Origin: an uncultured Planctomycetales bacterium
Lineage (GTDB): Bacteria > Omnitrophota > Gorgyraeia > Gygaellales > Profunditerraquicolaceae
Reading direction: 5' to 3'
DNA: 64,000 bases
Assembly: GCA_964542785.1 (NCBI GenBank)
Contig: CAZIUK010000001.1
Coordinates: 133,115 to 197,114 of the forward strand
Position 1 is the first letter of the stretch. Every line of letters begins with the position of its first letter. The notes below the pieces were generated by a model. It did not search any database. It was given only the letters and a program-made list of their open reading frames with translations, and had not been told where the DNA came from. Position numbers and translations under genes: made by a program. This document shows positions 1 to 64,000 of the stretch, in pieces.

Positions 1-969
1 ATGATCGGGACACATGCGCTTTTGGAGGATAAGGTTGTTTTTAAGAATTTAGGTTTGGTGGTTATTGATGAACAGCATAAGTTTGGGGTAGGTCAAAGAG
101 CGCTCTTGCCCGGTAAGGGGAAGAACCCGGATGTGCTTATTATGACTGCTACCCCTATTCCTAGAACTCTTGCAATTACCATTTATGGAGATTTAGATAT
201 CTCTGTGATTAATGAGTCGCCTCCTGGAAGGGCAGGGTGTAAAACAATGCTATTTAACCAAACTCAGCGTGAGAGTGTTTATTCTATAGTTATTGAAGAG
301 TTAAAAAAGGGGAATCAGGCTTATATAATTTATCCTGTTATTGAGGAGTCTTTGGCTTTAGATATCTTGGGAGCTAAAAAGATGTATTCACAGTTACGAG
401 TAGGTTTCTTTAAGAAGTTTAGGTTAGGATTAGTCCATGGTAAATTATCCCAGAAGGAGCAGGATAAGGTTATGGCGGATTTTAAGGATAAGAAGATAGA
501 CCTCTTAGTCTCTACAACCGTTCTTGAGGTTGGAATTGACATTCATACAGCTACTTGTATGGTTATAGAAAATGCAGGGCGTTTTGGCCTCTCCCAATTG
601 CATCAATTACGGGGCAGAGTAGGCAGGGGTAGTAAGCAAGCTTATTGCCTGCTTATTTCAGATTCTGATAATCAGGATGTAAATTATAGGCTTTCGGCGA
701 TGGTAAAATATGGCGACGGGTTTAGTATATCAGAAGAGGATTTAAAGATTAGGGGCCCGGGGGAGTTTTTCGGCAAAAACCAGCACGGGTTAAGCGACCT
801 TAAGATAGGAGACCCTTTAGCGCAAATGCAGCTTCTAAAAAAAGCGCGGGAAGAAGCGATTAGATTATTAAGGTTAGATCCCGCGCTTACCTTAAAACAC
901 AACCTCCTCTTAAAAGAGCGGCTTATTTTAAGATTCCCGGAATACGAGCAATTAATATTAGTAGGATGA
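1..969 (+). CDS. recG: ATP-dependent DNA helicase RecG, C-terminal helicase part (5' truncated by window edge)
   Basis: DEQHKFGV motif, helicase C-terminal motifs (QLHQLRGRVGRG); ORF open at window start. Confidence 0.85.
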   Translation: MIGTHALLEDKVVFKNLGLVVIDEQHKFGVGQRALLPGKGKNPDVLIMTATPIPRTLAITIYGDLDISVINESPPGRAGCKTMLFNQTQRESVYSIVIEELKKGNQAYIIYPVIEESLALDILGAKKMYSQLRVGFFKKFRLGLVHGKLSQKEQDKVMADFKDKKIDLLVSTTVLEVGIDIHTATCMVIENAGRFGLSQLHQLRGRVGRGSKQAYCLLISDSDNQDVNYRLSAMVKYGDGFSISEEDLKIRGPGEFFGKNQHGLSDLKIGDPLAQMQLLKKAREEAIRLLRLDPALTLKHNLLLKERLILRFPEYEQLILVG

Positions 970-1547
970 TACGCATAACTACCGGAAAATATAAAGGAAG
1001 GAATATTCATAAGCCTAAAGGGATACGCCCTACTCAAAGTATAACCCGTAAGGCGATATTTGATATCCTTGGGGATATAAATGGGCTTTCTTTTCTTGAG
1101 TTATACGCCGGTTCAGGGGCAGTAGGGATAGAGGCATCTTCAAGGGGGGCTAAGAGCGTAGCCTTTGTAGAAAATAACTCTTCAGTCTTTAAGGTGCTTA
1201 ATCGTAATTTAAGCTTTATACCCTCTTCTGATTACTCTCTAATCCCTTTAGACGTAGAGAAGGCAGTTGTAAAGTTTTATAGAGAGGCAGAGAGGTTTGA
1301 TCTTATATTTTTTGACCCACCTTATGCATATTCAAAAGATTCTCTCGCAAAAAAAACCTTGCAAACCTTAGCTGCTTATGATATATTATCGCCCGCTGGT
1401 TTAATAATAGCGCAATACCCAAAGAAAGAGAGCCTCCCAGAGCGACTGGGAGTTTTAACTTTATTCAAGCTATCTACTTATGGCAGCACGAAAGTCTCAT
1501 TTTATGGTAAAGACGCCTCAAAAGGCAATATATCCGGGGACATTTGA
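966..1547 (+). CDS. rsmD: 16S rRNA (guanine966-N2)-methyltransferase RsmD
   Basis: ELYAGSGAVGIEA SAM-binding motif and DPPY catalytic motif; ATG overlaps recG stop. Confidence 0.8.
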   Translation: MIRITTGKYKGRNIHKPKGIRPTQSITRKAIFDILGDINGLSFLELYAGSGAVGIEASSRGAKSVAFVENNSSVFKVLNRNLSFIPSSDYSLIPLDVEKAVVKFYREAERFDLIFFDPPYAYSKDSLAKKTLQTLAAYDILSPAGLIIAQYPKKESLPERLGVLTLFKLSTYGSTKVSFYGKDASKGNISGDI

Positions 1548-1989
1548 CCCTGTAACTTATGGGCATATTGATTTAATTAAAAGGGCTCATAGGATATTCC
1601 CCGAGGTTATAGTTGCGGTAGCGCACAATCCTTATAAAGAGCCATTTTTTACCATATCCGAGCGGGTAAAGATGCTTACTACTGCAACTAAAAAGATAAG
1701 CGGTGTTAAGATAGTTGAGTTTGACGACTTAGTAGTTGATTATGCCCGCAAGCATAAAGTTAAGGTTCTAATCAGGGGCTTAAGGATGCTCTCTGATTTT
1801 GAATATGAATTTCAGATGGCGCTTACTAATAGGAAGTTATCCGGCGATATTGAGACTATATTTCTTATGCCCCATGAATCTTTTAGCTACCTATCTTCTA
1901 AATTGCTTAAAGAAGCAGCCTCTTTAGGCGCGGACTTATCAAGCTTTGTCCCGGGTTTTGTAGAGAAAGCGCTTAAGGCTAAGTTATGA
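1504..1989 (+). CDS. coaD: phosphopantetheine adenylyltransferase CoaD
   Basis: AIYPGTFDPVTYGHIDLI nucleotidyltransferase motif; start set at internal ATG 1504 (track start 1480). Confidence 0.88.
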   Translation: MVKTPQKAIYPGTFDPVTYGHIDLIKRAHRIFPEVIVAVAHNPYKEPFFTISERVKMLTTATKKISGVKIVEFDDLVVDYARKHKVKVLIRGLRMLSDFEYEFQMALTNRKLSGDIETIFLMPHESFSYLSSKLLKEAASLGADLSSFVPGFVEKALKAKL

Positions 1990-1999
1990 TAACAAGATA

Positions 2000-2413
2000 G
2001 TGAAGATAGACGCGCGTCAAATACCTCAAGAGGGATTAACTCTTGTAGAGGTTTTTAATCCTAAAGAGCTTGAATTAAATACCGATATCATAAGGTTTAT
2101 ATCACCGGTAAAGGCTAAGGCTCTTATTTTTAAAAGTTATAATGCTATTAGTGTAAATTTAACCTTAAGCTCTAAGATAGCTATTAATTGCTCCCGTTGC
2201 CTTAAGGAAGCTAACAAGGATTTTGACAAAACTTTTAATTTCAATTTTGCCTTAGATAAAATAAGGCCTATTATTGACTTAGATCCCGAAATAAGAGAAG
2301 AGATAATACTTGATTATCCGATTAAGCCTTTATGTAGCATTGATTGTAAAGGGCTTTGTTTAAAATGCGGGATGAATTTAAACGAAGGAGGTTGTAACTG
2401 TGGCTCTACCTAA
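2000..2413 (+). CDS. yceD: YceD/DUF177 family protein (large-subunit rRNA accumulation protein)
   Basis: Cys-rich C-terminus (CSIDCKGLCLKCGMNLNEGGCNC), conserved position immediately upstream of rpmF; GTG start. Confidence 0.7.
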   Translation: MKIDARQIPQEGLTLVEVFNPKELELNTDIIRFISPVKAKALIFKSYNAISVNLTLSSKIAINCSRCLKEANKDFDKTFNFNFALDKIRPIIDLDPEIREEIILDYPIKPLCSIDCKGLCLKCGMNLNEGGCNCGST

Positions 2414-2603
2414 GAGAAGGCATTCAAAGACCCGTGGCAGAAAACGCCGCACGCATTGGAAGGTATCTTCTGGCAATCTTGCAGTCTGTCCTCAATGCAA
2501 GGAGCCTAAACATGCTCATCGTATTTGTCCTACCTGCGGATATTATAAGGGTAAGCAGATTATAGAGATTAAGGCCAAGAAGAAGAAAAAAAGAAATAAT
2601 TAG
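2400..2603 (+). CDS. rpmF: 50S ribosomal protein L32
   Basis: MALPKRRHSKTRGRKRRTHW N-terminus and CxxC...CxxC zinc ribbon; GTG start overlapping yceD. Confidence 0.9.
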   Translation: MALPKRRHSKTRGRKRRTHWKVSSGNLAVCPQCKEPKHAHRICPTCGYYKGKQIIEIKAKKKKKRNN

Positions 2604-2658
2604 CCCTGATTATAGTATATATACCGATAAAAAGAGGGTTAGTTTAGGGGGATAGGCA

Positions 2659-3648
2659 ATGAAGATTGTTGTGGATGCAATGGGAGGGGACCATGCGCCT
2701 AGGGTTGTAGTAGAAGGCGTAGTTGCCGCTGTGAGGGAGTTTGGCGTAGAGGTTATACTCTGCGGAGATGAGGCAAAGATAGCGCCCCTCTTAAAGAAGA
2801 TAAAGTATTCAGGTAACAACATAGAGGTCCTTCATGCCCCGGAGGTAATAGATATGTGCGAGCCTGCTGCTAATAGTGTGCGCCGTAAAAGAAAATCCTC
2901 AATTGTTCTGGGGCTTAACCTTATTAAAACCGGAGTAGCCGGTGCTTTTTTTAGCGCCGGAAATACCGGGGCAGTAGTCTGTGCGGCTACTTTAGAGTTA
3001 AGGATGTTGCCGGGGGTAGAGAGGCCGGGCATAGGCATAGTTACCCCCGCGTTAAAAGGGGTATCTTTTATTATTGATGTTGGAGCAAATATAGATGCTA
3101 AGCCGGAGCATTTACTTCAATACGGGATTATGGCAGATGCCTATTGCCGCAATATCTTAAATAAAGATAACCCTACGGTGGGGCTATTAAATATCGGAGA
3201 AGAGGAGGCCAAGGGGACTGATTTTATGCGCCATACCCACGAGCTTCTTTCTAAGAGCAGGCTTAATTTTATCGGTAATATTGAAGGCAAGAGTTTATTT
3301 AGCGGTAAGAGCGATATTATTATTACGGACGGCTTTGTAGGCAATGTCGCCTTGAAGGTTTCAGAGAGTGCGGCAGAGGCAATGCAGACCTTTTTAAAAA
3401 GGCATCTTTTAAGTAACCTTATGGGAAAGATTGGGCTGTTTTTTCTTTTGCCGAGCCTAAAGCGCTTTAAAAAAGATATTGATTATGCCGAATACGGAGG
3501 GGCGCCTCTTTTAGGGGTAAATGGCGTAGTCATTATCGGGCATGGTCGTTCTAATGCCCGGGCAATAAAGAATGCAATTAGGGTAGCCAATGAACAGATA
3601 AAGCGTAAGGTTAATGATAAGATATTAGAAGCTATTAAGCATAGCTAA
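2659..3648 (+). CDS. plsX: phosphate acyltransferase PlsX
   Basis: MKIVVDAMGGDHAP N-terminus; rpmF-plsX-fabHDG-acpP-fabF synteny. Confidence 0.9.
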   Translation: MKIVVDAMGGDHAPRVVVEGVVAAVREFGVEVILCGDEAKIAPLLKKIKYSGNNIEVLHAPEVIDMCEPAANSVRRKRKSSIVLGLNLIKTGVAGAFFSAGNTGAVVCAATLELRMLPGVERPGIGIVTPALKGVSFIIDVGANIDAKPEHLLQYGIMADAYCRNILNKDNPTVGLLNIGEEEAKGTDFMRHTHELLSKSRLNFIGNIEGKSLFSGKSDIIITDGFVGNVALKVSESAAEAMQTFLKRHLLSNLMGKIGLFFLLPSLKRFKKDIDYAEYGGAPLLGVNGVVIIGHGRSNARAIKNAIRVANEQIKRKVNDKILEAIKHS

Positions 3649-3667
3649 TTAAGGGGAAATTAAAATA

Positions 3668-4645
3668 ATGCGTAAGGTTGGCATAATTGGAGTAGGCGAG
3701 TATCTACCGCAAAAGGTTTTAACTAATGCAGACCTTGAAAAGATAGTTGATACTACCGACGAATGGATTACCACAAGAACAGGGATAAAGGAGCGCAGGA
3801 TCGCTTCTTCTTCTGAGGCCACTTCAGATTTAGCGATAAAAGCTGCCAAGGAGGCATTAAGGGATGCCAAATTAACCCCTCAGGATATTGATTTAGTAAT
3901 AGTCGCTACCATTACCCCGGACCTTATCTTTCCTTCCACAGCCTCTATAGTGCAAAACGCTCTCTCCATAAAGAATGCCGCAGCTTTTGATATCTCTGCT
4001 GCATGCGCGGGGTTTGTCTATGCATTATCCGTAGCGCGCCAGTTTATTACCAATGGTGCCTATAAAAATGCCCTTGTTATCGGAGCTGAAAAGCTCTCAG
4101 CAGTAACAGACTGGCAGGACCGTAACACTTGCGTTTTACTCGGCGATGGCGCAGGCGCATGTGTTGTCTCCGGGGTAGATAGCGGAGGCATAGCCTCTAT
4201 TTATCTGGATTGCGATGGTTCTAATTTAGAGTTACTGTATATGCCTGCCGGAGGTTCGCGTTTACCTGCGACATATGAAACCGTAGATAAGCGTATGCAT
4301 TTTCTTAAGATGCGCGGTAATGAATTATTTAAGATAGCGGTTAAAACAATGACTATGGCCGCAGAAAAGGTATTAGAACAGGCAGGGCTTACCTTTAAGG
4401 ATATTGACCTTATAGTCCCGCATCAGGCTAATTCCAGGATAATTATGGCAGTAGCCAAAAAACTCGGGATTCCCGAAGAAAAGATTTTTCTTAATATAGA
4501 AAAATACGGGAATATGTCTAGCGCTTCTATGGTTACAGCTTTGGTTGAAGCAGTAAAGGAAGGTAGGGTTAAAAGAGGAGATACGGTTCTTCTTGATTGT
4601 TTTGGCGCAGGGTTAGTCTGGGGTGCCTGCGTTATAAATTGGTAA
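3668..4645 (+). CDS. fabH: 3-oxoacyl-ACP synthase III FabH
   Basis: N-terminal IGVGEYLP and AACAGF active-site Cys, C-terminal GFGAGLVWGA. Confidence 0.9.
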   Translation: MRKVGIIGVGEYLPQKVLTNADLEKIVDTTDEWITTRTGIKERRIASSSEATSDLAIKAAKEALRDAKLTPQDIDLVIVATITPDLIFPSTASIVQNALSIKNAAAFDISAACAGFVYALSVARQFITNGAYKNALVIGAEKLSAVTDWQDRNTCVLLGDGAGACVVSGVDSGGIASIYLDCDGSNLELLYMPAGGSRLPATYETVDKRMHFLKMRGNELFKIAVKTMTMAAEKVLEQAGLTFKDIDLIVPHQANSRIIMAVAKKLGIPEEKIFLNIEKYGNMSSASMVTALVEAVKEGRVKRGDTVLLDCFGAGLVWGACVINW

Positions 4646-4654
4646 TAAATAAAG

Positions 4655-5578
4655 ATGGATAAGACAGCATTTCTCTTTGCCGGGCAAGGTTCTCAATATG
4701 TAGGCATGGGAAGAGAGCTTTACGATAGTTTTCCTGAGGCAAAATCTATCTTTGATAGGGCCCAAAAATTATTAGATTTTGATTTAAAGCAAATTTGCTT
4801 TGAAGGCCCGGAAGATAAATTAAAAGCGACTAATATATCCCAGCCGGCTATTGTAACTGTTAGCATAGCTGCTTTTGAATCTTTTAAGGCAAAGAGTAGT
4901 ATTAAGCCTAACTATATGGCGGGTTTGAGTTTAGGTGAGTATAGCGCTTTGATTGCTGCCGAGAGTATTAGCTTTGAAGATGGGATCCGATTGATTAAGG
5001 CGCGCGGAGGGCTAATGGAAGAGGCCTCTAAAAAATTCCCCGGGAAAATGGCGGCAATTTTGGATTTGCCTTTAGAAAAGATAAAGGATATCTCTTCAGA
5101 GTCTAAGGCGCAGATAGCAAACCTTAATTGCCCGGGACAGGTTGTTTTAACCGGAAGTCCCATACAGATAGACAAGGCTATTGAGCTTTCTCTTGAGGCA
5201 GGCGCTAAGAGGGCTATTCCATTAGAGGTAAGCGGAGCATTTCATTCTTCGTTTATGTTTGAGGCCGCAGCCGGGTTAAAGAAGGTATTAGAGAATACTA
5301 ACATTAAAAATGCACTTATCCCTGTGGTAAGCAATTTTACGGCAGATATACAAGTAGACCCTTTTCAAATTAAAGATAATTTGGCTTCCCAGATTCATTC
5401 TTCAGTCAGGTGGGAAGATTCAATGAGGTATATATTATCTAAAGGCATAAGTGGCTTTATTGAGTTTGGCCCGGGTAAGGTTCTTAAGGGCTTGATGAGG
5501 AAGATAGAACCTTCTATAAAGGTAATAAATATAGAAAAAGCATCGGATATTTTAAGTTTATCTAGTCAAGCATTCTAA
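4655..5578 (+). CDS. fabD: malonyl-CoA:ACP transacylase FabD
   Basis: FLFAGQGSQYVGMG and GLSLGEYSAL active-site Ser motif. Confidence 0.9.
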   Translation: MDKTAFLFAGQGSQYVGMGRELYDSFPEAKSIFDRAQKLLDFDLKQICFEGPEDKLKATNISQPAIVTVSIAAFESFKAKSSIKPNYMAGLSLGEYSALIAAESISFEDGIRLIKARGGLMEEASKKFPGKMAAILDLPLEKIKDISSESKAQIANLNCPGQVVLTGSPIQIDKAIELSLEAGAKRAIPLEVSGAFHSSFMFEAAAGLKKVLENTNIKNALIPVVSNFTADIQVDPFQIKDNLASQIHSSVRWEDSMRYILSKGISGFIEFGPGKVLKGLMRKIEPSIKVINIEKASDILSLSSQAF

Positions 5579-5583
5579 TAGAG

Positions 5584-5616
5584 GCAGTCCCTGTATTGCT
5601 GAGCGGGGACAGTCCC
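5584..5616 (+). repeat. GC-rich element after fabD containing CAGTCCCTG and palindromic GGGGACAGTCCC
   Basis: Shares the GGGGACAG core with family-2 palindromes; CAGTCCCT is directly repeated. Confidence 0.35.
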
Positions 5617-5642
5617 TAGAATTTATAACAAGGAGAATTAAT

Positions 5643-6386
5643 ATGAGGCTAAAAAATAAAGTTGCTTTTATAACCGGGTCTGCCCAAGGCATAGGCAGGG
5701 AAATTGCCTTAACCTTTGCTAAGGAGGGGGCGGATATTGTTGTTGCAGATTTAAACCTTGATTTAGCTGCCAAGACTGCCTCTGAGATTGAGAGTTTAGG
5801 CAGAAAAGCCATGGCTTTAGAGCTGGATGTCACTGATTACGCAAAAGTAGAAGAAGGGGTGAACAAAATTCTTGACAAATTTGGAAAGGTTGATATATTA
5901 GTTAACAATGCCGGGATTAATAAGGATAATCTCCTTATCAGGATGTCTCAGGCAGAGTGGGATGCAGTTATAAATGTAAACTTAAAAGGTACTTTTAATT
6001 GCATTAAGGCTGTCTCCCGCCCCATGATTAAGCAGAGAAGCGGTAAGATAGTAAATATCGCTTCCATAATTGGGCTTATGGGTAATTGGGGGCAGGCAAA
6101 TTACGCCGCCTCTAAAGCAGGGATAATTGCTCTTACTAAAACCGTGGCAAAAGAATTTGCCACCCGTAATATCAATGCCAATGCAGTTGCCCCGGGTTTT
6201 ATCCAGACTGATATGACTGCTAAGCTTCCGGAGGATGTGAAAAAAAAGATGCTGGAGGCTATTCCTATGGCAAAGTTAGGGGTACCTGAGGATGTTGCCA
6301 ACCTTTGTTTATTTTTGGCCTCAGAAGAATCAAGCTATATTACAGGGCAGGTTATTACTATAGACGGCGGAATGGTGATGGCATAA
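5643..6386 (+). CDS. fabG: 3-oxoacyl-ACP reductase FabG (SDR)
   Basis: [12 protein letters not shown] Rossmann motif, NNAGI, YAASKAG catalytic motif. Confidence 0.85.
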
Positions 6387-6405
6387 AAACAAGGAGGAAA
6401 AAAGA

Positions 6406-6645
6406 ATGTCAGTTCAAGAAAAAGTTAAGTCAATTATAGCAGAGCAGTTAGGAGTTAAACCCGAAGAGGTTACACCCGAGGCTTCTTTTGTAGATGATTT
6501 AGGAGCAGATTCTTTGGATACGGTAGAGCTTGTCATGGCCTTAGAAGAAGAGTTTGGTATAGAGATACCAGATGAGGATGCTGAAAAGATATCTAAGGTC
6601 GCTGATGCTATTAAGTATATTGAAGAGAAGAGCGCCAACAAATAA
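6406..6645 (+). CDS. acpP: acyl carrier protein
   Basis: [21 protein letters not shown] phosphopantetheine attachment site. Confidence 0.9.
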
Positions 6646-6673
6646 TACCTTGATTATAGATTAATTTGAAACC

Positions 6674-6710
6674 TACCCCGCTATTTTTTTAACTGGCGGG
6701 GTAAGTTTTA
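6674..6710 (+). terminator. putative rho-independent terminator/attenuator after acpP
   Basis: TACCCCGC / GCGGGGTA stem (14-nt loop) followed by AGTTTTA. Confidence 0.4.
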
Positions 6711-6729
6711 GTAGCGCAAAAGTTAAAAT

Positions 6730-7974
6730 ATGAGTAAAAATAGAGTAGTAATTACAGGTTTAGGGGTAATTTCTCCTGTAGGAAACGATATTTCGTCTTT
6801 TTGGGGTTCGTTAGTAGAAGGTAAGGGCGGGGTTGGTCCTTTAACTAGCTTTGATCCTATAAATTTTGATTCACGTATTGCTGCTGAGGTAAAAGGTTTT
6901 GACCCTTCAAGCGTTGGAATGGACCATAAAGAGGCGCGGCGCACAGCTAAGTTTGTTCAATATGCGGTTGCTGCTAGCCATCAGGCAATAATTTCTTCCG
7001 GTCTTGATTTAAATAAAGAGGATAAAGAGAGGATTGGGGTATTAATTGGCTCTGGTATTGGTAGCCTCTATACAATAGAAGAAGAGCATAAGGTTATGCT
7101 TAATAAAGGCCCTGCGCGTATGTCCCCATTTCTTATCCCCATGCTTATTGTCAATGAAGCTAGTGGTTTTGTAGGTATTAACTTTGGGCTTAAAGGCCCT
7201 AATTTTTGCATTGCTACTGCTTGTGCTTCAGGCTCGCATTCTATAGGAGATGCCTTTAGGATTATAGAGAGGGGTGAAGCTGATGTGATGATTACCGGCG
7301 GGACAGAGAGTTGTATTGTTCCTACCGCTGTTGGAGGGTTTTGTGCTCTAAGGGCGCTATCTAAAAGAAATGATGAACCGCAAAAAGCATCTCGTCCCTT
7401 TGACCGCGACAGGGATGGTTTTATTATGGCAGAAGGCTGCGGCTTGGTAGTCTTAGAATCCCTTGATCATGCAATAAAAAGAAACGCCCAGATTATTGCC
7501 GAGATAGTAGGTTTTGGCATGACTTGCGATGCGTTTCATATTACAGCTCCTGATCCTGAAGGAGAAGGGGCGGCAAAGGCTATGTCTTTAGCCTTAACTG
7601 ATGCTAAACTTAACCCTGAGGATGTGGATTATATTAACGCACATGGGACATCTACTAAGCTAAATGATAAAATAGAAACTCTTTCTATAAAGAAAGTCTT
7701 TGGTAATTATGCCAAAGAGGTAATGATCTCCTCAACTAAATCTGTTACCGGCCATCTCTTAGGTGCTGCCGGGGGTGTTGAGTTTTTGGCTTGTTGTCTT
7801 GCTATTAGAGACCAGGTTGTGCCGCCAACAATAAATTATGACCACCCTGACCCCGAATGCGACCTTGATTATATTCCCAATGCTGCCCGTAAAGATAAGG
7901 TAGAAGTATGTGTTTCTAATTCCCTTGGCTTTGGAGGGCATAATGCTACTTTAGTTGTAAAGAAATTTAAATGA
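6730..7974 (+). CDS. fabF: 3-oxoacyl-ACP synthase II FabF
   Basis: [13 protein letters not shown]-terminus, ATACASG active-site Cys, HGTST, GFGGHN. Confidence 0.9.
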
Positions 7975-9233
7975 GTTATACAATCGCAGAAAAAATACTA
8001 ATCGCCCATTGTGGTAAAAAAGACATTGTTCCGGGAGAGTTTATAGAAGCTGATATTGACCTTGCTTTAGGCAATGATATCACTGCTCCTATAGCTATAG
8101 AGGAATTTAAAAGAGCAGGTTTCAAAAAGGTTTTTGATAAGAATAAGATAGCCTTAGTCCCGGATCATTTTACCCCGGCAAAGGATTTAAGAAGCGCGAA
8201 TCAATGCAAGGCGTTAGCTGATTTTTCCAAAGAGCAGAGGATTGTTAATTATTTTGAAGTTGGGCAGATGGGTATTGAACATGTCCTTCTACCTGAAAAA
8301 GGGTTGGTTCTTCCTGGTGATTTGGTTATTGGCGCAGATTCTCATACCTGTACCTATGGCGCTTTAGGATGTTATTCTACGGGGGTTGGTTCTACTGATT
8401 TAGCCAGAAGCTTTATTGACGGGAAGATTTGGCTTAAGGTCCCGGGCACGGTTAAGTTTATCTACAAAGGAAAACTTAATAAATGGGTAGGAGGGAAAGA
8501 CCTTATTCTATTTACTATCGGGAAAATAGGTGTAGATGGCGCTTTATATAAGGTAATGGAGTTCTCTGGTCCGGTTGTGCATAAGTTAGGTATGGATGAT
8601 AGATTTACTATGAGTAATATGGCTATTGAGGCGGGAGGTAGGGCTGGAATAATTGAGCCGGATAGCATAACTAAAAAATACATCTCTAAATTTAAAGCGC
8701 GTAAGCCCGTATTTTATTATTCGGACAAGGATGCACATTATGATAAGATTTATGTATGGGATATAACTGGGTTAGAGCCTCAGGTAGCTTGTCCGCATCT
8801 GCCAAGCAATGTAAAGCCGGTAAGTTCTTTAAAGGATATAAAAGTTGATCAGGTAGTCATAGGTTCTTGCACTAACGGCAGGATATCGGATTTAAGGGTT
8901 GCTGCTAAGATACTTAAAGGAAAGAAGGCTTCTTTAGGGGTAAAGTTAATTGTGTTTCCCGGGACACAGAAGATATATTTAGAAGCAGTTAGAGAAGGTT
9001 TAGCACAAATTTTTGTTAAGGCAGGGGGGATATTCTCTACTCCTACTTGTGGTCCTTGTTTAGGTGGGCATATGGGGATACTTACTGAGGGCGAAACTTG
9101 TATTGCTACTACTAATAGAAATTTTATCGGCAGGATGGGTTCGCCTAAGAGTTTTGTTTATCTATCAAGCCCTGCGGTAGCTGCTGCTTCTGCTATTACC
9201 GGAAGGATTACTCATCCTGACTTTGTAAGATAA
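7971..9233 (+). CDS. leuC: 3-isopropylmalate dehydratase large subunit (420-aa aconitase-family LeuC/HACN type)
   Basis: Aconitase-family Cys ligands (GSCTNGR, CGPCLG); followed by leuD and leuB. Confidence 0.8.
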
Positions 9234-9273
9234 TATGAAGGATTGTCCCGTTTAACCCAGGAAGTTTGAGTTT

Positions 9274-9327
9274 GGGGACAGCGACTTTTAAGCGACTTTT
9301 TAATAGGGTATAAAAGTCGCTGTCCCC
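9274..9327 (+). repeat. long perfect palindrome (family 2): GGGGACAGCGACTTTTA ... TAAAAGTCGCTGTCCCC, 17-bp arms, 20-nt loop containing a third AGCGACTTTTT copy
   Basis: Perfect inverted repeat immediately downstream of leuC; related copy at 29317-29354. Confidence 0.8.
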
Positions 9328-9349
9328 ATTAAACATTAAAAGGTGTATT

Positions 9350-9853
9350 ATGATGATTAAAGGCAAAGCGCATAAATTTGGCAATGACATCAATACCGAT
9401 GATATAATCTCTGCTAAATACCTTGTCTCTACTGATCTTAAAGAGTTAGGTAGCCATTGCATGGAGGCGATTGCCCCGGATTTTACTAAGAAAGTTATTT
9501 CTGGGGATATAATTGTTGCCGGGGATAATTTTGGTTGTGGCTCTTCACGCGAACATGCGCCTATGGCAATTAAGGGTTGTGGAGTATCGGCAGTCTTAGC
9601 TAAGAGTTTTGCCGCTATATTCTTTAGGAATGCTATTAATATCGGCTTGCCGTTTTTAGAACTTAAAGATACGGATAAAATTAATGATGGTGATATCCTT
9701 GAGATAGATTTAACAAGTGGAGAAATAAAGAATATTACCCAGAGTAAAATTTATTATACCCAAAAATTTCCGCATTTTTTACAGGAGTTAGTCAAAGAAG
9801 GCGGGTTGATGAATTGGGTTAGGGAAAAAAGGAAGGGGGATAAAGGTGTATAG
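9350..9853 (+). CDS. leuD: 3-isopropylmalate dehydratase small subunit
   Basis: GDNFGCGSSREHA swivel-domain motif. Confidence 0.8.
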   Translation: MMIKGKAHKFGNDINTDDIISAKYLVSTDLKELGSHCMEAIAPDFTKKVISGDIIVAGDNFGCGSSREHAPMAIKGCGVSAVLAKSFAAIFFRNAINIGLPFLELKDTDKINDGDILEIDLTSGEIKNITQSKIYYTQKFPHFLQELVKEGGLMNWVREKRKGDKGV

Positions 9854-10895
9854 AATAGCAGTTATACCCGGGGATGGCACTGGCCCGGAAGTGACTCAAG
9901 AGGGTTTAAAGGTTATGAAAGCCGCAAGCGAAAGGTACGGCTTTAAATATGAAACAGAGGATTTTGATTTTAGCGGGAAGAGGTATTTAAAGACTGGGAA
10001 ATTAGTTGCTGATAGCGATATCGAAAGGTTAAAGAAGTTCGATGCGATATATCTTGGGGCAGTAGGCGACCCTGATGTTAAACCTGGGGTTATTGAAACT
10101 GGGGTATTACTTAAACTAAGGTTTGCCTTAGACCAATATATAAATTTACGCCCGGTTAAACTTTACAATGCCTTGTTTTGTCCTTTAAAAGATAAAAATC
10201 CTGAAGACATAGATTTTGTGGTCATCAGGGAGAATTCTGAAGGGTTATATAAAGGTTTAGGAGAATTTAAGGATAAAGGAACTAAAGATGAAGTAGCTAT
10301 ACAGATTTCTTATAATACCAGAAAAGGTGCCGAGCGTTGTATCCGGTATGCCTTTGAGCTCGCCCGCAAGAGAAACAGAAGAAAGAAGTTAACCCTTTGC
10401 GGCAAGACCAATGTCTTAACTTTTGCTTGGGACCTTTGGGAGAGGGCTTTTTATGAGGTAGCAAAAGAATACCCGGATATTACGGTTGACTATGCGCATG
10501 TTGACGCAATTACTATGTGGCTTGTTAAAAATCCTGAGTGGTTTGATGTTATTGTAACTGATAATATGTTCGGTGATATCATTACGGATTTAGGGGCGAT
10601 GATTCAAGGTGGTATGGGTATTGCCGCCGGGGGGAACATTAATCCTTTAGGTGTCTCTTTATTTGAGCCTATCGGAGGAAGTGCTCCTAAATATACGGGG
10701 AAAAATATTATCAACCCTTTGGCTGCAATTTGTGCGGCAGGTATGATGCTTGAAAACTTAGGTGAGGGTAAGGCTGCTTTAGCAATAGAGAGTGCGGTTA
10801 TAAAGGTAGTCAGTAGTAAATTAAAATCTTTAAGCGCAGGCAAAATGGGTTATTCTACTACTGAGGTAGGGGATTTAGTAGTAGATAATCTATAA
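9846..10895 (+). CDS. leuB: 3-isopropylmalate dehydrogenase
   Basis: [14 protein letters not shown]-terminus; isocitrate/isopropylmalate dehydrogenase family; context with leuCD. Confidence 0.75.
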
Positions 10896-10971
10896 TTGTA
10901 GAGATAGGAACTGCCTTCGTAGATAAGTACATAAGCTAGAAGATTGTTTTTAGGGTTTAAGAGTTATTTTT

Positions 10972-11994
10972 ATGAAAAAATATAACGTAGCAGTCGTAGG
11001 GGTAGGTGTAGTTGGCATTGAGATGCTGCGTCTTTTAAAAGAACGCAACTTTCCGGTTGGATTTTTACGCGTCTTTGCCCGTTCAGCGCGCGATATTGAG
11101 GTTGATGGAAATAAATATTCAGTAGAGGCTATTAGCCCCGATGGTTTTAATGGTATTGATATAGCTTTATTTGCCGGCACAGAAGGAGAAAAAGGCGCTT
11201 CTGTAACTTATGCTTTAGATGCAGTAAAAAGAGGTAGCATAGTTATTGATAACGGTGCGGATTTTCGTATGGATCCTAAGGTGCCCCTTATTGTCCCTGA
11301 GGTAAATGCCGAAGATATAAAAAAACATAAAGGTATAATCGCAAACCCTAATTGTTCCACTACCCAGTTAGTAGTAGCCTTAAACCCCATACATAAAAAA
11401 GCAGGTATTAAGAGAGTTATAGTTACTACTCTGCAAGCTTCAAGCGGAGCAGGCCGTCAAGCAGTAGAGCAGCTTAAAGAAGAATCTTCTTTAGTTATGC
11501 AAGGAGGTTTTGGCAATCTTCAGATAAGTGCTTCTATTAAAGCAATGCCTCAACAGTTAGCTTATAACGTTTTCCCCCATATAGGTGGTTTTGCTGAGGG
11601 AGGTTATACGAGTGAAGAGTGGAAGTTAGTTAAAGAGACACATAAGATTATGCACGCTCCTAAGATAAAGATATCTGCTACTACGGTAAGAGTCCCTGTG
11701 CGCACCGGGCATTCAGAGTCAATATATATAGAGACCGCAAAACATATAAGCGTTGAGAAGGTAAGAGAAGTTTTGTCTAAGGCCCCGGGTATAATTTTAC
11801 AGGATGAGCCTAAGAATAATACTTATCCTATGCCTTATGATTGCGAAGGCAAGGACGAGGTGTTTGTCGGGCGTATCCGCTCTGACGCTTACGTTAAGAA
11901 TGGACTATGGCTTTGGGCAGTGGCGGATAATTTGCGCAAAGGAGCGGCTACTAATGCCCTGCAGATTGCAGAATGCCTGATAAAAAAGAATTAA
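10972..11994 (+). CDS. asd: aspartate-semialdehyde dehydrogenase
   Basis: VAVVGVGVVG Rossmann motif, NPNCSTTQ active-site Cys. Confidence 0.9.
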   Translation: MKKYNVAVVGVGVVGIEMLRLLKERNFPVGFLRVFARSARDIEVDGNKYSVEAISPDGFNGIDIALFAGTEGEKGASVTYALDAVKRGSIVIDNGADFRMDPKVPLIVPEVNAEDIKKHKGIIANPNCSTTQLVVALNPIHKKAGIKRVIVTTLQASSGAGRQAVEQLKEESSLVMQGGFGNLQISASIKAMPQQLAYNVFPHIGGFAEGGYTSEEWKLVKETHKIMHAPKIKISATTVRVPVRTGHSESIYIETAKHISVEKVREVLSKAPGIILQDEPKNNTYPMPYDCEGKDEVFVGRIRSDAYVKNGLWLWAVADNLRKGAATNALQIAECLIKKN

Positions 11995-12761
11995 GAAATA
12001 TAAGATTAACCTTAGAGTATAATGGAGCAAGGTATTGCGGTTGGCAGGTTCAAAATACCCGTTTATCTTTAAGCAATAGCCATAAAAAAAAGCGTAAAAA
12101 AAGTATCCAAGAGGTAGTTGAGGATTCCCTTCATAGATTATTATCAGAGAGAGTAAAAGTTATCGTATCCGGTAGGACTGATGCAGGCGTTCACGCCTTA
12201 GCCCAAGTAGCTAATTTTTATACCTCTTCTAAAATATCTCCAAGTAAATTAAATTTAGGTTTAAATAGTCTCTTGCCAGAAGACATAAAAGTATCCAATG
12301 TAAAAGAGGTGCCCAGCTCTTTTCATAGCCGCTACTCTTGTAAGTCAAAGCTCTACCGCTATACAATATTAAACCGTAAACATTCTTCTCCCTTGATGCA
12401 GGGTAAGGTTTTTTTCTATCCCTTTTTTTTGGATATTGAAGCTATGCGAAGTGAGTCTAAAATTTTATTAGGCAGGCATAACTTTAGTGCTTTTTGCGGC
12501 TCTTTAGGCAGGGATAGAGATCCGGTTAAAACTATCAAGAAACTCTCTATTTTACGTAAAAAAGACCTTATTATTATTGATATAGAAGGGGATGGTTTTC
12601 TATATAATATGGTAAGAAATATTGTAGGTACTCTTATTTTAGCCGGAAGAGGAAAGGTTTCTAAAGGAGGCTTGAAAGATATCCTCCTTGCAAGAGATAG
12701 AAAGAAAGCAGGCCAGACCGCCCCTGCCTGCGGCCTTTGCTTAATTAAGGTGAAATATTAA
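11973..12761 (+). CDS. truA: tRNA pseudouridine(38-40) synthase TruA
   Basis: LEYNGARYCGWQVQ and GRTDAGVHALAQV catalytic Asp motif; true start uncertain. Confidence 0.85.
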   Translation: MPDKKELRNIRLTLEYNGARYCGWQVQNTRLSLSNSHKKKRKKSIQEVVEDSLHRLLSERVKVIVSGRTDAGVHALAQVANFYTSSKISPSKLNLGLNSLLPEDIKVSNVKEVPSSFHSRYSCKSKLYRYTILNRKHSSPLMQGKVFFYPFFLDIEAMRSESKILLGRHNFSAFCGSLGRDRDPVKTIKKLSILRKKDLIIIDIEGDGFLYNMVRNIVGTLILAGRGKVSKGGLKDILLARDRKKAGQTAPACGLCLIKVKY

Positions 12762-13206
12762 TTATATGTTAAGAGCAAAATTTGAAAATATACCTTGGCT
12801 CTTTTTTTCTAAATTAACAATTATTTTGGCTTCCCGATGAATATAAAAAAGCCGTTTCAATAGTAAAAGAGAATATTAGCTATAAGTAGCCTCTCTGGTA
12901 GGGCTAGCGCTAATGTGCTTTTATTATCTTTATAAGCATTGGGTTGCTTGAATTTGAAGAATAACTGATAAGTATTAGCTTTGCGCATAAAGTCAGCGGT
13001 AATGGGTATAAACTCTATTTGTTGGCTTTAATGTGGTTCTTCTCTTGACCAAAATAACTAAAATGATAAAATAATAATTGGTTGTATTAATTTAACAATG
13101 CTAAAAAGTATTTTTTCCCCTATTTTTCTAACCTTTACTATTGATATATTATGAAGATGCCTGCTTTAGGCAATTTTCTGGTTATCTTAAATCCTCTTTT
13201 TAAAAA

Positions 13207-15474
13207 ATGATAAAACGCTTATGCCAAGGTATTTGGATATTATTAGAAAAAACCCTAAATATTTCTATTTTTTTGGCAACATTTTCCCTTATCTTCGTTT
13301 TGGCCCACCTAGCAATCAGAGATTTAGATATTTGGCTGCACTTAAAGGCAGGGGAAATTATTTTACAAAATAAAGCTATCCCTATTTACGATATTTTTTC
13401 TTTTACCCTTCAGGGAAAGCCGTGGATTAATCATTCTTGGCTATTCCAGGTTATAACTTACTTAACTTTTAATATCGGGCAGGTAGAAGCCCTTATTTTA
13501 TTACAAACATTCATTCTAATTTTAGGATTTTTATTTTTATTTCTGATTGGATACAGGCTTACTAATTCTTTTTTTAAAACCGCAATTTTTATACTTCTTG
13601 TAATATATGCTACTATGCTAAGATTTAATATCAGGCCCGATATCTTTAGCATCCTATTCTTTACTATCTACCTTTATTGTTTGAAGTTTCATTCTAAAAA
13701 AAAGGCTATTTACCTACTGATTCCTATTCAAATCCTCTGGGTAAATATCCACGGATACTTTTTCTTGGGAATATTGCTTGTTTTTTTCTTTATTTTTGCT
13801 GAATTTTTAAGGCGCCGTCTTAAATTCATTCCTAAGGATATAAGTGAGGAATCCGCGATTGACCCTATTGCCTATAAAAACCTGCAGAAATTATTTTATT
13901 TTGTTATTTTAGTTTCTTTTATTAATCCTAATGGATTGCGCGGAATGTTTTACCCTTTATCTATCATTAAAGAAACTATCTTAGGGGAAAACCGTTTATT
14001 TTTTAATTTTATATCCGAATTACGGCCGGTTTTTGGGACAGAATTATTTTTCTTTCCGTATTATGCCGCTATCATCATTTTATCGTTTCTTTTAATAATT
14101 GTTAATTTTAAAAAATTCAAGATAATAGATGCTATTCTTTTAATTTTTTTTACTTTTTTTTCTTTTATCATAAGGCATATCCAATTTGGTTCCTATGTAG
14201 GTTTTTTAATTATACTTTCTTATTTAGACCCTGCAATAAGCAAGATAACCTTGGAGTTTCCGCATAAAAAAAAGGTTTTCTATGCTTTAAAATATATAAT
14301 AATAATTTTATTCCTAACCTGGATAGGAGTTAAAATTCGTAATACTTTATTGGACAATTTTTATTATAATTTTGAAAATGAAGAAACCGAAACTTACCTT
14401 TTAGGCGTCGCAGATAGCACTTACCCTAAAAAAGCGGTAGATTTTATCCTAAGAAACAATATCCCCGGGAATATGTTCAATGATTTTAATTCCGGAGCTT
14501 ACCTTATAGGAAAAACTTATCCTAGAAGAAAAGTCTTTATAGATGGGCGTACCGAAGTATACGGCCAGGATTTCGTTAAGGCTTATGATAAAATAATAAA
14601 AAAGGCGGATATCTCCGAGTTTAAAAAATTAATAGATAAATATAATTTAAACGCTGCGTTTTTTAATATAGCCCCTGGTTATCCTAAAGAATTAATGAAT
14701 TATCTCTATCTAAATCCTGAATGGAAGTTGGTGTTTTTTAGTGATTCAGGGATAGTTTTTTTAAAAGATACCCAGTTAAATCGTGATATTATCAATAAAT
14801 ATGAAATAAACTTTAAAAAATATTCGCCTCCTGTTGTAGAGATTAAAAAAATAGGGTTACTAAAAAATGTTTACCCTTATTCTTATATCAGAAGGGGATT
14901 TCTTTTGCTTTCTTTTGAAGAATATGATGCGGCTATCAGAGAAGCTCAAGAAGCGCTTAGGATAATGCCCGGTTCTTATGAGGCGTATCTTATTATGGGT
15001 AGAGCTTATTTAAGCAAAGGTTTCTACCGAGAAGCTGAGGATTATTTAAGAAAGGTGCTTTTAGTAAATCCAAACAACCTGGAAGGGTTGGTTGCCTTAG
15101 GGGAAAGCCTTAAGGAGCTTACGGAGTATGACCTGGCTATACAAGTTTTAGATTTAGCCCTTAATTTTAATAAAAATTATGCCCCAGCTTACTACGAATT
15201 AAGCAAGGTTTATTCTTTGATGGGCAATATGCCTAAGGCACTTGAAAACTTAAACCAGGCTCTGCTATACGCCCCTGAAAGCGCGCAATATCATTTAGAG
15301 TTTGGCCAATTGCTTTTTGCCTTAGCTGAATATAATAAAGATAAAAAATTAGCACTAAAATCCCAGATAGCTTTAGAAAAGGCCTATAAATTAAATTATA
15401 ACGGGAAACAGGATTTATTGGACCGGGTTGATAGCGGGCTCAAAGAAATCAAATCTTTTCTATCCAGTAAATAG
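13207..15474 (+). CDS. polytopic integral membrane protein (about 10-12 TM helices, GT-C/PMT-like architecture) with C-terminal TPR repeats
   Basis: N-terminal 400 aa highly hydrophobic; C-terminal about 250 aa TPR-like (AYLIMGRAYLSKGFYREAEDYLRKVL etc.); isolated by a 445-nt AT-rich upstream gap. Confidence 0.4.
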   Translation: MIKRLCQGIWILLEKTLNISIFLATFSLIFVLAHLAIRDLDIWLHLKAGEIILQNKAIPIYDIFSFTLQGKPWINHSWLFQVITYLTFNIGQVEALILLQTFILILGFLFLFLIGYRLTNSFFKTAIFILLVIYATMLRFNIRPDIFSILFFTIYLYCLKFHSKKKAIYLLIPIQILWVNIHGYFFLGILLVFFFIFAEFLRRRLKFIPKDISEESAIDPIAYKNLQKLFYFVILVSFINPNGLRGMFYPLSIIKETILGENRLFFNFISELRPVFGTELFFFPYYAAIIILSFLLIIVNFKKFKIIDAILLIFFTFFSFIIRHIQFGSYVGFLIILSYLDPAISKITLEFPHKKKVFYALKYIIIILFLTWIGVKIRNTLLDNFYYNFENEETETYLLGVADSTYPKKAVDFILRNNIPGNMFNDFNSGAYLIGKTYPRRKVFIDGRTEVYGQDFVKAYDKIIKKADISEFKKLIDKYNLNAAFFNIAPGYPKELMNYLYLNPEWKLVFFSDSGIVFLKDTQLNRDIINKYEINFKKYSPPVVEIKKIGLLKNVYPYSYIRRGFLLLSFEEYDAAIREAQEALRIMPGSYEAYLIMGRAYLSKGFYREAEDYLRKVLLVNPNNLEGLVALGESLKELTEYDLAIQVLDLALNFNKNYAPAYYELSKVYSLMGNMPKALENLNQALLYAPESAQYHLEFGQLLFALAEYNKDKKLALKSQIALEKAYKLNYNGKQDLLDRVDSGLKEIKSFLSSK

Positions 15475-15545
15475 TTATAGCTTTAAAGTCAACAGAAAAC
15501 ACCGGATTTATTTTTATTTTGCTAGTGTAAATTTGTAAAAAATGT

Positions 15546-15573
15546 TTGACTTAACTAATAAATATGCTATAAT
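15546..15573 (+). promoter_or_regulatory. sigma70-type promoter for rplM-rpsI: TTGACT, 16-nt spacer, TATAAT
   Basis: Near-consensus -35/-10 pair ending 9 nt before the rplM ATG. Confidence 0.55.
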
Positions 15574-15582
15574 TTTAATTCT

Positions 15583-16014
15583 ATGACTAAGACTTATTCA
15601 GCAAAAAAGAAAGATATAAAAAGAAACTGGTATCTGGTGGATGTAAAGGGCAAGGTATTAGGCCGCTTTGCTTCTAAGGTTGCGGCAATCTTGCGCGGCA
15701 AGCATAAACCTATATACACCCCCCATGTAGATACCGGGGATGCGGTTATTATTATTAATGCCGCTAAGTTAAGAGTAACCGGAAGAAAGGCTAAGCAGAA
15801 AGTCTACCGTCGTTACTCCGGATATCCGAGCGGATTAAAAGAGGTTTCTTTTGAGGTAATGCTTGAGAATAAACCTGAGACTGTGGTTAAGCTCGCAGTA
15901 AGGCGTATGCTTCCTAAGGGTAAGTTAGGCACTGATATGCTCAAAAAATTAAAGGTATACGCTGATGAAAAGCATAATCATAAAGCGCAGAATCCACAAA
16001 TTTTGGAGGTTTAA
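15583..16014 (+). CDS. rplM: 50S ribosomal protein L13
   Basis: RNWYLVDVKGKVLGR... PHVDTGD conserved L13 core. Confidence 0.9.
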   Translation: MTKTYSAKKKDIKRNWYLVDVKGKVLGRFASKVAAILRGKHKPIYTPHVDTGDAVIIINAAKLRVTGRKAKQKVYRRYSGYPSGLKEVSFEVMLENKPETVVKLAVRRMLPKGKLGTDMLKKLKVYADEKHNHKAQNPQILEV

Positions 16015-16022
16015 TTAAGGCA

Positions 16023-16418
16023 ATGAGTGAAACAGTAAGGTATGCAGCAGTAGGTAGGCGTAAGGAGTCAGTGGCGAGGGTTCAACTTATGCCGGGGAAA
16101 GGTTTATTTAAAGTAAACAAACGTCCTTATGAGAAGTATTTCTTAAGGGAGACTGATAGGATTATAGTAAAACAACCATTGGAAGCCACCAATAATATAA
16201 ATAAATACGACGTTATCGCAAATATTAGAGGTGGAGGTTTAACCGGGCAAGCAGGCGCTTTGCGCCTTGGCATATCGCGTGCTTTAGTTTTAATAGATCC
16301 TGCTTTTAAGGATTTATTGCGTAAGCAAGGTTATTTAACCCGTGACCCCCGGGCTAAGGAACGTAAGAAATACGGCCAGAAGGGCGCGCGTAAACGCTTC
16401 CAGTGGACTAAGAGGTAG
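16023..16418 (+). CDS. rpsI: 30S ribosomal protein S9
   Basis: C-terminal RDPRAKERKKYGQKGARKRFQWTKR. Confidence 0.9.
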   Translation: MSETVRYAAVGRRKESVARVQLMPGKGLFKVNKRPYEKYFLRETDRIIVKQPLEATNNINKYDVIANIRGGGLTGQAGALRLGISRALVLIDPAFKDLLRKQGYLTRDPRAKERKKYGQKGARKRFQWTKR

Positions 16419-16459
16419 GCAGATGTAAGTTATAGTTAAGATAGAACAAAGTATTTATG

Positions 16460-16493
16460 ATCCCGCTTGAAGCTTAGAGCGGGATTTTTCTTT
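16460..16493 (+). terminator. rho-independent terminator after rpsI
   Basis: ATCCCGC / GCGGGAT stem followed by TTTTTCTTT. Confidence 0.5.
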
Positions 16494-16509
16494 CCGACGA
16501 TAAAATAAC

Positions 16510-16538
16510 TTGACTATATAGTTATTTTGTTCTAATAT
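16510..16538 (+). promoter_or_regulatory. putative sigma70 promoter for the arg operon: TTGACT, 17-nt spacer, TAATAT
   Basis: Located between the rpsI terminator and the argC RBS (AGGAGA). Confidence 0.45.
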
Positions 16539-16564
16539 TAAATCATTACGAGGAGAAAAGATTA

Positions 16565-17596
16565 ATGCTTAAAGTAGGAGTAGTTGGGATAACTGGTTAT
16601 ACAGGCCAAGAGTTAATCCGCATTCTTTTAAAACATCCAAAGGTAAAGATAACCGGTCTTTTTTCTACTAGTTCTTATAATAAAAAGGCAAAAGAAGTAC
16701 TCTTAGGTTTTGCATCTAAATTAAATCTAATTTGTAGCAAGCCCGATATTAAAGAAATCAAAGAAAAGTGTGAGCTTGTTTTTTTGGCCTTGCCGCATAC
16801 AGCCTCAATAGAGATCGCTACAATGCTTCTTAAGGCAGGCTTAAAAGTTATTGACCTAAGTGCAGACTTTCGTTTTAAAGACTTAAAAACATACTCTAAG
16901 TTTTATGGGGTTAAGCGTAGAGTTTCTGTAGAAACTAAAAGAGCAGTTTATGGTATTCCGGAGTTAAATAAAACACAAATTAAAAATGCAGCTTTTATTG
17001 CTAATCCTGGCTGTTATCCTACTGCGGCGATACTCTCTTTAGCTCCCTTAATTAAGGCTAATTTAATTGATTTATCAACGATAGTTATTGATGCTAAGTC
17101 CGGAGTAAGCGGAGCAGGAAGGAAAAGGGCAGAAGAGTTTTTCTTAGATCCTAATCTTAGGGAAGATTTTAAGGCTTATAAGGTAGGAATTCATCAGCAT
17201 GCCCCTGAGATAGAACAAGAGTTAACTAAGATCGCAAAGGAAAAAGTTAAAATTGTTTTTGTTCCTCACCTGTTGCCAGTAGAAAGAGGGATATTAGAGA
17301 CTATTTATGTAAAGAAGAACAAGAGCGCAAGAAAAAAATTCAAAAGAATAAATGTAGTTAATCTTTTCAAGAGTTTTTACAAGGAAGAACCCTTTGTCAG
17401 GATTAAAAAAGAAGGGGAGTATCCTTCTCTTAAAGATGTAGCAAAGAGCAATTTTTGCGATATCGGTATAAGGCAAGAGGAAGATAGCTTTATTATAGTA
17501 AGCGCAATAGATAATTTAATTAAAGGTGCTTCAGGCCAAGCAGTGCAGAATATGAATATAATGTTTGGGTTTTGTGAAGTAGAAGGGTTATTATGA
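16565..17596 (+). CDS. argC: N-acetyl-gamma-glutamyl-phosphate reductase
   Basis: VGVVGITGYTGQEL, NPGCYPTA active-site Cys. Confidence 0.9.
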   Translation: MLKVGVVGITGYTGQELIRILLKHPKVKITGLFSTSSYNKKAKEVLLGFASKLNLICSKPDIKEIKEKCELVFLALPHTASIEIATMLLKAGLKVIDLSADFRFKDLKTYSKFYGVKRRVSVETKRAVYGIPELNKTQIKNAAFIANPGCYPTAAILSLAPLIKANLIDLSTIVIDAKSGVSGAGRKRAEEFFLDPNLREDFKAYKVGIHQHAPEIEQELTKIAKEKVKIVFVPHLLPVERGILETIYVKKNKSARKKFKRINVVNLFKSFYKEEPFVRIKKEGEYPSLKDVAKSNFCDIGIRQEEDSFIIVSAIDNLIKGASGQAVQNMNIMFGFCEVEGLL

Positions 17597-18726
17597 AAGT
17601 ATGCAAAGAAGTAGTTTTGCCGCCGGGGTTTAAGGCATCCGGAGTTTCTTGCGGGATAAAAAAAACAGGAAAGTTAGATTTAGCGCTTATTTATTCTACT
17701 CTTCCTGCTAAAGCCGCAGGTTTATTTACGGTTAATAAGATTCCTGCAGCGCCGGTTGTATTCTGTAAAAATCTTTTACGAAAGAATACGTTTTTTAGGG
17801 GGGTATTAGTAAATAGCGGCAACGCAAATTCTTTTACCGGTAAAAAAGGGCTTCTTGATGCCGAATCTATTGCTGCCAGCGCTGCAAGGTCTTTAGGTTT
17901 AAAGAAGGGTGATATTTTAATTTCTTCTACAGGTATTATTGGCAAGGTTTTACCTGTAGGGAAAATTAAATCTGCCTTGCCCTTGCTTGTAAAGAGCCTT
18001 TCAGAAAAAAAGATAGACAATGCCGCAAGGGCAATAATGACTACAGACACATTTCCTAAGAAGGTAACTGTAAAGTTTAAGATAGGCAAAAAAATATTTA
18101 CCATATGCGGAATGGCTAAGGGCGCAGGTATGATTGCCCCTGATATGGCAACGCTCCTTGTTTTTATTTTTACGGATATTTCTCTGCCGCAGTCTTTATT
18201 AAGAAAGGCATTGCAAGCCGCAGTAGAAGGTTCTTTTAACTCTATAACTATTGATGGGTGTATGAGTACTAATGATAGTATTCTAATTTTGGCAAATGGA
18301 GCTTCTGGTAGATTGAGCATAAATCCTAGTAATCTGGGTATATTCCAAAAAGCCTTAAATACTCTTTGTCTTAGTTTGGCTAAGATGGTAGTAAATGATG
18401 CGGAGGGTGCGACTAAGTTTGTAGAGATTAAAGTATCGGGAGCTAAAAATTACTCACAGGCTAAAAGAGCCGCCCTTTCAATAGCCAACTCAAACTTATT
18501 CAAAACTGCTCTCTACGGGGAAAATCCTAATTTTGGCAGGATAGTCTCTGCTATTGGAGCAAGCAGGATAGATGTAGCGGAGGATAGCTTAAAGATAAAG
18601 GTAAGCTCTTTAAAGAAAAAAGATATTCTAGTAAGTGTATTTTTAGGTAAGGGAGAATCTAGCGCAATAGTTTATACTTCAGACCTTACCCCAAAGTATA
18701 TTAAAATCAATGCGGAGTATAATTAA
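17593..18726 (+). CDS. argJ: bifunctional ornithine acetyltransferase / N-acetylglutamate synthase ArgJ
   Basis: ATLLVFIFTD self-cleavage region, GATKFVEIKVSGA. Confidence 0.9.
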   Translation: MKVCKEVVLPPGFKASGVSCGIKKTGKLDLALIYSTLPAKAAGLFTVNKIPAAPVVFCKNLLRKNTFFRGVLVNSGNANSFTGKKGLLDAESIAASAARSLGLKKGDILISSTGIIGKVLPVGKIKSALPLLVKSLSEKKIDNAARAIMTTDTFPKKVTVKFKIGKKIFTICGMAKGAGMIAPDMATLLVFIFTDISLPQSLLRKALQAAVEGSFNSITIDGCMSTNDSILILANGASGRLSINPSNLGIFQKALNTLCLSLAKMVVNDAEGATKFVEIKVSGAKNYSQAKRAALSIANSNLFKTALYGENPNFGRIVSAIGASRIDVAEDSLKIKVSSLKKKDILVSVFLGKGESSAIVYTSDLTPKYIKINAEYN

Positions 18727-19583
18727 TGATGAAAGAAGCGATTAAAAAGGCAGATGTTTTAATTGAAGCATTACCTTATATAAAGAGGTTTCAAAAAAAG
18801 ATAATTGTAATAAAATACGGCGGTAGTATTTTAGGAGAAGAAAAAATCCGTAAAGGGGTGCTAGAGGACATAGTTTTTTTGAGTTTTATGGGTTTGCGCC
18901 CCGTCTTGGTTCACGGCGGAGGCCCTAACATAAGTGATCGAATTCGTTCTAGCGGAAAAAAAACTGAATTTGTAGACGGTATGCGTGTTACGGATAAAGA
19001 GACTTTGGGTATTGTAGAGGAGGAGCTTAAAAGCTTAAATGATACTATAGTTAAAGAGTTAAATGAGTTTGGGGCTAAGGCAATAGGCCTAAACGGGAAA
19101 GATGATGTCTTGATCCAGGCTGAAAAAAAGAAAGCAAAGATAGATTTAGGCTTAGTAGGGCGTATTCTTAGGATAAATACAGAGTTGCTTGATGCAGAAT
19201 TGAGGAAAAATAAGATAGTAGTAGTCCTGCCTATGGGCATAGGCAAGGATAAGGAGATCTATAATGTAAATGCGGATGAAGCGGCATCAAGCATTGCTGG
19301 ATCTTTAAAGGCCGAGAAGTTTGTCCTCTTGACTAATGTTAAGGGGATACTAAGAAATCCTGAGGATCCTAATTCGTTTCTTTCTACTCTAAATACCCAA
19401 GAGGTTTTAAGCCTTATTGAGGAAAACATAATTCAACAAGGGATGATCCCTAAGGTTCAAGCATGTGTAGAGGCCATAGAGAAAGGAGTTAATAAGACGC
19501 ATATTATTGACGCGCGCACACCGCATGGGCTATTGTTGGAGATATTTACGGATAAAGGGATTGGTACGGAGATAGTAAAATAA
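18726..19583 (+). CDS. argB: acetylglutamate kinase
   Basis: IVIKYGGS, VLVHGGGP amino-acid kinase motifs. Confidence 0.9.
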   Translation: MMKEAIKKADVLIEALPYIKRFQKKIIVIKYGGSILGEEKIRKGVLEDIVFLSFMGLRPVLVHGGGPNISDRIRSSGKKTEFVDGMRVTDKETLGIVEEELKSLNDTIVKELNEFGAKAIGLNGKDDVLIQAEKKKAKIDLGLVGRILRINTELLDAELRKNKIVVVLPMGIGKDKEIYNVNADEAASSIAGSLKAEKFVLLTNVKGILRNPEDPNSFLSTLNTQEVLSLIEENIIQQGMIPKVQACVEAIEKGVNKTHIIDARTPHGLLLEIFTDKGIGTEIVK

Positions 19584-20762
19584 ATGAAAAAAGAAGAAAT
19601 ATTCGATAGCTATCAAGAAAATATAATGCCTACATACTCAAAATCCCCTTTAATTTTTGTAAAGGGTAAAGGTTCAAGGTTGTGGGATATACATAATAAT
19701 CTTTATTTAGATTTTTTCCCGGGTTGGGGTGTTGGGAACTTAGGGCATTGTCATTCTAAGGTTATGTCAGCGATAAGAGACCAAGTGTCAAGGTTGATAT
19801 TTGTACCTAATAATTATTACCATGTTCCCCAGGCAAGGTTGGCAAGAGAGTTAGTTTTATCTTCTTTTCCTGCAAAGGTATTTTTTTGTAACTCCGGGGC
19901 AGAGGCAAATGAGGGGGCGATAAAATTTGCGCGTAAATTTGGCTCCGGAAGGTATGAGATAATTACTTTTGAGGGCTCTTTTCACGGTAGGACAATGGCT
20001 ACTTTAAGCGCTACGGGACAGAAAAAATACCAGCAGGGTTTCGAGCCTCTGCTGCAAGGGTTTAAGGCGGTTAAGTTTAATGATCTTCAGGCGGTTAAAG
20101 ACGCAATAACTGATAAGACTATAGGAATCATGCTTGAGCTTATTCAAGGAGAAGGGGGCATAAACGTAGCAGATAAGGATTTTGTTTTGGGTTTAAGAAG
20201 GCTCTGTGATGAGAAGGGCTTACTTTTGATTGTAGATGAAGTGCAGACCGGGATCGGCAGGACAGGAAAATTGTTCTCCTATCAACATTACGGGATAACC
20301 CCGGATATTATGACTTTGGCAAAAGCTCTTGGAGCAGGGGTGCCTATTGGTTGTATGTTAGTTAAAAAAGACATTGCAGATACCTTAACCGCAGGCACTC
20401 ATGCATCTACTTTTGGTGGCGGGCCGGTAATATGTAAGGCTGCACTTGCTGTCTTAAGGGCGATAAAAAAAGAAAAATTACTTATTAACGCCCAAAAGAT
20501 GGGTGAATATATGTTTACTCTGCTTAATGCGCTTAAAGGTAAGCATCAGGCTATAAAAGATATAAGAGGCATAGGCTTAATGGCAGGAGTTGAGTTAAGG
20601 GTTGAAGGCAAGGCAATAGTACAGGAGTGTATGAATAGGGGGTTATTGATTAACTGCACTCAAGAGAAGGTTTTAAGATTGATGCCTGCTTTAAATGTAA
20701 AGAAGAAGGAGATTGCTAAAGCCATCTTTACTTTAGACAGCGTTCTGGGGGACGCTTCCTAA
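19584..20762 (+). CDS. argD: acetylornithine aminotransferase
   Basis: Class III PLP aminotransferase (DEVQTGIGRTGK); last codons and stop lie inside a REP element. Confidence 0.85.
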   Translation: MKKEEIFDSYQENIMPTYSKSPLIFVKGKGSRLWDIHNNLYLDFFPGWGVGNLGHCHSKVMSAIRDQVSRLIFVPNNYYHVPQARLARELVLSSFPAKVFFCNSGAEANEGAIKFARKFGSGRYEIITFEGSFHGRTMATLSATGQKKYQQGFEPLLQGFKAVKFNDLQAVKDAITDKTIGIMLELIQGEGGINVADKDFVLGLRRLCDEKGLLLIVDEVQTGIGRTGKLFSYQHYGITPDIMTLAKALGAGVPIGCMLVKKDIADTLTAGTHASTFGGGPVICKAALAVLRAIKKEKLLINAQKMGEYMFTLLNALKGKHQAIKDIRGIGLMAGVELRVEGKAIVQECMNRGLLINCTQEKVLRLMPALNVKKKEIAKAIFTLDSVLGDAS

Positions 20763-20805
20763 GGTGCCAGGCTCCAGGAAAGTTTACTTAAAAATTATGA
20801 AAAAG
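20745..20805 (+). repeat. REP-like element copy A (CTGGGGGACGCTTCCTAAGGTGCCAGGCTCCA + conserved tail ...TTACTTAAAAATTATGAAAAA)
   Basis: About 85% identical to 61114-61178 and shares GGGGACGCT..AAGGTGCCAGGCTCCA with 46648-46680 and the inverted copy at 47387-47404. Confidence 0.8.
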
Positions 20806-21717
20806 GATTTAGTTTCTATCAAGGACTTAACTGCTCAAGAGATAAGCGGAATATTTTTACTTACCGATAAGCTTAAGAAAAATAGCAATAGGTTCGCTAA
20901 GGCCATCAAAGGAAAAACATTAGGGTTAATATTCCAAAAACCATCTAACAGGACTAGGGTCTCTTTTGAGGTAGGTATGTACCAATTAGGAGGTAATGCG
21001 CTTTATCTTTCTCCTGAAGAGATTAATTTAGGAGTAAGGGAGTCAATAGCAGATGTAGCCAAGACCTTATCAAGGTATCTTGATGGAATAGTATTAAGGA
21101 CCTTTGAGCATGATACTTGTCTTAAGATGGCTTCCTTTGCCTCTATTCCTATTATAAATGGTTTATCTGATTATTCTCACCCTTGCCAGGCCTTAGCAGA
21201 CCTTTATACCATAAAAGAAAAGTTAAAAAGTTTTAAAGGCATAACCTTAGCCTATATCGGCGACGGGAATAATGTTTGTAATTCACTTCTCTTTGCCTGC
21301 GCTAAATTAGGGGTTAATATGAATGTTGGCTCTCCTTTTGGTTATCAGCCGAAAGAATCAATTCTTCAAAGTGTTCAAGTAGAAGCAGAAACAAACAACT
21401 CAACTATCAGTCTATTTGATAATGCTAAGGAGGCAATAGAAAACGCGGATGTAATTTATACCGATGTCTGGACGAGTATGGGGCAAGAGGAAGAGGCCTT
21501 AGCTAGAAAAAAGGCATTTGAAAGTTTTCAGGTAAATAAAAATTTGTTAAAACTGGCTAAAGATAATGTGTTGATAATGCACTGTCTTCCTGCGCATAGA
21601 GGCGAAGAGATAACCGACGAAGTCTTAGACAGCAAAAATTCAATTATCTTTGACCAAGCAGAGAACAGGCTGCATGTTCAGAAGGCGATATTGATAAAAT
21701 TATTAAGAATAGATTAA
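20797..21717 (+). CDS. argF: ornithine carbamoyltransferase
   Basis: STRTR, HCLP motifs; start set at ATG 20797 inside the REP tail (track start 20764 lies inside the REP hairpin). Confidence 0.85.
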   Translation: MKKDLVSIKDLTAQEISGIFLLTDKLKKNSNRFAKAIKGKTLGLIFQKPSNRTRVSFEVGMYQLGGNALYLSPEEINLGVRESIADVAKTLSRYLDGIVLRTFEHDTCLKMASFASIPIINGLSDYSHPCQALADLYTIKEKLKSFKGITLAYIGDGNNVCNSLLFACAKLGVNMNVGSPFGYQPKESILQSVQVEAETNNSTISLFDNAKEAIENADVIYTDVWTSMGQEEEALARKKAFESFQVNKNLLKLAKDNVLIMHCLPAHRGEEITDEVLDSKNSIIFDQAENRLHVQKAILIKLLRID

Positions 21718-21731
21718 GCGGCGGGGGAGAA

Positions 21732-22919
21732 ATGAAAAAAGTCGTATTAGCTTATTCCGGCGGATTGGATACATCTTGTATAGTAAGGTGGCTTAAAGAC
21801 CAAGGGTATGAGCCCGTATGTTTTATGGCTGACCTTGGCCAGGGGTTAGGCAAGGGGGAAGATTTAAATGCCATTGAAGAGAGGGCTTTATCTGCCGGGG
21901 CTTCAAAGGTATATATTAAGGATTTACAAGATGAGTTTCTTAAAGATTATTGCATGCCTGCCCTTTTGGCCGGAGCCGCCTATGAAGGAAGATATTTATT
22001 AGCCACCGCTTTAGGCAGGCCCTTAATTGCAAAGTATTTAGTTGATATAGCGCATAGAGAGAAAGCAGGCGCTATAGCTCATGGCTGTACCGGCAAGGGT
22101 AATGATCAAGTTCGTCTTGAGGTTGGTGCAACTACTTTAGCGCCCAATCTTAATATAATCGCTCCGGTAAGGGTTTGGGAATTTAAGTCTAGAGAAGAAG
22201 AGATAGAATACGCTAAAAAACATAATATTACCATAGATGTTACTAAGAAAAAACCTTATAGTATAGATAGAAATATTTGGGGTATAAGCATTGAGGCAGG
22301 CGCCTTAGAGGATTTAGGGCAGGAACCTCCGGAGGATACATATATAATTACAAAAAAGTCTACGCTTCAGTTAAGCTATCCTAAGTATATTGAAGTATAT
22401 TTTGAAAAAGGCATTCCTAAGAAGATAGGCGGTAAAAGCTATAAATTAAAAGAGCTTGTTAGCTATTTAAATGAAATCGGCGGGTTGCATGGCATTGGCA
22501 GGGTGGATATGATTGAAAATCGCCTTGTGGGGATAAAATCCCGCGAGGTCTATGAGGCTCCTGCTGCATCTATTCTGCATATTGCGCATAAAGAGCTTGA
22601 GTCGCTTGTCTTAGATAGAGAGTTAACACATTTTAAGGAGATTGTTTCATTAAAGTATTCGGAATTAGTGTATAATGGCTTGTGGTTTTCTCCCTTAAGA
22701 GAGGCATTGGATAAATTTGTCAGCACAACCCAGAAGAAGGTAACCGGGACTATTAAATTAAAGTTATTTAAGGGTAGTTGTGTGGCAGTATCAAGAAGCT
22801 CTAAGTACTCTCTTTATAAAAAAGAGCTTAGCACCTACGGTAAAGAAGATAAATTTGACCAAAAGTTAGCCGAAGGGTTTATTAAAATTTGGGGCATGCC
22901 CTATAAAGTTACAAAATAA
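21732..22919 (+). CDS. argG: argininosuccinate synthase
   Basis: VVLAYSGGLDTS PP-loop. Confidence 0.9.
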   Translation: MKKVVLAYSGGLDTSCIVRWLKDQGYEPVCFMADLGQGLGKGEDLNAIEERALSAGASKVYIKDLQDEFLKDYCMPALLAGAAYEGRYLLATALGRPLIAKYLVDIAHREKAGAIAHGCTGKGNDQVRLEVGATTLAPNLNIIAPVRVWEFKSREEEIEYAKKHNITIDVTKKKPYSIDRNIWGISIEAGALEDLGQEPPEDTYIITKKSTLQLSYPKYIEVYFEKGIPKKIGGKSYKLKELVSYLNEIGGLHGIGRVDMIENRLVGIKSREVYEAPAASILHIAHKELESLVLDRELTHFKEIVSLKYSELVYNGLWFSPLREALDKFVSTTQKKVTGTIKLKLFKGSCVAVSRSSKYSLYKKELSTYGKEDKFDQKLAEGFIKIWGMPYKVTK

Positions 22920-22927
22920 AAGGAGAG

Positions 22928-24313
22928 TTGATGCCTAAAAAATTATGGGGTTCAAGGTTCTCTAAAAAAACAAGCGCATTAACAGATAAGTTTACCTCTA
23001 GTATATCTTTTGATAAGAGGCTGGCAGAATACGACATTTTAGGCAGTATCGCCCATGCAAAGATGTTAGGTAGGCAAAAGATTATTCCCCTTTCGGATTC
23101 TAAGTTGATAGTAAAAGGGCTTAAGGCTATTTTTGCCGACCTTAAAAAAGGCAATTTTAAGTTTGATTTAAACGCCGAAGATATACATTCTAATATACAG
23201 AGTTTGCTTTTTAAGAAGATCGGTAAGCCTGCGTTGAAATTACATACCGCAAGGTCAAGGAATGACCAGATCGCCTTAGATATAAAGATGTATATAAAGA
23301 AAGAGGCGGACGATTTAACATCCTTGATTACTTGCCTGCAAAAAGCTATTCTTAAGCTTGCCCAAAATAATAAAGACATCATTATTCCTGGATATACGCA
23401 TCTTCAGGTTGCCCAATGTGTATTATTGGCACACCACTTTTTAAGTTATATTGAAGGTTTAGAGAGGGATAAGCAAAGGATACTTGACGCTAAGAAGAGG
23501 GTAGATTTTATGCCTTTAGGGGCGTGTGCTTTTTCGGGGACAGGGCTAAATATTGACCGCAATTATGTCGCTAAAGAACTTAAGTTTAAAAATGTAACCG
23601 CAAACAGTATTGATAGCGTAAGCGACAGGGATTTTATTATAGAGTTTCTCTCCGCGCTCGCTATACTTTCGGTTCATCTTTCGCGCATGGCCGAGGATTT
23701 AATCCTATGGTCCACAAAAGAGTTTTCTTTTATTGATATAGATTTTTCTTTTTGCACCGGCTCAAGTATTATGCCGCATAAGAAAAATCCTGATATACTT
23801 GAGTTGATCAGAGGTTCAGTAGGGAAGGTTCAGGGAAGTTTGTCAAGCGTATTAATACTGATGAAGGGGCTCCCCTCCTCTTATAATAGGGATTTGCAAT
23901 TAGATAAACCCCCACTCTTTGATGCCATAGATACCGTTAAAGGCATCTTAGAGATATTTATTCCTCTTTTTAAGAATATTATAATTAGAAAGGAAGTAAT
24001 TGCTCAGAAGGTAAAAGATGAATCATTATTTTCCGTAGATATTGTAGAGTATTTGATTAAAAAAGGAACCTCTTACAGGCAGGCTCATGATATTGTAGGC
24101 AAGATGGTGCGGGAGTGCCTTGATAAGGGGATAAAGATATCCTCTTTAACTTCTAAAGAGTTACATAGGTATTCTCCTAAACTTAGCTTTGACTTTAAAA
24201 ATATATTAAACCCTAAAGCTTCTGTAGATCTTAAAAAGTCTTACGGAGGGACTGGATTAAATCAGGTAAGTCGCCAGTTAAATAAATGGCTTAAGTTCTT
24301 AACCAAAAAATAA
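22928..24313 (+). CDS. argH: argininosuccinate lyase
   Basis: LWGSRFSKK N-terminus, GSSIMPHKKNPD fumarate-lyase signature. Confidence 0.9.
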   Translation: MMPKKLWGSRFSKKTSALTDKFTSSISFDKRLAEYDILGSIAHAKMLGRQKIIPLSDSKLIVKGLKAIFADLKKGNFKFDLNAEDIHSNIQSLLFKKIGKPALKLHTARSRNDQIALDIKMYIKKEADDLTSLITCLQKAILKLAQNNKDIIIPGYTHLQVAQCVLLAHHFLSYIEGLERDKQRILDAKKRVDFMPLGACAFSGTGLNIDRNYVAKELKFKNVTANSIDSVSDRDFIIEFLSALAILSVHLSRMAEDLILWSTKEFSFIDIDFSFCTGSSIMPHKKNPDILELIRGSVGKVQGSLSSVLILMKGLPSSYNRDLQLDKPPLFDAIDTVKGILEIFIPLFKNIIIRKEVIAQKVKDESLFSVDIVEYLIKKGTSYRQAHDIVGKMVRECLDKGIKISSLTSKELHRYSPKLSFDFKNILNPKASVDLKKSYGGTGLNQVSRQLNKWLKFLTKK

Positions 24314-25576
24314 ATGCACGAATTTATCTATAGGAAAAATAAGCTTTATTGCGAAGGGTTAAGAGTTGAGGATTTAGCCTTAAAGTTCGGCACCCCGCTT
24401 TATATCTATAGTTACCATACTTTAATCAGCCATTTCTTAAAATTAAAAGAAGCCTTTAAGCTAGTTAACCCGCTTATCTGCTATTCGATAAAGGCAAATT
24501 CTAACCTTGCGGTTTTACGCGCCTTGGTTAATAAGGGCGCGGGGTTAGATATAGTCTCCGGAGGAGAGTTGTGCCGGGCCCTTAAGGCAGGGTGCAGCCC
24601 TAAAAAGATAGTCTATGCTTCAGTAGGCAAGACTGAAGAAGAGATAGAGGAAGCGGTAAGAAGAGGAATTTTATTTTTTAATGTTGAATCCCTTCCGGAG
24701 TTGGAGTTAATCAATCGTATCGCCGGAAGGTTAAATAAGATCGTTAAGGTAGCGATACGTATTAATCCTGATGTAGAGCCTAAGACGCATAAATATATAA
24801 CTACGGGTAAATTAACTAATAAATTTGGCATTGACCTTAAAAGCACTCGCCAGATACTTCTTATGCGCAGGGCTTTTGCGCATATAAAAATTGTAGGCTT
24901 GCATATCCATATAGGCTCGCAGATAACAGAAAGCGCTCCTTATATATCTGCGCTTAATAAAGTTATATTATTTATCAACTCTCTTGAAAAAGACGGTATT
25001 GTTATTGAGTATCTTAATATAGGCGGGGGCCTGGGGATAATCTATAATAAAGAAACTCCTCAGACAGCTAAAACCTTTGCAAAAAATATTCTGCCTCTTC
25101 TTAAAAAAACAAAACTAAAGATAATCATGGAGCCAGGGAGATTTATTTCCGGAAATTCAGGCATCTTAGTTACAAAGGTATTATATATTAAGATTACGCC
25201 AAAGAAAAAATTTGTGATTGTAGATGCAGGGATGAATGATTTAATACGCCCCTCTTTATACAATGCTTATCATCAGATACTCCCTTTGGATAAAGATAGG
25301 CAAACAAAGGAAAGAGTAGATATTGTCGGACCTATATGCGAGAGCTCAGATTTTTTTGCTAAAGACAGGGTCTTGCCTAAATTAAAAGAAGGCGGCTTTA
25401 TTGCGATAATGGGTTCAGGCGCCTACGGTTTTAGCATGGCAAGTAATTATAACTCACGCACTAGGCCGGTTGAGGTTATGGTTAAAGGGAAAAAAATATT
25501 TATGATTAGAAAAAGAGAAGGTTTCCGGGATTTAATCCGCAATGAAGTTATACCTTCTTTTCTTTTAAAAAGGTAA
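24314..25576 (+). CDS. lysA: diaminopimelate decarboxylase
   Basis: Fold-III PLP decarboxylase (YSIKAN, EPGR, GAYG). Confidence 0.85.
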   Translation: MHEFIYRKNKLYCEGLRVEDLALKFGTPLYIYSYHTLISHFLKLKEAFKLVNPLICYSIKANSNLAVLRALVNKGAGLDIVSGGELCRALKAGCSPKKIVYASVGKTEEEIEEAVRRGILFFNVESLPELELINRIAGRLNKIVKVAIRINPDVEPKTHKYITTGKLTNKFGIDLKSTRQILLMRRAFAHIKIVGLHIHIGSQITESAPYISALNKVILFINSLEKDGIVIEYLNIGGGLGIIYNKETPQTAKTFAKNILPLLKKTKLKIIMEPGRFISGNSGILVTKVLYIKITPKKKFVIVDAGMNDLIRPSLYNAYHQILPLDKDRQTKERVDIVGPICESSDFFAKDRVLPKLKEGGFIAIMGSGAYGFSMASNYNSRTRPVEVMVKGKKIFMIRKREGFRDLIRNEVIPSFLLKR

Positions 25577-25578
25577 GT

Positions 25579-26400
25579 ATGCAAAAAATTAATTTTACTA
25601 AGATGGTAGCTTCTGGGAATGATTTTGTGGTAGTTTACGCTAATCAGTTTTGTAGATTTAAGCAAAGCATCTTTCCTTTAGCTAAAAAGATATGTAACCG
25701 CAGATTAGGTATCGGCGCTGACGGATTGCTTTTAATGGAAGGCTCAAAAAAAGCCGATATTAAGATGAGGATATTTAACGCTGATGGTTCAGAGGCTGAT
25801 ATGTGCGGGAATGGCGCAAGGTGCGCTTCTTATTGGTATTTGGAAAATAAAGGTAGAGGCTCCAAAGAGATAAATATTGAAACAAAAGCAGGGATAATTG
25901 AGAGTAAAATTACAGGTAGCAATGTTAGGATCAAGCTTACTTCTCCTAAGGGTTTGAAATTAAATATACCGGTTAACTTTAATAAAAGAGTATTAAGGGT
26001 AAATTTTATCAATACTGGAGTCCCGCATGCGGTAATTTTTGTTAACGGGTTAGAAGATATTGATGTTGAGAGGATAGGAGGATATATACGTTTCCATAAG
26101 GCTTTTTCTCCTGAAGGGGCAAATGTAAATTTTGTTGAGCCCTTAAGCAAGGGTGTTATATCCGTGCGTACCTATGAAAGAGGCGTAGAGGCAGAGACCT
26201 TAGCCTGTGGCACAGGCTCTGTTGCTTCAGCTTTGATTGCTGCTTATACCCTAAAGGCGCAAGGATCCGGAATTATCAGGGTAAGGACAAAGAGTAAAGA
26301 AGTTTTGAAGGTTTATTTTAATCAAGATAGCTCTTCATTTAATAATAACTGGCTTGAGGGTTGTGTAAAAAAAGTTTACAGGGGGGAGTATTATGTTTAA
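25579..26400 (+). CDS. dapF: diaminopimelate epimerase
   Basis: FTKMVASGNDFVVV, two catalytic Cys (MCGNGARC, ACGTGS). Confidence 0.85.
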   Translation: MQKINFTKMVASGNDFVVVYANQFCRFKQSIFPLAKKICNRRLGIGADGLLLMEGSKKADIKMRIFNADGSEADMCGNGARCASYWYLENKGRGSKEINIETKAGIIESKITGSNVRIKLTSPKGLKLNIPVNFNKRVLRVNFINTGVPHAVIFVNGLEDIDVERIGGYIRFHKAFSPEGANVNFVEPLSKGVISVRTYERGVEAETLACGTGSVASALIAAYTLKAQGSGIIRVRTKSKEVLKVYFNQDSSSFNNNWLEGCVKKVYRGEYYV

Positions 26401-27271
26401 AGGTTCTATTGTAGCTTTGGCCACGCCGTTTAAAGATGGTAAGGTTGATGAGGGTAAGCTTAAAGAGCTAGTTGATTTTCAAATTAAGAATGGTACATCT
26501 GGTATTGTGCCTTGCGGGACCACCGGAGAGTCAGCGACACTTACTTTTGAAGAACACAGCCGGGTAATAGAGATTACCGTTGCGCAGGTAAGAAAGAGGC
26601 TTCCGGTTATTGCTGGTACAGGTTCAAACTCAACTGAAGAGGCGATTGCTTTGACTAAACATGCAGCTTCAGTTGGGGCAGATGCTTCGTTGCAGGTCTC
26701 TCCCTATTATAACCGTCCAACGCAAAAGGGACTTTATGAGCATTTTAAGGCTGTAGCTGATTCTGTCAATATCCCGGTTATGCTTTATAATATAGCCGGG
26801 CGCACCGGAGTCAACATAGAGCCGCAGACAATAGCCAAATTAGCTTCAACCTGTAAGAATATAGTCGCAGTTAAGGAGGCATCCGGGAATTTAGAACAGA
26901 TGTCGCGTATTAAATCCTTATGCCCGCCTAATTTTCAATTGATCTCAGGCGATGATAGCTTAACACTTCCTGTTTTAAGCATAGGCGGCACAGGCGTTAT
27001 ATCGGTGGCGGCAAATATTGTTCCTGCTGATACCGCAGAATTAATTACATCTTTTGAAGAGGGAGATATTAAAGAGGCGCGGAGGATGCACTATAAACTA
27101 CTTCCTTTAGTCAAGGCTTTATTTGTAGAGACTAATCCTATTCCTGTAAAAACTGCGATGGGGTTATTGGGTATGTGTAGTCCGGAGTTAAGGCTTCCGA
27201 TGTCATCAATGTTGCCTGAAAACTTAGAGAAATTAAAGAAGGCTTTAATTGACTACGGACTTTTAAAATAA
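26393..27271 (+). CDS. dapA: 4-hydroxy-tetrahydrodipicolinate synthase
   Basis: GSIVALATPF, GTTGES, YNIAGRTG motifs. Confidence 0.85.
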   Translation: MFKGSIVALATPFKDGKVDEGKLKELVDFQIKNGTSGIVPCGTTGESATLTFEEHSRVIEITVAQVRKRLPVIAGTGSNSTEEAIALTKHAASVGADASLQVSPYYNRPTQKGLYEHFKAVADSVNIPVMLYNIAGRTGVNIEPQTIAKLASTCKNIVAVKEASGNLEQMSRIKSLCPPNFQLISGDDSLTLPVLSIGGTGVISVAANIVPADTAELITSFEEGDIKEARRMHYKLLPLVKALFVETNPIPVKTAMGLLGMCSPELRLPMSSMLPENLEKLKKALIDYGLLK

Positions 27272-27381
27272 AATAGCGTAACAGGACTTAACTTCGTTAA
27301 GCATAACAGGGGGGTTCTTTTAGTAAATAGATAGTAATAATGTGAATTTGTGTAGAGAGTTCTTAGAATTTAGGAGAAGAG

Positions 27382-28110
27382 ATGAAGATAAACCAAAGAG
27401 TAATTAAGCTTGGCATTGCCGGCGCCTGCGGCAAGATGGGTAGGCGTATATTTGAATTAGCCTTACAGGATAATGATTTTGAAATAGCTTTGGCTTTAGA
27501 GAAAAAAGGCACGCCTCTTATAGGAAAAGAGATAGGTAAGCTTAAAATATCTTCTAACCCTGACGGGCTTTTTTTAGTAGATGTGCTTATAGATTTTACT
27601 ATTGCCGAAGCTGCGGACCTAACTTTAGATTACGCGGCTAAATATAAAAAAGCGTTTATCTTGGGGACAACAGGGTTGACTCTAGCGCAGTTAGATAAAT
27701 TAAGAGAGGTTTCAAAATTGATTCCCGTGGTCTTTTCTCCTAATTTTAGCATCGGGGTAAATACTTTATTTGATATATTGCCTGATATAGCCAAAAAATT
27801 AGGGCGCGATTATACTATTGAGATAATAGAGGCACACCATAAGCATAAAAAAGATTCTCCCTCTGGAACAGCTAAAAAATTATTAGAGGTTTTAACTGAA
27901 GCAACCGGACAAGATATGCCGGTTCATTCTCTGCGTTTAGGGGATATCATAGGCGACCATACAGTTATCTTTTGCGCTAATTCTGAACGTATAGAGATAA
28001 AGCACCAGGCTCATTCGCGCGATTTATTTGCATTGGGCGCTCTAAAAGCAGCTAAGTGGGTTTTTGAAAAGCCAGCGGGTTTGTATTCAATGCAAGATGT
28101 TTTAAAATAG
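27382..28110 (+). CDS. dapB: 4-hydroxy-tetrahydrodipicolinate reductase
   Basis: IKLGIAGACGKMGR; EAHHKHKKDSPSGTA. Confidence 0.85.
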   Translation: MKINQRVIKLGIAGACGKMGRRIFELALQDNDFEIALALEKKGTPLIGKEIGKLKISSNPDGLFLVDVLIDFTIAEAADLTLDYAAKYKKAFILGTTGLTLAQLDKLREVSKLIPVVFSPNFSIGVNTLFDILPDIAKKLGRDYTIEIIEAHHKHKKDSPSGTAKKLLEVLTEATGQDMPVHSLRLGDIIGDHTVIFCANSERIEIKHQAHSRDLFALGALKAAKWVFEKPAGLYSMQDVLK

Positions 28111-28148
28111 AGGCTATTCCTGGAATTCTGGAATTTGGAGGATTGTAA

Positions 28149-29309
28149 ATGAGCTTTAAGCTTTCAAAAAAATTAGAGAGTTTGCCTCCCTATCTTTTTT
28201 TAGAGATAGATAAGGCAAAAAGAAAGGCCCGTGCTTTAGGACGCGATATAATTGACTTAGGCATAGGAGATCCTGACCAACCAACGCCTAATTATATAAT
28301 TGATGCATTACATAAGGCTGCTCTTGACCCTGCTAATCACCGCTATGCCTTAGATCAAGGCATGCCTTTTTTGCGCCAATCAATTGCCTCCTGGTATAAA
28401 AAGAGGTTTGCTGTATCCTTAAATCCTGATACGCAGATACTTCCTTTAATCGGATCAAAGGAGGGTATAGCGCATCTTCCTTTAGCTTTCTTAAATCAAG
28501 GGGATTATTCTCTAGTTCCTGACCCTTGTTATCCCCCTTATAAGGGTGGTACAATATTAGCAGGAGGGAGGATAAGCCTCATGCCTCTTTTAAGTGCAAA
28601 CTCTTTTCTTCCTGATTTTAATAAAATCCCCCTTTCAATTTCAAAAAAAGCAAAAATAATGTTTCTAAATTATCCGAATAACCCTACCTCTGCAATAGCT
28701 GATAAGTCATTTTTTAAAGAGGCAATTACCTTTGCTAAGAAGCATAAAATTATTATTATCTCTGATCTTGCTTATTCTGAAATGAGTTATGACGGCTATG
28801 TTCCTGTAAGCATGCTTGAGGTAGAGGGCGCTAAAGAAGTAGTTATTGAATTTCATTCTCTCTCTAAGTCTTATAATATGACTGGATGGCGTATAGGCTG
28901 GGCATGCGGCAATGAAAATCTAATAAGCGCATTAGCTAAAGTAAAATCAAATATTGACTCAGGCATCTTCTCTGCAATTCAAATTGCAGGGACTGCAGCA
29001 CTTAACAGTACGGATAAGCATATTAAAAGTATGGCTCTTCTTTATCAAGACAGGAGAGATGCCTTAGTTAAGGGGTTAAAGTCTTTAGGCTGGCAGGTAA
29101 ATAGCCCTAAGGCTACTTTTTACCTTTGGATTAAGACGCCAAAAAATTATGATTCTATAAAGTTTGCATCTTTACTTTTAAATAAAGCAGATATCGTTGT
29201 AACCCCGGGCGTTGGTTTTGGTAAATATGGAGAAGGCTATATCCGCATGGCACTTACAGTATCCAAAGAGAGGATGCAAGAGGCAGTACGCCGCTTAAGC
29301 AAATTATAG
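28149..29309 (+). CDS. dapL: LL-diaminopimelate aminotransferase (DapL-type class I aminotransferase)
   Basis: LPPYLFLEID N-terminal signature of DapL, SLSKSYNMTGWRIG PLP-Lys motif; embedded in dap cluster without dapD/dapE. Confidence 0.65.
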   Translation: MSFKLSKKLESLPPYLFLEIDKAKRKARALGRDIIDLGIGDPDQPTPNYIIDALHKAALDPANHRYALDQGMPFLRQSIASWYKKRFAVSLNPDTQILPLIGSKEGIAHLPLAFLNQGDYSLVPDPCYPPYKGGTILAGGRISLMPLLSANSFLPDFNKIPLSISKKAKIMFLNYPNNPTSAIADKSFFKEAITFAKKHKIIIISDLAYSEMSYDGYVPVSMLEVEGAKEVVIEFHSLSKSYNMTGWRIGWACGNENLISALAKVKSNIDSGIFSAIQIAGTAALNSTDKHIKSMALLYQDRRDALVKGLKSLGWQVNSPKATFYLWIKTPKNYDSIKFASLLLNKADIVVTPGVGFGKYGEGYIRMALTVSKERMQEAVRRLSKL

Positions 29310-29316
29310 TATAAAT

Positions 29317-29354
29317 GGGGACAGCCACTTTTTTATAAAAAAGTGGCTGTCCCC
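29317..29354 (+). repeat. 38-bp perfect palindrome (family 2): GGGGACAGCCACTTTTTTATAAAAAAGTGGCTGTCCCC
   Basis: Downstream of dapL stop; differs from 9274 copy by G to C in the left arm matched by a complementary change in the right arm. Confidence 0.8.
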
Positions 29355-29368
29355 ATCTAAGATTTAAT

Positions 29369-29776
29369 ATGATAACCTGTTACTTAGGATTAGGTTCTAA
29401 TTTAGGCAAACGGAAAGAGAATATACAAAACGCAATATTAGAGTTAAGCAAAATAAAGGGAGTTAAAGTCTTAAAGACCTCAACTTTTTTTAACACAAAA
29501 GCCATAGGCGGACCTAGGAGCCAGCCTGATTATTTAAATGCCGCGCTAAAGATAAAGACAACAATCTTAGCACCGGTGCTTCTTAAGAAAATAAAGAATA
29601 TTGAAACCCGTCTTGGCCGTGTAAAATCCGTGCGTAACGGGCCGAGGATAATAGATATAGATATATTGTTCTACGGAGAACAAAAGATACAAACAAAAAA
29701 ATTAGTTATACCTCATCCTCGCGTCTTTAAGCGGGATTTTGTTATAAAGCCTTTAACAGAGGTTATATGCGCATAA
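29369..29776 (+). CDS. folK: 2-amino-4-hydroxy-6-hydroxymethyldihydropteridine pyrophosphokinase
   Basis: YLGLGSNLG, GPRIIDIDILFYG HPPK motifs. Confidence 0.85.
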   Translation: MITCYLGLGSNLGKRKENIQNAILELSKIKGVKVLKTSTFFNTKAIGGPRSQPDYLNAALKIKTTILAPVLLKKIKNIETRLGRVKSVRNGPRIIDIDILFYGEQKIQTKKLVIPHPRVFKRDFVIKPLTEVICA

Positions 29777-30615
29777 TAAACAGTTTAGATAATATCCTTT
29801 TAGAGCTAAAAAAACATAAGGGCAAAAAAATAGGTTTTGTCCCGACTATGGGCGCTTTGCATCAGGGGCATTTAAGTTTAATCCGTAAAGCACGCAAAGA
29901 TAATGATACGGTAGTTGTAAGTATATTTGTTAATCCTAAACAGTTTGGGCCTGGTGAAGACCTAAATAGATACCCGCGCCCGATAGAAAAAGATATATCC
30001 TTTTGCCGTAAGGAAAAAGTAGATATTCTTTTTTACCCGGAAGCAAAAGATATCTATCCAAAAGATTTCTCTACTTATATTAGCCTTGAAGGGCTAAGTA
30101 ATATCTTATGCGGTAAATCCCGCCCTGACCACTTTAAGGGTGTTTCTACTATTGTCGCAAAGCTGCTTAATATTATCCGGCCGGATGTAATTTATTTAGG
30201 GCAAAAAGATGCCCAGCAGGCAGTTATTATCAAGAGGATGGTAGTGGATTTAAATATTCCGGTAGTGGTTAAGGTAATACCCATAGTGCGCGATAAAGAT
30301 GGTTTAGCAATAAGCTCAAGGAATATCTATTTAAGCAAAAGCCAAAGGAAGGACGCTTTAACTATACCCTATGCGTTTAACTTAGCTAAAGAGTTAATAA
30401 AAAACGGAACAAGGAATTCAAGTATAATTGTAGGCAGGATGAAGCAGCTTATCTTAAAAAATAAGAGTGTAATAATAGATTATATAGAGATAGTGGATGC
30501 TGATTCCCTTAAGCCCCTTAAAAAGGTTACAAATAATTCCTTAATAATGTTAGCGGTGTTTATCGGCAAGGCGCGCTTAATAGATAACTGTCAAGTTAAA
30601 AGATGGCTAAACTGA
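29767..30615 (+). CDS. panC: pantoate--beta-alanine ligase
   Basis: GFVPTMGALHQGHLSL HIGH-type motif. Confidence 0.9.
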   Translation: MRIINSLDNILLELKKHKGKKIGFVPTMGALHQGHLSLIRKARKDNDTVVVSIFVNPKQFGPGEDLNRYPRPIEKDISFCRKEKVDILFYPEAKDIYPKDFSTYISLEGLSNILCGKSRPDHFKGVSTIVAKLLNIIRPDVIYLGQKDAQQAVIIKRMVVDLNIPVVVKVIPIVRDKDGLAISSRNIYLSKSQRKDALTIPYAFNLAKELIKNGTRNSSIIVGRMKQLILKNKSVIIDYIEIVDADSLKPLKKVTNNSLIMLAVFIGKARLIDNCQVKRWLN

Positions 30616-31421
30616 AGATAGGCATAGTAGGTTGTGGGGCAATAGGAAGTTCTTTAGCTACGTATATCGTACGCAGCCTTAAGCTCACAGCAGAGTTGTG
30701 TGGGCTTTATGATTTAGATAATTTTAAATCAGAAGCTTTAGCTAAGAAAATTGGAAGAAAAACAGCTGCCTCCAAAAGCTTAAAAACCTTGCTTGAAACC
30801 TCTAGCCTTATAATTGAGTCTGCTTCGGCAGAATCATCTTTTGCTATCGCCTCCGCAGTTCTTAAGGCAAGGAAGGATATTATGATCATGAGCATAGGAG
30901 GGGTTGCGCATAAGATTAATTTATTGCGTAAGATAGCCTGCAGGAATAATTGTAAGATTTATCTTCCTAGCGGTGCTGTCTCGGGGGTAGATGCATTAAA
31001 GGCCTTTAGTGTAAGCAAGATACGCAGCGTAATCCTTGTTACTACCAAGAATCCTTTAAGTTTTAAAGGGGTCAAGTATATTAAGGATAAAAAGATAAAC
31101 CTATTAAATCTTAAAAAAGAAAGGGTACTGTTTTACGGCAGCGCCTTGGATGCGGTAAGGTACTTTCCACAAAATATTAATGTTGCTGCAGTATTAAGTT
31201 TATCCGGTATAGGTATGCGTAAGACAATGGTAAAAATTATTGCTTCTTCTAAAGTTAAAAAAAACATACACGAGGTGTGGGTTAAATCCGATGCTGGAAA
31301 TTTCTATACGCGTACAGAAAATATTCCGCACCCTGACAATTATAAGACAAGTTATTTGGCAGTTCTTTCAGCTATTGCAGTATTAAAAAGTATTTTGGAG
31401 CCGGTATCAATCGGCACATAA
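30603..31421 (+). CDS. nadX: L-aspartate dehydrogenase NadX family
   Basis: IGIVGCGAIG Rossmann motif; C-terminal region (PSGAVSGVDAL, PQNINVAAVLSL, HEVWVKSDAGNFYTRTENIPHPDNYKTS) resembles NadX as I recall it. Confidence 0.65.
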   Translation: MAKLKIGIVGCGAIGSSLATYIVRSLKLTAELCGLYDLDNFKSEALAKKIGRKTAASKSLKTLLETSSLIIESASAESSFAIASAVLKARKDIMIMSIGGVAHKINLLRKIACRNNCKIYLPSGAVSGVDALKAFSVSKIRSVILVTTKNPLSFKGVKYIKDKKINLLNLKKERVLFYGSALDAVRYFPQNINVAAVLSLSGIGMRKTMVKIIASSKVKKNIHEVWVKSDAGNFYTRTENIPHPDNYKTSYLAVLSAIAVLKSILEPVSIGT

Positions 31422-31453
31422 TTAAATAAAGCGAAAGGGGGTGAGTTTAAGAT

Positions 31454-31699
31454 ATGGCAGAAAAACTCGTGAAGTTAGGAATCAAAAGGGAAAAAGGTTA
31501 CCTCTATTTTATTGATAAGCAAGGCGATGTTTCATGTACTAAAATGGCACGCGGCGCTAAAAAAGGCGGTGGAAAGAAGAAGGTAGCCAAGTGTGGCATC
31601 AAAAGAAAAGACGGTTACCTTTATTTCCTTGATAAAAAAGGCGATGTTTCTTGTGCAAAGATGAAAAGAGGCGGAAAGAAGAAAAAGAAGAAAAGATAA
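31454..31699 (+). CDS. small (81 aa) lysine-rich protein made of two tandem 35-aa repeats (G[IV]KRxxGYLYFxDKxGDVSCxKMxRG)
   Basis: Internal tandem duplication visible at protein and DNA level (about 80% nt identity between 31493-31545 and 31604-31656); Lys/Gly-rich tails. Confidence 0.5.
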   Translation: MAEKLVKLGIKREKGYLYFIDKQGDVSCTKMARGAKKGGGKKKVAKCGIKRKDGYLYFLDKKGDVSCAKMKRGGKKKKKKR

Positions 31700-31716
31700 C
31701 GCCTTTTTAAAACCCT

Positions 31717-31758
31717 ACAGGGACGGCTCTGTTTCTTAAAATATAGAACCGTCCCTGT
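31717..31758 (+). repeat. GC-rich hairpin ACAGGGACGG...CCGTCCCTGT (10-bp stem) between the small basic gene and uvrA
   Basis: Perfect 10-bp inverted repeat; motif GGGACGGCTCTG resembles the REP core GGGGACGCTCTCC. Confidence 0.5.
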
Positions 31759-31771
31759 GGCTTAACCGTTC

Positions 31772-34564
31772 ATGTTAAATACTGACTCAATAATTATCCG
31801 TGGGGCAAAGGAACACAACCTTAAAAATATAGACCTTAAGCTTCCCCGCAATAAACTTATTGTATTTACCGGGCTCTCTGGCTCAGGAAAATCAAGTTTG
31901 GCCTTTGATACTATCTATGCTGAAAGCCAGCGCAGGTTTGTAGAGAGTTTGTCAAGTTATGCGCGGCAATTCTTAGAACAGCTTCAAAAACCGAACTTAG
32001 AGTATATCTTGGGGCTCTCTCCATCAATAGCTATTGAACAGAGGTCTGCCGGAGGGAATCCTCGTTCAATAGTAGCCACGCAAACTGAAATTTATGATTA
32101 CCTAAGAATACTCTTTGCGCGTATCGGAGAGGTTTTTTGTTATAGATGCAAAAAACCCATACAAAGGCAAAGCGCTCAAGAGATTGTAGACAAAATCCTT
32201 TCTCTTCCCACAGCTACCCAGATAAATATACTCGCTCCTTTAGTAAGAGGCAAGAAGGGTGAATATAGGGATATCTTTATTTCAATCCAGAAGGCAGGAT
32301 TTAGCCGTGTGAGGATTGATAAGAGAGTATATGAACTTCCGGTAAAATTAAAACTAGCCCGTTATAAAACGCATAATATTGAGGTTGTAGTTGATAGACT
32401 AATAGTAAAAGATGACATACGCTCCCGTTTGACAGATTCAGTAGAGACTGCGCTTAAGGTAGGCAAGGGGAATATAATATTAACTTACGATAAAAAAGAA
32501 ATATTCTTTAGCGAAGAGTATGCTTGTTTAAGCTGCGGGATAAGTTATACTGAAGTAGAGCCAAGAGTCTTTTCTTTTAATTCCCCTTATGGCGCTTGCC
32601 CTGAATGCAATGGTTTAGGAAATAAACTTAAATTTGACCCTGACTTAGTAGTTCCTGATAAGACAAAGTCTATTAATGATGGCGCTTTAGTCCCCTGGAA
32701 ACGTGGGGGGAGGGGTTATATGCTTTACTACCGTTGGCTATTGCGCAGTTTAGCTTCTTTATTAAAATTTAGTTTAGATACCCCGTTTAATAAATTAAGC
32801 AAAGATGTGCAAAAGGCAATCCTCTATGGTTCAGAAGAGATAATAGGAAATAAGCCTTTTGAGGGGTTAATCCCCCATCTAAACCGCCTTTTTAATGAGA
32901 CTGATAGCGATTATTTAAAGGAAGAGTTATCCCGTTTTATCTCCAGTCTCTCTTGTCCTTTGTGTAAAGGAGCGCGTTTAAAAAGAGAGAGCCTGTCAGT
33001 TAAGATAAGAAATAAGAATATATGGGAAGTAACGCAGATGTCCGTAAAGAGTGCGCATAACTTCTTTAGCACTTTAGAATTAACTGCAAAAGAGCGTATA
33101 ATTGCCCAGCAGGCGCTTAAAGAGATAATCCGTAAATTAAAGTTTTGTATTGATGTGGGGTTAGATTACCTTACCTTAGATAGGAAAAGTTCTACTCTTT
33201 CAGGGGGCGAGGCGCAGAGGATAAAGCTTGCTACCCAAGTTGGTTCCGGCCTTGTGGGTGTTTTATATGTATTAGATGAGCCGAGCATAGGATTACACCA
33301 AAAAGATAATATTAAACTTCTTTCTACCTTAAAATCGTTAAGAGATCTTGGAAATACCTTAATAGTAGTTGAGCATGATGAATCTACAATTATTAATGCA
33401 GATTACATCGTAGATTTAGGTCCTTATGCCGGCAAGAACGGAGGAGAGGTTGTCTTTGCCGGTACAAAAGATAGCCTGCTTAAGGACAAAAGATCTCTTA
33501 CTGCTAAATACCTAAGAAGAGAGTTAAAAATACCCCTGCCGCAGGAAAGAAGAGATTGGAGGAAGAAAAAATTTCTGGAGATTAAAGGGGCAAGCGAGCA
33601 TAACCTTAAAAATATAGATGTCCGTTTTCCCCTAGGTACATTTATTGGCATAACCGGGCTCTCTGGTTCAGGTAAATCTACCCTTATTGACGAGACCTTA
33701 TTCCGCGCCCTTTCTCAGAGGCTTTATCACTCAAAAGAAAAGCCCGGGGCTTTTAAGAAGCTTTTAGGAATAGAGTTTATAGATAAGGTTATAGTAGTGG
33801 ATCAATCCCCTATAGGAAGAACTCCCCGTTCAAACCCGGCTACATATACAGGAGTATTTAACCATATCCGCGATATCTTTAGTCTCTTGCCGTCCTCTAA
33901 GGCAAGAGGATTCTCGCCGGGCAGGTTTTCTTTTAATGTAAAAGGAGGGCGTTGTGAAGCTTGCCAAGGAGACGGGGTTAAGAGGATTGAGATGCACTTT
34001 TTACCTGAGGTGTATGTAAAGTGCGATATCTGTAATGGCGCAAGGTTTAATGAGGCTACTTTAAGTGTTAAGTACAAGGGCAGGTCAATAGCGGATATTC
34101 TTTCTATGACCGTAGAAGAGGCGATTAACCTTTTTAAAAATATACCTAAGGTTAATAATATACTCTCTTATTTATATGATGTAGGGTTAGGTTATATTCA
34201 GCTTGGACAGTCGGCAACTACTCTTTCAGGAGGAGAGGCGCAACGGATTAAACTCTCCTCAGAGTTAAGTAAGCGCGCTACGGGAAATACTCTTTATTTA
34301 CTTGATGAGCCTACTACCGGGCTTCATTTTGCTGATGTTGAAAAATTGATTGCTGTTTTGCAAAGGTTAGTAGATAAGGGAAATACAGTAATAGTAATTG
34401 AGCATAATCTTGAAGTAATTAAGAGCGTTGATTATATTATAGATTTAGGCCCGGAAGGAGGAGATGGGGGAGGAAGGTTGGTTGCTTGTGGTTCGCCTGA
34501 GGATATCGCAAGGAGCAACTCCTCTTATACCGGAGAGTTTTTAAGGAAGGTATTAAATGCTTAG
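31772..34564 (+). CDS. uvrA: excinuclease ABC subunit A
   Basis: 930 aa, two ABC ATPase modules ([28 protein letters not shown]), zinc-finger CxxC motifs. Confidence 0.95.
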
Positions 34565-36488
34565 GCGTTTTAGAGTAATAGTTATATTGTTTATATCCTT
34601 TTTCTATTACCTTTTTTTGCCTATGAAAGTTTTATCTTCTGATAAAGAGGAAGAGCTCTTCTTTATGGCGAGTAAGGCATTTGAAGACGGATACTATGAG
34701 GCAAGCTTAGGGCTTTTTAACCGCTTTAAAAGGGAGTTTCCTGTTTCATCTAAATTGGCCGAAGTAGATTTTTTAATAGGAGAGGTATTTTTTTACCAGA
34801 ATAAGCTTAATGAGGCGCTTGCAATTTTTGAGAGACTTTTAAAGAGCCGTTATGCGGCAAATATAAATGACGCTCTTATCTATTGGGTTGCCGAAACTTA
34901 TTTTAAAAAGAATGATTTTGCCAAATCTATCCAAAACTATAAAAAATTAATATCACGCTTCCCTAACTCTGCCTATATTCCTCCAGCTCTATATTCTTTA
35001 GGTTGGTCCTTAATCGAAGAAGGTAGCTACAAAGAGGCGCTTGAGTACCTTAAGGCAGTAGAAGAAAAATACCCGGATGAACCGCAATCTTTGGATGCGT
35101 CTTTTAAGTCTCTTGAGTGTTTTTATGGCCTTAAAGAATATAAAACCTTAAAAGAAAAGGCTGGCAGGTTATTAAAATCCTTATTAAGCGATAAAACGCG
35201 TCTGTCTTATTTGTATTTTTATCTTGCAGAGGCAAATTATTATTTAGAAGATTTTAATTGCGCTTTAGAGTTTTATATGAAAGTTTTAAATGAAGCTAGC
35301 GATAACAAGCTAATTTCTTTAGCGCGCTTAGGCTCTGCCTGGGCTTATATCAAGCTTAACGAATACGCAAAAGCTGATACACAGCTTTCTTTATTATCCA
35401 AAGAAGGGCTTAATAAAAAGAATTTGACAACTTTAGCCTTAGGCAAGGCTAATATATCTTTAAATCAAGGCAAGTTAGAAGAAGCCAAAGGTTTTTTTGA
35501 AGAGGTTTTAACCTTAAGCCAAGAGGATGCCCTCAGAGAATCTGCTCTTCTTAAAATCGGAGATATAAATTATAGCCTTGCTAATTACTCTAAGGCGTTA
35601 GAGTATTATAATTTGGCTTTAAAAAATTATCCCAAAGGCTGCAATAAAGATTATGCTTTGTATCAAAAGAGTTTAGCGGTTTATGCTTTAGGCCTGGAGT
35701 ATTTTCAAAAAGGAGATTACAGGGCAAGCATTAGCCTGCTTGAGGGGTATAGTAAAAAGTTCAAAGGCTCTTTATTTTTAGCCGAGGTTTCGTATTTACT
35801 GGGGAGTTCTTATTACAATATAGGACTTTTCACCAAGGCTATAGAAAATTTTAAGATGATACTTTCTTCTTCTCAAGATATTCATCTTATCCAGAAGGCA
35901 GAATATAGTTTGGCAGATTCTTATTATAATTTAGAGGATGAGAAAGAGGCTGTTTTTCGTTTTAACGCCTTACGCTCTAAGTACCCGGGTTCAGAGATTG
36001 CAGCTAAGGCGTTATTTTGGTTGGCAGGTTATTACTATCAGCATAATGAGCTTGGCATAGCATCAAGGTATTTTCTTTGCCTTGTGCAGGACTATCCTGA
36101 TAGCGATTTAATTAGGGAAGCTTATTATTCCTTAGGTGTTATTTTTTCTAACCAGGGTAGGCATAAGGAGGCAATTATAAATTTTACTAAGGCTGCCTTA
36201 GCAGAGGACCAAAAGATAAAACTTGCTTCTATATTTGCCTTAGCTGAAGTATACGAGTCTATGGGAGAAGCTGACAGCGCTATTCAGGAATATCTGAAAG
36301 CTTCTGTAAGCGAGGAGTTTAGGGAAAAAGTTTATTTAAGAGTAGCGCGGATATACGAAGATAGGGAAGATTTTAAAGAGGCAGAAGTATTTTATAAAAA
36401 GGTTATTGAGGCAAAAGGCAAATTAAGTGCTTATGCTAAAGAAAGAGCTAATCTTTTAGAGCAAAACTATAAAAAAGTAGTTGACTAA
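34557..36488 (+). CDS. TPR repeat protein (YbgF/BamD-like repeats) with N-terminal signal-anchor; possible PilF/PilW-type pilus biogenesis factor
   Basis: N-terminal hydrophobic segment then more than 12 TPR-like units; located immediately upstream of type IV pilus module 1. Confidence 0.45.
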   Translation: MLRRFRVIVILFISFFYYLFLPMKVLSSDKEEELFFMASKAFEDGYYEASLGLFNRFKREFPVSSKLAEVDFLIGEVFFYQNKLNEALAIFERLLKSRYAANINDALIYWVAETYFKKNDFAKSIQNYKKLISRFPNSAYIPPALYSLGWSLIEEGSYKEALEYLKAVEEKYPDEPQSLDASFKSLECFYGLKEYKTLKEKAGRLLKSLLSDKTRLSYLYFYLAEANYYLEDFNCALEFYMKVLNEASDNKLISLARLGSAWAYIKLNEYAKADTQLSLLSKEGLNKKNLTTLALGKANISLNQGKLEEAKGFFEEVLTLSQEDALRESALLKIGDINYSLANYSKALEYYNLALKNYPKGCNKDYALYQKSLAVYALGLEYFQKGDYRASISLLEGYSKKFKGSLFLAEVSYLLGSSYYNIGLFTKAIENFKMILSSSQDIHLIQKAEYSLADSYYNLEDEKEAVFRFNALRSKYPGSEIAAKALFWLAGYYYQHNELGIASRYFLCLVQDYPDSDLIREAYYSLGVIFSNQGRHKEAIINFTKAALAEDQKIKLASIFALAEVYESMGEADSAIQEYLKASVSEEFREKVYLRVARIYEDREDFKEAEVFYKKVIEAKGKLSAYAKERANLLEQNYKKVVD

Positions 36489-36523
36489 AAATGCTTTTAT
36501 TATAAAATAGAATTCTGGAGGAG

Positions 36524-36736
36524 ATGATGATTACAGAGATAGGAATTGTAGCAGGAGAGATTTGGCACTATCTTGACCAGCATGGGGAGGTTAACCTCTC
36601 GACCTTGGTAAAGGGCATTGATAGATCCCGGGATAATGTTTTAATGAGTTTAGGTTGGCTTGCAAGAGAAGGCCATGTGTTAATGGAAGGGTTTGTAGCA
36701 GGTGATTATAAGATATCCTTAAGAAAAGATGGTTAG
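36524..36736 (+). CDS. small winged helix-turn-helix DNA-binding protein
   Basis: 70 aa; predicted helix-turn-helix (LSTLVKGI / RDNVLMSLGWLAREGHV) followed by a wing hairpin; stop overlaps start of the PilX-like gene. Confidence 0.4.
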   Translation: MMITEIGIVAGEIWHYLDQHGEVNLSTLVKGIDRSRDNVLMSLGWLAREGHVLMEGFVAGDYKISLRKDG

Positions 36737-37148
36737 AAATAGCAAGGGCGCAATTTTAATTATTGTTCTTGCCACTGTAATTATAGTTTTTATTTTTTCC
36801 GGTGTTATTTTAAGTATAATTTCCAGCCAGTCACGCTTAACCCACCATCAGGTTTCACGTATCAAGGCCTATTATGCAACTAGAGGGATGATGAACTATG
36901 CCCTGGAGAAGCTTAGGACAGGCGATTGGGTTGCAAATCCTAAAGGAGGAGCTGATAAATACTTTTACTATAGAGATTGTATTGATCCTGTTTGCAAGAG
37001 CGATAAAGATAAAAAAAGAATCGATATAGATATAGAAGATCCGGATATTCCTTACAAGATTCAGATAACTATCCACCCTCCTGATGATGATAGATACCCT
37101 AATGACCCTAAAGGGGTCTCTAGACTTGAAATAAAGACCGAATATTAA
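36729..37148 (+). CDS. PilX-like minor pilin / pilus assembly protein (PilX N-terminal domain)
   Basis: KGAILIIVLATVIIVFIFSGVILSIISSQSRLTHHQVSRIKAYYATRGMMNYAL resembles the PilX N-terminal domain as I recall it. Confidence 0.45.
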   Translation: MVRNSKGAILIIVLATVIIVFIFSGVILSIISSQSRLTHHQVSRIKAYYATRGMMNYALEKLRTGDWVANPKGGADKYFYYRDCIDPVCKSDKDKKRIDIDIEDPDIPYKIQITIHPPDDDRYPNDPKGVSRLEIKTEY

Positions 37149-37287
37149 TAATACCTTAATCTTCCCCACTTTTTTATTTTTTAAAATTAGAAAATTCTTA
37201 TCTAAAATCTATTTATTTTTATCGTCGGGTGTAATGTAACTATAGTTAAGTCTAAGTAAGTTTATAATAAAATATATAAAAAAACAC

Positions 37288-37316
37288 TTGACAAATTAAA
37301 TCTATTATGTTTTAAT
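37288..37316 (+). promoter_or_regulatory. putative promoter of pilus module 1: TTGACA, 17-nt spacer, TTTAAT
   Basis: Shares the 13-mer ACTTGACAAATTA with the pilA promoter at 51077-51089. Confidence 0.4.
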
Positions 37317-37357
37317 TAAATTCCTCTTATCAGATGGAGTAAAAGAGGGTACAAATT

Positions 37358-37549
37358 ATGGCAAGGCTTATAAACATAGATGAATTGGCAGATTACCTTA
37401 AACTTAAGAAGCAGACTATTTATAATTGGCTTAATCAGGGTAAGATATCCGGTATAAAGGTAGGAGGAGTTTGGAGATTTGAGAGGAAGGATATTGATAG
37501 TTGGATTAAGAGCCGTAAACGTATATCCACGTCAGGAGATAAAAAATGA
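37358..37549 (+). CDS. excisionase-family helix-turn-helix DNA-binding protein
   Basis: LADYLKLKKQTIYNWLNQGKISGIKVGGVWRF is a MerR-superfamily / excisionase-type HTH; 4-nt overlap (ATGA) with the pilM-pilN start. Confidence 0.5.
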   Translation: MARLINIDELADYLKLKKQTIYNWLNQGKISGIKVGGVWRFERKDIDSWIKSRKRISTSGDKK

Positions 37550-39105
37550 ATAAGTTAGGCATATATTTTGGCCCCAACTTTATAAATTTTACTGAAACCA
37601 AAGGGAAAAAGCTAATAAATAATATTCAGGTTCCTTTTCTTGAGGCTTTAGATATGGAATTAGAAGAGAAAGTCCCTTTAGAGATAAAACTGGTAGCCGT
37701 TATTAATGAGACGCTAAGAACCGGTAGGATAGAAGCTAAAGAGGTTTCTCTTGTTTTATCAGGCAGGGACTTTATTATTCGCAGTTTTGAAATGCCGCAT
37801 TTGCCTAAAGAAGAGTTGGCTAGCGCTGTAAGATTTGAGGCAAAGAAGTATATCCCCTTTAAGGTTGAAGAGCTTGTTTCTGATTTTCAGGCTCAGGTGG
37901 CAAAGTCTTCTCGTATAAATAATATCCTATTTATGGGGCTTAAAAAAGATATACTTGAGAGGTATCTTACTGTTTTTAAGCAAGTTAATATTAAGGTCCG
38001 CAGATTAGAGTATTCAGGTTTTAGCATATTAAGAGGGCTTAAGCTTTTAAGGGTAAAGGAGAGCGGTATTATAGGCGTTCTTTGCGCTGATTTTTCTGGG
38101 GGGGATGATGCTAATTTTATAGTCCTTGAGAACGGTTTCCCACTTTTTAGTAGAGATATCAATTTGGCTTCAGGCCCTATACTTCAAGCAGGAACAGGTG
38201 ATTTCCAAGCTGAACCACAGGCTTTTTTAGATAAGTTAAAATCAGAGATGCGCATTTCTTTAGATTACTACCAACGTAAGTTTCCAGAAAAGAGAATTCA
38301 GCGCGTATTTTCTTTTATTAACCATGATTATTATCAGGAGCTTGAGTCTTATATGTCTGAATTTTACATCCCTTTTAAGCTCCTTGACTTTAATAAGCTT
38401 ATAGGCAGTGGCAGGGCTTATTCTTTAGGGCTTGTTAAAAGTTTTGGCGCATCTTTAGCTGATGTTATTCCTACTAAAGTAAAGATAAATCTTTCTGAGG
38501 TTAAGGCAGTGTCTAAGAGCGTAGGTGTAACTGATGCTAAATTTGATTTAGGCAATTTTTTAAAAGATGTTAAAATAGATTTACGTGTTATATTCTTAGG
38601 TATTTTTATCTGTATTGCCGCTTTTGCCTATAGTTTTTACAAGATTGTTCCGGTTAAAGAAGAATTAAATTCTGTAATTAAAAAAAGGGTAACACCAGGG
38701 GATATTGACCCTAATCTAAGCTTAAGCCAGCTTTCTGAGGTCGGCGCCGGATATAAGCAGAGGTTAAAGACTTTCGATAAATTGATAAAAGGAAAGTTTT
38801 ATCTTACTAAGGCATTAGATTCTATACCCCGGTGTATCCCTGAAGGAGTATGGCTTGTTAAATTCTCCTTTAATGAAGAAGCAGGCAAGCTTTCTTTATT
38901 GCTTGAGGGCAGGAGTTATCTGCGTTCTGCGGATAAAGAGTTTGAGGCGGTGAATAAATTTGTTAATAATTTAAAGAACGACTTTGTTTTATCAAATTAT
39001 TTCACAGGGATTGAATTAAATTCTGTAAAGTACGACACAACAGAGGATAAAGTACCTATAACTAAGTTTAATTTAATTTGCAAAAACTATAAGGATACTA
39101 GATAG
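37546..39105 (+). CDS. pilM: type IV pilus assembly protein PilM fused to a PilN-like TM and periplasmic domain
   Basis: Actin-like PilM domain (residues 1-330), single TM (LRVIFLGIFICIAAFAYSFY), then about 150-aa periplasmic PilN-like domain. Confidence 0.65.
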   Translation: MNKLGIYFGPNFINFTETKGKKLINNIQVPFLEALDMELEEKVPLEIKLVAVINETLRTGRIEAKEVSLVLSGRDFIIRSFEMPHLPKEELASAVRFEAKKYIPFKVEELVSDFQAQVAKSSRINNILFMGLKKDILERYLTVFKQVNIKVRRLEYSGFSILRGLKLLRVKESGIIGVLCADFSGGDDANFIVLENGFPLFSRDINLASGPILQAGTGDFQAEPQAFLDKLKSEMRISLDYYQRKFPEKRIQRVFSFINHDYYQELESYMSEFYIPFKLLDFNKLIGSGRAYSLGLVKSFGASLADVIPTKVKINLSEVKAVSKSVGVTDAKFDLGNFLKDVKIDLRVIFLGIFICIAAFAYSFYKIVPVKEELNSVIKKRVTPGDIDPNLSLSQLSEVGAGYKQRLKTFDKLIKGKFYLTKALDSIPRCIPEGVWLVKFSFNEEAGKLSLLLEGRSYLRSADKEFEAVNKFVNNLKNDFVLSNYFTGIELNSVKYDTTEDKVPITKFNLICKNYKDTR

Positions 39106-39106
39106 G

Positions 39107-39625
39107 ATGGATATATTAGCGGTTATTAACGAAAATAAAAATAAGTTTTTTGCTTTAGTTGTTATTCTATTTGCTTTTCTGATTGCTTACAGAATTTACG
39201 AATGGCGAGGTTCTCAAATTGCCTCTTTAAGTTCCGGTATAGTTGAAGAAGAAGAAAAGAATAAGATATTGGTTGATATAGGAAAGTTAAATGAAGGGCT
39301 TAACTTATATTATGCTCTTTTGGCTAAGCAGGATTCAGGCGTGGCTATGTCAGACATTAATAATATAGCAAAGGATACGGGGGTTAAGATTGCATCTATG
39401 CAGCCATTGGGAGAATCTTTGTCTGCAGAATACTCAAAATTTAGTTTTGATCTTTCTGTGGTTGCCCCTGATTACAATGTTTTAGCTAAATTTATCAATA
39501 GATTAGAAACATTTGAGCGCATTTATTTTATTGAATATTCAAATATTGATTCGCCTTCTTATAATAAAGATAAAGAGTTAAGGGTAAATTTACGTATAAG
39601 CACAATAGTGCTTTTAAAAAGATGA
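39107..39625 (+). CDS. pilO: PilO-like inner-membrane pilus assembly protein
   Basis: N-terminal TM, coiled coil, C-terminal ferredoxin-like region; position after pilMN. Confidence 0.4.
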   Translation: MDILAVINENKNKFFALVVILFAFLIAYRIYEWRGSQIASLSSGIVEEEEKNKILVDIGKLNEGLNLYYALLAKQDSGVAMSDINNIAKDTGVKIASMQPLGESLSAEYSKFSFDLSVVAPDYNVLAKFINRLETFERIYFIEYSNIDSPSYNKDKELRVNLRISTIVLLKR

Positions 39626-40092
39626 AAAACATAACAAGTTGTTTTATATTCCTTTTTATTATTATATTTTTGCAAGGAATTATAAATATTGCAAAACTTA
39701 AAGCTGAATCACCCAAAGATATATACGAGAATATACAGAAAGAATTCGGTAAAGGGCTTACAATAGAGGCTACGGACTTACGCCCAAAGGTAGAATACAG
39801 GGCTGATACCTTAAGGAATCCTTTTGAGCAGCCTTTAGTGTTTACAGAATCCGAAGAAGATGTGTCTTTCCAAGATAAAGACGAAAAGATCGCTCCTGAT
39901 TTAGTGGTTCAGGGCCTTATTTGGGGTAGTAGCCTGCCACAGGCGATTATAAATAATAAAGTAGTAAAAGTAGGAGATGTTATACAAGGGGCTGATATTA
40001 TAGATATAAGCAAAGAAGGGGTTTTAGTACTTTTTGCAGGTACAGAATATAAATTATCCACAAAGCCTGCCATGGGTCGGCAGGAGAGATAG
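39622..40092 (+). CDS. pilP: PilP-like pilus assembly protein
   Basis: Signal peptide; C-terminal beta domain (VVQGLIWGSSLPQAIINNKVVKVGDVIQGADIIDI) paralogous to 54948-55316. Confidence 0.4.
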   Translation: MKNITSCFIFLFIIIFLQGIINIAKLKAESPKDIYENIQKEFGKGLTIEATDLRPKVEYRADTLRNPFEQPLVFTESEEDVSFQDKDEKIAPDLVVQGLIWGSSLPQAIINNKVVKVGDVIQGADIIDISKEGVLVLFAGTEYKLSTKPAMGRQER

Positions 40093-40107
40093 AAAATAGG
40101 AGGGGCT

Positions 40108-41697
40108 ATGAAAATTAATTTGAAGGTTTTTTTATTCGCTATACTTATTTTAAATTTTACCTTTACTCCTTATATTTACGCTTTAGGTGAGATGCTCCCC
40201 GTGCCAAAAGATCAACCGCTTATTTCTATGGATCTTCAGGACGCTTCTTTAAAAGATGTGCTTAAGATATTATCAATGCAGTCCGGCCTTAACTTTGTAG
40301 CTTCTGAGGCTGTATCAGATAGGACGCTTACTCTTTATGTAGATAAAGTTCCCCTTAAAGAGGCGATGGATAAGATATTTAAGGCCAATAACCTTTCTTA
40401 TGAGTTAGATGATGAGGCAAGTTTATTTATTGTCAAGGATTGGGGAACGCCTGAGGCAGAAACCATAACCGAAATATTTTACCTAAAACATGCTACGGTC
40501 TCGTCTTCTTCTTTAAAAGAAGAGATGAAGAGTATTTTAAATACTGATAATGAATCTAGCTCGTCTAGCTCATCATCATCTTCATCTTCATCATCTTCTT
40601 CTTCGGGTAGTTCTAATTCGGAAGATACCGGTAAATGGAAAGTGGAAGAAGAGGCTGGTATTACCCAGACAGTTAAAAGGCTTCTTTCTAAGGACGGCAA
40701 GGTTATAGAAGACTTTCGCACTAATTGCCTTATTGTTACGGATATGCCTTCGCGCATGCCGGTTATCCGCAAGGTTATCGCATCTTTGGATGTGGCTGTG
40801 CCGCAGGTTATGATGGAGGTAGAGATTTTAGATGTTAGTAAGGATGTAGTTGACCAGATGGGTTTTAAGTTTGGCCAGACCCCTTTATCTATAGCTATAA
40901 CAGGAGGGCAGGCAACAGCAGGATTTCCGTATCATAGTTGGGCAAAAGCATTCGCAGGAGGTTACGGCGCAATAGATATTAATAATGATATAACCGGAGG
41001 CCCTTATAAAGTTCAGTTAGATTTCTTGCGAACCCATACAGATACTAAGTTTTTAGCAAGGCCAAGACTTCTTTCTTTGAACAATGAGACTGCTGAGATT
41101 AAGATTACTACTGAAGAAGCTATAGGTGTAAAAACTACTACTGCCGCTGCAGGAGGGGTTGTGGGGAGCGAGACAGTAGAGGCAGAGCGTTTTGAGACAG
41201 GTATATCTTTAAGAGTTACTCCTCAGGTTGATTTAGCCAGTAAAGAGATTACGATGTTTATCTATCCTAAGGTTGCTGAAGCCTCAACAACTAAAGCTAC
41301 TTTTGCTGCAGCCGGGCATACCTATGATTTTGCTAATCCAGAAGTGCGCAGCACTAAGACTATAGTGCGCGTTAAGGATGGAGAGACAATGGTCTTGGGG
41401 GGATTGATACGTAAGCAGCATGCTACTGTTGTAACCAAGCTACCAATATTAGGAGATATTCCTTTTTTTGGCGCATTTTTTAGGCATAAGTCCTACTCCC
41501 CGGGTAAAGATAGGGAACTCTTAGTCTTTATCACTCCGCGCATAATTAATGATGGAGTTTATACAGAGAAGGCTGAAGGGGCTTTAGCCCAGGTTAAAAG
41601 AATGGCGCTTCCTAACCGCGAACAATCTACGGCAACAGTGATAAGCCGGCAGTCAAGCATAAACACTTATTTAAACGCCTTAGAAAATCAACGTTAA
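40108..41697 (+). CDS. pilQ: type IV pilus secretin PilQ with poly-Ser linker
   Basis: Secretin C-domain (VRVKDGETMVLGGLIRK, LPILGDIPFFGAFFRHKS, RELLVFITPRII); signal peptide; 24-residue Ser tract. Confidence 0.8.
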   Translation: MKINLKVFLFAILILNFTFTPYIYALGEMLPVPKDQPLISMDLQDASLKDVLKILSMQSGLNFVASEAVSDRTLTLYVDKVPLKEAMDKIFKANNLSYELDDEASLFIVKDWGTPEAETITEIFYLKHATVSSSSLKEEMKSILNTDNESSSSSSSSSSSSSSSSSGSSNSEDTGKWKVEEEAGITQTVKRLLSKDGKVIEDFRTNCLIVTDMPSRMPVIRKVIASLDVAVPQVMMEVEILDVSKDVVDQMGFKFGQTPLSIAITGGQATAGFPYHSWAKAFAGGYGAIDINNDITGGPYKVQLDFLRTHTDTKFLARPRLLSLNNETAEIKITTEEAIGVKTTTAAAGGVVGSETVEAERFETGISLRVTPQVDLASKEITMFIYPKVAEASTTKATFAAAGHTYDFANPEVRSTKTIVRVKDGETMVLGGLIRKQHATVVTKLPILGDIPFFGAFFRHKSYSPGKDRELLVFITPRIINDGVYTEKAEGALAQVKRMALPNREQSTATVISRQSSINTYLNALENQR

Positions 41698-41712
41698 CGT
41701 TAAGAAATATTA

Positions 41713-43434
41713 ATGATTAATAAAGGTAAGCATATAAGATTAGGAGAGCTATTGCTTCAGGCAGGCCTAATTAATGCTGGGCAACTAGAGAAGGCTATAA
41801 GTATCCAGCGTCAAGAGGGAGGAAAGTTAGGGGAAGTTTTAGTTAAGCTAGGGATAGTTAAAGAAGACCAAGTGGTCTCTATCTTAGCCCAGCAACTTAA
41901 AGTGCCTTTTTTTTCTTTAGGCACTGGGATGTTAAAGCCTGCCCTTGACCAGGGGTTAGAGCGTTTAATCCCGCATGAATTTGCCCTGAAGAACTCTGTC
42001 CTGCCCCTATCGCGTACTTTAAGGTCTTTGACTATAGCTATGTCAGATCCGTTAGATTTAGTCCTTATAGATAACCTTGAAAGGATTACTAATTGTGAAA
42101 TTAACCCGGTTATCGCCAGCAGCACTGATATTAAAAAAGCAGTGGGCAATTTCTATGGTAAATCTTCGGCAATGCTTAATCAAGCGGTTAAAGATAGTTA
42201 TGATATTTCTGATGATTTAAATTTGGAGCAGGCTGAAGATGGACAGGAGTTAAGTTTAGATAAGTTGGCAGAACGGGCAGAAGAGGCTCCCGTAGTTAAA
42301 TTGGTTGATTTAATTATAAGGCAAGCGATTAATGAGAGGGCCTCGGATATTCATATAGAGCCTTTTAAAAATAATATTTCTTTAAGGTATCGCATAGACG
42401 GAAAGCTCTATGAGATTCCTCCTCCAGCCAAACACTTACATTTACCGATAACATCCCGTATTAAGATACTTTCAAAACTGGATATCGCTGAAAAACGGCT
42501 TCCCCAAGATGGAGCTTTTTTTGTTAGGATAGAGGAATATCCGATAGATATACGTGTTTCTTCCGTACCTACTATATATGGCGAAAAGATAGTAATGCGT
42601 TTATTGGATAGGAGGGAGGTAGTTTTAGATTTAAATAGGCTTGGGTTTGAGCCAAAACAGCTTGAGATTATACGCAAAGGTATAAATGCCCCTTATGGCT
42701 TAGTTTTTTTAACCGGCCCCACAGGCTCAGGTAAAACAACGACTCTGTATGCGATGTTAAGCGAGATTAAGAGCCCGACAAAAAACATAGTTACTGTTGA
42801 AGATCCGGTAGAGTATAGATTAGACGGAATTAATCAAGTGCAGATTAAGCCGGAGATAGGTTTAACCTTTGCTTCTGCCTTGCGTAGTTTTTTAAGGCAG
42901 GATCCTGATGTAATGTTAGTTGGGGAGGTGCGCGACCTTGAGACTGCCCAGATATGTATTCGTTCGGCCTTAACCGGGCACCTTGTTTTAAGCACCCTCC
43001 ACACCAATGATGCGCCTACAGCAGTAAGCAGGCTTATGGATATAGGCATAGAGCCTTATATGTTAGCCCCTTCGTTATTGCTAATAGTAAGCCAGAGGCT
43101 TTTAAGAAAGCTTTGTCCTGCCTGCAAAGAGGCATATGAGCCGGATAGGGTCCAAGCTTCTGCCTTGGGGTTAAAAGCAGAGCTTCTTTACAGGGCCAAG
43201 GGCTGCCCTAAGTGCAATAATATAGGATATAAGGGGAGAGTTAGTGTATCAGAGGTACTGTGGGTTAATGAGGAGATTAGAATCCTTATAAACCAGAGGG
43301 CATCTTTTCAGAAGATACGGGAGGTTGCCAAGGCTAACGGCATGCAAATGCTATATGAATCAGGTTTACGTAAGGCAGAGCAGGGGATTACTTCTTTAGA
43401 GGAAGCATCCAGCCTTGCTTTAGGAGTAGAATAA
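41713..43434 (+). CDS. pilB: type IV pilus assembly ATPase PilB with N-terminal MshEN (c-di-GMP-binding type) domain
   Basis: Tandem RLGxxLLxxGLIxxxxLxxAIxxQ motifs at N-terminus, Walker A GPTGSGKTTTLYA, tetracysteine CPACKE...CPKC. Confidence 0.85.
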   Translation: MINKGKHIRLGELLLQAGLINAGQLEKAISIQRQEGGKLGEVLVKLGIVKEDQVVSILAQQLKVPFFSLGTGMLKPALDQGLERLIPHEFALKNSVLPLSRTLRSLTIAMSDPLDLVLIDNLERITNCEINPVIASSTDIKKAVGNFYGKSSAMLNQAVKDSYDISDDLNLEQAEDGQELSLDKLAERAEEAPVVKLVDLIIRQAINERASDIHIEPFKNNISLRYRIDGKLYEIPPPAKHLHLPITSRIKILSKLDIAEKRLPQDGAFFVRIEEYPIDIRVSSVPTIYGEKIVMRLLDRREVVLDLNRLGFEPKQLEIIRKGINAPYGLVFLTGPTGSGKTTTLYAMLSEIKSPTKNIVTVEDPVEYRLDGINQVQIKPEIGLTFASALRSFLRQDPDVMLVGEVRDLETAQICIRSALTGHLVLSTLHTNDAPTAVSRLMDIGIEPYMLAPSLLLIVSQRLLRKLCPACKEAYEPDRVQASALGLKAELLYRAKGCPKCNNIGYKGRVSVSEVLWVNEEIRILINQRASFQKIREVAKANGMQMLYESGLRKAEQGITSLEEASSLALGVE

Positions 43435-44675
43435 TGCCTAAATTTTTTTATATTGTCAGGGATAGGCTGGGTAAGAAGATTACCGGAATTCAGGAAGCCA
43501 TAACCCAAGAAGAAGCAATAAACACTCTTCAGTCAAAAGGTTTTGTTGTTGTTAATATTATCCCTGAGAAACAAGAAGATAAGGCTAATGCCTCTATTGT
43601 AGCATCTGGGAGGGGGAGGTTTGTCTCTAAGCATAATAAGATTACTGGGGATGATCTTGTTATTTTTTGCCGTCAGTTAGCTACACTTATTGGGGCGGGT
43701 ATTACTATTTTAAGAAGTTTAAATATTATTTCCCAGCAGGTGGCAAGCAAGAGGTTGCATCAAATTATTCAAGAGCTAGAAAAGCATATGGAAGCTGGGC
43801 TGAGCCTGCATGAAGCAATAGCTAAATATCCTACTGTTTTTTCACCGCTTTGGACTAATCTTATAGAGAGTGGAGAAGCAAGCGGGAATTTGAGTTTGGT
43901 ATTAAACCGCCTTGCTGGCTATTTAGAGCGCAACGCTGCTTTTAGGAAAAAGATAGTTTCTGCGCTTATCTATCCTGCTATACTGATGGTTACCGGGTTA
44001 GGTGCGCTTTTATTTATGACAATTAAGATTATCCCTACCTTTGCCGAAATATTTACTGGCTTTAATGTCGAACTTCCGTTTTTAACTAAAATGCTTTTGT
44101 TGACAAGTTTCTATATCAGAAAATTCGGGATTATTATAGTCGTAACAATAGGAATTATATTTTGGTTTTTACGCAGGTATGTAAAGACTCGTGAGGGTAA
44201 GAGGGCGTTTCAATTATTTTTATTAAAACTTCCTATTGTTAGTGATTTTTTTAGGAATATCTCCATAGAGCGCTTTACTTCTGAAATGTTTACTTTGATT
44301 GAAAGTGGAGTGCCCATACTTTATTCTCTAGAGATATCAGAGCGTAGCGTGGATAATGTTATCTTAGGAGACATTATACGCAAGGTTAAAGAAGAAGTGC
44401 GTGAAGGCAAACTTTTAGGGCAATCGTTAGAAAAGAGCGGTTTTTTTGATCCTATGGTATCACAGATGATTAGCATAGGAGAAGAGGTAGGTGAGCTGCC
44501 CGGCATGTTTAAAAAGCTCAATGCCTTTTATCAGGAGCATCTAGAGGTTTTTACTACCCGTTTTACTTCAATCTTTGAACCGGTAATGCTTATTTTTATG
44601 GGTGTAGTTATCGGGATAATGATTATAGGGTTATTTTTGCCGATATTTAAGATATCACAAATTAGCGGAGGTTAA
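43434..44675 (+). CDS. pilC: type IV pilus platform protein PilC (GspF family)
   Basis: Two GspF repeats, 3 TM segments; ATG overlaps pilB stop. Confidence 0.85.
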   Translation: MPKFFYIVRDRLGKKITGIQEAITQEEAINTLQSKGFVVVNIIPEKQEDKANASIVASGRGRFVSKHNKITGDDLVIFCRQLATLIGAGITILRSLNIISQQVASKRLHQIIQELEKHMEAGLSLHEAIAKYPTVFSPLWTNLIESGEASGNLSLVLNRLAGYLERNAAFRKKIVSALIYPAILMVTGLGALLFMTIKIIPTFAEIFTGFNVELPFLTKMLLLTSFYIRKFGIIIVVTIGIIFWFLRRYVKTREGKRAFQLFLLKLPIVSDFFRNISIERFTSEMFTLIESGVPILYSLEISERSVDNVILGDIIRKVKEEVREGKLLGQSLEKSGFFDPMVSQMISIGEEVGELPGMFKKLNAFYQEHLEVFTTRFTSIFEPVMLIFMGVVIGIMIIGLFLPIFKISQISGG

Positions 44676-44754
44676 AAAAAACTTGCTTTTTTTGTAAGCT
44701 TAAGTATAATAAAAACCAATATAACAAAGATAATAGTTTTAAAAAAGGAGGTGA

Positions 44755-45147
44755 ATGGATATGAAAAGAAAAGGTGGTTTTACTTTGGTTGAAATCGTTG
44801 TAGTAATTATAATTGTAGGCATATTAGCTGCTTTGGGTTTTACGCAATATACTAAGGTAGTGGAAAAAGGACGTACTGCTGAAGCTAAGTCTATTTTAGG
44901 TGCACTTAGGACAGCGCAACAGGCAAAACATTTGGAGACCGGCGCTTATGCAACTGTACCTAATTTGCCTGTGGAGGCGCCTTCTAGCTGCGCTAATACT
45001 CATTATTTTAGCTATGCATGTACTACTACTGGGACTTGTACTGCTACAAGATGTACTAGTGGAGGTAAGGCACCCCAGGGTCCCTCTAGGTATACTCTTA
45101 ATCTTTCTATTGATGGGGAGTGGGGCGGAACAGCGGGTTATTATTAA
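44755..45147 (+). CDS. type IV pilin (prepilin-type N-terminal cleavage/methylation domain)
   Basis: KGGFTLVEIVVVIIIVGILAA class III signal; Cys-rich C-terminal D-region. Confidence 0.75.
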   Translation: MDMKRKGGFTLVEIVVVIIIVGILAALGFTQYTKVVEKGRTAEAKSILGALRTAQQAKHLETGAYATVPNLPVEAPSSCANTHYFSYACTTTGTCTATRCTSGGKAPQGPSRYTLNLSIDGEWGGTAGYY

Positions 45148-45251
45148 TTTAATTTTAACAAGACGTTTTATTGAGCAGGGTATTATTCTGTTATTTTAGC
45201 AGTTAGTAATGCTTTGCTCAATAAGCGTTTAAAAAAATATTAAAGGCTGAT

Positions 45252-45671
45252 ATGTCAGAAAACAATAGACACTCCTTTACTCTCATAGAAGTTTTAGTTG
45301 TTATAGTCATTATTGGTATTCTTTCTGCAATAGCTATCCCGAATTTTAACAAGACAAAGTATAATGTTTTAAGTAAAGAGGCAGTCTCTAATATCAGACT
45401 TATTGCTGCGGCTGAGAAAATATATAAGATGGAGAGCGATGAAGATGTGTATGATTCTTGCGATAATACTGCGGAATGTAATGATACCCTTAAGTTGGAT
45501 TTAAATGACTCTAATTGGGTTTATAGCGTTAAAACTACCTCTACCCCTTTAAGCGTAGCTACGATAAAAGCGGAATTAAAAGGGAATTTAAATTGCACAT
45601 ATACTTTAACTAGTAGTGATTTTAATGCCGATCCTGAAAAATCACGCAACTGCCCTGACGGGATGATTTAA
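45252..45671 (+). CDS. prepilin-type minor pilin
   Basis: RHSFTLIEVLVVIVIIGILSAIAIPNF. Confidence 0.6.
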   Translation: MSENNRHSFTLIEVLVVIVIIGILSAIAIPNFNKTKYNVLSKEAVSNIRLIAAAEKIYKMESDEDVYDSCDNTAECNDTLKLDLNDSNWVYSVKTTSTPLSVATIKAELKGNLNCTYTLTSSDFNADPEKSRNCPDGMI

Positions 45672-45685
45672 GGTAAAAGTAAGAA

Positions 45686-46045
45686 GTGAATAAAAAAGCC
45701 TTAACCCTATTAGAAATCCTCGTCTCCTTAATCATTATTTCTTTAGTGATTACTGGCTTGGCAAGCACCTTTGTAATTGGAAAGCGTTATATTTATAAAA
45801 GCAGGTTAAAGATTTCAGGCGCAGAATTAGGAAAGTATTTTTTAGACTCTCTTCAGAGGCATGTTAATTATTCTACTTGGTATGATACGGACAACTCCTT
45901 AGGCCCTAAAGGTCCCAAAAAATATTTTGAAAAAATAACTATAGATGACAGGGATTACAAGGGTACTTATGAAATCGATACTGTTGACTCGTCGGATAAT
46001 CTTACCAAGGTAACGGTTTCTATAACTTTGCCTGCTATTGAATAA
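45686..46045 (+). CDS. prepilin-type minor pilin (PilV/GspI-like)
   Basis: KKALTLLEILVSLIIISLVI; Glu5 present. Confidence 0.55.
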   Translation: MNKKALTLLEILVSLIIISLVITGLASTFVIGKRYIYKSRLKISGAELGKYFLDSLQRHVNYSTWYDTDNSLGPKGPKKYFEKITIDDRDYKGTYEIDTVDSSDNLTKVTVSITLPAIE

Positions 46046-46638
46046 TGCCTTACCAGAATAAATCTATAACCTTAATGGAGCTTTTGATAGCACTTGTCTT
46101 AATGGGGCTTGTTATCCTCGGTATAAATAGTATTACTATATTCAGCCGTTATCAACTTATCTCTCTTGACCGCAGGATTAAAGTACAGAACGATCTTTCT
46201 TTTTGCCTGGATCATATTGCTAAAAGAGGTTTAAGTACCATAGGTAATGAAAAGGTTTTTGGCGAGAAAACAGCTGTTGTGATTGAGACAGACACTTCTT
46301 TGGCGCTTTATATTGACGCTCCTAGATCTTCTCTTGGCATTAGGGATGTTAACGACTATTGGATAAAATATACTTTTGATAAGTCTTCTAACCGGTTGTT
46401 GTATTGCAGTAATTGCGGGGCTTCTTCTGCCTGTCTTAATTGTAGAGAGGAAGGGAAAGAAGAGGTTTTATCTGGCATAATAACTTCTTTTAAGCCCGGT
46501 AAAAATTTTAGCGAAGGGAATTATGTATATGTTAAAATTTCAGGCCGTTGGGACCCTTCTAAGGAAAAGGATTCTGTAGATAATCCCGAAGTAATTATGC
46601 GCTCTACCATTTACTTGCCATCCGTCTCCACCAACTAA
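46045..46638 (+). CDS. prepilin-type minor pilin (PilW/GspJ-like)
   Basis: NKSITLMELLIALVLMGLVILG; ATG overlaps preceding stop. Confidence 0.55.
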   Translation: MPYQNKSITLMELLIALVLMGLVILGINSITIFSRYQLISLDRRIKVQNDLSFCLDHIAKRGLSTIGNEKVFGEKTAVVIETDTSLALYIDAPRSSLGIRDVNDYWIKYTFDKSSNRLLYCSNCGASSACLNCREEGKEEVLSGIITSFKPGKNFSEGNYVYVKISGRWDPSKEKDSVDNPEVIMRSTIYLPSVSTN

Positions 46639-46647
46639 ACCCTAAAT

Positions 46648-46680
46648 CCTGGGGGACGCTCTCCAAGGTGCCAGGCTCCA
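46648..46680 (+). repeat. REP-like element copy B (left flank of RAYT)
   Basis: CCTGGGGGACGCTCTCCAAGGTGCCAGGCTCCA. Confidence 0.8.
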
Positions 46681-46762
46681 TTCGTAAGCCAATCTAATCG
46701 CAACAATTTTAGTTAGATTTTTAGTTTTCTTACGTCTATTAGTTGTAGAGGAGGTGGTTAGA

Positions 46763-47353
46763 ATGCCTAGAGCAAATAGGTTGATTTTGGACAGAGGGTA
46801 TTACCATGTCTTTACAAGAGGTAATGACCGAAAGCAAATATTTAGAAAAGATGCGGATTATCAGGTTTTTATTTCTATCGTAAAACGATACCTAAAAGAA
46901 GTTTTATTGGCAATAACAAATTATTGTTTAATGCCGAATCATTTACATTTGCTTATCTTTACTGAACGAGGAGATGATCTCTCTATTTTTATGAAGAATA
47001 TCCTACAGGTATATGCTAATTACCACAGAAAGGAATATAATTCCGTAGGGTTTCTTTATCAGAATAGGTTTAAAAGTTTATTAATAAATAATGATAGTTA
47101 TTTGTTAGAATGTTCCAGGTATATAGAGCGCAATCCATTACGGGGAAAATTAGTAAGCAATATATTTGATTGGCCTTGGAATAGTTTTTCCTACTATGCA
47201 AAAGGAGATACTAATGGTATAATTACCAAAGAAAATCCGGCCTTTCAATCTTTAGGTAGCTTACTTAAAGACAGAAGAACCTCTTATATTAATTATGTTT
47301 TACAGGAAAGGCCCTATGATGAGATTCTTGATAAGGTATTTGAATTAAAATAA
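46763..47353 (+). CDS. REP-associated tyrosine transposase (RAYT; IS200/IS605 Y1 HUH transposase family)
   Basis: YHVFTRGN, HUH motif MPNHLHLL, catalytic-Tyr motif RYIERNPL; ATG 46763 preceded by GGAGGTGG RBS (track start 46754 is GTG). Confidence 0.75.
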   Translation: MPRANRLILDRGYYHVFTRGNDRKQIFRKDADYQVFISIVKRYLKEVLLAITNYCLMPNHLHLLIFTERGDDLSIFMKNILQVYANYHRKEYNSVGFLYQNRFKSLLINNDSYLLECSRYIERNPLRGKLVSNIFDWPWNSFSYYAKGDTNGIITKENPAFQSLGSLLKDRRTSYINYVLQERPYDEILDKVFELK

Positions 47354-47355
47354 GT

Positions 47356-47404
47356 CCTTGGGGACGTTCCCCAAGTGCCTGACACCTGGAGAGCGTCCCC
47401 CAGG
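47356..47404 (+). repeat. REP-like elements copy C (right flank of RAYT; hairpin plus inverted copy of left REP)
   Basis: CCTTGGGGACGTTCCCCAAG, then TGCCTGACACC, then TGGAGAGCGTCCCCCAGG. Confidence 0.8.
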
Positions 47405-47415
47405 GGACAGGTTTG

Positions 47416-47491
47416 GGGGCTGTAGCTCAGCTGGGAGAGCGCCTCGTTCGCAACGAGGAGGCCAGCGGTTCGATCCCGCTCAGCTCCACCA
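47416..47491 (+). tRNA. tRNA-Ala (anticodon CGC)
   Basis: 76-nt cloverleaf: acceptor GGGGCTG/CAGCTCC with G3:U70 Ala identity pair, D-stem GCTC/GAGC, anticodon loop TTCGCAA, T-arm AGCGG-TTCGATC-CCGCT, encoded CCA. Confidence 0.85.
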
Positions 47492-47557
47492 CTTTTGTGA
47501 AAAAATTTAAGTTGTAGTATTTAAGTAGCTATAGTTTTAACAGGCAAGATAAGAAAG

Positions 47558-49036
47558 ATGAAGCAAAAAATAAAAATTATCACTATTCTTTTTTTCTTTG
47601 CCGTCAGTTTTTTAACTTTCTTGTACGCAGACAATATAAAAAATCCTTCAGTAGCCGGGATGTTTTACCCTGACTCACCTAAAGAGCTTTTAAAGATGGT
47701 GGATGATCTTATCTTTTCTGCCCAAATAAAAGAAGCAGAGAAAAAAGAAAGTGAAGCATTTATAATTATAGTCCCTCATGCAGGGTATGGCTATTCAGGC
47801 CAGACAGCAGCTTATGCCTACAAACTAATAAAGGATAGAAATTATAAGACAATTGTCATTATCGGCACCGGCCACCATTACGGCTTTAGCGGAGTATCAG
47901 TGTATCCTGAAGGTAAGTTTGGCACTCCCTTAGGGCAGATAGAGGTTGATAAAGAATTTTCCGCCAAACTCTTAAACTCTAATAAAGACATATACTTTGA
48001 TCCTAAGGCCTTTGAAGGCGAACATAGCGTTGAGGTGCAGCTTCCTTTTTTACAGAGGACGCTAAAAGACTTTAAAATTGTCCCTCTAGTTATAGGAGAC
48101 TGTCCTATAAAATTATGCCAAGAGCTCGCTAGCCTCCTTAAAGATGCTATTGGCCAACGCAAAGACGTATTGGTAGTAATCTCCTCGGATTTATATCACG
48201 GGTATGACTTTGAAAAGGCAGCCGTTATAGATAACTTAACTCTTTCTTTTATCAAGGATTTAGACGCCGAAGGCCTTTATTATGCCTTGCGTGAAGGAAG
48301 AGCGCAGGCTTGTGGAGGTTTTGGGGTTGTAAGCGCTATAATGCTTGCAAAGAAGATGCTTTGTAATAAAGCAACGCTTATGAATTATACTAACTCTTCA
48401 GAGGTAACCGGGGATAAAAAGAAAGGTATCTGGACCGTAGGGTATGCGAGTGTAGTTATTGATGATAAAAGCAGGGAGGTAGCTATGTTTAACAAGCAAG
48501 AACAAAAAAGGCTCCTTGAGATTGCGCGCTCTTCAATAGAATCTTATCTAAAAGAAGGTAGAAAGCTAAAAATAACTGAAACCGAGCCTGCTTTGCTTAA
48601 AGAGATGGGCGCTTTTGTAACGCTTCATAAAAAAGGCCAATTACGCGGCTGTATCGGCAACTTAACCGGTAAAGGTCCCTTATATTTAACCGTGCGCGAT
48701 ATGGCTGTAGAAGCAGCTACTTTTGACCCGCGCTTTCCGGCAGTAACTTTAGATGAATTAGCAGATATTGATATAGAAATATCTGTTCTTTCTCCTATGC
48801 AAAGAATAGATAACCCTGAAAATATCCGTCTTGGCATCGATGGAGTTTTAGTGCGTAAGGGTCTTAGGAGTGGAGTTTTCTTGCCTCAAGTAGCTATAGA
48901 AACCGGTTGGAATAAGCAAGAGTTTTTATCTAATCTTTGTTTGCAAAAAGCAGGCTTGTCTATTGATGCCTGGAAAGACAAGGATACAGAGGTCTATACC
49001 TTTACCGCCGAGATTTTTTCTGAAAAAAAGTTATGA
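47558..49036 (+). CDS. Memo-like (AmmeMemoRadiSam system protein B) fused to AMMECR1 domain, with N-terminal signal peptide/TM
   Basis: IVPHAGYGYSG and HS(V)E, DLYHGY Memo motifs in N-half; C-half AMMECR1 (GAFVTLHKKGQLRGCIG); N-terminal hydrophobic leader. Confidence 0.6.
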   Translation: MKQKIKIITILFFFAVSFLTFLYADNIKNPSVAGMFYPDSPKELLKMVDDLIFSAQIKEAEKKESEAFIIIVPHAGYGYSGQTAAYAYKLIKDRNYKTIVIIGTGHHYGFSGVSVYPEGKFGTPLGQIEVDKEFSAKLLNSNKDIYFDPKAFEGEHSVEVQLPFLQRTLKDFKIVPLVIGDCPIKLCQELASLLKDAIGQRKDVLVVISSDLYHGYDFEKAAVIDNLTLSFIKDLDAEGLYYALREGRAQACGGFGVVSAIMLAKKMLCNKATLMNYTNSSEVTGDKKKGIWTVGYASVVIDDKSREVAMFNKQEQKRLLEIARSSIESYLKEGRKLKITETEPALLKEMGAFVTLHKKGQLRGCIGNLTGKGPLYLTVRDMAVEAATFDPRFPAVTLDELADIDIEISVLSPMQRIDNPENIRLGIDGVLVRKGLRSGVFLPQVAIETGWNKQEFLSNLCLQKAGLSIDAWKDKDTEVYTFTAEIFSEKKL

Positions 49037-49776
49037 ACCGTTTTTACTGCCCTTCTTCCGGTATCTTAGGCAATGAAATAATAATTAAAGATAAACAAAA
49101 AGTCCGCCATATAGCAAAGTCTCTTTGCCTTAAGCCTAAAGAAAAGGTAATAGTCTTTGACGAAAACGGCTTTGAGTATTTATGCGTTATAAGCAGGATA
49201 GAAGATAAGGTTTATTTGGAGGTTAAAGAAAAGATTTTGCCTGATAAAAATCATTCTAGGATCGATTTAACTATTGCTTGCGCAATTCCTAAGAAAGCTA
49301 AATTTGACGATATCGTAGATAAGCTTACGCAACTTAGCGTCTGCCGGATTATTCCTTTAATAACTCAAAGGGTAATTGTAAAATTAGACCGCAAGAAAAA
49401 AGAGCTTCGGCTTAACCGCTGGAGAAGGATAGCGGAGTCTGCTTCTCAGCAAAGCCAAAGACACGATATCCCAAAAATAGATGATGTGCAGGATTTTAAA
49501 AAGGTAATCTTAGAATCAAAAAACTTTAATTTAAAATTAATCCCCACACTCTTTGGCGAAAGAAAAAGCATTAAAGAGGCGCTTTCTTTTATCAAGCCTT
49601 CTTTAGATAAAATTAAAATCCTATGCCTGATTGGCCCAGAAGGAGATTTTTCTAAAGAAGAGATAGATATTGCAAAAAAAGCAGGGTTTGTTCCTGTTTG
49701 CCTTGGAGATTTAGTCTTAAGAGTTGATACCGCAGCTATAGCCCTTGCCTCGTGCCTTAGTTTTTATAAGAGATAA
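49033..49776 (+). CDS. rsmE: 16S rRNA (uracil1498-N3)-methyltransferase RsmE
   Basis: SPOUT-class C-terminus LIGPEGDFSKEEI; PUA-like N-terminus. Confidence 0.85.
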   Translation: MNRFYCPSSGILGNEIIIKDKQKVRHIAKSLCLKPKEKVIVFDENGFEYLCVISRIEDKVYLEVKEKILPDKNHSRIDLTIACAIPKKAKFDDIVDKLTQLSVCRIIPLITQRVIVKLDRKKKELRLNRWRRIAESASQQSQRHDIPKIDDVQDFKKVILESKNFNLKLIPTLFGERKSIKEALSFIKPSLDKIKILCLIGPEGDFSKEEIDIAKKAGFVPVCLGDLVLRVDTAAIALASCLSFYKR

Positions 49777-51014
49777 TGAAGGTAAAGTTTTATACATTAG
49801 GATGCAAGGTTAATCAATATGATACCCAGGTTATCCGTGAAAGTTTCTTAGAAAAAGGCTTTAAGGAAGTTTCGCAAAATAAAAGAGCTGATATTTATAT
49901 TATTAATACCTGTACGGTAACTTCATCCGCAGATTCTAAATCCCGCGAGATTATCCGCCGCTCTATCAGAGAAAACCCCAAAGCAAAAATTATTGTTACC
50001 GGTTGCCTTGCTGAGTTAGATAGACAGCAGATTAAAAGGATAAGTAAAGATATTTTAATTTTTAAAAATAAGGAAAAAGAGAATATCGTTTATTTTTTAA
50101 CAGGCAAACCACTCAACCGGCAAACCAGCCGGCTTAGTAGCAGGATAACTTTTTTTAAAGGGCGTACCCGTGCTTTTTTGAAAATTCAAGACGGTTGTGA
50201 TAATTTTTGTTCTTATTGTAAGGTTTCTTTGGTTCGCGGTAAACCAAAGAGTAAGCCCCTTAAGTTAATTTTTAAGGAAGCAGAAGGCTTAGTTAAAAGA
50301 GGCTTTAAGGAGATCGTCCTAACTGGAATTTGCTTAGGTTCTTACGGAAGAGATTTTAAAAAAAAGGGTATAGATTTAGTTGATGTGATAGAAGGACTCG
50401 GAAAGATAAAAGGGTTAGAACGCATCCGCCTAAGCTCCATAGAAGCAGGGGATATCTCAGACAGGCTTCTTAAATCTTTTACTCAACAGACTAAACTTTC
50501 GCCTCATTTACATATCCCCATACAAAGCGGAGACAACGATATCCTAAAGAAGATGAACCGTAAATATACCCGCCAGTCTTATCTTTCTTTAATTAATAAG
50601 ATTAAAAAAAAGGTTCCGCAGGTTGCTATTACTACTGATTGTATAGTTGGTTTTCCGGGAGAGAGCGAGAAAAATTTTTGCAATACGCTCTCTTTGCTGC
50701 AAAAGATAAACCCTCTTAAGGTGCATATATTCCCTTATTCTCCGAGAGAAGGGACAGCTGCTGCGGTTAATTACAAAACGACTCTTCCTAAAGCTATTCT
50801 TAATGAGAGGGTTAAGAGGCTTAAAACTCTTTCAGAAAAGAGCCGTTTAAAATTCCTTCAAAAGTTTAAAGGAAAAAAATTGCCGGTTCTTTTTGAGGCT
50901 TGCTCTAAAGAAAAGAAGGGGTATTGGGAGGGGTTTACCGGAAATTATATAAAAGTTTGCCTAAAATCAGCCAAACCGCTAAAAAATAAAATAGTTACTG
51001 TTAAAATAACTTAA
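49776..51014 (+). CDS. mtaB: radical SAM methylthiotransferase, MtaB-like (MiaB/RimO family)
   Basis: N-terminal MTTase domain (TLGCKVNQYDT, NTCTVT), radical SAM CDNFCSYC, C-terminal TRAM. Confidence 0.75.
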   Translation: MKVKFYTLGCKVNQYDTQVIRESFLEKGFKEVSQNKRADIYIINTCTVTSSADSKSREIIRRSIRENPKAKIIVTGCLAELDRQQIKRISKDILIFKNKEKENIVYFLTGKPLNRQTSRLSSRITFFKGRTRAFLKIQDGCDNFCSYCKVSLVRGKPKSKPLKLIFKEAEGLVKRGFKEIVLTGICLGSYGRDFKKKGIDLVDVIEGLGKIKGLERIRLSSIEAGDISDRLLKSFTQQTKLSPHLHIPIQSGDNDILKKMNRKYTRQSYLSLINKIKKKVPQVAITTDCIVGFPGESEKNFCNTLSLLQKINPLKVHIFPYSPREGTAAAVNYKTTLPKAILNERVKRLKTLSEKSRLKFLQKFKGKKLPVLFEACSKEKKGYWEGFTGNYIKVCLKSAKPLKNKIVTVKIT

Positions 51015-51078
51015 AAATTTCTTCCTAAGATACTTAACCTATTTTTTAAAATATGCGGGAATTAGGATTATTTTTTAC

Positions 51079-51107
51079 TTGACAAATTAGAAAGAAGATG
51101 ATATAAA
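51079..51107 (+). promoter_or_regulatory. strong sigma70-type promoter of major pilin gene: TTGACA, 17-nt spacer, TATAAA
   Basis: Near-consensus hexamers about 145 nt upstream of pilin ATG; shares ACTTGACAAATTA 13-mer with 37285-37297. Confidence 0.5.
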
Positions 51108-51252
51108 GAAACGAAATTAACCAAAGGCGACTTTAGCGAAAGTTTACCTAATCTTTTGAAGTAGAGTTAGTTATAATCTATAAGATAAGCAAAGAAAAGG
51201 TTAAATAAAAAACGCAAAAAGTTAATCTTGCCTTTAGAAAGGGGGATTTTAG

Positions 51253-51681
51253 ATGAATAGAAAGGGTTTTACACTCGTTGAAATTATGATTGTTGTCGCA
51301 ATCATAGCACTCTTAGCTGCTATAGCTATACCTAACTTATTAGAAGCTAGGAAGACTGCAAATGATGCAGCAGCAAAGGCGAATTTGCGCACGCTCTCAA
51401 CAGCTGCAGAGACTTATGCTACTGCGAATGAAGGTACGTATCCTGCTGTAGTTGGAACGGTTCACGCAACAGATCCTGCTCAAAATACTGGATTAGCTAA
51501 GTATGCCCCTTCAGTTATTAATATATGCACCGGTGCTAATGGGGCTGCAGTAGGAGGGTTTAAATATACTTGTACTCTTGCAGCTAGCGGCTATACTCTT
51601 ACAGCTGCACCTGTTACCACCGGGACAACTGGTACTAAAACATTTACAATAAAAACTGGTGGAGTATTGACCGAATCGTAG
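51253..51681 (+). CDS. pilA: type IV major pilin PilA
   Basis: RKGFTLVEIMIVVAIIALLAAIAIPNL; Ala/Thr/Gly-rich globular domain; own promoter and terminator. Confidence 0.8.
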   Translation: MNRKGFTLVEIMIVVAIIALLAAIAIPNLLEARKTANDAAAKANLRTLSTAAETYATANEGTYPAVVGTVHATDPAQNTGLAKYAPSVINICTGANGAAVGGFKYTCTLAASGYTLTAAPVTTGTTGTKTFTIKTGGVLTES

Positions 51682-51740
51682 ATGTAGTAGGTTAAGGATG
51701 TAATAGTTTGTAGTAGTTGGCAAAGTTAATTAGTTAAAAT

Positions 51741-51770
51741 AGGGGAGGATTAACCTCCCCTGTTTTTTTA
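51741..51770 (+). terminator. rho-independent terminator after pilA
   Basis: AGGGGAGG-ATTAA-CCTCCCCT hairpin followed by GTTTTTTTA. Confidence 0.7.
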
Positions 51771-51870
51771 AAATAAAACCTGCATAATCTCTTGCCTGCC
51801 AAAGGGTTCCTTAATTAAAAAATCATAAAAAGATATTGCTTATTTTGTATTTTATGTTAAGATTATTAAC

Positions 51871-52308
51871 ATGAGAAAAAAAGGGTTTACCTTAGTGGAA
51901 ATATTGTTTGTAGTAGTAATCATATCTTTTTTACTTTCTCTTGCCGTTGTCCAGGGAAGAGAGTTTAAGAAAAGAGCAAATGAGTCTAGTGCCCAGGCAA
52001 ACCTAAAGGCAATTGCCGGAAGTTTTGAGATTTACGCTGCAGCTAATAATGGGGCCTATGCTCCCGGGCAAGAATCTGACCTAAAGTTTCTTATTCAATC
52101 AAAGTGTGCTAACCAAGACTTTTTAAGTTTAGATCAATTCGGTTACTATCGTTACGTAGCAGGTTCTATTAACCCTGCAGGTTATGATATCCGGGCAATG
52201 GCAGTAAGCCAGGTATTAGCAGGGCATAACTACCAGATTACTACTGGCGGCAGGTTAAGAAAGAGCGATACTGCTGACCCCGGAGATACAAACTTTAAAG
52301 ATTTTTGA
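51871..52308 (+). CDS. type IV pilin-like protein
   Basis: KKGFTLVEILFVVVIISFLLSLAVV. Confidence 0.65.
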   Translation: MRKKGFTLVEILFVVVIISFLLSLAVVQGREFKKRANESSAQANLKAIAGSFEIYAAANNGAYAPGQESDLKFLIQSKCANQDFLSLDQFGYYRYVAGSINPAGYDIRAMAVSQVLAGHNYQITTGGRLRKSDTADPGDTNFKDF

Positions 52309-52309
52309 T

Positions 52310-52732
52310 ATGTTTTTAATAAATAAAAGAGGGAAGAGTTTTGTAACAATTATCGTGGCCTTTGCCCTTTTAATTTTAATCTTACGCCTTGCCACAGAAA
52401 AAGCCCTTATTTTAATATCTGCCCGGAATGAGGCAGTAGCACAGGCAAACCTAAAGGCCCTTGCAGCAGCTTTAGATAGCTATGCTAATGATAACCAGGG
52501 CGTATATCCTGACTCCATCTCCTTGCTAACTCAGTCTAGTCCTCTATATTTGGATAATGATTATATCGCTGAGTCCCCTATAAAAGGATATACTTATAGC
52601 TGCACTCGTTTGGAAGATTCAGGGTATAACTGCTATGCTTTCCCTTTAAGGTGTAAATTGACCGGTAATTTAGCATTTACCATTACTACCAGGGGGATTT
52701 TAATATCCGAGGATTGCACTGCAAAAGAATAA
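52310..52732 (+). CDS. degenerate pilin-like protein lacking Glu5 (PilX/GspK-like minor pilin candidate)
   Basis: KSFVTIIVAFALLILIL hydrophobic N-helix plus AQANLKAL segment paralogous to 51871 protein, but +5 position is Ile. Confidence 0.45.
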   Translation: MFLINKRGKSFVTIIVAFALLILILRLATEKALILISARNEAVAQANLKALAAALDSYANDNQGVYPDSISLLTQSSPLYLDNDYIAESPIKGYTYSCTRLEDSGYNCYAFPLRCKLTGNLAFTITTRGILISEDCTAKE

Positions 52733-52750
52733 AAATTAGGATAATTTATA

Positions 52751-53779
52751 ATGAGAGCTATTTTTTCTAAATTAAAAGGCAGGTTATCAAAAGACAGGGT
52801 TTTTATAGGCGTTGATATAGGGACAGCTCAGATAAAGGCAGTCAATATTAAATCTACTAAGGATCAGGTTGAGTTAACCGGTTTTGGTATTGAGCCTTCA
52901 AAACTTGAATTAGAAAAAGTCTTAAAGAAAATATTGCATGATCAGTCGGGGCTACCGGTAAATATATCAGTATCAGGTCAACAGAGTGTAATCCGCTATG
53001 TCCCCTTTCCCCGTATGAGTAGTTTAGAATTAAAGCAGGCGCTTAAATTTGAGGCACAAAAACATATACCTTTCTCTATCTCAGAGGTAAACTTAGACGG
53101 TTATATACTTAAAGACAGCCTTCCGGATAATAAAATGCTGGTTTTAATTGCTGCGGTAAAGAAGGATTTAGTTAACCAGCGTTTAAAATTAGTAGAAGGA
53201 GCAGGTTATCGCGTAGGACTCGTAAGCGTTGATTCTATTGCCTTGGTGAATCTTTTTAACTTTAATTATCCGTTTGTCCCTTCTGAAGAAAAAAATACGG
53301 TTGCCTTGCTTAATATAGGAGCCTCTACTTCAAATCTTAATATCTTAGACGAAGGCGTCCCGCGGTTTAGCCGCGATATACATATTTCCGGGAATACCTT
53401 TACGCAAAAGGTAGCTGATATTTTAAGCATAGAGTTTATGGAGGCTGAAAAACTTAAGATTACTCCAGAAATAGATAAGTTAAATAAAATTAAAGCAGCT
53501 TTAGAGTCTGCCTTGATAAATTTAGCAGGAGAGATAAGGGCATCCTTTGACTATTATGAAAATCAAGGTGCTTCAATGGTAGGAAAAATATTTTTAAGCG
53601 GGGGGGGAGCTAAACTTTTTGGCTTAAAAGATAAACTTAAACATCTTTTAAATATAGAGGTTGAAGAATGGGATCCTTTAAGGCGGTTAAAGATAGCAAG
53701 CAGCGTTGATTTGTCTAAACTTAAAGCTATTCAAGGAGAGCTTGCAGTAGCGTTGGGGTTAGCTTTGCATAGTAGTTAA
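52751..53779 (+). CDS. pilM: type IV pilus assembly protein PilM (stand-alone copy)
   Basis: Actin-like ATPase fold (IGVDIGTAQIKAV, LSGGGAKLFGL). Confidence 0.8.
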   Translation: MRAIFSKLKGRLSKDRVFIGVDIGTAQIKAVNIKSTKDQVELTGFGIEPSKLELEKVLKKILHDQSGLPVNISVSGQQSVIRYVPFPRMSSLELKQALKFEAQKHIPFSISEVNLDGYILKDSLPDNKMLVLIAAVKKDLVNQRLKLVEGAGYRVGLVSVDSIALVNLFNFNYPFVPSEEKNTVALLNIGASTSNLNILDEGVPRFSRDIHISGNTFTQKVADILSIEFMEAEKLKITPEIDKLNKIKAALESALINLAGEIRASFDYYENQGASMVGKIFLSGGGAKLFGLKDKLKHLLNIEVEEWDPLRRLKIASSVDLSKLKAIQGELAVALGLALHSS

Positions 53780-53792
53780 GGTTTTACCAATT

Positions 53793-54389
53793 ATGATAGA
53801 GATAAATTTATTACCGGAAGAATTAAGAAATAGGGTAATCAAGCCTCTTAAGCAGGTTAAAGGAGCGAATTTAAAAAAATTTGACCCGAAGCTTCTAGTT
53901 GTTCTTGTTCCCCTAATTTTTCTTTTATTGATTCTTGCCCATATATATTTAGCTTTTTTGCTATCCGTACGCTCCCATAAACTTAATACCTTGAAGGCAA
54001 AGTGGGAGAGTTCTTTTCCCCAGAGAAAAACTTTAGAAGAGTTTAATGCCGAACACGATCGTATTTCTTCAGGCACCAAAGAGATGGAGAAGTTTTTATC
54101 AGAGAGGATAAATTGGGGAGAAAAATTGTTTAAATTAAGTACTTCTTTACCTGAGGGGGTTTGGCTGGAGTCTCTCTTTGTAAATAAGAAGGAGTTCTAT
54201 CTAAAGGGCAAGGCAGTCTCTTTAAAGAAAGAAGAAGTCTCTTTGATAAGAAATTACGTTGAAGGAATAAAGGCAGACAGCAATTTTATGAAACATTTTG
54301 TTTCTTTAGAGCTAGCCTCTATACAGAAAAGTTCTATAGGTGCATACCAAGTAGCAGATTTTTCCTTGTCTGGGTCATTAAAACAATGA
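53793..54389 (+). CDS. pilN: type IV pilus assembly protein PilN
   Basis: MIEINLLPEELR N-terminus, single TM. Confidence 0.7.
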   Translation: MIEINLLPEELRNRVIKPLKQVKGANLKKFDPKLLVVLVPLIFLLLILAHIYLAFLLSVRSHKLNTLKAKWESSFPQRKTLEEFNAEHDRISSGTKEMEKFLSERINWGEKLFKLSTSLPEGVWLESLFVNKKEFYLKGKAVSLKKEEVSLIRNYVEGIKADSNFMKHFVSLELASIQKSSIGAYQVADFSLSGSLKQ

Positions 54390-54961
54390 TGAAGAACTTA
54401 ATTGAAAAAATAAACAGCCTTAATCTGTTGGAAAAGTTTTCTTTAGACAATAAGAAGCTTATTTTAATCTTTATCTTTAGTATTACCTTAATTTATTTAG
54501 ATTATAATTATCTGCTTAAGAAGCAGGCTTCCTCCTCTGGCCGCTTAGCTAAAGAAATTGTTAGGATAAATAACGACCTAAAGGCTTTAGACGGAGGGTT
54601 AAAAAATATGCAGGCAACAAACTTTTCTAAAGCTAACCCTAAGGCAAAGGTTAAAAAGGCGGTATTTGAGGCGGGATTAACTGCGTTTCTAAACGATATT
54701 TCCAAGATAGCTAATATTAATAATGTAATGATTACGCAGATAAAGCCTGCCTATGAATTGCAGAAGACTGCTGTAAAGTTTTCGCCATTTTTGATTAACT
54801 TAGATTTAATCGCAGAGTATCATAACTTTGGAAAATTTATAAACACTCTTGAGAATAATGAGTTTCTTATCGTAATAGAGAGTTTTAAGATTGAAGCCCA
54901 GGCTAAAGACCCTTTAAGGCAGAAGATAACCGTAACTTTAAAAACTTATGTTGAAAAGTAG
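54386..54961 (+). CDS. pilO: type IV pilus assembly protein PilO
   Basis: TM plus coiled coil plus C-terminal domain; position between pilN and pilP. Confidence 0.55.
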   Translation: MMKNLIEKINSLNLLEKFSLDNKKLILIFIFSITLIYLDYNYLLKKQASSSGRLAKEIVRINNDLKALDGGLKNMQATNFSKANPKAKVKKAVFEAGLTAFLNDISKIANINNVMITQIKPAYELQKTAVKFSPFLINLDLIAEYHNFGKFINTLENNEFLIVIESFKIEAQAKDPLRQKITVTLKTYVEK

Positions 54962-55316
54962 TTTTAAAATATCAACGCTGGCTATTCTATTTTTCGCAAT
55001 CCTTAATATATCTTCTTCTTTTGCGCAGGGAGAATTTGTTTATGATCTTAAGGGAGAGCGCAATCCTTTCATGCCTTTAATTACCCCTGAGGGGATGTTG
55101 ATTAAGATAAAGCCCCGTCAGCCCGTAGGAGAACTTGAGTTGGAGGGAATAATTTTTGATAATATATCCATGTCTTATGCTATAGTAAACGGCACGGTGG
55201 TTAAAGTAGGGGATTTTGTAGGCGATTACCAGGTATTAAAAATTCGGGAAGATAAAGTAATCTTTATAAAAGATGGAGAACCTTTTGAGGTAGCATTAAA
55301 GAAAGAGGAGGGGTAA
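54948..55316 (+). CDS. pilP: type IV pilus assembly protein PilP
   Basis: Signal peptide; LEGIIFDNISMSYAIVNGTVVKVGDFVGDYQVLKI beta domain paralogous to 39622 protein. Confidence 0.5.
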   Translation: MLKSSFKISTLAILFFAILNISSSFAQGEFVYDLKGERNPFMPLITPEGMLIKIKPRQPVGELELEGIIFDNISMSYAIVNGTVVKVGDFVGDYQVLKIREDKVIFIKDGEPFEVALKKEEG

Positions 55317-57046
55317 TGCCAAGGAAAGCCTTAAGTTTATTTGTAATTTTTTTATCTTTTATCTTTACTTTTAGTATAGCAGAGGAGGAGGGATTTCCTT
55401 TGCAAGAACAGGAGGATACTTTAGCCTTACGGGCAGAAACACTTAAGTCTGCTGAAGATGTTTTAAGGGTAAGCGAGAATGTTACCTTAGATTTTAAAGA
55501 TGCTGATATTCAAAACGTCTTAAAGATTATCTCTATGAAGTCCGGGGTAAATATTGTGACAACCCCTGATGTCATGGGTAATATTACTATTAGGATGGCT
55601 GATGTTCCTTGGGAGATGGCGCTGGATGTAATTTTAAAGACCTACGGGTTTGGGTATCAGAAACAACGCAATGTCATCTTAGTTACTAAATTAGAAAATA
55701 TTGCAAAAATCCAATCTGAAGAGCCCTTGCAAACTGAAATATTTAACTTAAAGTTTCTTGATGCTCAGGATGCTCAAAAGATAATTATCCCTTTACTTAC
55801 CCTTCGCGGGAAGACTTCGGTTCTTTATGCCCGTGGGCAGAAGGGTTGGAAGTTCGGAACATTTAAAATTGGGAAAGAATCTGTAGCTGCTACAACAGAA
55901 AGAGAAAAGGCGGATTTAACAAAATCAGAAGCTATCTCTTATGAAAAAGGTTCTACTGGAGAGACAGTGATGAAAAAAGCAGAGTTTGATTCTTCAGTAA
56001 AATCTAAAATGCTGGTTGTTACTGATACATTTAGCTCGTTAGATAAGATTCGTAATGAAATTTTACCAATGATAGACGTTAAGCCTAAGCAGGTTCTTAT
56101 TGAAATTAGGATTATGGAGGTTAATCGTAATAAGTTAAGGGATATTGGTTTTGATTGGGGGTTAGGCGGAGATGGAGCGGCTAGAGATACAGCTATAATA
56201 ATGCAAGGCGGCAAAGCCGACGCTATAGGAGGGCACGCAGGGACAATCAAGACTGCCGCTGTTGGTGATATCCCGACTAAGACAGTAACCCCTTCTGCAT
56301 TTAACCCGGCAACTACAGGAATATTAGGCTATGAACCTTATAATGCCGGAGCTGAGTTTGTATTTCAGAAGTTAACAGGGACTAGATTTGAAGCAGTTGT
56401 GCATGCTTTAGAGGATGACGCTGGTACAAATACTCTCTCTGCCCCGAGCATCTTAACTTTAGATAATCAGGAAGCATCCATGTTAGTTGGTTATCATACC
56501 CCTATTTTAGAGTCAGTGGTTACTGCAGGGACAGATACTTCCGGGCCAACAGTTACGCAGACCTTGGATTATTATCAGGAGATAGGCATTCGGCTTAACG
56601 TTGTCCCACAGATTAGCGAAGAAGGATACATTAATATGATTGTCCATCCTAGCATTACCTCTTCTACTTCTAATATAATAGCTACTTCAACTGCCGGTAA
56701 GGCTATAACTGAGACGACCTATCCGATTGTTGATGTAAGGGAGGCTCAGACGCAGGTTTTATTAAAACACGGTGAAACAGTCGTTATAGGCGGGTTGCTT
56801 AAGGATGTTAAATCTAAGGAGTTTATAGGGATACCTTTTTTAAAAGATATCCCTTGGGCAGGAAAGTTCTTCGGCCGCGAAACTACCAACACAGTTAAAG
56901 TGGATTTGTTAATTTTTATTAAGGCTAGAATAATTAAAGAGGACGATTTAACTAAGGAACAGCAAGAGAGGTTTGAGCGGGGAGTAGATTACGTTTTACC
57001 TGCAGGCAAAGAAGATAAGAAGAGCTGGTGGAAACGCTTAAAATAA
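55316..57046 (+). CDS. pilQ: type IV pilus secretin PilQ (second copy)
   Basis: N0/AMIN-like N-terminus, secretin domain (ETVVIGGLLKD, IPFLKDIPWAGKFFGRE, LLIFIKARII). Confidence 0.8.
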   Translation: MPRKALSLFVIFLSFIFTFSIAEEEGFPLQEQEDTLALRAETLKSAEDVLRVSENVTLDFKDADIQNVLKIISMKSGVNIVTTPDVMGNITIRMADVPWEMALDVILKTYGFGYQKQRNVILVTKLENIAKIQSEEPLQTEIFNLKFLDAQDAQKIIIPLLTLRGKTSVLYARGQKGWKFGTFKIGKESVAATTEREKADLTKSEAISYEKGSTGETVMKKAEFDSSVKSKMLVVTDTFSSLDKIRNEILPMIDVKPKQVLIEIRIMEVNRNKLRDIGFDWGLGGDGAARDTAIIMQGGKADAIGGHAGTIKTAAVGDIPTKTVTPSAFNPATTGILGYEPYNAGAEFVFQKLTGTRFEAVVHALEDDAGTNTLSAPSILTLDNQEASMLVGYHTPILESVVTAGTDTSGPTVTQTLDYYQEIGIRLNVVPQISEEGYINMIVHPSITSSTSNIIATSTAGKAITETTYPIVDVREAQTQVLLKHGETVVIGGLLKDVKSKEFIGIPFLKDIPWAGKFFGRETTNTVKVDLLIFIKARIIKEDDLTKEQQERFERGVDYVLPAGKEDKKSWWKRLK

Positions 57047-57352
57047 ATGTACAGGATAAGTTTTGTATTTACTAAAAAAGGAATGATGAAGTATATATCG
57101 CATTTGGATTTGATGCGGCTTCTTACCCGTGCTATGCGTAGGGCATGCCTGCCGCTTAAACTATCTGAAGGCTTTTCTCCCCATCCTAAATTAAGCTTAA
57201 AGAGAGCCTTAAAGTTAGGGGTGGAGAGCGAGAACGAAGAAGGCACTATCATTTTAAGCCTGCCGGTTTCCCCGGAACAATTCAAAGAAAAGCTAAATCT
57301 TCAGCTTCCAGAAGGGATAATAATAAAAGATGTCACGGGAAATTTTAATTAA
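57047..57352 (+). CDS. DUF2344 (radical-SAM-linked protein family) N-terminal fragment, 101 aa
   Basis: KYISHLDLMRLLTRAMRRACLPLKLSEGFSPHPKLSLKRALKLGVES matches the DUF2344 N-terminal signature as I recall it; conserved neighbour of rng. Confidence 0.45.
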   Translation: MYRISFVFTKKGMMKYISHLDLMRLLTRAMRRACLPLKLSEGFSPHPKLSLKRALKLGVESENEEGTIILSLPVSPEQFKEKLNLQLPEGIIIKDVTGNFN

Positions 57353-58772
57353 CGTAGAACCGCAGGAGAAGAGGGTTGCAATAGTCTCTGATGGTCAACT
57401 GCAGGAATATTATATTGAACGCCCGCAGGATAGGACCATCGTCGGCAATATATACAAGGGTAAGATTGACGCAGTCCTTCCTTCTTTGGGTGCAGCCTTT
57501 GTGGATATTGGTTTAGCTAAAAAGGGTTTTCTCTATTTATCTGAGATAGAAGAGGCTTTTGAGCAGGTGGATACCCCTATTAAAAAAGCGCACAGGGAGA
57601 TTAAAAAAGGGCAAGAAATTTTAGTACAGGTAGTCAAAGAGTCCTTTGGTACCAAGGGGCCGCGTCTTTCAACACATATTGGTTTAGCCGGTAGATACCT
57701 TGTAATAATGCCCTCGGATAAGCAGGTAGGTATTTCAAGAAGAATTGAAGATGATGCTGAGAGAAAGCGCCTGCGCCAGATTTTTAGTGAGTTAAAACTC
57801 CCTAAAGACGTAGGTTTTATCGTGCGTACAGCTGCCTGTGGAAAATCTAAGCAGGAGTTAATGCGTGATGCGCAGTTTCTCTATAAGTTATGGAAACGAT
57901 TGGAGAAAACTTCAGCTTTGAAAAAATCCCCGAGCTTAATTTACGAAGAGTATGATTTAACCTTGCGCGCCATCCGCGACTCTTTCACTGAGGATGTGTC
58001 TAAACTCTTAGTGGATTCAAAGCCTGAGTTTTACCGCATCCGTAATTTCATGCGCACATTTTTAAACTATCTATCAAAGAGGGTTGAGTTTTATAAAGGA
58101 GATGATTTATTTGCAGAAAAGGATATTGAAAAGCAGATTAACCGTATCTACGAGAGTAAAATCTACCTAAAATCTAAGGCCTATCTTGTGATAGAGCCTA
58201 CTGAAGGATTAGTGGTAATTGATGTTAATAGCGGCGGCTTTAAAAAGAAGTTTAACCAAGAGGATACTGCCTTTAAGGTTAATTGCGAGGCTGCGTTAGA
58301 GGTAGCAAGGCAGTTGGCCCTAAGGGACTTAGGTGGGATAGTTGTGATTGATTTTATTGATATGGAGAAGGAGAGGCACCGCCGGGAGATTCTAAATATT
58401 CTAAAAAAAGCCTTAAACAACGATAAGGCAAAATACGATATTTTAGGCATTTCTAAGTTTGGGGTAGTTGAGATGACCCGCGAGAGAGTGCATAAAACCG
58501 TGCAGATGCTTTCTTATCAACCTTGTCCTTACTGTAGCGGCAGAGGTAAAATTAAATCCGCAATGACCATGGCGATATTCGCCTTAAAGGAGCTGAAGCG
58601 TTATTTAAAGGGAAAGTCACAAAAAGAGGTTAATCTTTCGCTTGCCCCTTTAATTATAGACGAGATTTTGAAGAACAAAGAAGACCTAAAGGGCATAGAG
58701 TATAAGTTTAAGGTAAAGATAAATCTTATCTCTAATCCTACTTTACATATGGAAGAGGTAAAAATAGCTTAA
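57330..58772 (+). CDS. rng: ribonuclease G (Rne/Rng family)
   Basis: S1 domain then catalytic core with GGIVVIDFIDME; start overlaps upstream ORF. Confidence 0.8.
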   Translation: MSREILINVEPQEKRVAIVSDGQLQEYYIERPQDRTIVGNIYKGKIDAVLPSLGAAFVDIGLAKKGFLYLSEIEEAFEQVDTPIKKAHREIKKGQEILVQVVKESFGTKGPRLSTHIGLAGRYLVIMPSDKQVGISRRIEDDAERKRLRQIFSELKLPKDVGFIVRTAACGKSKQELMRDAQFLYKLWKRLEKTSALKKSPSLIYEEYDLTLRAIRDSFTEDVSKLLVDSKPEFYRIRNFMRTFLNYLSKRVEFYKGDDLFAEKDIEKQINRIYESKIYLKSKAYLVIEPTEGLVVIDVNSGGFKKKFNQEDTAFKVNCEAALEVARQLALRDLGGIVVIDFIDMEKERHRREILNILKKALNNDKAKYDILGISKFGVVEMTRERVHKTVQMLSYQPCPYCSGRGKIKSAMTMAIFALKELKRYLKGKSQKEVNLSLAPLIIDEILKNKEDLKGIEYKFKVKINLISNPTLHMEEVKIA

Positions 58773-58788
58773 AAAAAGGAGTGTAAAA

Positions 58789-59103
58789 ATGTATGCAGTA
58801 ATTGAAATCAGCGCAACGCAATTTAAGGTAAAAGAAGGCGATACCATTGACGTAAATAAGCTAGAAATCAATGATAAGAAAGATATCTTTATTGACAAGG
58901 TGCTTCTTCTTTCAAAAGATAAGAAGATAGAGGTCGGGCAACCCTATTTAAAGGGGGTAAAGGTAAGGGCTGAAGTTTTAGGTCAGGTTAAGGGAGACAA
59001 GGTAGTTTCTTTTAAATACCGCCGCCGTAAATCATCGCAATGGAAGAAGGGTTTTCGCGCCCAGCTTACCCGTATTAAGATTAAAGAGATTATAGCTAAC
59101 TAA
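58789..59103 (+). CDS. rplU: 50S ribosomal protein L21
   Basis: MYAVIEISATQFKVKEGDTI. Confidence 0.9.
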   Translation: MYAVIEISATQFKVKEGDTIDVNKLEINDKKDIFIDKVLLLSKDKKIEVGQPYLKGVKVRAEVLGQVKGDKVVSFKYRRRKSSQWKKGFRAQLTRIKIKEIIAN

Positions 59104-59117
59104 TAGCCGGCTAAAGC

Positions 59118-60077
59118 ATGTTTGTAGATGAAGCAAAGATCTTTGTAAAAGCAGGCAGCGGAGGCAAGGGTTGCGCAAGTTTTCGGAGGGATAGATTTAT
59201 CCGTTATAGAAAGCCCGACGGCGGGGATGGCGGCCGTGGCTCAGATATAATACTCTTAGCAGATAAAAAGATCTATACCCTTCTAGATTTTCATTACAAC
59301 CGCCACTTTAAAGGTGCACATGGCGCAAATGCCTCTAGCAATGATAAAAAAGGCAAGGACGCAGAGCCGGTTATCATACGTGTTCCGGTAGGTACAGTTA
59401 TCACAGATATTAAGACCAATTGCCTTTTGCGCGATTTAGAAAAAGAGGGAGAGCAGGTTGTAGTTGCCTTAGGCGGCAAGGGTGGGTTAGGCAGTAAGCG
59501 TGCGCCAAACAATGAAGCGCAGATTGGAGAACCCGGGGAAGAAAGAGAGCTCTTCCTTAATCTAAAACTAATTGCGCAGGCAGGATTAGTAGGGTTCCCC
59601 AATGCTGGAAAATCTACCCTGATATCCAGTATCTCAAACGCTAAGCCGCAGGTAGCAGCTTATCCATTTACTACCAAGTTTCCTGTTTTAGGGGTGGTAA
59701 GGGGTGAGTCTGCTGATTTTACAGTAGCAGATATCCCCGGCCTTATTAAGGGCTCTTGTGAGGGAAAGGGGTTAGGGGATAAGTTTTTAAGGCATATAGA
59801 GCGGACTAAGGTTTTAATACACGTAGTTGATATCTCAGGGTTTGAGGGTAGAGACCCTGCCTTAGATTACAAGGCGATTAACCAGGAGTTAAAAAAATAT
59901 AGTACTTTTTTAATAAAGAAACCGCAGGTTATTGCTTTAAATAAAATTGACCTTCCGCAGGCAAAGGAGAATTTAAAGCGGTTTAGGAAAACAATTAAAA
60001 AAGAAGTCTTTCCTATTTCAGCGTTGAACAAAATAGGGCTAGAGGATTTAATAGATGCTGTTGCGAAAAAAATATAA
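59118..60077 (+). CDS. obg: GTPase Obg (short form, no C-terminal OCT/TGS domain)
   Basis: Gly-rich Obg fold (FVDEAKIFVKAGSGGKG, GGDGGRG), G-domain GFPNAGKST. Confidence 0.85.
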   Translation: MFVDEAKIFVKAGSGGKGCASFRRDRFIRYRKPDGGDGGRGSDIILLADKKIYTLLDFHYNRHFKGAHGANASSNDKKGKDAEPVIIRVPVGTVITDIKTNCLLRDLEKEGEQVVVALGGKGGLGSKRAPNNEAQIGEPGEERELFLNLKLIAQAGLVGFPNAGKSTLISSISNAKPQVAAYPFTTKFPVLGVVRGESADFTVADIPGLIKGSCEGKGLGDKFLRHIERTKVLIHVVDISGFEGRDPALDYKAINQELKKYSTFLIKKPQVIALNKIDLPQAKENLKRFRKTIKKEVFPISALNKIGLEDLIDAVAKKI

Positions 60078-61179
60078 AAGGATAGTAATAAAGATAGGCT
60101 CAAGCCTTTTTTATGCTAAGGACGCTAAGCCCGATACTGCTGTAATCAGTAGTTTTACTAAAGAGATAGCAAATTTAATCCTTATAGGAAAAGAGGTGGT
60201 GCTTGTCTCCTCAGGCGCAGTTGCCTTAGGGATGTCCATATTAAAGATAGCTAAGAGGCCTAAGGATTTAAGCCTTTTGCAGGCAGCTGCTTCAATTGGC
60301 CAGCATGAGTTAATGCATTTGTATAGTACTTTTTTTAAGAAGCTATCCTTATCCTGCGGGCAGATACTTTTAACTTGGGATGATTTCTCAAACCGCGCGC
60401 GTTATTTAAACGCCAAAAATACTATCAACACACTTTTAAAACTAAAAAGTGTGCCGGTAATTAACGAAAATGATACCGTCTCTACTGAGGAGATAAAGTT
60501 TGGGGACAACGACCGGCTTTCAGCTTTGGTCGCGGCCATGGTAGGGGCTGATATTTTGGTTATTCTTTCAGATATAGACGGGTTATTGGATAAAAATAAA
60601 AAAGTTATCAAGGTTGTAGATAAAATTACCCCAGAGATTAAGGCGTTGGCATCTTCTACTAAAAGGACAACTTCTGTTGGGGGGATGGTTACAAAGTTAG
60701 ATGCTGTTTTAGTTGCTAACCGTTCAGGTATCCCTTGCGTAATAGCCAACGGCAGAAAAAAAGATATTCTTCAATCTGTTTTAGGCGATCCTCTAAATAG
60801 TGGCACGCTTTTTTTAGCTGAAGGAGATAAGCTTGACGCTAAGGAGCGCTGGATGGCGTTTGGCACTAAGGTTAAAGGGAATATAACGGTTGATGACGGA
60901 GCAAAGAAGGCATTGATTAATAATAAGAGCTTGCTTGCAGTAGGAGTTGTCTCTTGTGCAGGTAATTTTTCTTGTGGAGATATAGTGGGGATTTGCGATG
61001 CTAAGGGTTGTGAGTTTGCCCGGGGCAAGGCCTTTATTTCAATGACAGAACTTGAGAAGGTAAAGGGAGCTCGCTTTGCCAAAGAAGTCATCCACCGCAA
61101 CAACCTTGTTTTACTTGGGGACGCTCCCCAAGGTGCCAGGCTCCAAACAAACTTACTTAAAAATTATGAAAAAAAATAG
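60055..61179 (+). CDS. proB: glutamate 5-kinase (with PUA domain); C-terminal about 20 aa encoded by a REP element
   Basis: IVIKIGSSLF amino-acid kinase N-terminus, PUA domain; ORF reads through REP copy D to TAG at 61177. Confidence 0.85.
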   Translation: MLLRKKYKRIVIKIGSSLFYAKDAKPDTAVISSFTKEIANLILIGKEVVLVSSGAVALGMSILKIAKRPKDLSLLQAAASIGQHELMHLYSTFFKKLSLSCGQILLTWDDFSNRARYLNAKNTINTLLKLKSVPVINENDTVSTEEIKFGDNDRLSALVAAMVGADILVILSDIDGLLDKNKKVIKVVDKITPEIKALASSTKRTTSVGGMVTKLDAVLVANRSGIPCVIANGRKKDILQSVLGDPLNSGTLFLAEGDKLDAKERWMAFGTKVKGNITVDDGAKKALINNKSLLAVGVVSCAGNFSCGDIVGICDAKGCEFARGKAFISMTELEKVKGARFAKEVIHRNNLVLLGDAPQGARLQTNLLKNYEKK

Positions 61180-61223
61180 GAATTTTAGAAGTAAAGTGGT
61201 ACCTCTGGGAGCGTCCCCAAGAG
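61114..61223 (+). repeat. composite REP-like element copy D: hairpin CTTGGGGACGCTCCCCAAG + GTGCCAGGCTCCA + conserved tail with ATG + inverted hairpin CTCTGGGAGCGTCCCCAAGAG
   Basis: 61114-61178 is about 85% identical to 20745-20805; 61203-61223 is an inverted copy of the REP core. Confidence 0.8.
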
Positions 61224-62455
61224 ATGTTGCAAAGGGGGCGGCTGAGTCAGCAAGGGTGTTGGCTAACCTATCTGCGCTAGAGAAGAATAGAATCCTGCGT
61301 GAAATGGCGCGCGCCTTGCTTAAAAACAAAGATGTAATTATAAGAGCCAATAAGAAGGATTTAGCAGCAGCAAAGAGGATAGGATTATCAAACGCCTTAA
61401 TTGACCGCCTTACTTTAAATACAAAGCGTCTGTATGATATGGCTGATGGGCTTATAAATGTCGTTAAACTCCCAGATCCTATTGGTGCTGAGATTAAGGC
61501 TTGGGATACTCCTTTAGGGTTAAATATACATAAGGTTCGCGTCCCAATAGGGGTTATTGCTATTATTTACGAATCTCGGCCGAATGTAACTGCTGATTGC
61601 ATCGGGCTTTGTTTTAAGTCCGGCAATAGCGTAATCCTAAAAGGCGGCAGTGAAGCGTTAAATTCAAATATTGCGATATACAAAGTTATTGAAGGGGTTA
61701 TTAAGAAGAATAAACTCCCTTTAGGCATAGTTAATCTCATTGCCACAAAGGATAGAAAGGTTATTGATATTTTGCTTAAGCAAAATGATTATATTGATTT
61801 AGTTATGCCGCGCGGAGGCGAAGCGTTAATTAAAAAAGTAGTTGCAACATCAAAGATACCGGTAATCAAGCATTACAAAGGCATTTGTCACATCTATGTT
61901 GATGATTACGCTGACTTAAATATGGCTGAAAGAGTTTGTTTCAACGCCAAAGTTCAGCGCCCCGGAGTCTGTAACGCAATGGAGACGATGCTCGTGCATA
62001 TAGATGTAGCAGGAAGGTTTCTTCCTTCAATGTTAAATAAGTTTCAAAGCGCCGGGGTTAAGATTTACGGCTGCCCGCTTACTCAGAAGATATACAAGGG
62101 TAAAATAGAAAAAGCCACAGAAGCAGACTTTGGTACAGAATTTTTAGATTTAGTTTTATCAGTTAAGGTAGTATTTGACATTAATGAGGCGATAAGCCAT
62201 ATAAATACCTTTGGCTCGCATCACTCAGATGCGGTTATTACCGAGGATAAGAGAAGCGCGCAGGAGTTTCTAAAAAAAGTTGACTCTGCCTGTGTTTATC
62301 TTAATGCCTCTACGCGTTTTACCGACGGAGGAGAGTTCGGCATGGGAGCTGAAATAGGTATCTCTACTGATAAGCTTCACGCCCGCGGGCCCATGGCGCT
62401 TGAGGAACTTACAACTTATAAATATGTTATATACGGTAACGGCCAAACCCGGTAG
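61166..62455 (+). CDS. proA: gamma-glutamyl phosphate reductase
   Basis: Aldehyde dehydrogenase family with catalytic Cys (GVCNAMET); start set at ATG 61166 inside REP tail (in-frame GTG 61196 also possible). Confidence 0.8.
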   Translation: MKKNRNFRSKVVPLGASPRDVAKGAAESARVLANLSALEKNRILREMARALLKNKDVIIRANKKDLAAAKRIGLSNALIDRLTLNTKRLYDMADGLINVVKLPDPIGAEIKAWDTPLGLNIHKVRVPIGVIAIIYESRPNVTADCIGLCFKSGNSVILKGGSEALNSNIAIYKVIEGVIKKNKLPLGIVNLIATKDRKVIDILLKQNDYIDLVMPRGGEALIKKVVATSKIPVIKHYKGICHIYVDDYADLNMAERVCFNAKVQRPGVCNAMETMLVHIDVAGRFLPSMLNKFQSAGVKIYGCPLTQKIYKGKIEKATEADFGTEFLDLVLSVKVVFDINEAISHINTFGSHHSDAVITEDKRSAQEFLKKVDSACVYLNASTRFTDGGEFGMGAEIGISTDKLHARGPMALEELTTYKYVIYGNGQTR

Positions 62456-62461
62456 AAAACT

Positions 62462-63055
62462 ATGAAAATTGGTATTTTAGGCGGGACTTTTAACCCGGTG
62501 CATATTGGACACCTGATTCTTGCGGAAGAAGCATTAGAAAAACTTGCGCTGGATAAGATAATTTTTATCCCATCTTATCTTCCGCCGCATAAGGATGATG
62601 TTGGTATTGCTTTAGCCAAATCCCGTCTTAGGATGCTTAAGCTTGCTATCAAAGGGAATAAAAATTTATCCGTCTCTGATATAGAAATAAGAAGAAAGGG
62701 CCGTTCCTATACAATAGATACAATAAATGCCCTTAAAGCCAAGCATCCGAAAGATGAATTATATTTTATTATCGGTTCGGATCTGCTAAAATATTTAGAT
62801 AGCTGGAAGGACCTTGACCGGATAATGAAAAAGGTGAACTTTATTGTTGCAACCCGGCCTGGGTATCCTTTGGAGGATATCCCCAAGCGTATACATAGGG
62901 TGGATATAAGGGCAGTAGATATCTCTGGTTTTTCTGTCCGCCAGTGCATTAAAGAGGGTAAGTCTTTTAGGTATTTAGTCCCCGAAAATGTATTTAATTA
63001 TATTAATAAAAATAAACTCTATTTAAACATAAACAAAACCTTAAAAAGATGCTAA
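62462..63055 (+). CDS. nadD: nicotinate-nucleotide adenylyltransferase
   Basis: IGILGGTFNPVHIGHL (H/T)xGH motif. Confidence 0.85.
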   Translation: MKIGILGGTFNPVHIGHLILAEEALEKLALDKIIFIPSYLPPHKDDVGIALAKSRLRMLKLAIKGNKNLSVSDIEIRRKGRSYTIDTINALKAKHPKDELYFIIGSDLLKYLDSWKDLDRIMKKVNFIVATRPGYPLEDIPKRIHRVDIRAVDISGFSVRQCIKEGKSFRYLVPENVFNYINKNKLYLNINKTLKRC

Positions 63056-63696
63056 AGATAAAAGTCGCTCCTTCGCTACTATCAGCAGATTTTAGCCGTT
63101 TAGCAGAAGAGATTAAAAGGGTAGAACGCGCAGGCGCGGATATCTTGCACGTTGATATTATGGACGGCCACTTTGTTCCGAATATCACCATTGGACCAAT
63201 AGTAGTTAAGCATATACGCAAGGTAACCAAGCTTCCCTTAGATGTCCACCTTATGATTAAAGATCCTAAGAAATATCTTGCTTTCTTTATTGAGGCAGGA
63301 AGCGATATGATTACCGTACACATTGAAACAACCCCGCTAAAAGTTATCAAAACGATATCTAAAACCCTAAGACAAAAAAAGTTAAAATTCGGCGTATCTT
63401 TAAACCCCTTAACCTCGCTAAATAAGATTAAGCCGGCTTTAAAATTCGCCGATTTTGTTTTGGTGATGTCTGTAAACCCTGGCTTTGGCGGTCAGTCATT
63501 TATTATGTCTGCCGTGGAAAAAATTAAAGCATTGCGTAAAATCTTTAAAAAAGATATTGCTGTTGACGGAGGTATAAATGCCCAAACAGGCAAGTTAGTC
63601 AAGGACGCGGGAGCAAATATTTTAGCTGCAGGTTCATATATATTTAACGCAAAGAATACAAAAAAAGCAATAGAGAGCTTAAGAAAGGACATATAA
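63049..63696 (+). CDS. rpe: ribulose-phosphate 3-epimerase
   Basis: IAPSLLSADF, HVDIMDGHFVPN, VMSVNPGFGGQ. Confidence 0.9.
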   Translation: MLKIKVAPSLLSADFSRLAEEIKRVERAGADILHVDIMDGHFVPNITIGPIVVKHIRKVTKLPLDVHLMIKDPKKYLAFFIEAGSDMITVHIETTPLKVIKTISKTLRQKKLKFGVSLNPLTSLNKIKPALKFADFVLVMSVNPGFGGQSFIMSAVEKIKALRKIFKKDIAVDGGINAQTGKLVKDAGANILAAGSYIFNAKNTKKAIESLRKDI

Positions 63697-63701
63697 GAGA
63701 A

Positions 63702-64000
63702 ATGAGTAATTCATCTTTAAGGATTAAATTCGGCACTGACGGCTGGCGGGCGATAATCGCAGATACCTACACAATAGAAAATGTAAAGATACTCTCCCAG
63801 GCGGTATCTGACTTTTTAGGTGCAGGCAAAAAAATAGCTGTAGGGTATGATACCCGTTTTATGTCAGATAAGTTTGCTTTAGCTGCATCAGCAGTCTTTA
63901 AGAGTAACGGCATAGACGTAGTTTTATCTGATAGACCTACGCCAACCCCGGCTTTAAGTTTTACGGTTAAATACCGCAAGCTTGACTTGGGGGTTATGAT
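63702..64000 (+). CDS. glmM: phosphoglucosamine mutase / phosphohexomutase family, N-terminal part (3' truncated by window edge)
   Basis: KFGTDGWRA N-terminal signature of alpha-D-phosphohexomutases; ORF open at window end. Confidence 0.5.
   Translation, partial: MSNSSLRIKFGTDGWRAIIADTYTIENVKILSQAVSDFLGAGKKIAVGYDTRFMSDKFALAASAVFKSNGIDVVLSDRPTPTPALSFTVKYRKLDLGVM

Follow-up and report, generated by a model that had tools for sequence, protein, structure and literature searches.

Transposase-linked repeats related to the window hairpins

RAYT-like genes that are flanked by terminal inverted repeats and lack GTAG REPs have been described as 'TIRtrons', and their enzymes as 'TIRYT' (Di Nocera et al. 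2013, PMC3733652). Many TIRtron repeats share the sequence GGGGWSAS and form dispersed families that occur as singles, dimers and groups (PMC3733652). The TIRYT were described from about 26 genes of cultured Proteobacteria and Acidobacteria, with repeat families that are 'moderately abundant', and 20 of these 26 enzymes were subsequently placed in TnpAY1 subclass 2.1 (Quentin et al. 2018, PMC6006769), which is the same as RAYT group 1 (Bertels et al. 2017, PMC5581495). The signatures of subclass 2.1 are NHVH, W[EQ] and YIELNP, together with a C-terminal HTH-like domain; the flank consensus was restated as GGGG[AT][CG]A[CG], and no REP-like structures were found next to the genes of this subclass (Quentin et al., PMC6006769). 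Repeat counts were reported to be modest, at about 12 per replicon (Bertels et al., PMC5581495).

The two hairpins considered here lie in a 64,000-nucleotide stretch of DNA, the whole of which we call the window, that has a GC content of 38% and carries all of its sizeable ORFs on the plus strand. We estimate a probability of roughly 80% that these hairpins are REPIN-like dimers of the terminal inverted repeat (TIR) of a RAYT-type Y1 transposase, that they have been retained vertically and that they are present as RNA hairpins in the leu and dap operons, rather than being terminators. The 8-mer at the outer end of their arms, GGGGACAG, fits GGGGWSAS exactly. As with TIRtrons, inverted repeats of this kind flank RAYT-like Y1 genes (seven loci, all in other genomes), the repeats are dispersed in intergenic DNA as singles, dimers and groups, the enzymes carry the motifs NHVH, WQ and Y..NP, and the spread across phyla is wide and patchy. 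In contrast to the published cases, those described below come from Omnitrophota and many uncultured lineages, and most are long, perfect hairpin dimers. Furthermore, the HTH-like C-terminal domain of subclass 2.1 is undetected by Pfam in the enzymes studied here, and the only Y1 gene in the window itself (46763-47353) has a different, GGGGAC repeat at its flanks.

The doublet arrangement is that of the REPIN-RAYT systems of Pseudomonas and Enterobacteria, which involve RAYT groups 2 and 3 (Bertels and Rainey 2011, PMC3116915). In those systems as in the present one, two inverted units form a hairpin that is presumed to be the mobile unit, with singlets as its remnants, and copies are intergenic and often follow genes. 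The transposase gene lies between its own repeats, the repeat variant is specific to the enzyme, and there is long-term vertical inheritance at fixed sites. However, the window hairpins contain no GT[AG]G, their feet being gagttt/attaaa and ataaat/atctaa, without GTAG or GTGG. The repeat unit here is also not itself a palindrome, the enzyme belongs to a different subclass and the copy number is low (two in about 75 kb).

A further comparison is offered by CGTC-tagged REPs, short palindromic repeats that occur mostly as head-to-head dimers, carry a tag that is sometimes TGTC, and have 8-9-bp stems, 4-5-nt loops, an unpaired tag and no link to a transposase gene (Di Nocera et al. 2013). The TGTC tag resembles the CTGTCCCC end found here, but the motif in the present repeats is paired and transposase-linked. 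Because GGGGACAG fits the TIRtron consensus, the enzymes carry subclass 2.1 motifs and the doublet matches REPINs, we file the hairpins as REPIN-like dimers of a TIRYT, or subclass 2.1, repeat. This element type is already described and little studied, and the window hairpins are not a new class; a pair of palindromes that had lacked an explanation can now be assigned to a recognisable type of element, for which there is a candidate enzyme and whose recognition core is conserved.

Two perfect hairpins in operon-internal spacers

The spacer between leuC and leuD contains copy 1 (9273-9328, listed without strand), a dimer that forms a hairpin, TGGGGACAGCGACTTTTA / TAAAAGTCGCTGTCCCCA. Its arms (9273-9290 and 9311-9328) are 18 nt each, are 100% complementary and stand 20 nt apart. 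Copy 2 (29315-29356, also without strand) is a perfect palindrome, ATGGGGACAGCCACTTTTTTA/TAAAAAAGTGGCTGTCCCCAT, in the spacer between dapL and an HPPK (folK-like) gene, and extends the previously delimited 29317-29354 by one AT on each side. The gene identities derive from PF00330 aconitase for leuC and from LL-diaminopimelate aminotransferase for dapL. A preliminary description of the window had reported two long palindromes after these genes with a compensatory G to C change, and both points are borne out. The arms of both copies read GGGGACAGC[G/C]ACTTTT, and their sole difference, G or C (9283 versus 29326), is mirrored in the right arm, so that one compensated swap of G:C to C:G separates the two hairpins.

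All four arms have GGGGACAG as their outer end. A search of the window with the 16-mer GGGGACAGCSACTTTT at up to two mismatches returned four matches, where 0.07 are expected, and relaxing it to three mismatches yielded nothing beyond these four. The source contig has a length of 646 kb; the source genome could be followed for about 75 kb (the 64-kb window plus 11 kb of flank), in which the hairpin is present in two copies, the extra 11 kb around the window containing no others. The predicted RNA folds are stable, with free energies of -37.4 kcal/mol for copy 1 (z = -8.4) and -33.4 kcal/mol for copy 2 (z = -7.7). An Rfam search of the window assigned no family to either hairpin, the only hit at gathering score being one tRNA (47416-47488). 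A literature search by sequence with GGGGACAGC and GCTGTCCCC retrieved nothing but articles in which the Widom 601 nucleosome sequence is given.

The spacing of the hairpins relative to the flanking genes bears on whether they could be rho-independent terminators or attenuators inside the operons, the latter being an option raised in the preliminary description. Copy 1 begins 39 nt after the leuC stop codon (9231-9233) and is followed after 21 nt by the leuD ATG (9350), whereas the corresponding distances for copy 2 are 5 nt from the dapL stop codon (29307-29309) and 12 nt to the next ATG (29369). Strong hairpins with a GC-rich base are what a terminator would offer, and in the Omnitrophota C20 genome bin the copies resemble bidirectional terminators in having runs of A and of T at either side. 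In the window, however, neither stem is followed by a T-run or U-tract, as had been pointed out before; CCCCAUUAAAC and CCCCAUCUAAG come next. A terminator scan covering copy 1 left it uncalled and found a canonical terminator at 16459-16486, and the hairpins stand between genes of one pathway. Because a U-tract is missing and the next start codon is only 12-21 nt away, the terminator or attenuator reading is unsupported, and we regard it as very improbable. An annotation of the window should list both hairpins as repeat elements, in preference to terminators or regulatory RNAs of unknown kind.

Their form and position are instead shared with the REP/BIME mRNA stabilisers of E. coli, which are likewise stable hairpins in operon-internal spacers just past stop codons, without U-tracts. 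REP elements of E. coli have been reported to affect the stability of messages or the expression ratio of neighbouring genes. The stems here differ from REP/BIME elements in being longer (18-21 bp) and perfect, and the functional parallel is one that we infer.

Arm pairing in a widely dispersed family

The window hairpins belong to a family that reaches far beyond their source genome. A scan of one genome per species with the pattern GGGGACAGCNACTT-N(4-34)-AAGTNGCTGTCCCC, which holds the palindrome core with NN left free, identified 42 stretches in about 10 MAGs, including two Omnitrophota, Marinacidobacterales (Acidobacteriota), Elusimicrobiota, Syntrophobacteria, Oligoflexales and others. 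When the pattern was relaxed to GGGGACAGNNAYTT...AARTNNCTGTCCCC, at least 120 stretches on metagenome contigs matched, and multi-copy families with the same core are present in at least five bins. These contigs have GC contents of 27-72%, and with uncultured phyla included the GGGGWSAS repeat family is far wider than the roughly 26 cases first described. The palindrome pattern gave 0 matches in the viral contigs scanned, and a phage origin was rejected on this count.

Arm positions 9 and 10, which the pattern leaves free, are paired in 99% of 183 distinct hairpins, and all four pair types are represented. Position 9 is C-G in 74 hairpins, G-C in 57, T-A in 43 and A-T in 6, and position 10 is G-C in 78, C-G in 60, T-A in 38 and A-T in 2. 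When partners are shuffled among hairpins, only 33-35% match at these positions. Pairing also extends beyond the searched core, at 83-97% inward and 65-78% outward. The compensatory change between copy 1 and copy 2 is thus one case of a general rule, and conservation of structure in the hairpin family is strongly supported. Positions that are free in sequence and yet paired argue that pairing, and not base identity, would be required there, and would be easier to reconcile with a substrate in hairpin form than with two ends bound independently.

The preliminary description had taken the covariation as a sign of selection on the hairpin, and this view can be kept in part. The structure is indeed maintained, with 99% pairing in 183 copies, but covariation alone is no proof of selection on RNA, because the complementarity of a palindrome could also result from the making of dimers or from hairpin-templated correction.

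A family defined by a short pattern raises the possibility that the likeness between the window palindromes and the repeats of other genomes reflects chance or convergence. By our own estimate, some distant bins (Bacteroidaceae, Litorilinea) have single-copy matches that could be random among the many long hairpins, terminator hairpins included, in 596 Gb, and such matches are given no weight here. Multi-copy families with the same core in at least five bins cannot be chance. Together with the four arm matches in the window against 0.07 expected, the orthologous copies in the relative MFD13470 and the recurrent linkage to one transposase clade (both described below), they leave chance as an explanation that is scarcely credible.

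The family takes several forms. In the Omnitrophota C20 bin (L006-L042; for example, L026 1-200 and 600-700), at least 34 distinct dimers occur in 110 kb of retrieved loci, with the arm variants CGAC, GCAT and CCAT, two loop types in both orientations, and A5/T5 flanks. In L026 the repeat occupies nearly every spacer between successive pseudopilin genes. An integron attC array was entertained for this locus, where hairpins recur about 460-530 bp apart, and was rejected, the intervening ORFs being those of a type II secretion/pseudopilin operon. MFD13470 contains singles (L017:7799 and L043:593), dimers and three-arm forms. In many genomes (metagenome loci such as L075, L071, L122 and L093), each arm is bracketed by a short inverted repeat, as in CTGAACCGtc-GGGGACAGGTACTT-CGGTTCAG, so alternative folds are possible, namely that of the single unit, with GGGGACAGNNAC in its loop, or the long stem of the dimer.

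Linkage to Y1 transposase genes

In L070, two hairpins bracket a 216-amino-acid ORF that matches the Pfam family Y1_Tnp (IS200-like transposase family). A tblastn search of the retrieved sequences with this protein revealed homologues in L027 (Omnitrophota C20), L079, L094, L043 (MFD13470) and the window. Overall, a Y1 (HUH) transposase gene lies between inverted arms or dimers at seven independent loci. The flanks are hairpins in L070 (at 288 on the left and 1019 on the right), L079 (1593 and 2277) and L027 of C20 (4431 and 5205), whereas those in L094 are a left single arm, GGGGACAGTCAC..., and a right inverted single arm, ...GTGACTGTCCCC. In MFD13470 the left flank is a single arm, GGGGACAGCGACTTTTTTT (L017:7799), and the right flank is AAAAAGTCGCTGTCCCC (L043, about 577-600); these transposase arms, GGGGACAGCGACTTTTT...AAAAAGTCGCTGTCCCC, are identical to the arms of the window hairpins. 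Two further homologues, 77-79% identical (L166 and L167/168), are flanked by AGGGACAGCGAC ... GTCGCTGTCCCT. Wherever dispersed copies are seen on the same contig or in the same genome (L094, MFD13470 and C20), their NN variant is that of the flanking arms.

The GGGGACAG-linked proteins match Pfam PF01797 and the NCBIfam model 'REP-associated tyrosine transposase' (E about 1e-19), scoring 67-71 bits with the latter, which is under its 80-bit equivalog cut-off. Five of these enzymes, 192-224 amino acids long, were compared, and all keep NHVH (HUH), HLWQ and Y[IV]E[RL]NP and have a common C-terminal IRKxTSTGRP stretch. A Pfam search of the enzymes at E <= 1 found no HTH domain, and a PDB sequence search with the MFD13470 RAYT gave no match at E <= 0.01. 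The transposase clade is large, comprising 7,531 proteins at E <= 1e-20, many of them annotated from Omnitrophota. A stretch with the sequence GCCGCGTCTATTRAT(A/G)GTGA(G/A)G is conserved in L166 (1270-1350), L167 (110-190), the L017/L043 join and L027 (4500-4540), where it lies within the 5' leader of GGGGACAG-linked transposase genes in several Omnitrophota and may be a regulatory element.

The identity of the linked gene also bears on a reading in which the hairpins are MITEs of a DDE-type insertion sequence, with TIRs joined by internal deletion and mobilised by a cut-and-paste transposase. Such an element would look much the same, with a pair of inverted arms and little or no sequence between them, and Di Nocera et al. 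themselves called the units TIRs (PMC3733652). However, the Y1 HUH transposase is the only gene found repeatedly between arms. All-against-all clustering of the ORFs neighbouring hairpins placed the Y1 genes of the window, C20 and MFD13470 in one cluster and identified no other gene common across phyla. Furthermore, a filled and an empty dapL site, compared below, differ by no direct repeat or target-site duplication, and complementarity in 99% at free positions is expected of a hairpin substrate rather than of two independently bound ends. We regard a DDE-type origin as highly improbable. The suggestion in the preliminary description of a second REP/MITE family proves apt in the sense of REPIN-like dimers of repeats that flank RAYT/TIRYT Y1 transposase genes.

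Under this preferred reading, the hairpins would be head-to-head dimers (REPIN-like doublets) of a unit of roughly 17-20 nt, GGGGACAG-NN-AC-TT(T)n, and the unit would be the TIR of a RAYT-type Y1 (HUH) transposase (TIRYT/TIRtron, TnpAY1 subclass 2.1, RAYT group 1). Acting in trans on single-stranded DNA, the transposase would recognise the dimer in its folded state, in which the conserved GGGGACAG forms the stem foot, and would copy or move it into intergenic DNA. We infer this mobilisation on single-stranded DNA by analogy with E. coli TnpA-REP and with IS200/IS605 (PMC3479197, PMC6006769). The compensated G:C/C:G difference would mark two sub-lineages of the repeat, each with the same variant in both arms. 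Both window copies would have inserted before the split from the 88%-identical relative, with vertical inheritance since then. If both are transcribed as part of the leu and dap operons, as the model proposes, the very stable intercistronic RNA hairpins would most likely shield the message upstream of them against 3' exonucleases or modulate the expression of the flanking genes. The precedent of E. coli REP elements suggests that a role at the RNA level in these operons is probable.

Neither the window nor the additional 11 kb of flanking sequence encodes a GGGGACAG-type transposase. The samples from which the window derives also lacked homologues more than 80% identical to the MFD13470 enzyme; its closest non-self homologues, at 77-79% identity, come from other samples. 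Both hairpins of the window could thus be orphans in their source genome.

A more general proposal, which we put forward as speculative, is that subclass 2.1/group 1 RAYTs drive a population of REPIN-like hairpins across many phyla on one conserved core (GGGGACAG..AC.TT), and that copies such as the two in the window have been domesticated in Omnitrophota as operon-internal RNA hairpins under purifying selection. The repeats are commonly long, perfect hairpin dimers at conserved operon-internal sites, and they provide a concrete substrate for testing how this RAYT group, the largest and the least understood, works. Of chief interest are the wide spread of the family among uncultured phyla and its conserved operon-internal copies.

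Retention of the hairpins at orthologous sites

Both window hairpins have been retained vertically. The Omnitrophota MAG MFD13470 (GCA_049275655.1) is syntenic with window positions 8128-19006 at about 88% nucleotide identity. Its leuC-leuD spacer (L039) contains the same hairpin with the same G variant, and its dapL-HPPK spacer (L169) contains the palindrome of copy 2, again in the C variant, together with a 22-nt right-arm duplication of its own. In relatives at 78-79% DapL identity (L171-L174), the dapL site lacks the hairpin, and the spacers are 2 nt or 19 nt. The presence of the dapL hairpin in MFD13470 and its absence from L171-L174 therefore date the insertion after that split and before the split between the window and MFD13470 lineages. 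Comparison of the filled and empty dapL sites uncovered neither a direct repeat nor a target-site duplication. An aminotransferase in L022 was considered as a dapL orthologue and set aside as a 31%-identical paralogue. Within the syntenic region, about 2.8 kb of the window (12762-15537), with an ORF for 755 amino acids (13207-15474), is absent from L039 and represents an insertion or deletion between the two genomes.

The hairpins are identical between the window and MFD13470 at 80 of 82 positions. By comparison, divergence at four-fold degenerate sites is 0.296 (117 of 395), a rate at which the probability of no more than one difference in 70 hairpin positions (the arms of copy 1 and all of copy 2) is 6e-10. 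Alignable intergenic DNA is itself 81-93% identical, and against an intergenic baseline of about 10% divergence the conservation of the hairpins is only moderately unusual, with P about 0.01 in a rough calculation of our own. Hairpin-templated correction keeps arms complementary but would not stop paired changes from accumulating, whereas the G and C variants, each specific to its site, would be lost if copies were homogenised. Because both processes are insufficient, the simplest reading of these alignments is that some purifying selection acts on each window copy, as judged from only two loci.

Such retention is also what would be seen if the hairpins were host regulatory RNAs under selection (stabilisers or processing sites, both raised in the preliminary description, or modulators of translational coupling), with the likeness to transposase repeats reflecting their origin only. 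Orthologous retention, site-specific variants and 80/82 identity against a four-fold divergence of 30% all favour a host role, since selection at the level of the element alone cannot explain such retention at single loci. The placement of copy 2, 5 nt past the dapL stop codon and 12 nt before an ATG, between genes that almost abut in hairpin-less relatives, points the same way, as does the leuC frame of MFD13470, which enters the left arm and ends within the hairpin. Against this, alignable intergenic DNA is about 90% conserved in any case, and unrelated spacers of other genomes hold the same family. A host role is also compatible with a mobile origin and would form a layer above the interpretation preferred here. 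On balance we consider it a genuine possibility, if not one that we would expect to hold.

The preliminary description had also noted a third arm in the loop of copy 1, which might allow alternative pairing. Here part of the left arm of copy 1 is duplicated in tandem over 11 nt (9280-9301, plus strand), with AGCGACTTTTA at 9280-9290 followed by AGCGACTTTTT at 9291-9301. Because the orthologous leuC-leuD hairpin of MFD13470 (L039) has a single AGCGACTTTTT, the 'third arm' can be identified as this tandem duplication, and the comparison indicates lineage-specific slippage in place of a conserved third pairing element. Similar arm duplications arose independently in MFD13470 (L022:1195, L043:2267 and L169:3700-3723). 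Arm duplication can go well past three-arm forms, as in L091 (2340-2430), where the left arm occurs four times in a tandem array (three repeats of GGGGACAGGCACTTAACTCGAGATCT precede the dimer).

Other GGGGAC elements in the window

The RAYT-like Y1 transposase gene of the window (46763-47353, plus strand) matches Pfam Y1_Tnp with 53 bits and the NCBIfam model 'REP-associated tyrosine transposase' with E = 1.4e-19, and its product keeps the HUH (NHLH) and Y..NP motifs. This protein is only 28% identical to the enzymes linked to GGGGACAG arms; it is related context, and not the cognate enzyme of the two hairpins. The gene is flanked by inverted copies of another repeat, GGGGACGCTCTCCAAGGTGCC (about 46649-46675 and 47381-47403), with CCTGGGGGACGCTCTCCAAGGTGCCAGGC upstream and GGAGAGCGTCCCCCAGG downstream, just before a tRNA gene. 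Because its flanks carry a different repeat, the window holds two related repeat systems that share a GGGGAC core. The second repeat, YTGGGGACGCTYCCYAAGGTGCCAGGCTCC, is found at 46649-46680, 47358-47405, 20745-20775 and 61114-61221, and a longer tail, ...ACTTACTTAAAAATTATGAAAAA, is common to the copies near 20745 and 61114. It is probably the cognate repeat of the window RAYT, and presumably the 'first family' of the preliminary description. The downstream repeat abuts the tRNA gene (47381-47488 in all, with the tRNA at 47416-47488 scoring 66 bits), and GGGGACAG itself occurs at 47403, 13 nt before the tRNA.

A short hairpin 3' of fabD (5584-5616, plus strand) contains GGGGACAG and had been counted with the leuC and dapL palindromes. 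It shares only the 8-mer with their arms, does not match the 16-nt arm even at three mismatches and has a weak fold (-18.7 kcal/mol, z = -2.8), so that it is at most a candidate member of the family.

Related elements also vary between close relatives. The dapB-dapL spacer is 120 nt in L169 of MFD13470 (2381-2500) and 38 nt in the window (28111-28148), owing to an extra insert of about 80 nt and of GGGGAC type that is absent from the window. The insert is hairpin-like, GGGGACAC.../...GGGGCTGTCCCTAG, and its tail, GTCCCTAGAATTTAGGAGG, resembles the tail of the fabD element in the window, GTCCCTAGAATTTATAACAAGGAG (5612-5635). The insert represents presence/absence variation of related elements. 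Finally, a GGGAC-type hairpin in the window, ACAGGGACGGCTCTGTTTCTT / AAAATATAGAACCGTCCCTGT (31717-31758), lies just upstream of uvrA (31772) and is 93% conserved in L169.

Follow-up and report, generated by a model that had tools for sequence, protein, structure and literature searches.

The junction between argD and argF in the stretch of DNA analysed here (64,000 nt, hereafter the window) raises the question of whether a mobile palindromic repeat has become part of the two biosynthetic genes that flank it. An initial annotation proposed that a REP-like element encodes the end of argD, supplies the start codon of argF and couples translation of the two genes through its hairpin. In our view, it is quite probable that the element (W1) is a decayed REP unit of a RAYT-associated family, that argD took its stop codon from it, that the argF ATG is ancestral and that the unit is now a tolerated scar. 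The features at the junction are as follows.

19584..20762, + strand: argD, acetylornithine aminotransferase, 392 aa (Pfam and NCBIfam matches; C-termini of 120 homologues)
20745..20796, + strand: W1, a single decayed REP-family unit between the last conserved Leu codon of argD (CTG, 20745-20747) and the argF ATG
20745..20764, + strand: degraded core palindrome of W1, CTGGGGGACGCTTCCTAAGG (consensus CTTGGGGACGCTCCCCAAGG; C>T at 20757 and 20760)
20760..20762, + strand: argD stop codon TAA, derived from an in-frame CAA of the REP
20783..20796, + strand: A/T-rich REP tail of W1, TTTACTTAAAAATT, with the complement of the family GTAG tag, here GTAA (TTAC, 20784-20787)
20797..21717, + strand: argF, ornithine carbamoyltransferase, 306 aa, from the ancestral ATG (position 1 of Pfam OTCace_N at residue 3)

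The junction reads ...GTT CTG GGG GAC GCT TCC TAA GGTGCCAGGCTCCAGGAAAGTTTACTTAAAAATT ATG AAA AAG, with TAA at 20760-20762 and ATG at 20797-20799.

Repeat family and its transposase

The 32-nt core CTKGGGGACGCTnnnnAAGGTGCCAGGCTCCA was found at 20745, 46649 and 61114 with 91-100% identity, and an 18-nt core pattern gave six matches on both strands, against 0.00 expected from 100 shuffles. Across the 64-kb window, an nhmmer profile recovered six units at four loci (20745+, 46649+, 47357+, 47403-, 61114+ and 61221-), with E-values between 4e-7 and 3e-8 for the three cores on the + strand. Chance similarity or an assembly artefact, for which only the shortness of the element speaks, has a negligible probability against these matches and E-values and against the presence of the same REP family in other Omnitrophota contigs. 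Furthermore, the argD/argF junction of the independent Logan assembly L009 is identical to that of the window, and therefore the junction is no artefact of assembly.

The repeat also lies on both sides of a transposase gene, and in this respect the identification of the junction element as REP-like was supported.

46649..46680, + strand: W2, a REP core that precedes the RAYT gene by 83 nt
46763..47353, + strand: RAYT-like Y1 (HUH) transposase gene, 196 aa, presumed mobiliser of the REP family
47357..47403, no strand assigned: W4, a short REPIN made of an inverted pair of units, 3 nt past the RAYT stop codon

The gene product was matched by Pfam Y1_Tnp (E 3.5e-14) and by NCBIfam REP_Tyr_transpos (70.4 bits, E 1.4e-19, under the cut-off of 80), with 17.5 bits for IS200. 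In the alignment with E. coli TnpA-REP (4ER8), its HLH stands opposite HMH and its YIERNP opposite YIYINP. The family is presumed to be mobilised, now or formerly, by the enzyme encoded at 46763-47353, for which the patchy presence of units at the same junctions among close relatives is indirect support. The predicted W4 hairpin has -34.7 kcal/mol (z = -3.6), and REPINs (inverted doublets) occur also in the related loci L011, L016, L018 and L021. A REP pattern with 24 specified bases was found at one locus in genome contigs (L001) and at one in metagenome contigs (L002), both foreign. A search of the window with Rfam at gathering thresholds matched tRNA-Ala alone, so that the repeat corresponds to no described RNA family. 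This tRNA-Ala, at 47416-47491, follows W4.

Over 60 nt (20745-20804 against 61114-61173), W1 is 87% identical to the copy at the proB/proA junction (W3), including 21/21 positions across TTACTTAAAAATTATGAAAAA; five of the eight differences fall within one 7-nt linker. The tail (C/T)TACTTnAAAAWT recurs 3' of the core in the left and right units of that copy (W3L, W3R) and in L016R, L011R, L018R and L014R. The tag, which in REPs is conserved at the 5' foot of the hairpin, is GTAG in type-B units of L011, L016 and L014 and GTAA in W1, W3L and W3R, and none is evident in W2 and W4; the canonical GTAG-first orientation of W1 is the minus strand. W1 and W3 are not extragenic, for W1 overlaps the 3' end of argD, and W3 overlaps the 3' end of proB and the 5' end of proA. 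Such overlap does not exclude membership in the REPs, because exceptions of this kind are documented in accepted families (PMC3733652).

The end of argD

The prediction that the REP encodes the last residues and the stop codon of ArgD was borne out. Residues 389-392 (G-D-A-S) are encoded by the repeat and are followed by TAA, which arose by C>T (CAA>TAA), and position 380 of the NCBIfam argD model, which has 381 positions, aligns to residue 388. Among 120 homologues, the ancestral form of ArgD has 389-391 aa and ends in ...ILDEALR. CAA is kept at the position of the stop codon in W2, W3, L001, L002, L010, L011, L016 and L021, and copies that keep it leave ArgD or ProB longer by 13-22 residues; long ArgD tails beginning LGDAPQG... 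are seen in P0126, P0128 and P0167, which have CAA-retaining copies. The change in the hairpin, described earlier as CCCC to TTCCT, in fact consists of two same-length C>T transitions at 20757 and 20760 (CTCCCCAAGG > CTTCCTAAGG).

Origin of the argF start codon

The choice of ATG 20797 as the start that best fits the N-terminus of ornithine carbamoyltransferase agrees with the homologues, 82 of 120 of which begin with MKKDL[ILV] at lengths of 303-308 aa, and with the Pfam and NCBIfam models, which begin at residues 1-3 of the ATG form. The initial annotation went further and had the REP tail supply this ATG, and this was not sustained. Two relatives without the element, L012 and L020, have ATG AAR AAR GAT (MKKDL) at the same position, as do the sister lineage L003 and L010, L011 and L021, and the family-wide conservation of the tail stops at AAAAWT, short of the ATG. 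Of the two coding sequences thought to have incorporated the repeat, argD alone demonstrably holds REP sequence.

The absence of a Shine-Dalgarno (SD) sequence before this ATG, also pointed out earlier, is real. The anti-SD duplex has only -3.3 kcal/mol, compared with -5.1 to -8.9 kcal/mol for the other arg genes and -4.9 to -8.7 kcal/mol for argF in four relatives, and the AGGAAAG of argF is misplaced, 15-21 nt upstream of the ATG. The ancestral SD was displaced by the insertion. A clear SD is missing also in about half of the crudely called genes in the window. The unpaired probability of the ATG region is 0.60, level with neighbouring gene starts.

Another start codon has been used for argF in the public annotation (P0001, 317 aa).

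20764..20796, + strand: alternative argF GTG start region, adding 11 REP-encoded residues (MPGSRKVYLKI); judged unlikely

If argF started at this GTG, right after the argD TAA, a gap of one base would separate the genes. The frame is open from there and the SD-like GGGGGA upstream (-8.4 kcal/mol) is better than that of the ATG, but GGGGGA sits 11 nt away and the GTG region is mostly paired (unpaired probability 0.29 vs 0.60 at the ATG). In addition, an ArgF of 317 aa would be out of line with homologues of 303-308 aa that begin with MKKDL, and with family models whose first position falls on the N-terminus of the ATG form or no more than three positions from it. Hence, the GTG start is considered quite unlikely, and the ancestral ATG is retained.

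It counts against the preferred reading that the stretch ATGAAAAA is covered by the 21/21 identity between W1 and the proB/proA copy. REPIN loops at other loci suggest that it is internal to the element at proB/proA, and the argF ATG may therefore be physically either of host origin or a recombinant joint inside a microhomology.

State of the hairpin and possible functions of W1

The core stem of W1 has -3.8 kcal/mol and that of the consensus copy W3, an 8-bp stem, has -12.8 kcal/mol. In these folding models, the weakening from -12.8 to -3.8 kcal/mol is due to the pair of C>T changes, one of which creates the TAA, and the 71-nt region around W1 folds no better than its shuffles (z = 0.11). Because the hairpin has decayed, the coupling of argD and argF that had been ascribed to it finds no support at W1. 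The full model, in which the argD stop and the argF start alike come from the REP and the two genes are translationally coupled by its hairpin, is consequently highly improbable: the TAA inside the REP core, the perfect identity across TTACTTAAAAATTATGAAAAA and the missing SD are in accordance with it, but the ATG AAR AAR GAT of REP-free relatives, the MKKDL of the 82 homologues, a family-wide tail that ends before the ATG and the lost stem (-3.8 kcal/mol; z = 0.11) are not.

A function of another kind would be that W1 has been kept since the ArgD:ArgF ratio depends on it, whether because the genes are uncoupled and an A/U-rich enhancer takes the place of SD-dependent initiation, or through a small alternative hairpin, UUCCU...AGGAA, around the stop codon. 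REP units do recur: five lineages or more have them at argD/argF, and 5/5 lineages examined have them at proB/proA. Moreover, the linker of W1 is complementary to the mutated stem and pairs with it in the predicted fold, and this pairing, together with the concentration of differences in the linker, hints at some selection on structure. According to what PMC12306157 relates of Liang, Rudd and Deutscher 2015, E. coli REPs near stop codons modulate translation of the upstream gene, and the same source gives REPs at most 15 nt from a stop codon as reported to stall ribosomes and lower translation. The REP studied here has a comparable position, spanning the stop codon of an upstream operon cistron or no more than 15 nt from it. 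However, the E. coli effect depends on a stable hairpin directly behind the stop codon; W1 has lost its hairpin, and W3 keeps one but has the proB stop in the loop, which is another geometry. The local fold of W1, no better than shuffles, speaks against such a role, as does L003, where the element was cut to 24 nt and a TGATG overlap with an SD (-8.7 kcal/mol) was rebuilt, as expected of a burden. Lineages also differ in the form present at the junction, be it a singlet or a REPIN, a unit of type A or of type B, and this variety speaks against selection for a single function. We consider this exaptation unlikely, and a tolerated scar remains the preferred reading.

A promoter or terminator role of the repeat was also considered and rejected. 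Consensus scans of the coding strand for -35/-10 hexamers, or for a G+C-rich stem followed by a T run, revealed no + strand site at the argD/argF or proB/proA junction.

Ancestral junction and course of the insertion

Alignment of the argD-argF junctions of relatives, as had been recommended, identified the element as an insertion, since it is absent in L012 (ArgD 81%) and L020 (84%). Both read ...TTG/CTA AGATGA..., a bare ATGA overlap, and argF of L012 has the SD GAGG (-5.9 kcal/mol). In a junction alignment of five lineages, homology ends at the Leu codon and restarts exactly at the ATG. As shown by these comparisons, the argD stop and the argF start overlapped by 4 nt (ATGA) at the ancestral junction of this Omnitrophota clade, and the SD of argF lay within the end of argD.

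The sister lineage L003 carries a 24-nt remnant of the element, the rebuilt TGATG overlap and a strong SD, and in L010 the ATGA overlap has been re-formed. The remnant at the same site suggests that the insertion is older than the split between the window lineage and L003. In a neighbour-joining tree of ArgD (a quick distance tree, no support values), REP-bearing and REP-free proteins interleave, and the clean ILDEALR/ATGA state is common to the REP-free forms; a single ancient insertion is for these reasons less likely than recurrent events.

The comparisons show a REP unit that now separates the last conserved Leu codon of argD from the argF ATG, and argD, having lost its own stop codon, runs four codons into the REP (G-D-A-S). 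A C>T change in the REP stem yielded TAA and, with the second C>T, undid the hairpin. argF has retained its ancestral ATG and MKKDL, with the ancestral SD now about 50 nt off. Its translation could rely on ribosomes that terminate at the TAA of argD and start again 34 nt further on, or alternatively on initiation without an SD, for which the A/U-rich REP tail, being unstructured, would serve. On the preferred reading, W1 would be a tolerated scar and no adapted device. It may be what is left of a full REPIN after a deletion across the 8-nt microhomology ATGAAAAA took away its right half and the argF SD.

The sister copy at proB/proA

60055..61179, + strand: proB, 374 aa, the last 20 residues (GDAPQGARLQTNLLKNYEKK) encoded by the REPIN
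61114..61221, + strand: W3, an intact REPIN of two inverted units, 108 nt (left unit 61114-61165, right unit 61181-61221)
61166..62455, + strand: proA, 429 aa, with its ATG in the REPIN loop and its N-terminus read through the right arm

The hairpin of W3 is predicted at -49.2 kcal/mol (z = -5.85), and 0/200 shuffles were as stable. Its apical loop holds both the proA ATG (61166) and the proB stop codon TAG (61177-61179). ProB homologues nearly all have 354 aa and end in ...NIVIL. About 19 N-terminal residues of ProA are read through the right arm of the REPIN; position 9 of NCBIfam PRK00197 aligns to residue 20, and the N-terminus has a median of 12 extra residues relative to 120 representatives. 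In L016 and L018, the ancestral proA start lies downstream of the right arm, and about 26 nt that include it are absent in the window and in L014. proA uses the ATG of the REPIN loop because this ancestral start was deleted. To judge from the sequences, then, the idea that the repeat supplies coding ends to both flanking genes holds at proB/proA.

That ATG 61166 is itself ancestral, the REP having been inserted after codon 3, was rejected, for L016 and L018 keep their start 3' of the right arm and the loop motif AAAAATAGGRAA is present also in a REPIN at a different locus, in L021. TTACTT, found on both sides of the left unit of W3, was likewise rejected as a target-site duplication, given that the same tail occurs at other loci and in the other orientation.

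A bolder reading takes the REPIN family of this streamlined Omnitrophota clade as a recurrent building block of intercistronic junctions, not merely tolerated. Its units would settle, or be kept, where an upstream gene has its final in-frame Leu codon, in one frame throughout (L-G-D-A-P-Q-G in ArgD, ProB and PriA), and would donate stops and starts. They would also make the coupling of proB and proA obligatory; if so, only a ribosome translating proB would open the -49 kcal/mol hairpin and expose the proA ATG. We hold this reading to be improbable.

Comparison with known systems

The family resembles the REP/REPIN-RAYT systems of E. coli, Pseudomonas and Stenotrophomonas in its short G+C-rich palindrome, its several dispersed copies, its inverted doublets that fold into long hairpins and its Y1/HUH transposase gene with repeats on both sides. 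It shares with them, too, a location between co-directional genes, near the 3' end of the upstream gene. The differences are the host phylum, Omnitrophota, which was not found paired with REPs in the literature searched; the GTAA tag of the window copies and the long A/T-rich tail on the unit; and a RAYT that falls below the NCBIfam equivalog cut-off (70.4 vs 80 bits). Since the gene junctions have no spacer, the units lie inside coding ends far beyond what the definition as extragenic allows.

The Rickettsia palindromic elements (RPE), reportedly described by Ogata and colleagues in 2000, are said to be selfish palindromic repeats located in frame in protein-coding genes. The likeness is that here, too, the repeat is translated within conserved proteins and does not destroy them (the ArgD tail, 20 residues of ProB, about 16 of ProA and, internally, PriA in L002). 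It is a functional likeness only, with no sequence relationship expected, and it has limits: RPE are internal and in frame, whereas here the extensions are mostly terminal, by loss of a stop or start beside an intercistronic REP, and a RAYT is present. RPE-4 and RPE-6 have been equated with CGTC REPs (PMC3733652).

Stop/start overlaps such as ATGA and TAATG, known for translational coupling in bacterial operons, represent the ancestral argD/argF state (L012 and L020) and were re-formed in L003 (TGATG) and L010 (ATGA); the window differs in having a 34-nt spacer without an SD.

Among the GTAG-tagged REPs (Di Nocera et al. 2013), flanking ORFs often take their stop codon from a REP terminus, and some REPs are intragenic, in many cases within replication or repair genes (PMC3733652); priA of L002, with its internal REP insertion, fits this pattern. 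Stop codons provided by REPs that extend into a gene end are already on record, argD/argF is a tidy case of a known phenomenon, and REP biology as known is unchanged by it and by proB/proA, where a start codon has clearly been recruited from inside a REPIN. In a genome of overlapping cistrons, a mobile palindrome has no extragenic site to occupy, and the flanking genes must absorb each insertion by acquiring new stop and start codons and by losing Shine-Dalgarno sites. Several stages of this absorption can be seen at one junction in the window, L003, L010, L011, L021 and L012. With REP units at junctions, gene callers will often be misled in such genomes: the deposited ArgF model (317 aa, GTG 20764) probably begins 11 codons early, and the ProB and ProA models have repeat-encoded ends.

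Results

The arg operon of the window lies on the + strand in the order argJ-argB-argD-argF-argG-argH (Pfam and NCBIfam matches), and the homologues of its ArgF and ArgD place the organism in Candidatus Omnitrophota. The argF ATG stands at 20797, 34 bases past the end of argD.

19584-20762, + strand, argD, 3' end ...GTT CTG GGG GAC GCT TCC TAA

A REP-like element (a small mobile palindromic repeat; its inverted doublet is a REPIN) had been proposed at this junction in the initial annotation. A 32-nt core of 20745-20804, CTKGGGGACGCTnnnnAAGGTGCCAGGCTCCA, occurs again at 46649 and 61114, and the stretch 61114-61173 is 87% identical across 60 nt. An 18-nt core pattern gave six matches on both strands and none in 100 shuffles, and a profile search of the window found six units at four loci (20745+, 46649+, 47357+, 47403-, 61114+ and 61221-). 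Because of these copies, the absence of shuffle matches and an identical argD/argF junction in an independent Logan assembly (L009), the repeat is real and chance is ruled out. The label was further upheld by a gene resembling a REP-associated tyrosine transposase (RAYT), flanked by REP units.

46763-47353, Y1/HUH transposase ORF (Pfam Y1_Tnp, E 3.5e-14)
47416-47491, tRNA-Ala, adjoining the downstream REPIN of the transposase gene

The best NCBIfam model for this ORF was 'REP-associated tyrosine transposase' (70.4 bits, E 1.4e-19, under the curated cut-off of 80); the IS200 model reached 17.5 bits only, far under that score. In an alignment with E. coli TnpA-REP (PDB 4ER8), HLH and YIERNP of the ORF match the HUH motif and the catalytic tyrosine. 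The gene is preceded, at a distance of 83 nt, by a REP core (copy 2, 46649-46680); 3 nt past its end comes an inverted REP pair (-34.7 kcal/mol, z = -3.6), and then tRNA-Ala. The listed ORF 47358-47510 was rejected as spurious, because it shares sequence with both the REPIN and the tRNA. Three successive small genes (45252-46638), each with the N-terminal methylation motif of prepilins (type IV pilin/pseudopilin-like), end right before copy 2.

Comparison of the window with related contigs gave two REP unit types, type A (GGGGACGCTCCCCAARGGGRCACTCCCC) and type B (CTKGGGGACGCTCCCCAAGGTRCCAG...(C/T)TACTTnAAAAWT). Many REP families are marked by a GTAG tag, and the A/T-rich type B tail is its complement; the tag is GTAG in the related contigs L011, L016 and L014, and the window units have GTAA instead. 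Hence 'REP-like' is a fair label for the argD/argF element. The tail TTTACTTAAAAATT is part of it, and family-wide similarity ends at AAAAWT, immediately 5' of the ATG. A core equal to copy 2 over 32 nt was also seen in L001 (CAZAPC010000001.1, 3076-3106), from a MAG labelled Planctomycetales, in surroundings of higher G+C; mis-binning, transfer or a wider family distribution are possible.

The junction was compared with six other lineages (L012, L020, L003, L010, L011 and L021). In L012 (ArgD 81%; ...GCT TTG AGATGA AG...) and L020 (ArgD 84%; ...GCG CTA AGATGA AA...) there is no repeat, and argD and argF share a 4-nt ATGA stop/start overlap; the argF Shine-Dalgarno sequence (SD) of L012, GAGG, lies inside argD. 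The sister lineage L003 (ArgD 93%, ArgF 87%) has just 24 nt at the site, GGGGATGTTCCTTACGAGGAGAGA, which looks like a REP start decayed by C>T changes; next come the overlapping codons TGATG, with a strong SD. L010 (80%) carries a type-A unit in frame, which adds 19 residues to ArgD and ends once more in an ATGA overlap. In L011 (79%) and L021 a complete REPIN separates the genes, ArgD runs into its left arm, and an SD of its own precedes argF. When the window, L003, L010, L011 and L012 were aligned, homology stopped at the Leu codon and restarted exactly at the argF ATG. In the window, insertion would have removed the stop/start overlap and displaced the old argF SD by about 50 nt. Palindromic repeats also occupy other spacers between genes in operons of related Omnitrophota; between argF and argG of L021 (5238-5330) the palindrome is a different one, GGGACCGTTTCTATTTTTTAATTAAAAAATAGAAACGGTCCC.

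The REP supplies the argD stop codon, as had been claimed. ArgD usually ends in ...ILDEALR or ...VLKGL at 389-391 aa (120 homologues), and position 380 of the 381 in the NCBIfam argD model corresponds to residue 388; G-D-A-S and the stop are therefore REP sequence. Every other copy retains the in-frame CAA of the REP, and the host protein then bears a long LGDAPQG... tail; in the window copy, C>T at 20760 created TAA. Together with a second C>T in the same stem (20757), this change leaves the core hairpin at -3.8 kcal/mol, against -12.8 for the consensus copy, so that the proposed role of the hairpin in translational coupling is unsupported at this copy. Within 20757-20783, five of the eight differences from the proB/proA left unit are concentrated in a 7-nt linker (GGAAAGT here, AACAAAC there), whose AGGAA can pair with TTCCT of the mutated stem in a small alternative hairpin that encompasses the stop codon.

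The further claim, that the REP also supplies the argF start, did not hold. ATG AAR AAR GAT stands at the same place in every lineage, element present or absent; 82 of the 120 ArgF homologues (303-308 aa) begin with MKKDL[ILV], and, when argF is read from the ATG, the Pfam and NCBIfam OTCase models begin within residues 1-3. The observation at argD/argF was thus confirmed and its interpretation was half right. The deposited 317-aa model starts argF at GTG 20764, where an SD-like GGGGGA (-8.4) lies upstream, but this motif is 11 nt distant, in a mostly paired region (0.29), and such a start is at odds with the N-termini of the homologues, so that we consider it improbable. Before ATG 20797 the anti-SD duplex energy is -3.3 kcal/mol, compared with -5.1 to -8.9 for the other arg genes and -4.9 to -8.7 for argF of four relatives. 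The start region has an unpaired probability of 0.60, as open as the starts of neighbouring genes, and no promoter- or terminator-like site was found on the coding strand at the junction. Most likely, argF would be translated by re-initiation of ribosomes terminating 34 nt upstream, or by SD-independent initiation on the A/U-rich leader. The latter is not exotic here, since about half of the crudely called window genes have no clear SD.

The proB/proA junction is the more instructive locus.

61114-61221, proB/proA junction, complete inverted doublet (REPIN), 108-nt hairpin, -49.2 kcal/mol, z = -5.85

Ancestral ProB has 354 aa and ends in ...NIVIL; the window ProB has 374 aa, and its end, GDAPQGARLQTNLLKNYEKK, consists of 20 REP-encoded residues, for which the left arm and the loop provide the codons. 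REP units occur at proB/proA in all five lineages examined: the REPIN lies 2 nt past the intact stop in L018, it is fused to proB in L016, the right arm alone is present in L014, and L019 has two tandem direct units (2573-2650), with one more at proA/nadD (3906-3924). The proA start is downstream of the right arm in L016 and L018 (MKKDIIKIAKDAA and MDIIRISKNAA). In the window and its sister L014, about 26 nt including this ancestral start are missing, and the proA frame is open upstream across the right arm, read as VVPLGASPR, as far as an ATG in the loop. Since the motif AAAAATAGGRAA of this loop recurs in a REPIN at another locus, argD/argF of L021, the loop is element sequence. Position 9 of PRK00197 (NCBIfam) corresponds to residue 20 of the window ProA, which, against 120 single-domain representatives, is longer at the N-terminus by a median of 12 residues, with alignments beginning at median residue 23. 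The REPIN thus supplies the proA start codon, and this sister copy does what had been proposed for argD/argF. Since proA has its ATG, and proB its stop, within the apical loop of the strong hairpin, coupling of proA to proB translation is plausible.

Discussion

The argD/argF and proB/proA copies share 21 of 21 nucleotides, TTACTTAAAAATT, the REP tail, followed by ATGAAAAA, which encodes the M-K-K ancestral for argF and is loop sequence at proB/proA. Because of this last point, it is an attractive possibility that argD and argF were once separated by a full REPIN, the arrangement seen in L011 and L021, and that a deletion over the 8-nt microhomology took its right half and the argF SD; such a deletion would explain why the unit is single, why the SD is missing and why the 21/21 identity exists. 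In a quick NJ tree, without support values, the REP-tailed ArgDs (window/L003 and the homologues P0126, P0128 and P0167) belong to a single clade, in which REP-free 389-aa forms are scattered among them; this favours repeated insertion, or precise loss, at this junction. ArgD, ProB and an internal PriA site in L002 share the reading frame L-G-D-A-x-Q-G; with few independent events, this is only suggestive. The L002 copy (Ga0172371_10073182, 1520-1600) is a REPIN of the same family in frame inside priA (...KCLGDALQGARLPLESVPSESVPQ...). More distant Omnitrophota have unrelated repeat-like extensions at the ArgD C-terminus, ADALPVGTGKGQSPSGTVP... and RLNDKVKRGGIPPEIS (P0137, P0203, P0212, P0240, and P0135, P0143, P0147), which suggests that other repeat families may also colonise the junction.

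Palindromic repeats translated in frame are classic in Rickettsia. The Rickettsia RPEs have been equated with CGTC REPs, and most REPs are found between genes that are co-directional or convergent, near the upstream 3' end; some are inside genes, many of these being replication or repair genes (Di Nocera et al. 2013, PMC3733652). REP termini often give the stop codon of flanking ORFs (PMC3733652), so REP-given stop codons are already described for other REPs. In E. coli, REPs at most 15 nt from a stop codon were reported to affect translation, in work cited in PMC12306157. Among the papers searched, none linked REPs with Omnitrophota.

Two other features of the window were noted. Of the approximately 62 ORFs crudely called at 120 aa or longer across the 64 kb (1-64000), every one is encoded on the + strand, which is an extreme degree of co-orientation. 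A small, very basic ORF at 31450-31695 is built from a 117-nt coding unit present twice in tandem (KLGIKREKGYLYFIDKQGDVSCTKMARG...); immediately downstream lies a uvrA-like gene, and the internal ATPase duplication of that gene is repeat D1.

Follow-up and report, generated by a model that had tools for sequence, protein, structure and literature searches.

A TIRYT-like class-2 Y1 transposase gene and its probable family of dispersed inverted repeats in an Omnitrophota genome

We identified in a 64-kb window of an Omnitrophota genome (the window being the whole stretch of 64,000 nucleotides that was analyzed) what is probably a TIRtron/REPtron-type unit, made up of a fixed class-2 Y1 HUH gene and repeats spread as non-autonomous elements. 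The observed basis for this reading comprises the family and fold of the enzyme, its catalytic residues, conserved synteny, the association of gene and repeats at 9 of 10 loci, the co-variation of flanking and dispersed repeats, and orthologous sites that are filled or empty. Transposases that a host has retained as one vertically inherited gene are exemplified mainly by RAYT-type enzymes with their repeats, and detailed studies of RAYTs come nearly all from Gammaproteobacteria that have GTAG REPs. Among the branches of these enzymes, the TIR-associated one (TIRYT, subclass 2.1, Group 1) is the largest.

Organization of the locus

The whole transposase unit measures 757 nt from repeat to repeat. 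Its features, and the tRNA gene that follows it, are listed below.

46648 to 46680, plus strand: left terminal inverted repeat, CCTGGGGGACGCTCTCCAAGGTGCCAGGCTCCA
46712 to 46740, plus strand: upstream motif GTTAGATT-N13-CGTCTATT, invariant columns in an alignment of 8 loci (49-100% protein identity)
46749 to 46754, plus strand: AGGAGG ribosome-binding site, 3' of the GTTAGATT-N13-CGTCTATT motif
46763 (ATG) to 47353 (stop), plus strand: class-2 TnpA_Y1 ORF (RAYT/TIRYT-like HUH tyrosine nuclease/transposase), 196 aa
47356 to 47375, plus strand: inner repeat unit CCTTGGGGACGTTCCCCAAG, adjoining the right repeat in opposite orientation
47377 to 47404, minus strand: right terminal inverted repeat, whose reverse complement is CCTGGGGGACGCTCTCCAGGTGTCAGGC
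47416 to 47491: tRNA-Ala(CGC), starting 12 nt past the right repeat

Read from the GTG at 46754, the same transposase ORF would encode 199 aa. A preliminary description of this DNA had reported near-perfect inverted repeats on both sides of the gene; the repeats are present, with the left one reading CCTGGGGGACGCTCTCCAAGGTGCCAGGC at 46648 to 46676, and the 2 mismatches that were counted between the right repeat and the reverse complement of the left one are in fact one 1-nt deletion and one mismatch. The extra hairpin placed beside the right repeat was also found, as CCTTGGGGACGTTCCCCAAG at 47356 to 47375, and this inner unit forms a compact doublet with the right repeat (folding z = -3.0). 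A terminator-like call was made on the inner hairpin, on the minus strand. Upstream of the gene, the GTTAGATT-N13-CGTCTATT motif is a putative promoter or operator, by its conservation; the GTTAGATT...CGTCTATT block was not called in the consensus promoter scan.

The window has a G+C content of 38.3%, in keeping with the AT-rich genome described before. A 19-nt core of the repeat occurs in it six times (20745, 46649, 47357, and 61114 on the plus strand; 47385 and 61203 on the minus strand), so the earlier count of at least five copies in 64 kb, with those at 20745 and 61114 and an inverted one at 61203, was borne out. These six repeat units fall at three loci of the window. The transposase gene itself was identified in one copy in the 64 kb (tblastn), and no tnpB-like ORF was found next to it. 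Rfam, run over the whole window, identified tRNA only, and the repeats match no known RNA family.

Protein family, fold, and catalytic residues

The motifs YHVFTRGN, MPNHLHLL, and RYIERNPL were identified in the 196-aa ORF just where they had been reported. The protein matched Pfam Y1_Tnp (PF01797) with E = 3.5e-14 (53.4 bits against a cut-off of 23), scored 70.4 bits with the NCBIfam model REP_Tyr_transpos (NF047646), and 17.5 bits with the NCBIfam model transpos_IS200, for which the cut-off is 55 bits. The profile searches thus upheld the Y1 part of the earlier assignment; on the RAYT model, the score lies under the curated equivalog cut-off of 80. Because REP_Tyr_transpos gave 70.4 bits and transpos_IS200 17.5 bits, the assignment of the ORF as a Y1/HUH enzyme nearer to RAYT than to IS200 is supported.

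The best PDB match was 4ER8, the E. coli TnpA_REP, at 21% identity. No other solved structure was matched across the complete core, Tyr motif and following WP[WF]SSF block included; with the IS608, ISDra2, and IS200 chains, the match was confined to the HuH half of the ORF protein. An AlphaFold (AF2) model from 28 homologues reached a pLDDT of 87, and Foldseek with this model placed 4ER8 at the top (E = 2e-8, TM 0.73 on the target) and the IS608 and ISDra2 transposases next, with a probability of 1.00 for 4ER8, 2A6M, and 2XM3, confirming the HUH fold on the predicted model. Across the 28 homologues (48-78% identity), H60, H62, Q100-N101-R102, Y120, and N124 were invariant, and I121, E122, R123, and P125 were conserved in at least 90%. 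The HuH motif of the window protein is N59-H60-L-H62 and its Tyr motif Y120-I-E-R-N-P; at the W position, most of the family has FQ and the window protein YQ. A Pfam scan of the tail (residues 133-196) at E <= 10 gave no match.

Every named homologue comes from a Candidatus Omnitrophota MAG, and the length is 195-197 aa in almost all cases. A profile search returned 3948 matches; the 120 listed were all of Omnitrophota type (195-223 aa) and uninformative for classification. Exact protein look-up gave matches on 0.9-1.7 kb contigs only.

Relation to described Y1 enzymes

The motif Y---NP defines class 2 TnpA_Y1, the RAYT side, and Y---Q defines IS200 (PMC6006769); class 2 genes are further characterized by few copies per genome, unlike insertion sequences. 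The ORF protein has Y---NP, not Y---Q, and therefore belongs to class 2, not to IS200. With IS200/IS605 elements (IS608, ISDra2) it shares the HUH/Y1 fold, the catalytic motifs, and a presumed recognition of hairpins in single-stranded DNA. It differs from them, besides the Tyr motif, in an extra C-terminal stretch of ~55 aa, in having no tnpB, and in being present once in the window, at a fixed locus; IS200/IS605 elements often carry tnpB and have multiple near-identical copies. Further, IS200/IS605 elements have distinct subterminal hairpins at the left and right ends, whereas the window unit has true inverted terminal repeats.

Canonical RAYTs (E. coli YafM, 4ER8; Pseudomonas REPIN-RAYT) provide the best solved-structure and fold match. 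Their flanking REPs have a 5' GT[AG]G foot at the base of a stable hairpin and are highly over-represented in the genome, with tens to hundreds of mainly extragenic copies. Like them, the gene, found once in the window, has conserved synteny and apparent vertical inheritance, and it is bracketed by an inverted repeat that is also dispersed as long-hairpin inverted doublets between the genes of operons. Unlike them, the protein has 21% identity to 4ER8 and scores 70.4 against 80 bits, and the copy number of the repeats appears to be tens, not hundreds. No GT[AG]G foot could be seen at the ends of the repeats when the sequences were read by eye, and the two arms at 46644 and 20741 form weak hairpins whose folding does not exceed that of shuffled sequences (z = +0.8 and +0.1, respectively). 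The repeats therefore behave like terminal inverted repeats and inverted doublets and unlike classical REP hairpins, and the gene is not a canonical GTAG-REP RAYT. The earlier picture of a RAYT among its own REPs survives as a RAYT-side Y1 gene between dispersed inverted repeats; it does not extend to the foot or to the folding of these two arms.

A RAYT-like gene between inverted repeats, together with moderately abundant and often dimeric dispersed families, was described in 2013 and received its classification in 2017-2018, and the repeats of these TIRYT/TIRtron systems carry the motif GGGGWSAS (PMC3733652). The TIRYT of Di Nocera 2013 (PMC3733652) has been equated with subclass 2.1 and with Bertels Group 1 (Quentin 2018, PMC6006769); for Group 1 RAYTs in the Bertels scheme, the flanking repeat has a mean of 12 per replicon (PMC5581495). 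Subclass 2.1 proteins are characterized by NHVH or NH[YF]H, W[EQ] or FQ, and YIELNP or Y[IV]HLNP, by a median length of 238 aa, and by a conserved C-terminal HTH-like domain (DnaA_C/HTH_23/HTH_28-like), and according to Quentin et al., there are no REP-like structures near their genes (PMC6006769). The motif set of the family studied here (NH[LI]H, [FY]Q, YIERNP, 196 aa) is an exact fit to no subclass and is nearest to 2.1, with YIERNP one substitution from YIELNP.

The best plasmid-borne relatives have 30-37% identity to the window protein. On the P. aeruginosa plasmid NZ_CP116719.1, a 'transposase' of 230 aa (NHVH, WE, YIELNP) shows all published features of subclass 2.1, and its gene is flanked by AAAGGGGACAGATTTATTTTCCCTA and the inverse of this sequence. 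The right copy begins at the stop codon, and these flanking sequences, which carry GGGGACAG, correspond to the GGGGWSAS repeat known from the literature. The window protein and the P. aeruginosa protein are 32% identical over 191 residues (pairwise E = 4e-38), in an alignment that stops at residue 189 of the 230-aa protein, the last ~40 residues having no counterpart in the window protein. With the NCBIfam RAYT model, Proteobacterial TIRYT-type proteins scored 75.6 (the P. aeruginosa plasmid protein) and 77.9 bits, also below 80. The motif GGGG[AT][CG]A[CG] was identified in its exact form, GGGGACAC, in the repeats of loci L043 and L046. The near form GGGACAC is present in the repeats of L045 and, at L004, L006, and L020, in the right arm, and the repeats of the window itself read GGGGACGC and GGTGCCAG.

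The Omnitrophota unit thus resembles TIRYT/subclass 2.1 systems in having a Y1 gene between terminal inverted repeats, not GTAG hairpins; in the GGGG-A/T-C/G-A-C/G type motif, exact or near, in the repeats of several loci; in dispersed families that look moderately abundant, often dimers, with an apparently low copy number of the flanking repeat; and in Y---NP, with FQ at the W position in most Omnitrophota family members. In contrast, the Omnitrophota protein has 196 aa against a median of 238 and is without the distal C-terminal HTH-like extension, NH[LI]H and YIERNP are not listed for 2.1, the outer head is GGGGACG (with G, not A, at position 7), the inner motif of the window's clade is GGTGCCAG, and clear hairpin-forming doublets are present where Quentin et al. 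reported no REP-like structures. The closest described relatives that we found, taking the 32% identity to the P. aeruginosa protein as a proxy, would be the TIRYT/TIRtron systems (subclass 2.1, Group 1). Because the window protein is shorter than the P. aeruginosa one and has no domain identified in its tail, we file it, on its sequence, as a TIRYT-like class-2 enzyme and name no subclass.

A conserved genomic slot

In three further Omnitrophota genomes (L004, L006, and L020), this slot is filled by orthologues of 68-69% identity, and the order is pilus/secretion genes, four pseudopilins, the transposase gene, tRNA-Ala, and Memo/AMMECR1. The tRNA-Ala gene follows the right repeat in L006 and L020 and is absent there in L004. 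Neighbour genes are 43-68% identical, and since the transposase orthologues are 68-69% identical, the gene has kept its place and has not outpaced the surrounding genes in divergence. Domesticated RAYTs show this pattern (PMC5581495). Homologues of about 50% identity occupy other genomic contexts, and relocation or transfer has therefore taken place over longer timescales. The transposase gene, found once in the window, is apparently immobile.

These data bear on a first alternative, that the gene is part of an autonomous, still active IS200/IS605-superfamily insertion sequence whose MITEs are the short copies. The match to Y1_Tnp and the inverted repeats on both sides would fit such an element, the unit must have moved or been transferred at some time to bring homologues of about 50% identity into unrelated contexts, and matches were obtained at 3 places in the record of the related P. 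aeruginosa plasmid. However, we found one copy in 64 kb, the same slot is filled in four genomes whose neighbour genes are only 43-68% identical, tnpB is absent, the protein has the class-2 Y---NP and not the IS200 Y---Q (PMC6006769), the NCBIfam IS200 model gave 17.5 bits against its 55-bit cut-off, and the nearest protein clusters are each found on one or few contigs. An active insertion sequence is therefore a distinctly unlikely source of these repeats.

Flanking repeats across genomes

GGGGACG-headed inverted repeats flank the gene at 9 of 10 loci in six genomic contexts; the left repeat of L044 is headed GGGACG, and at L045, no right repeat was recognisable. The left repeat lies ~115-140 nt before the ATG across loci. 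The right repeat abuts the TAG stop at most loci and lies ~30-50 nt past the stop in the window's clade. In the upstream alignment of eight loci, the sole invariant blocks are GGGGACG, AGG..CA, GTTAGATT, CGTCTATT, AGGAGG, and ATG.

Variants of the flanking repeat recur in the dispersed copies of the same genome in the window, L009, L043, L044, and the JAQUME01 MAG. The variant specific to the window has the tail ...GGTGCCAGGCTCCA, that of L009 is GGGGACGTCCTTCCAGGTACCACCC (with a dispersed copy at 6731 matching at 27/27 positions), that of L044 is GGGACGTTCCCCAAAGTGCCACCC, and that of the JAQUME01 MAG is GGGGACGTTCCCCCAGGTACCACC. By their placement and variants at these loci, the repeats can be taken to belong to the gene.

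Dispersed copies at operon junctions

Dispersed repeats were identified in three forms, namely single arms, compact doublets of ~60-75 nt, and larger doublets of ~105-110 nt, in which the spacer is conserved among the copies of one genome. The window holds the following dispersed copies away from the transposase gene.

20745 to 20804, plus strand: dispersed singlet, a 33-nt arm plus 27 nt common to the 61114 copy (87% over 60 nt)
61114 to 61221: dispersed REPIN/MITE-like element of 108 nt, an inverted doublet whose arms occupy 61114 to 61146 and 61196 to 61221

A single long hairpin is formed by the doublet at 61114 to 61221 (dG -28.7 kcal/mol, z = -7.6). Window copies are 87-94% alike, not identical, with the 33-nt arm common at 91-94% identity, and so do not demonstrate recent activity. 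Chance resemblance between GC-rich palindromes of an AT-rich genome, in whose favour only the short length of the unit speaks, was rejected as extremely improbable: a 25-mer with <= 3 mismatches had 3 matches in the window against 0.00 expected (100 dinucleotide-preserving shuffles), the 33-nt arm and the 60 nt are shared at 91-94% and 87%, respectively, and the same core flanks the homologous gene at loci of other genomes.

The majority of copies lie between genes or no more than ~60 nt from the end of an ORF. The 20745 copy encodes the last 5 codons and the TAA stop of argD (LGDAS*), and the ATG of argF lies inside the 27 nt common to the 20745 and 61114 copies. The doublet at 61114 lengthens ProB by 21 residues relative to the L026 orthologue (ending ...HRDNIVIL*), and both candidate ProA starts, the ATG at 61158 and the GTG at 61196, lie inside it. 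The repeats are thus mostly found at the junctions of tightly packed operons and are able to supply stop and start codons. A reading-frame bias of the arm (LGDA(P/L/S)... in argD, proB, PriA, and a giant ORF) was considered and dropped, as L039 argH uses another frame and the independent events are too few.

Gain, loss, and abundance of the repeats

In L039, a compact doublet sits precisely in the gap that separates the argG stop from the ribosome-binding site of argH, where the window has 11 nt and no repeat, and a second L039 doublet that replaces the 3' end of argH is absent from the window. Compared across the two genomes, these filled and empty orthologous sites show repeat gain or loss. 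The proB|proA junction is occupied in the window and in L026 alike, the L026 enzyme being 53% identical to the window's, and the shared doublet may reflect either long persistence or repeated use of one site.

Occupation of the same proB|proA junction in two distant genomes is also the kind of observation expected if the repeats were host regulatory or structural elements (terminators, mRNA stabilisers, or protein-binding sites) independent of the gene, which would simply sit between two of them. The copies at operon junctions between co-directional genes and the terminator-like call on the minus strand of the inner hairpin are compatible with this, and REPs elsewhere have such roles (PMC3733652). 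Yet the repeats flank the gene symmetrically and at conserved distances at 9 of 10 loci in six contexts, the flanking repeats co-vary with the dispersed copies of their genome, and Rfam finds no known RNA family there. We consider independent host elements unlikely, and a host role and mobilisation by the enzyme are mutually compatible.

For the genome-collection search, we used a strict 25-nt pattern that recovers 4 of the 6 window units. The preliminary description had expected REPs to be numerous, but related Omnitrophota MAGs gave only 1-5 strict matches each, with 4 in one 292-kb contig. The pattern was also found in 7 contigs of an Eubacteriales-labelled MAG and once each in Aminicenantes- and Planctomycetales-labelled MAGs, and about five further matches are likely chance. 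Cross-phylum transfer was considered from these labels; one of the MAGs concerned (L035) resembles the window in gene order over ~5 kb, so that the labels may be unreliable. A metagenome scan with the source-specific repeat tail gave one unrelated contig. Among the loci, no dispersed copy was identified in the 20 kb of L004 or L006, and L009, L043, and L044 have 2-5 dispersed copies each. Judged from the related genomes and loci, the copy number looks low, with tens and perhaps low hundreds per genome, in agreement with the Group 1 mean of 12 (PMC5581495).

Proposed mechanism and wider significance

The TIRtron/REPtron-type unit that we favour would work as follows. One chromosomally fixed class-2 Y1 HUH gene, a RAYT broadly defined and TIRYT-like under a narrower definition, has conserved upstream signals of its own and is bracketed by ~30-nt inverted repeats with the head GGGGACG, and these repeats have probably spread elsewhere as non-autonomous single arms, hairpin doublets of ~105-110 nt, and compact doublets of ~60-75 nt, landing mostly at tightly packed operon junctions. 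By analogy with E. coli TnpA_REP and the TnpA proteins of IS608 and ISDra2, the enzyme would recognise the folded repeat on single-stranded DNA and would cut and rejoin it through Y120 with the HuH metal site. Doublets may thereby be excised and reinserted, while the enzyme gene itself stays. The invariant GGGGAC(G) head could play the role that GTAG has in classical REPs.

A broader reading, which we put forward tentatively and regard as possible but doubtful, is that of a vertically inherited enzyme-repeat partnership through much of Omnitrophota. One short TIRYT-like Y1 enzyme would then service several GGGGAC-headed palindrome families (the doublets and the GGGGACAGC and GGGACGGTTCT hairpins), with GGGGAC as the functional equivalent of the GTAG guide/cleavage tag. 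Operon junctions, to which the elements bring stop and start codons, and one PriA linker would be places that either tolerate the elements or are targeted by them. Such a partnership, if true, would provide a clear substrate, and with it a tractable model, for the large Group 1/subclass 2.1 branch.

The earlier statement that RAYT/REP systems are barely described outside Proteobacteria was too strong, as tagged REPs are known from 8 phyla and class-2 TnpA_Y1 genes occur in about 25% of species (PMC3733652, PMC6006769). Likewise, the repeats were announced as new for this lineage, and Omnitrophota does seem undescribed in this respect (our literature search found no paper joining Omnitrophota with RAYT or REPIN), but the kind of system is already known as TIRYT/TIRtron. 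The architecture being known, what seems new is the lineage; useful particulars are the deeply conserved head, clear doublets in a branch said to lack REPs, and the coding overlaps at operon junctions. The finding extends known biology and introduces no new principle; it adds a TIRYT-like enzyme in an uncultured PVC-related phylum, with a repeat head conserved across ~50% protein divergence, hairpin doublets, and insertion polymorphisms. For annotation, it also carries a warning that the gene ends of argD, proB, proA, and argF in the window are partly repeat-encoded.

Conserved block and gene neighborhood of the transposase unit

Immediately 5' of the RAYT/TIRYT-like transposase gene (window 46763-47353), we identified a block, GTTAGATT-N13-CGTCTATT (window 46712-46740), which was invariant in 8 loci, namely the window itself and L004, L006, L009, L016, L020, L043, and L046 from other genomes, at protein identities down to 49%. 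The consensus promoter scan made no call at this block. Because its conservation exceeds the needs of an ordinary promoter, it is a candidate operator that may serve autoregulation of the transposase.

The tRNA-Ala(CGC) gene (window 47416-47491) was separated from the right flanking repeat by 12 nt, and tRNA-Ala also adjoined the right repeat in L006 and L020, with an AAA_14/DUF4143 ATPase gene taking its place directly past the unit in L004. The unit may have entered originally next to the tRNA gene. The stretch directly 5' of the unit (window 37546-46638) holds a type IV pilus/type II secretion-like cluster that is complete, with PilM/N, PilO, secretin, ATPase, platform protein, and 4-5 pseudopilins, and its gene order is kept in L004 and L006; a second cluster containing PilM begins near window 52751.

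Additional hairpins and palindromes

Only 2 perfect hairpins (minimum stem 11 bp, maximum loop 60) were found across the window, at 9273-9328 and 29315-29356, with stems of 18 and 21 bp and folding z of -8.8 and -10.6, respectively. Both share the head TGGGGACAGC(G/C)ACTTTT, which matches the published TIRYT motif GGGGWSAS (PMC3733652) more closely than the gene-flanking repeats do, and both lie between co-directional genes. A weaker GGGACGG(C/T)TCT palindrome was located at window 31720-31755. These 3 structures may be terminators, or they may represent additional substrate families, a second and a third.

Further families of long GGGGAC-headed palindromes (AGGGGACACTTTCCAACAG... and AAAGGGGACGGTTCTATTTTT...) were present in related Omnitrophota genomes at several copies per 20 kb, which suggests that the head motif is common to several repeat families.

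Long GGGGAC-headed palindromes in loci of related genomes
L004 7295-7339, 8810-8854, 15565-15609
L004 8315-8365, 14072-14122
L006 14487-14529
L046 7608-7658
L014 5621-5655

Repeat doublet within PriA

In 3 genomes, a compact doublet of 2 oppositely oriented repeat arms (67-74 nt) was inserted in frame in the PriA gene, at an identical position in each, in the linker directly past the 3'-DNA-binding domain, where it translates as LGDA(P/L)QG...SVPQV. This arrangement recalls the intragenic REPs reported in replication and repair genes (PMC3733652).

In-frame doublets in PriA
L014 3016-3082
L022 981-1054
L042 1534-1601

The repeat in differently labeled MAGs

A copy of the left repeat identical at 33/33 positions was found at L031 3076-3108 (CAZAPC010000001.1, labeled Planctomycetales), within a giant ORF of >2600 codons in a MAG whose G+C, 45%, differs from that of the window; horizontal transfer, a mislabeled relative, or strong constraint could each account for it. 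The same repeat, as GGGGACGTTCCCCRAGGTGCCACCC, was identified on 7 contigs (L021, L028, L030, L034, L035, L040, and L041) of CAZKEW01, a MAG labeled Eubacteriales. This label is doubtful, since gene order in L035 follows that of window 3058-7971 over approximately 5 kb, at approximately 50% identity. Two Aminicenantes MAGs (L029 and L038) harbored 1 copy each of GGGGACGTTCCCCRAGGTGCCACCC.

Follow-up and report, generated by a model that had tools for sequence, protein, structure and literature searches.

REP doublets (REPINs) are mobilized by REP-associated tyrosine transposases (RAYTs), and such REPIN-RAYT systems have been described in Pseudomonas and Enterobacteria (PMC3116915, PMC3337134). 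REPs can also lie within genes. A survey of GTAG/CGTC REPs found units and dimers inside known genes, where they encode 20–30 residues (Di Nocera et al., 2013, PMC3733652). Slightly more than 10% lay at the 3′ ends of ORFs and more at N termini, as judged against shorter homologues, and the same survey cautioned that many of the N-terminal cases may represent mis-called starts (PMC3733652). In the in-frame fusions made by Rickettsia palindromic elements (RPE) and other MITEs, palindromic mobile DNA is tolerated as an extra peptide outside the conserved fold (PMC10969869).

Here we describe a REP-containing element at the junction of proB and proA in a 64-kb stretch of DNA from an uncultured Omnitrophota bacterium (hereafter the window). 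The proB gene (60055–61179, forward strand) encodes a glutamate 5-kinase of 374 aa (TIGR01027, 362.6 bits; Pfam AA_kinase and PUA), and proA (61166–62455, forward strand) encodes glutamate-5-semialdehyde dehydrogenase (NF001221, 583 bits).

Architecture of the proB-proA Element

The element is a 108-nt REPIN-like composite (61114–61221, forward strand) in which an A/T-rich spacer separates a forward REP from an inverted one. The forward unit (CTTGGGGACGCTCCCCAAGGTGCCAGGCTCCA, 61114–61145, forward strand) yields L-GDAPQGARLQ when read in the proB frame. The spacer (61146–61196, forward strand) is homologous to the spacer of the family (...TAAAAATTATCAAAAAATAGGAAAA...) and contains both a candidate ATG for proA (61166–61168) and the TAG stop codon of proB (61177–61179). 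The inverted REP arm occupies 61197–61221 on the reverse strand; with the flanking bases to 61225 included, the forward strand reads VPLGASPRD in the proA frame. A second candidate start, GTG (61196–61198), straddles the boundary, its first base being the last base of the spacer and the remainder lying in the inverted arm. The two arms (61114–61138 and 61197–61221) are 25 nt each, 88% complementary, and separated by 58 nt. A composite of forward and inverted REPs had been proposed in a preliminary description of this DNA, and both the arms and the repeat family were recovered here. The same description put the identity of the proB side to a copy at argD/argF at about 85%, close to the 87% over 60 nt that we obtain for 61114–61173 against 20745–20804.

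The composite can be aligned end to end, spacer included, with composites of ∼117 nt from other contigs. The ATG in the window spacer replaces an ATC found in the other copies, and the TAG is part of a conserved AAATAGG. On this alignment, the unit is best described as a REPIN-type doublet whose spacer is conserved, and it is the spacer, not a REP arm, that provides the stop of proB and the candidate ATG of proA.

As RNA, the composite is predicted to form a single long hairpin (−53.8 kcal/mol, z −5.5), whose 15-nt apical loop holds both the AUG and the UAG. As DNA, the forward REP is predicted to form an 8-bp stem with a 3-nt loop (CTTGGGGA-CGC-TCCCCAAG, −8.1 kcal/mol); folding is weak for the degenerate copies at 20745 and 46649. 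A consensus scan of 61100–61230 detected no terminator-like site, and the REP hairpins of the proB-proA element are not followed by the T-runs expected of an intrinsic terminator. Nothing relevant was found in the way of promoters at the element. No Rfam 15 model matched at or above its gathering score (best 30 bits, with 60–140 needed); the sub-threshold matches were to plant miRNA precursor models and reflect a generic long hairpin.

The Repeat Family and Its Candidate Transposase

The REP core (GGGGACGCTCYCC) occurs at six sites in the window compared with 0.9 expected, and none of 100 shuffles reached six. The sites fall at four loci: 20748 (+), 46652 (+), 47360 (+) with 47388 (−), and 61117 (+) with 61206 (−). 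Together with the copies at 20745 and 46649, the forward REP at 61114–61145 defines a 32-nt family with 91%–94% identity.

A gene for a Y1 (IS200-like) transposase of the RAYT type (46763–47353, forward strand) is embedded among these repeats. A 32-nt family match (46649–46680, forward strand) lies 5′ of the gene and a REP doublet (47357–47404; forward unit at ∼47357–47376, inverted unit at ∼47385–47404) lies 3′ of it, giving the order REP(+), transposase gene, REP(+), REP(−). The doublet directly precedes tRNA-Ala (47416–47491) and is predicted to fold as a DNA hairpin with energies of −14.7 and −16.6 kcal/mol, one value for each strand. The protein scores 53.3 bits against Pfam Y1_Tnp (cut-off 23) and 70.3 bits against NCBIfam REP_Tyr_transpos, which is under the equivalog cut-off of 80. 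Its sole PDB match is E. coli TnpA-REP (4ER8, E 9e-4), and its NHLHLL and RYIERNP segments align with the HUH and YIxxNP motifs of that protein. Homologues with 78% and 50% identity are likewise flanked by REPs, on contigs L117 and L138. The occurrence of a Y1/RAYT-type gene between inverted REPs in the same window strengthens the original identification of the repeats as REPs, and we suggest this gene, located 14 kb upstream, as the candidate transposase serving the family of the proB-proA element.

When metagenomes were searched with the REP pattern, 50 copies were found on 42 contigs, mostly in intergenic positions, and eight contigs carried +/− doublets. In L110, L124, and L128, which represent other genomes, the inner foot of the right arm carries GTAG, where the copies in the window read GTAA (61192–61195) or GGAG. 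The GDAPQ reading of every ArgD and ProB tail seen raised the idea of site- or frame-specific insertion. This was dropped because predicted ORFs of more than 100 codons that enter the REP, among the 50 metagenome copies, do so in all three frames (∼6/3/2), so the GDAPQ frame is a preference at most.

A Half-Element at argD/argF

The copy at the argD/argF junction (20745–20804, forward strand) is a half-REPIN, which consists of the forward REP and the left half of the spacer and ends at the argF ATG (20797). The argD stop codon, TAA (20760–20762), is located inside the REP, and ArgD ends ...LGDAS. The contrast drawn in the preliminary description with proB, where the corresponding stop is missing, is borne out: the argD copy reads GCT TCC TAA, which makes its stop a REP-internal codon, and the proB copy reads GCT CCC CAA. 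Recruitment of REP sequence into coding sequence also stands, although it occurs three times in the window (the ArgD C terminus, the ProB C terminus, and the ProA N terminus), not twice as first counted.

An exact 21-mer (TTACTTAAAAATTATGAAAAA) is common to the proB-proA and argD/argF copies. We considered that it might be a mobile "start-codon cassette," but dropped this idea in favour of a simpler account, in which it represents the left half of the spacer that both copies contain. The argD/argF spacer breaks off exactly at the point where its ATGAAAAA and the native ATGAAAAA of argF (MKKDLVS in a relative) coincide. At its own argD/argF junction, the relative has no more than a decayed core, with an SD and ATG after it. 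Gene callers wrongly extend ArgF into the REP, giving a protein of 317 instead of 306 aa.

The C-Terminal Tail of ProB

The native portion of proB ends at 61116, and 61117–61176 encode a tail derived from the element. The conserved end of ProB is residue 354 (...HRNNLVLL), after which the tail (GDAPQGARLQTNLLKNYEKK) adds 20 residues; the stretch that includes it reads ...NNLVLLGDAPQGAR. Because there is no stop at residue 354, translation of ProB continues through the forward REP, and the first in-frame stop is the spacer TAG at 61177–61179. Readthrough of the REP hairpin to this TAG and the resulting extension of ProB had both been described correctly, although the length was given as about 17 residues. 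The preliminary description named a tail shared by orthologues as grounds for rejecting its reading; the tail is not a common feature of orthologues. Among the best 120 ProB matches, 109 are 352–357 aa long and end ...HR[ND]N[IL]V[IL]L, and only P0002 and P0057 carry a GDAPQG tail, encoded by the same REP family. In the 91%-identical relative L001, the ProB stop follows directly after residue 354 and the forward REP is absent.

The N Terminus and Start Codon of ProA

ProA is 429 aa long if translated from ATG 61166 and 419 aa from GTG 61196. Both codons are in the proA frame and within the element, as had been proposed, and the first 10–20 residues of ProA are encoded by the element. Codons 61202–61225 specify PLGASPRD, followed by VAKGAAESAR, and position 9 of the NF001221 profile aligns with ProA residue 20. 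ProA orthologues (415–421 aa in 108 of the best 120) have the N terminus M-x-L-K-x-E-I-x-x-IAK. The native segment M-x-L-K-x-E-I-x-x is missing from ProA of both the window and L001, and in neither is there an in-frame start after the inverted REP and before the conserved region. The next in-frame start, GTG 61256, would remove residues 22, 25, and 28, which are invariant or nearly so in 49 orthologues, so a start downstream of 61230, the finding that the preliminary description regarded as fatal to its reading, does not apply. Since the only usable in-frame starts lie in the spacer, the inverted REP is translated as PLGASPRD just before the conserved ProA helix, as originally suggested. Between the window and L001, the ProA extension has 10 differences, distributed 0/3/7 over the codon positions (p = 0.02, a signal based on these 10 substitutions), and the length difference is in frame.

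We favour ATG 61166 as the start of proA. It is conserved in L001, and spacer ATGs are also found in L147 and L050. Codons 2–10, which lie between the ATG and the GTG, differ from those of L001 at codon positions 0/2/4, again with an in-frame length difference, and the predicted hairpin places the ATG in the apical loop and the GTG at the foot of the 3′-arm stem. It is possible, though we would not rate it as the probable answer, that ProA starts at GTG 61196 (MVPLGASPRD...), in which case the inverted REP alone would be translated and ATG 61166 would be incidental. Gene calls differ on this point: Logan/JGI records have the 429-aa protein, and the NCBI record of this genome (P0241) has the 419-aa protein. 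The shorter form matches the lengths in the family, including that of NF001221 (418), and a GTG at or adjoining the codon of 61196 also occurs in L147 and L001. However, the GTG of L001 is not at the same codon as GTG 61196, and L050 has none. The presence of an SD motif was considered as an arbiter and dropped; about half of the local genes have no SD, so its absence at ATG 61166 is uninformative.

In AlphaFold models, residues 356–374 of ProB and 1–15 of ProA have pLDDT values below 50. The family profiles end at the junction in ProB and begin at the junction in ProA, which is predicted to leave the extra peptides outside the conserved fold. Most likely, the appendages of both proteins would be tolerated, disordered by-products, not functional domains.

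Junction States in Relatives and Proposed History

The nearest relatives were retrieved by exact-protein look-ups. The inverted REP is found at the same place in L001, L050, L093, and L147, and the element occupies this junction in lineages whose ProA is as little as ∼70% identical. Its relationship to the genes varies. In L050 the element is fully intergenic, and a spacer ORF (MMQKSVNFEYRAVPRGASPRS*) ends 2 nt before the native proA ATG. L096 has two tandem forward REPs, also intergenic. The element is fused to proB only in L093, and in L147 it is fused to proA at a different point from that in the window and L001. L001 has lost the left arm and retains the proA fusion. The proB stop precedes the forward REP in L050, L096, and L147 and is missing in the window. 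L098, L007, and L009 have other palindrome families at this position, and many orthologues have a plain junction of 20–50 nt. These varied states suggest that the junction is an old REP hot spot, at which repeated small deletions have merged the element with the ORFs.

A neighbour-joining tree places L147 outside a clade of (window, L001) and (L050, L093, L096, L098). On these comparisons of sequence, the inverted REP and spacer are read as old features common to the relatives, not as a recent insertion, and in some lineages members of the same family may instead have inserted independently at a hot spot. TTACTT occurs at 61111–61116 and 61153–61158, flanking a 42-nt segment that is absent in L001, and was considered as a target-site duplication. 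This was rejected: the first copy is native codons L353–L354, and the second aligns with the family spacer (TTAAGTAAAAATTAT in L124).

We consider it likely that the proB-proA element is a non-autonomous, REPIN-type unit served by a RAYT, that it is old at this junction, and that two small changes merged it with the genes. The order of events that we infer comes from parsimony on a distance tree of ∼12 taxa. The element would have been at the junction before this Omnitrophota sub-clade diverged. On the left side, loss of the proB stop before the forward REP would have created the 20-residue tail that ends at the spacer TAG. On the right, deletion of the native proA start and the first ∼8 codons would have brought the inverted REP into frame with the first conserved helix of ProA, obliging initiation to use a start in the spacer, either ATG 61166 (favoured) or GTG 61196. 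In the mRNA, the two REPs would pair into a hairpin of ∼110 nt with the proA AUG and the proB UAG in its apical loop. Its 5′ arm would be opened by ribosomes as they complete proB, which probably couples initiation at proA to translation of proB.

Alternative Roles for the Hairpin

The element might instead have been kept because its hairpin is useful. The hairpin could couple or throttle translation and so set the ratio of ProB to ProA, or it could act on mRNA stability, and the ORF fusions would then have been selected because they keep proA translatable beside a very stable stem. We regard this as unlikely. It would fit the presence of the element at the same junction in distant lineages and the strength of the predicted RNA hairpins in L050, L093, and L147 (z −3.2 to −6.7). 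In L050 and L093, the native proA ATG is 8–10 nt past the 3′ arm, so that the ribosome-binding region would be in the stem. The two different points of proA fusion, the spacer ORF of L050 that stops just short of the native ATG, and the other palindrome families at the junction could be taken in the same sense; selection, in place of neutrality, could also account for the element having persisted and for its having fused repeatedly with the genes, in two or more lineages on either side. However, the hairpin was lost in L001 with the left arm (z −0.45) and the fused proA was retained, which suggests that the hairpin is dispensable there. Furthermore, many orthologues manage with a plain junction, and elsewhere the same element is mostly intergenic in unrelated contexts. 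A stricter form of this proposal, in which the REPIN is a retained RNA device and proA is translated only when proB ribosomes open the 5′ arm, seems to us more doubtful again. The independent proA fusions of the window/L001 and L147, which join a short ORF carried by the element to proA, and the proB fusions of the window, L093, and P0057, may then be selected solutions. Essential metabolic genes would in that case have repeatedly co-opted mobile-element sequence for their start and stop signals.

REPs near stop codons in E. coli can stall ribosomes and trigger trans-translation. By analogy, the ProB tail might rarely or never be made, because stalling or mRNA cleavage at the REP hairpin leads to release or tagging by tmRNA, with a functional end at ∼354. 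The hairpin does begin exactly at proB codon 354. Nevertheless, this explanation is very improbable: proB has no in-frame stop before 61177, hairpins of such size are normally unwound by translating ribosomes, and routine tagging would destroy an essential biosynthetic enzyme. The same proB fusion is also stable in P0002/L093, P0057, and six assemblies of this species. Finally, an assembly or sequencing artefact at the repeat can be dismissed, even though several contigs of this species (L101 and L104) break off close to the junction, an effect that repeats often have, because the exact 374-aa ProB followed by proA is present on six contigs from six samples that were assembled independently with different assemblers, and other species have related junction states.

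Comparison with Known Systems

REPs inside gene ends are already documented, and the proB-proA case is a clear example of this known phenomenon. It leaves the current understanding of REPs unchanged, and would gain in significance if the hairpin regulates expression of proB and proA. Its value is as a worked example of how a REP or REPIN reshapes gene ends: because relatives keep the intermediates, the steps (intergenic element, spacer ORF adjoining the native start, loss of the native start, fusion) can be read directly. There is also a hazard for annotation, as gene callers are split on ProA (419 or 429 aa) and overextend ArgF.

The BIMEs of E. coli contain linker motifs that bind IHF and gyrase. 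The present element resembles them as a mosaic of REPs in alternating orientation between the genes of an operon; BIMEs are defined by Y and Z REP types and specific linker motifs, and the BIME label is used here by analogy only. To our knowledge, no dedicated transposase has been identified for RPE. As in RPE, palindromic mobile DNA is tolerated in protein-coding genes outside the conserved fold. Unlike RPE, which are ∼150 bp and inserted internally, the element described here lies at the ends of genes, to which it contributes one stop and one start codon, and a candidate transposase is proposed for it.

REPIN-RAYT systems are the closest parallel. Shared features are the short palindromic REPs, which occur singly or as inverted doublets with a spacer and a long hairpin, and the IS200-like Y1 transposase gene between inverted REPs. 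The copies at four loci in 64 kb, and the mostly intergenic ones on metagenome contigs, would fit the dispersed pattern of such systems. The differences are the REP sequence (core GGGGACGCTCCCC), a spacer of ∼50–60 nt that is itself conserved between genomes, a GTAG tag that is partly present, and a host in the Omnitrophota. REPIN-RAYT-type systems would thus extend to a phylum for which almost all knowledge comes from metagenome assemblies. As in the cases of Di Nocera et al. (2013), REP-encoded gene ends are missing from shorter homologues. The caution over mis-called starts does not extend to proA, whose native start has demonstrably been lost, which makes translation of REP sequence obligatory. 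A further difference is that one element feeds two adjacent genes, supplying the stop codon of one essential gene and the start codon of the next.

REP Family and Transposase in the Window

The boundary between proB and proA (gene order obg, proB, proA, nadD; names from Pfam and NCBIfam) carries two 25-nt arms at 61114–61138 and 61197–61221, which are 88% complementary, lie 58 nt apart and both contain a small palindrome, GGGGA-CGC-TCCCC. Across 64 kb, six copies of the core GGGGACGCTCYCC were counted where chance predicts 0.9, and no shuffle out of 100 reached six. Two copies are at proB/proA (61117 and 61206), one is at the argD/argF junction (20748), and three surround gene 46763–47353, one on its 5′ side (46652) and two on its 3′ side (47360 and 47388). 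A longer 32-nt REP unit is common to 20745, 46649 and 61114 (91–94% identity). The proB/proA and argD/argF copies are 87% identical over 60 nt, including an exact 21-mer. Since arms, core copies and the argD/argF match were all recovered, the coordinates and identities in the preliminary description are correct. A second, unrelated palindromic repeat, ATGGGGACAGCCACTTTTTTATAAAAAAGTGGCTGTCCCCAT, forms a perfect inverted pair at 29315–29356 and a near-copy pair at 9272–9329 (four arms, none expected by chance); its appearance suggests either a bidirectional terminator or a further small repeat family. At 31472–31680, two 117-nt copies stand in direct tandem, with 75% identity across 92 nt; they probably represent a repeated protein module and lie just upstream of a seemingly duplicated ABC-ATPase-type segment (31802 versus 33587).

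Gene 46763–47353, the candidate for the cognate enzyme of these REPs, encodes an IS200-like Y1 transposase (Pfam Y1_Tnp, 53.3 bits) that scores 70.3 bits against the NCBIfam model "REP-associated tyrosine transposase", slightly below the cut-off of 80. Of the solved structures only E. coli TnpA-REP (4ER8) matched it, with NHLHLL aligned at the HUH motif and RYIERNP at the tyrosine motif. The REPs around the gene are forward on the left and a forward/inverted pair on the right. About 11 nt separate the end of this right-hand doublet (47357 on) from tRNA-Ala(CGC) at 47416–47491, and the transposase unit sits between that tRNA gene and a type IV pilin-like gene cluster (44755–46638) with N-terminal methylation motifs. 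When JGI metagenomes were scanned with CTKGGGGACGCTCCCCAAGG, 50 copies were found on 42 contigs, with plus/minus doublets on eight. Two of these contigs, selected by the REP pattern alone, nevertheless carry homologues of this transposase (78% and 50% identity) flanked by inverted REPs. Alignment of the doublets indicated that the whole unit is kept between genomes: forward REP, A/T-rich spacer (…TTTTTAAGTAAAAATTATCAAAAAATAGGAAAA…) and inverted REP, about 117 nt long in other genomes and 108 nt in the window copy.

Extension of ProB

Window proB scores 362.6 bits on TIGR01027. In 109 of the 120 best matches ProB has 352–357 residues, and the usual C terminus, …HR[ND]N[IL]V[IL]L, corresponds to window residue 354. 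The closest relative (L001, GCA_049275655.1; 91% identical) ends proB with …GTT ATT CTC TAA ATT ATG and has no forward REP there. In the window, GGGGACGC directly follows codon 354 (CTT), and no stop interrupts the next 20 codons (GDAPQGARLQTNLLKNYEKK) before TAG at 61177–61179, within the conserved AAATAGG of the element spacer. The proposal that read-through of the REP extends ProB is therefore upheld. An assembly error was ruled out as the source of the tail because six contigs, each from a different sample, encode exactly this 374-aa protein. Similar tails occur in the ProB of another relative (P0002 on contig L093, …LLGDAPQGGTPQSFLGKIHRKIGK) and in a contig-end fragment (P0057).

Start of ProA

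Window proA scores 583 bits on NF001221. ProA has 415–421 residues in 108 of the 120 best matches, and orthologues begin M-x-L-K-x-E-I-x-x, followed by a helix, IAKNA..A.R. The window and L001 proteins lack the first segment; in the window the inverted REP directly adjoins the helix (…GGA GCG TCC CCA AGA GAT, then GTT GCA AAG). Residues 22, 25 and 28 are invariant or nearly so among 49 orthologues; therefore, translation must start upstream of them. Only three canonical start codons are in frame there, TTG 61076 (deep within proB), ATG 61166 and GTG 61196. Since the usable starts all lie upstream and these residues are conserved, the sequence predicts that the inverted REP is necessarily translated in the proA frame, as PLGASPRD before the helix. 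This had been claimed previously, and a start at the next in-frame codon, GTG 61256, would delete the conserved helix.

ProA is 429 aa (ATG start) in Logan and JGI records and 419 aa (GTG start) in the NCBI record. We favor ATG 61166 over GTG 61196, on thin support. The ATG is kept in L001, and spacer ATGs are present in two other relatives (L050 and L147). Codon-position bias in the extension also argues for it: window and L001 differ at 10 of 60 positions (0, 3 and 7 by codon position; p = 0.02; codons 2–10 alone give 0, 2 and 4), and the difference in length between the two extensions keeps the reading frame. Finally, the predicted hairpin places AUG in the apical loop and GUG at the stem foot.

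RNA Fold and Protein Models

RNA from 61100–61240 is predicted to fold at −53.8 kcal/mol (z −5.5) with both REPs paired; in this fold a 15-nt apical loop, AUGAAAAAAAAUAGG, holds the proA AUG and the proB UAG. The elements of L050, L093 and L147 give similar folds (z −3.2 to −6.7). L001, without the left arm, gives no such fold (z −0.45), which shows that the hairpin is dispensable there. A search for a terminator-like site, promoter-like site or Rfam family explaining the proB/proA region found none, and an SD sequence is absent from about half of the genes nearby. Ribosomes reaching the proB stop would have to open the 5′ arm, from which we infer that initiation at proA is probably coupled to translation of proB. 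A selected regulatory role for the hairpin is possible. We regard the ProB tail and the ProA extension as tolerated, disordered appendages because AlphaFold confidence is low (pLDDT < 50) for ProB 356–374 and ProA 1–15; the first helix of the ProA model begins at residue 18.

The Junction in Relatives

In L050 the proB stop is followed by an intact element and the native proA ATG. A short ORF from its spacer and inverted REP (MMQKSVNFEYRAVPRGASPRS, then a stop) ends 2 nt before that ATG and is homologous to the window ProA extension. L093 has the forward REP fused to proB and keeps the native proA start. In L147 the element follows the proB stop, and proA runs from a spacer ATG through the inverted REP, with a fusion point different from the window's (…GASP joined to ILNIAKNAA). 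L001 lacks the forward REP, and its proA fusion is exactly like that of the window. In a neighbor-joining tree of ProB plus ProA, L147 falls outside a clade of (window, L001) and (L050, L093, L096, L098). The sequence right of the element is common to L050 and L093 (GGT[CG]TTA[GA]ATATG), which favors a single orthologous insertion over several separate hits. The most economical reading is that the element is old at this junction and that small deletions then occurred independently, with proA fused at least twice and proB no fewer than two or three times. The contrast between L001 and the window could reflect loss of the forward REP in L001 or its regain in the window.

The relative L096 carries two intergenic forward REPs at this junction (5069–5155; CCTGGGGGACGCTCCCCAAAGGGACACTCCCCAA) as tandem direct copies with no inverted pair, so the family also makes head-to-tail arrays. 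In other Omnitrophota, different palindrome families occupy the junction: those in L098 (1086–1165; GGGACACCC/GGGTGTCCC), L009 (5063–5160; GGGACGGTTCTCAA…TTGAGAACCGTCCC) and L007 (5060–5150; related to that of L009); the junction is therefore a general hot spot. ProA starts called within these palindromes are probably over-extended, e.g., P0255 (MSPDGDTRPIGRLGVPK-MKMELKEE) and P0264 (MIIRGQSPWRKH-MDLKQQ). Upstream, L001 has a 136-aa gene with a Pfam 23S_rRNA_IVP domain (4622–5032) between rplU and obg. Window obg (starting at 59118) directly follows rplU (ending at 59103) without this gene, so that these close relatives differ by a gene-sized indel.

The argD/argF Copy

ArgD orthologues mostly have 389–391 residues and end …ILDEALR or …VLRGI. 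Window ArgD ends …SVLGDAS, its TAA lying within the REP; as described previously, the argD copy has this stop (TCC TAA) where the proB copy has none (CCC CAA). Longer ArgD REP tails occur in other lineages (P0126, P0128 and P0167, each …GDAPQ[GR]D…). The 21-mer that this copy has in common with proB/proA represents the left part of the element spacer; it ends at ATGAAAAA, which coincides with the native argF start (MKKDLVS). One gene caller begins ArgF inside the REP at GTG 20764 (317 aa, MPGSRKVYLKIMKKDLVS…; locus L090). A relative's ArgF has 306 aa and begins MKKDLVS, and its argD/argF junction has only a decayed core, then an SD sequence and ATG. The start is probably ATG 20797 and the 317-aa call wrong, an annotation hazard caused by REPs.

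Comparison with Known Systems

The preliminary observation is confirmed and its interpretation supported, with the refinements described here. The label BIME, from E. coli, is only an analogy for the proB/proA element. The unit and transposase fit the published description of REPINs, in which a spacer lies between two inverted REPs, associated with a RAYT (PMC3337134, PMC3116915). REPs and REP dimers of the GTAG and CGTC types have been catalogued inside known genes, where they encode 20–30 residues; one in ten is found at an ORF 3′ end, and a larger share at N termini (PMC3733652). In-frame fusions are likewise known from MITEs, among them Rickettsia palindromic elements (PMC10969869). The proB/proA case is of the same kind, in a new phylum and with a new REP sequence. 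Less common are that one element feeds two adjacent genes, that an element-borne start replaces the native start codon of one of them, and that relatives preserve evolutionary intermediates of the fusion.
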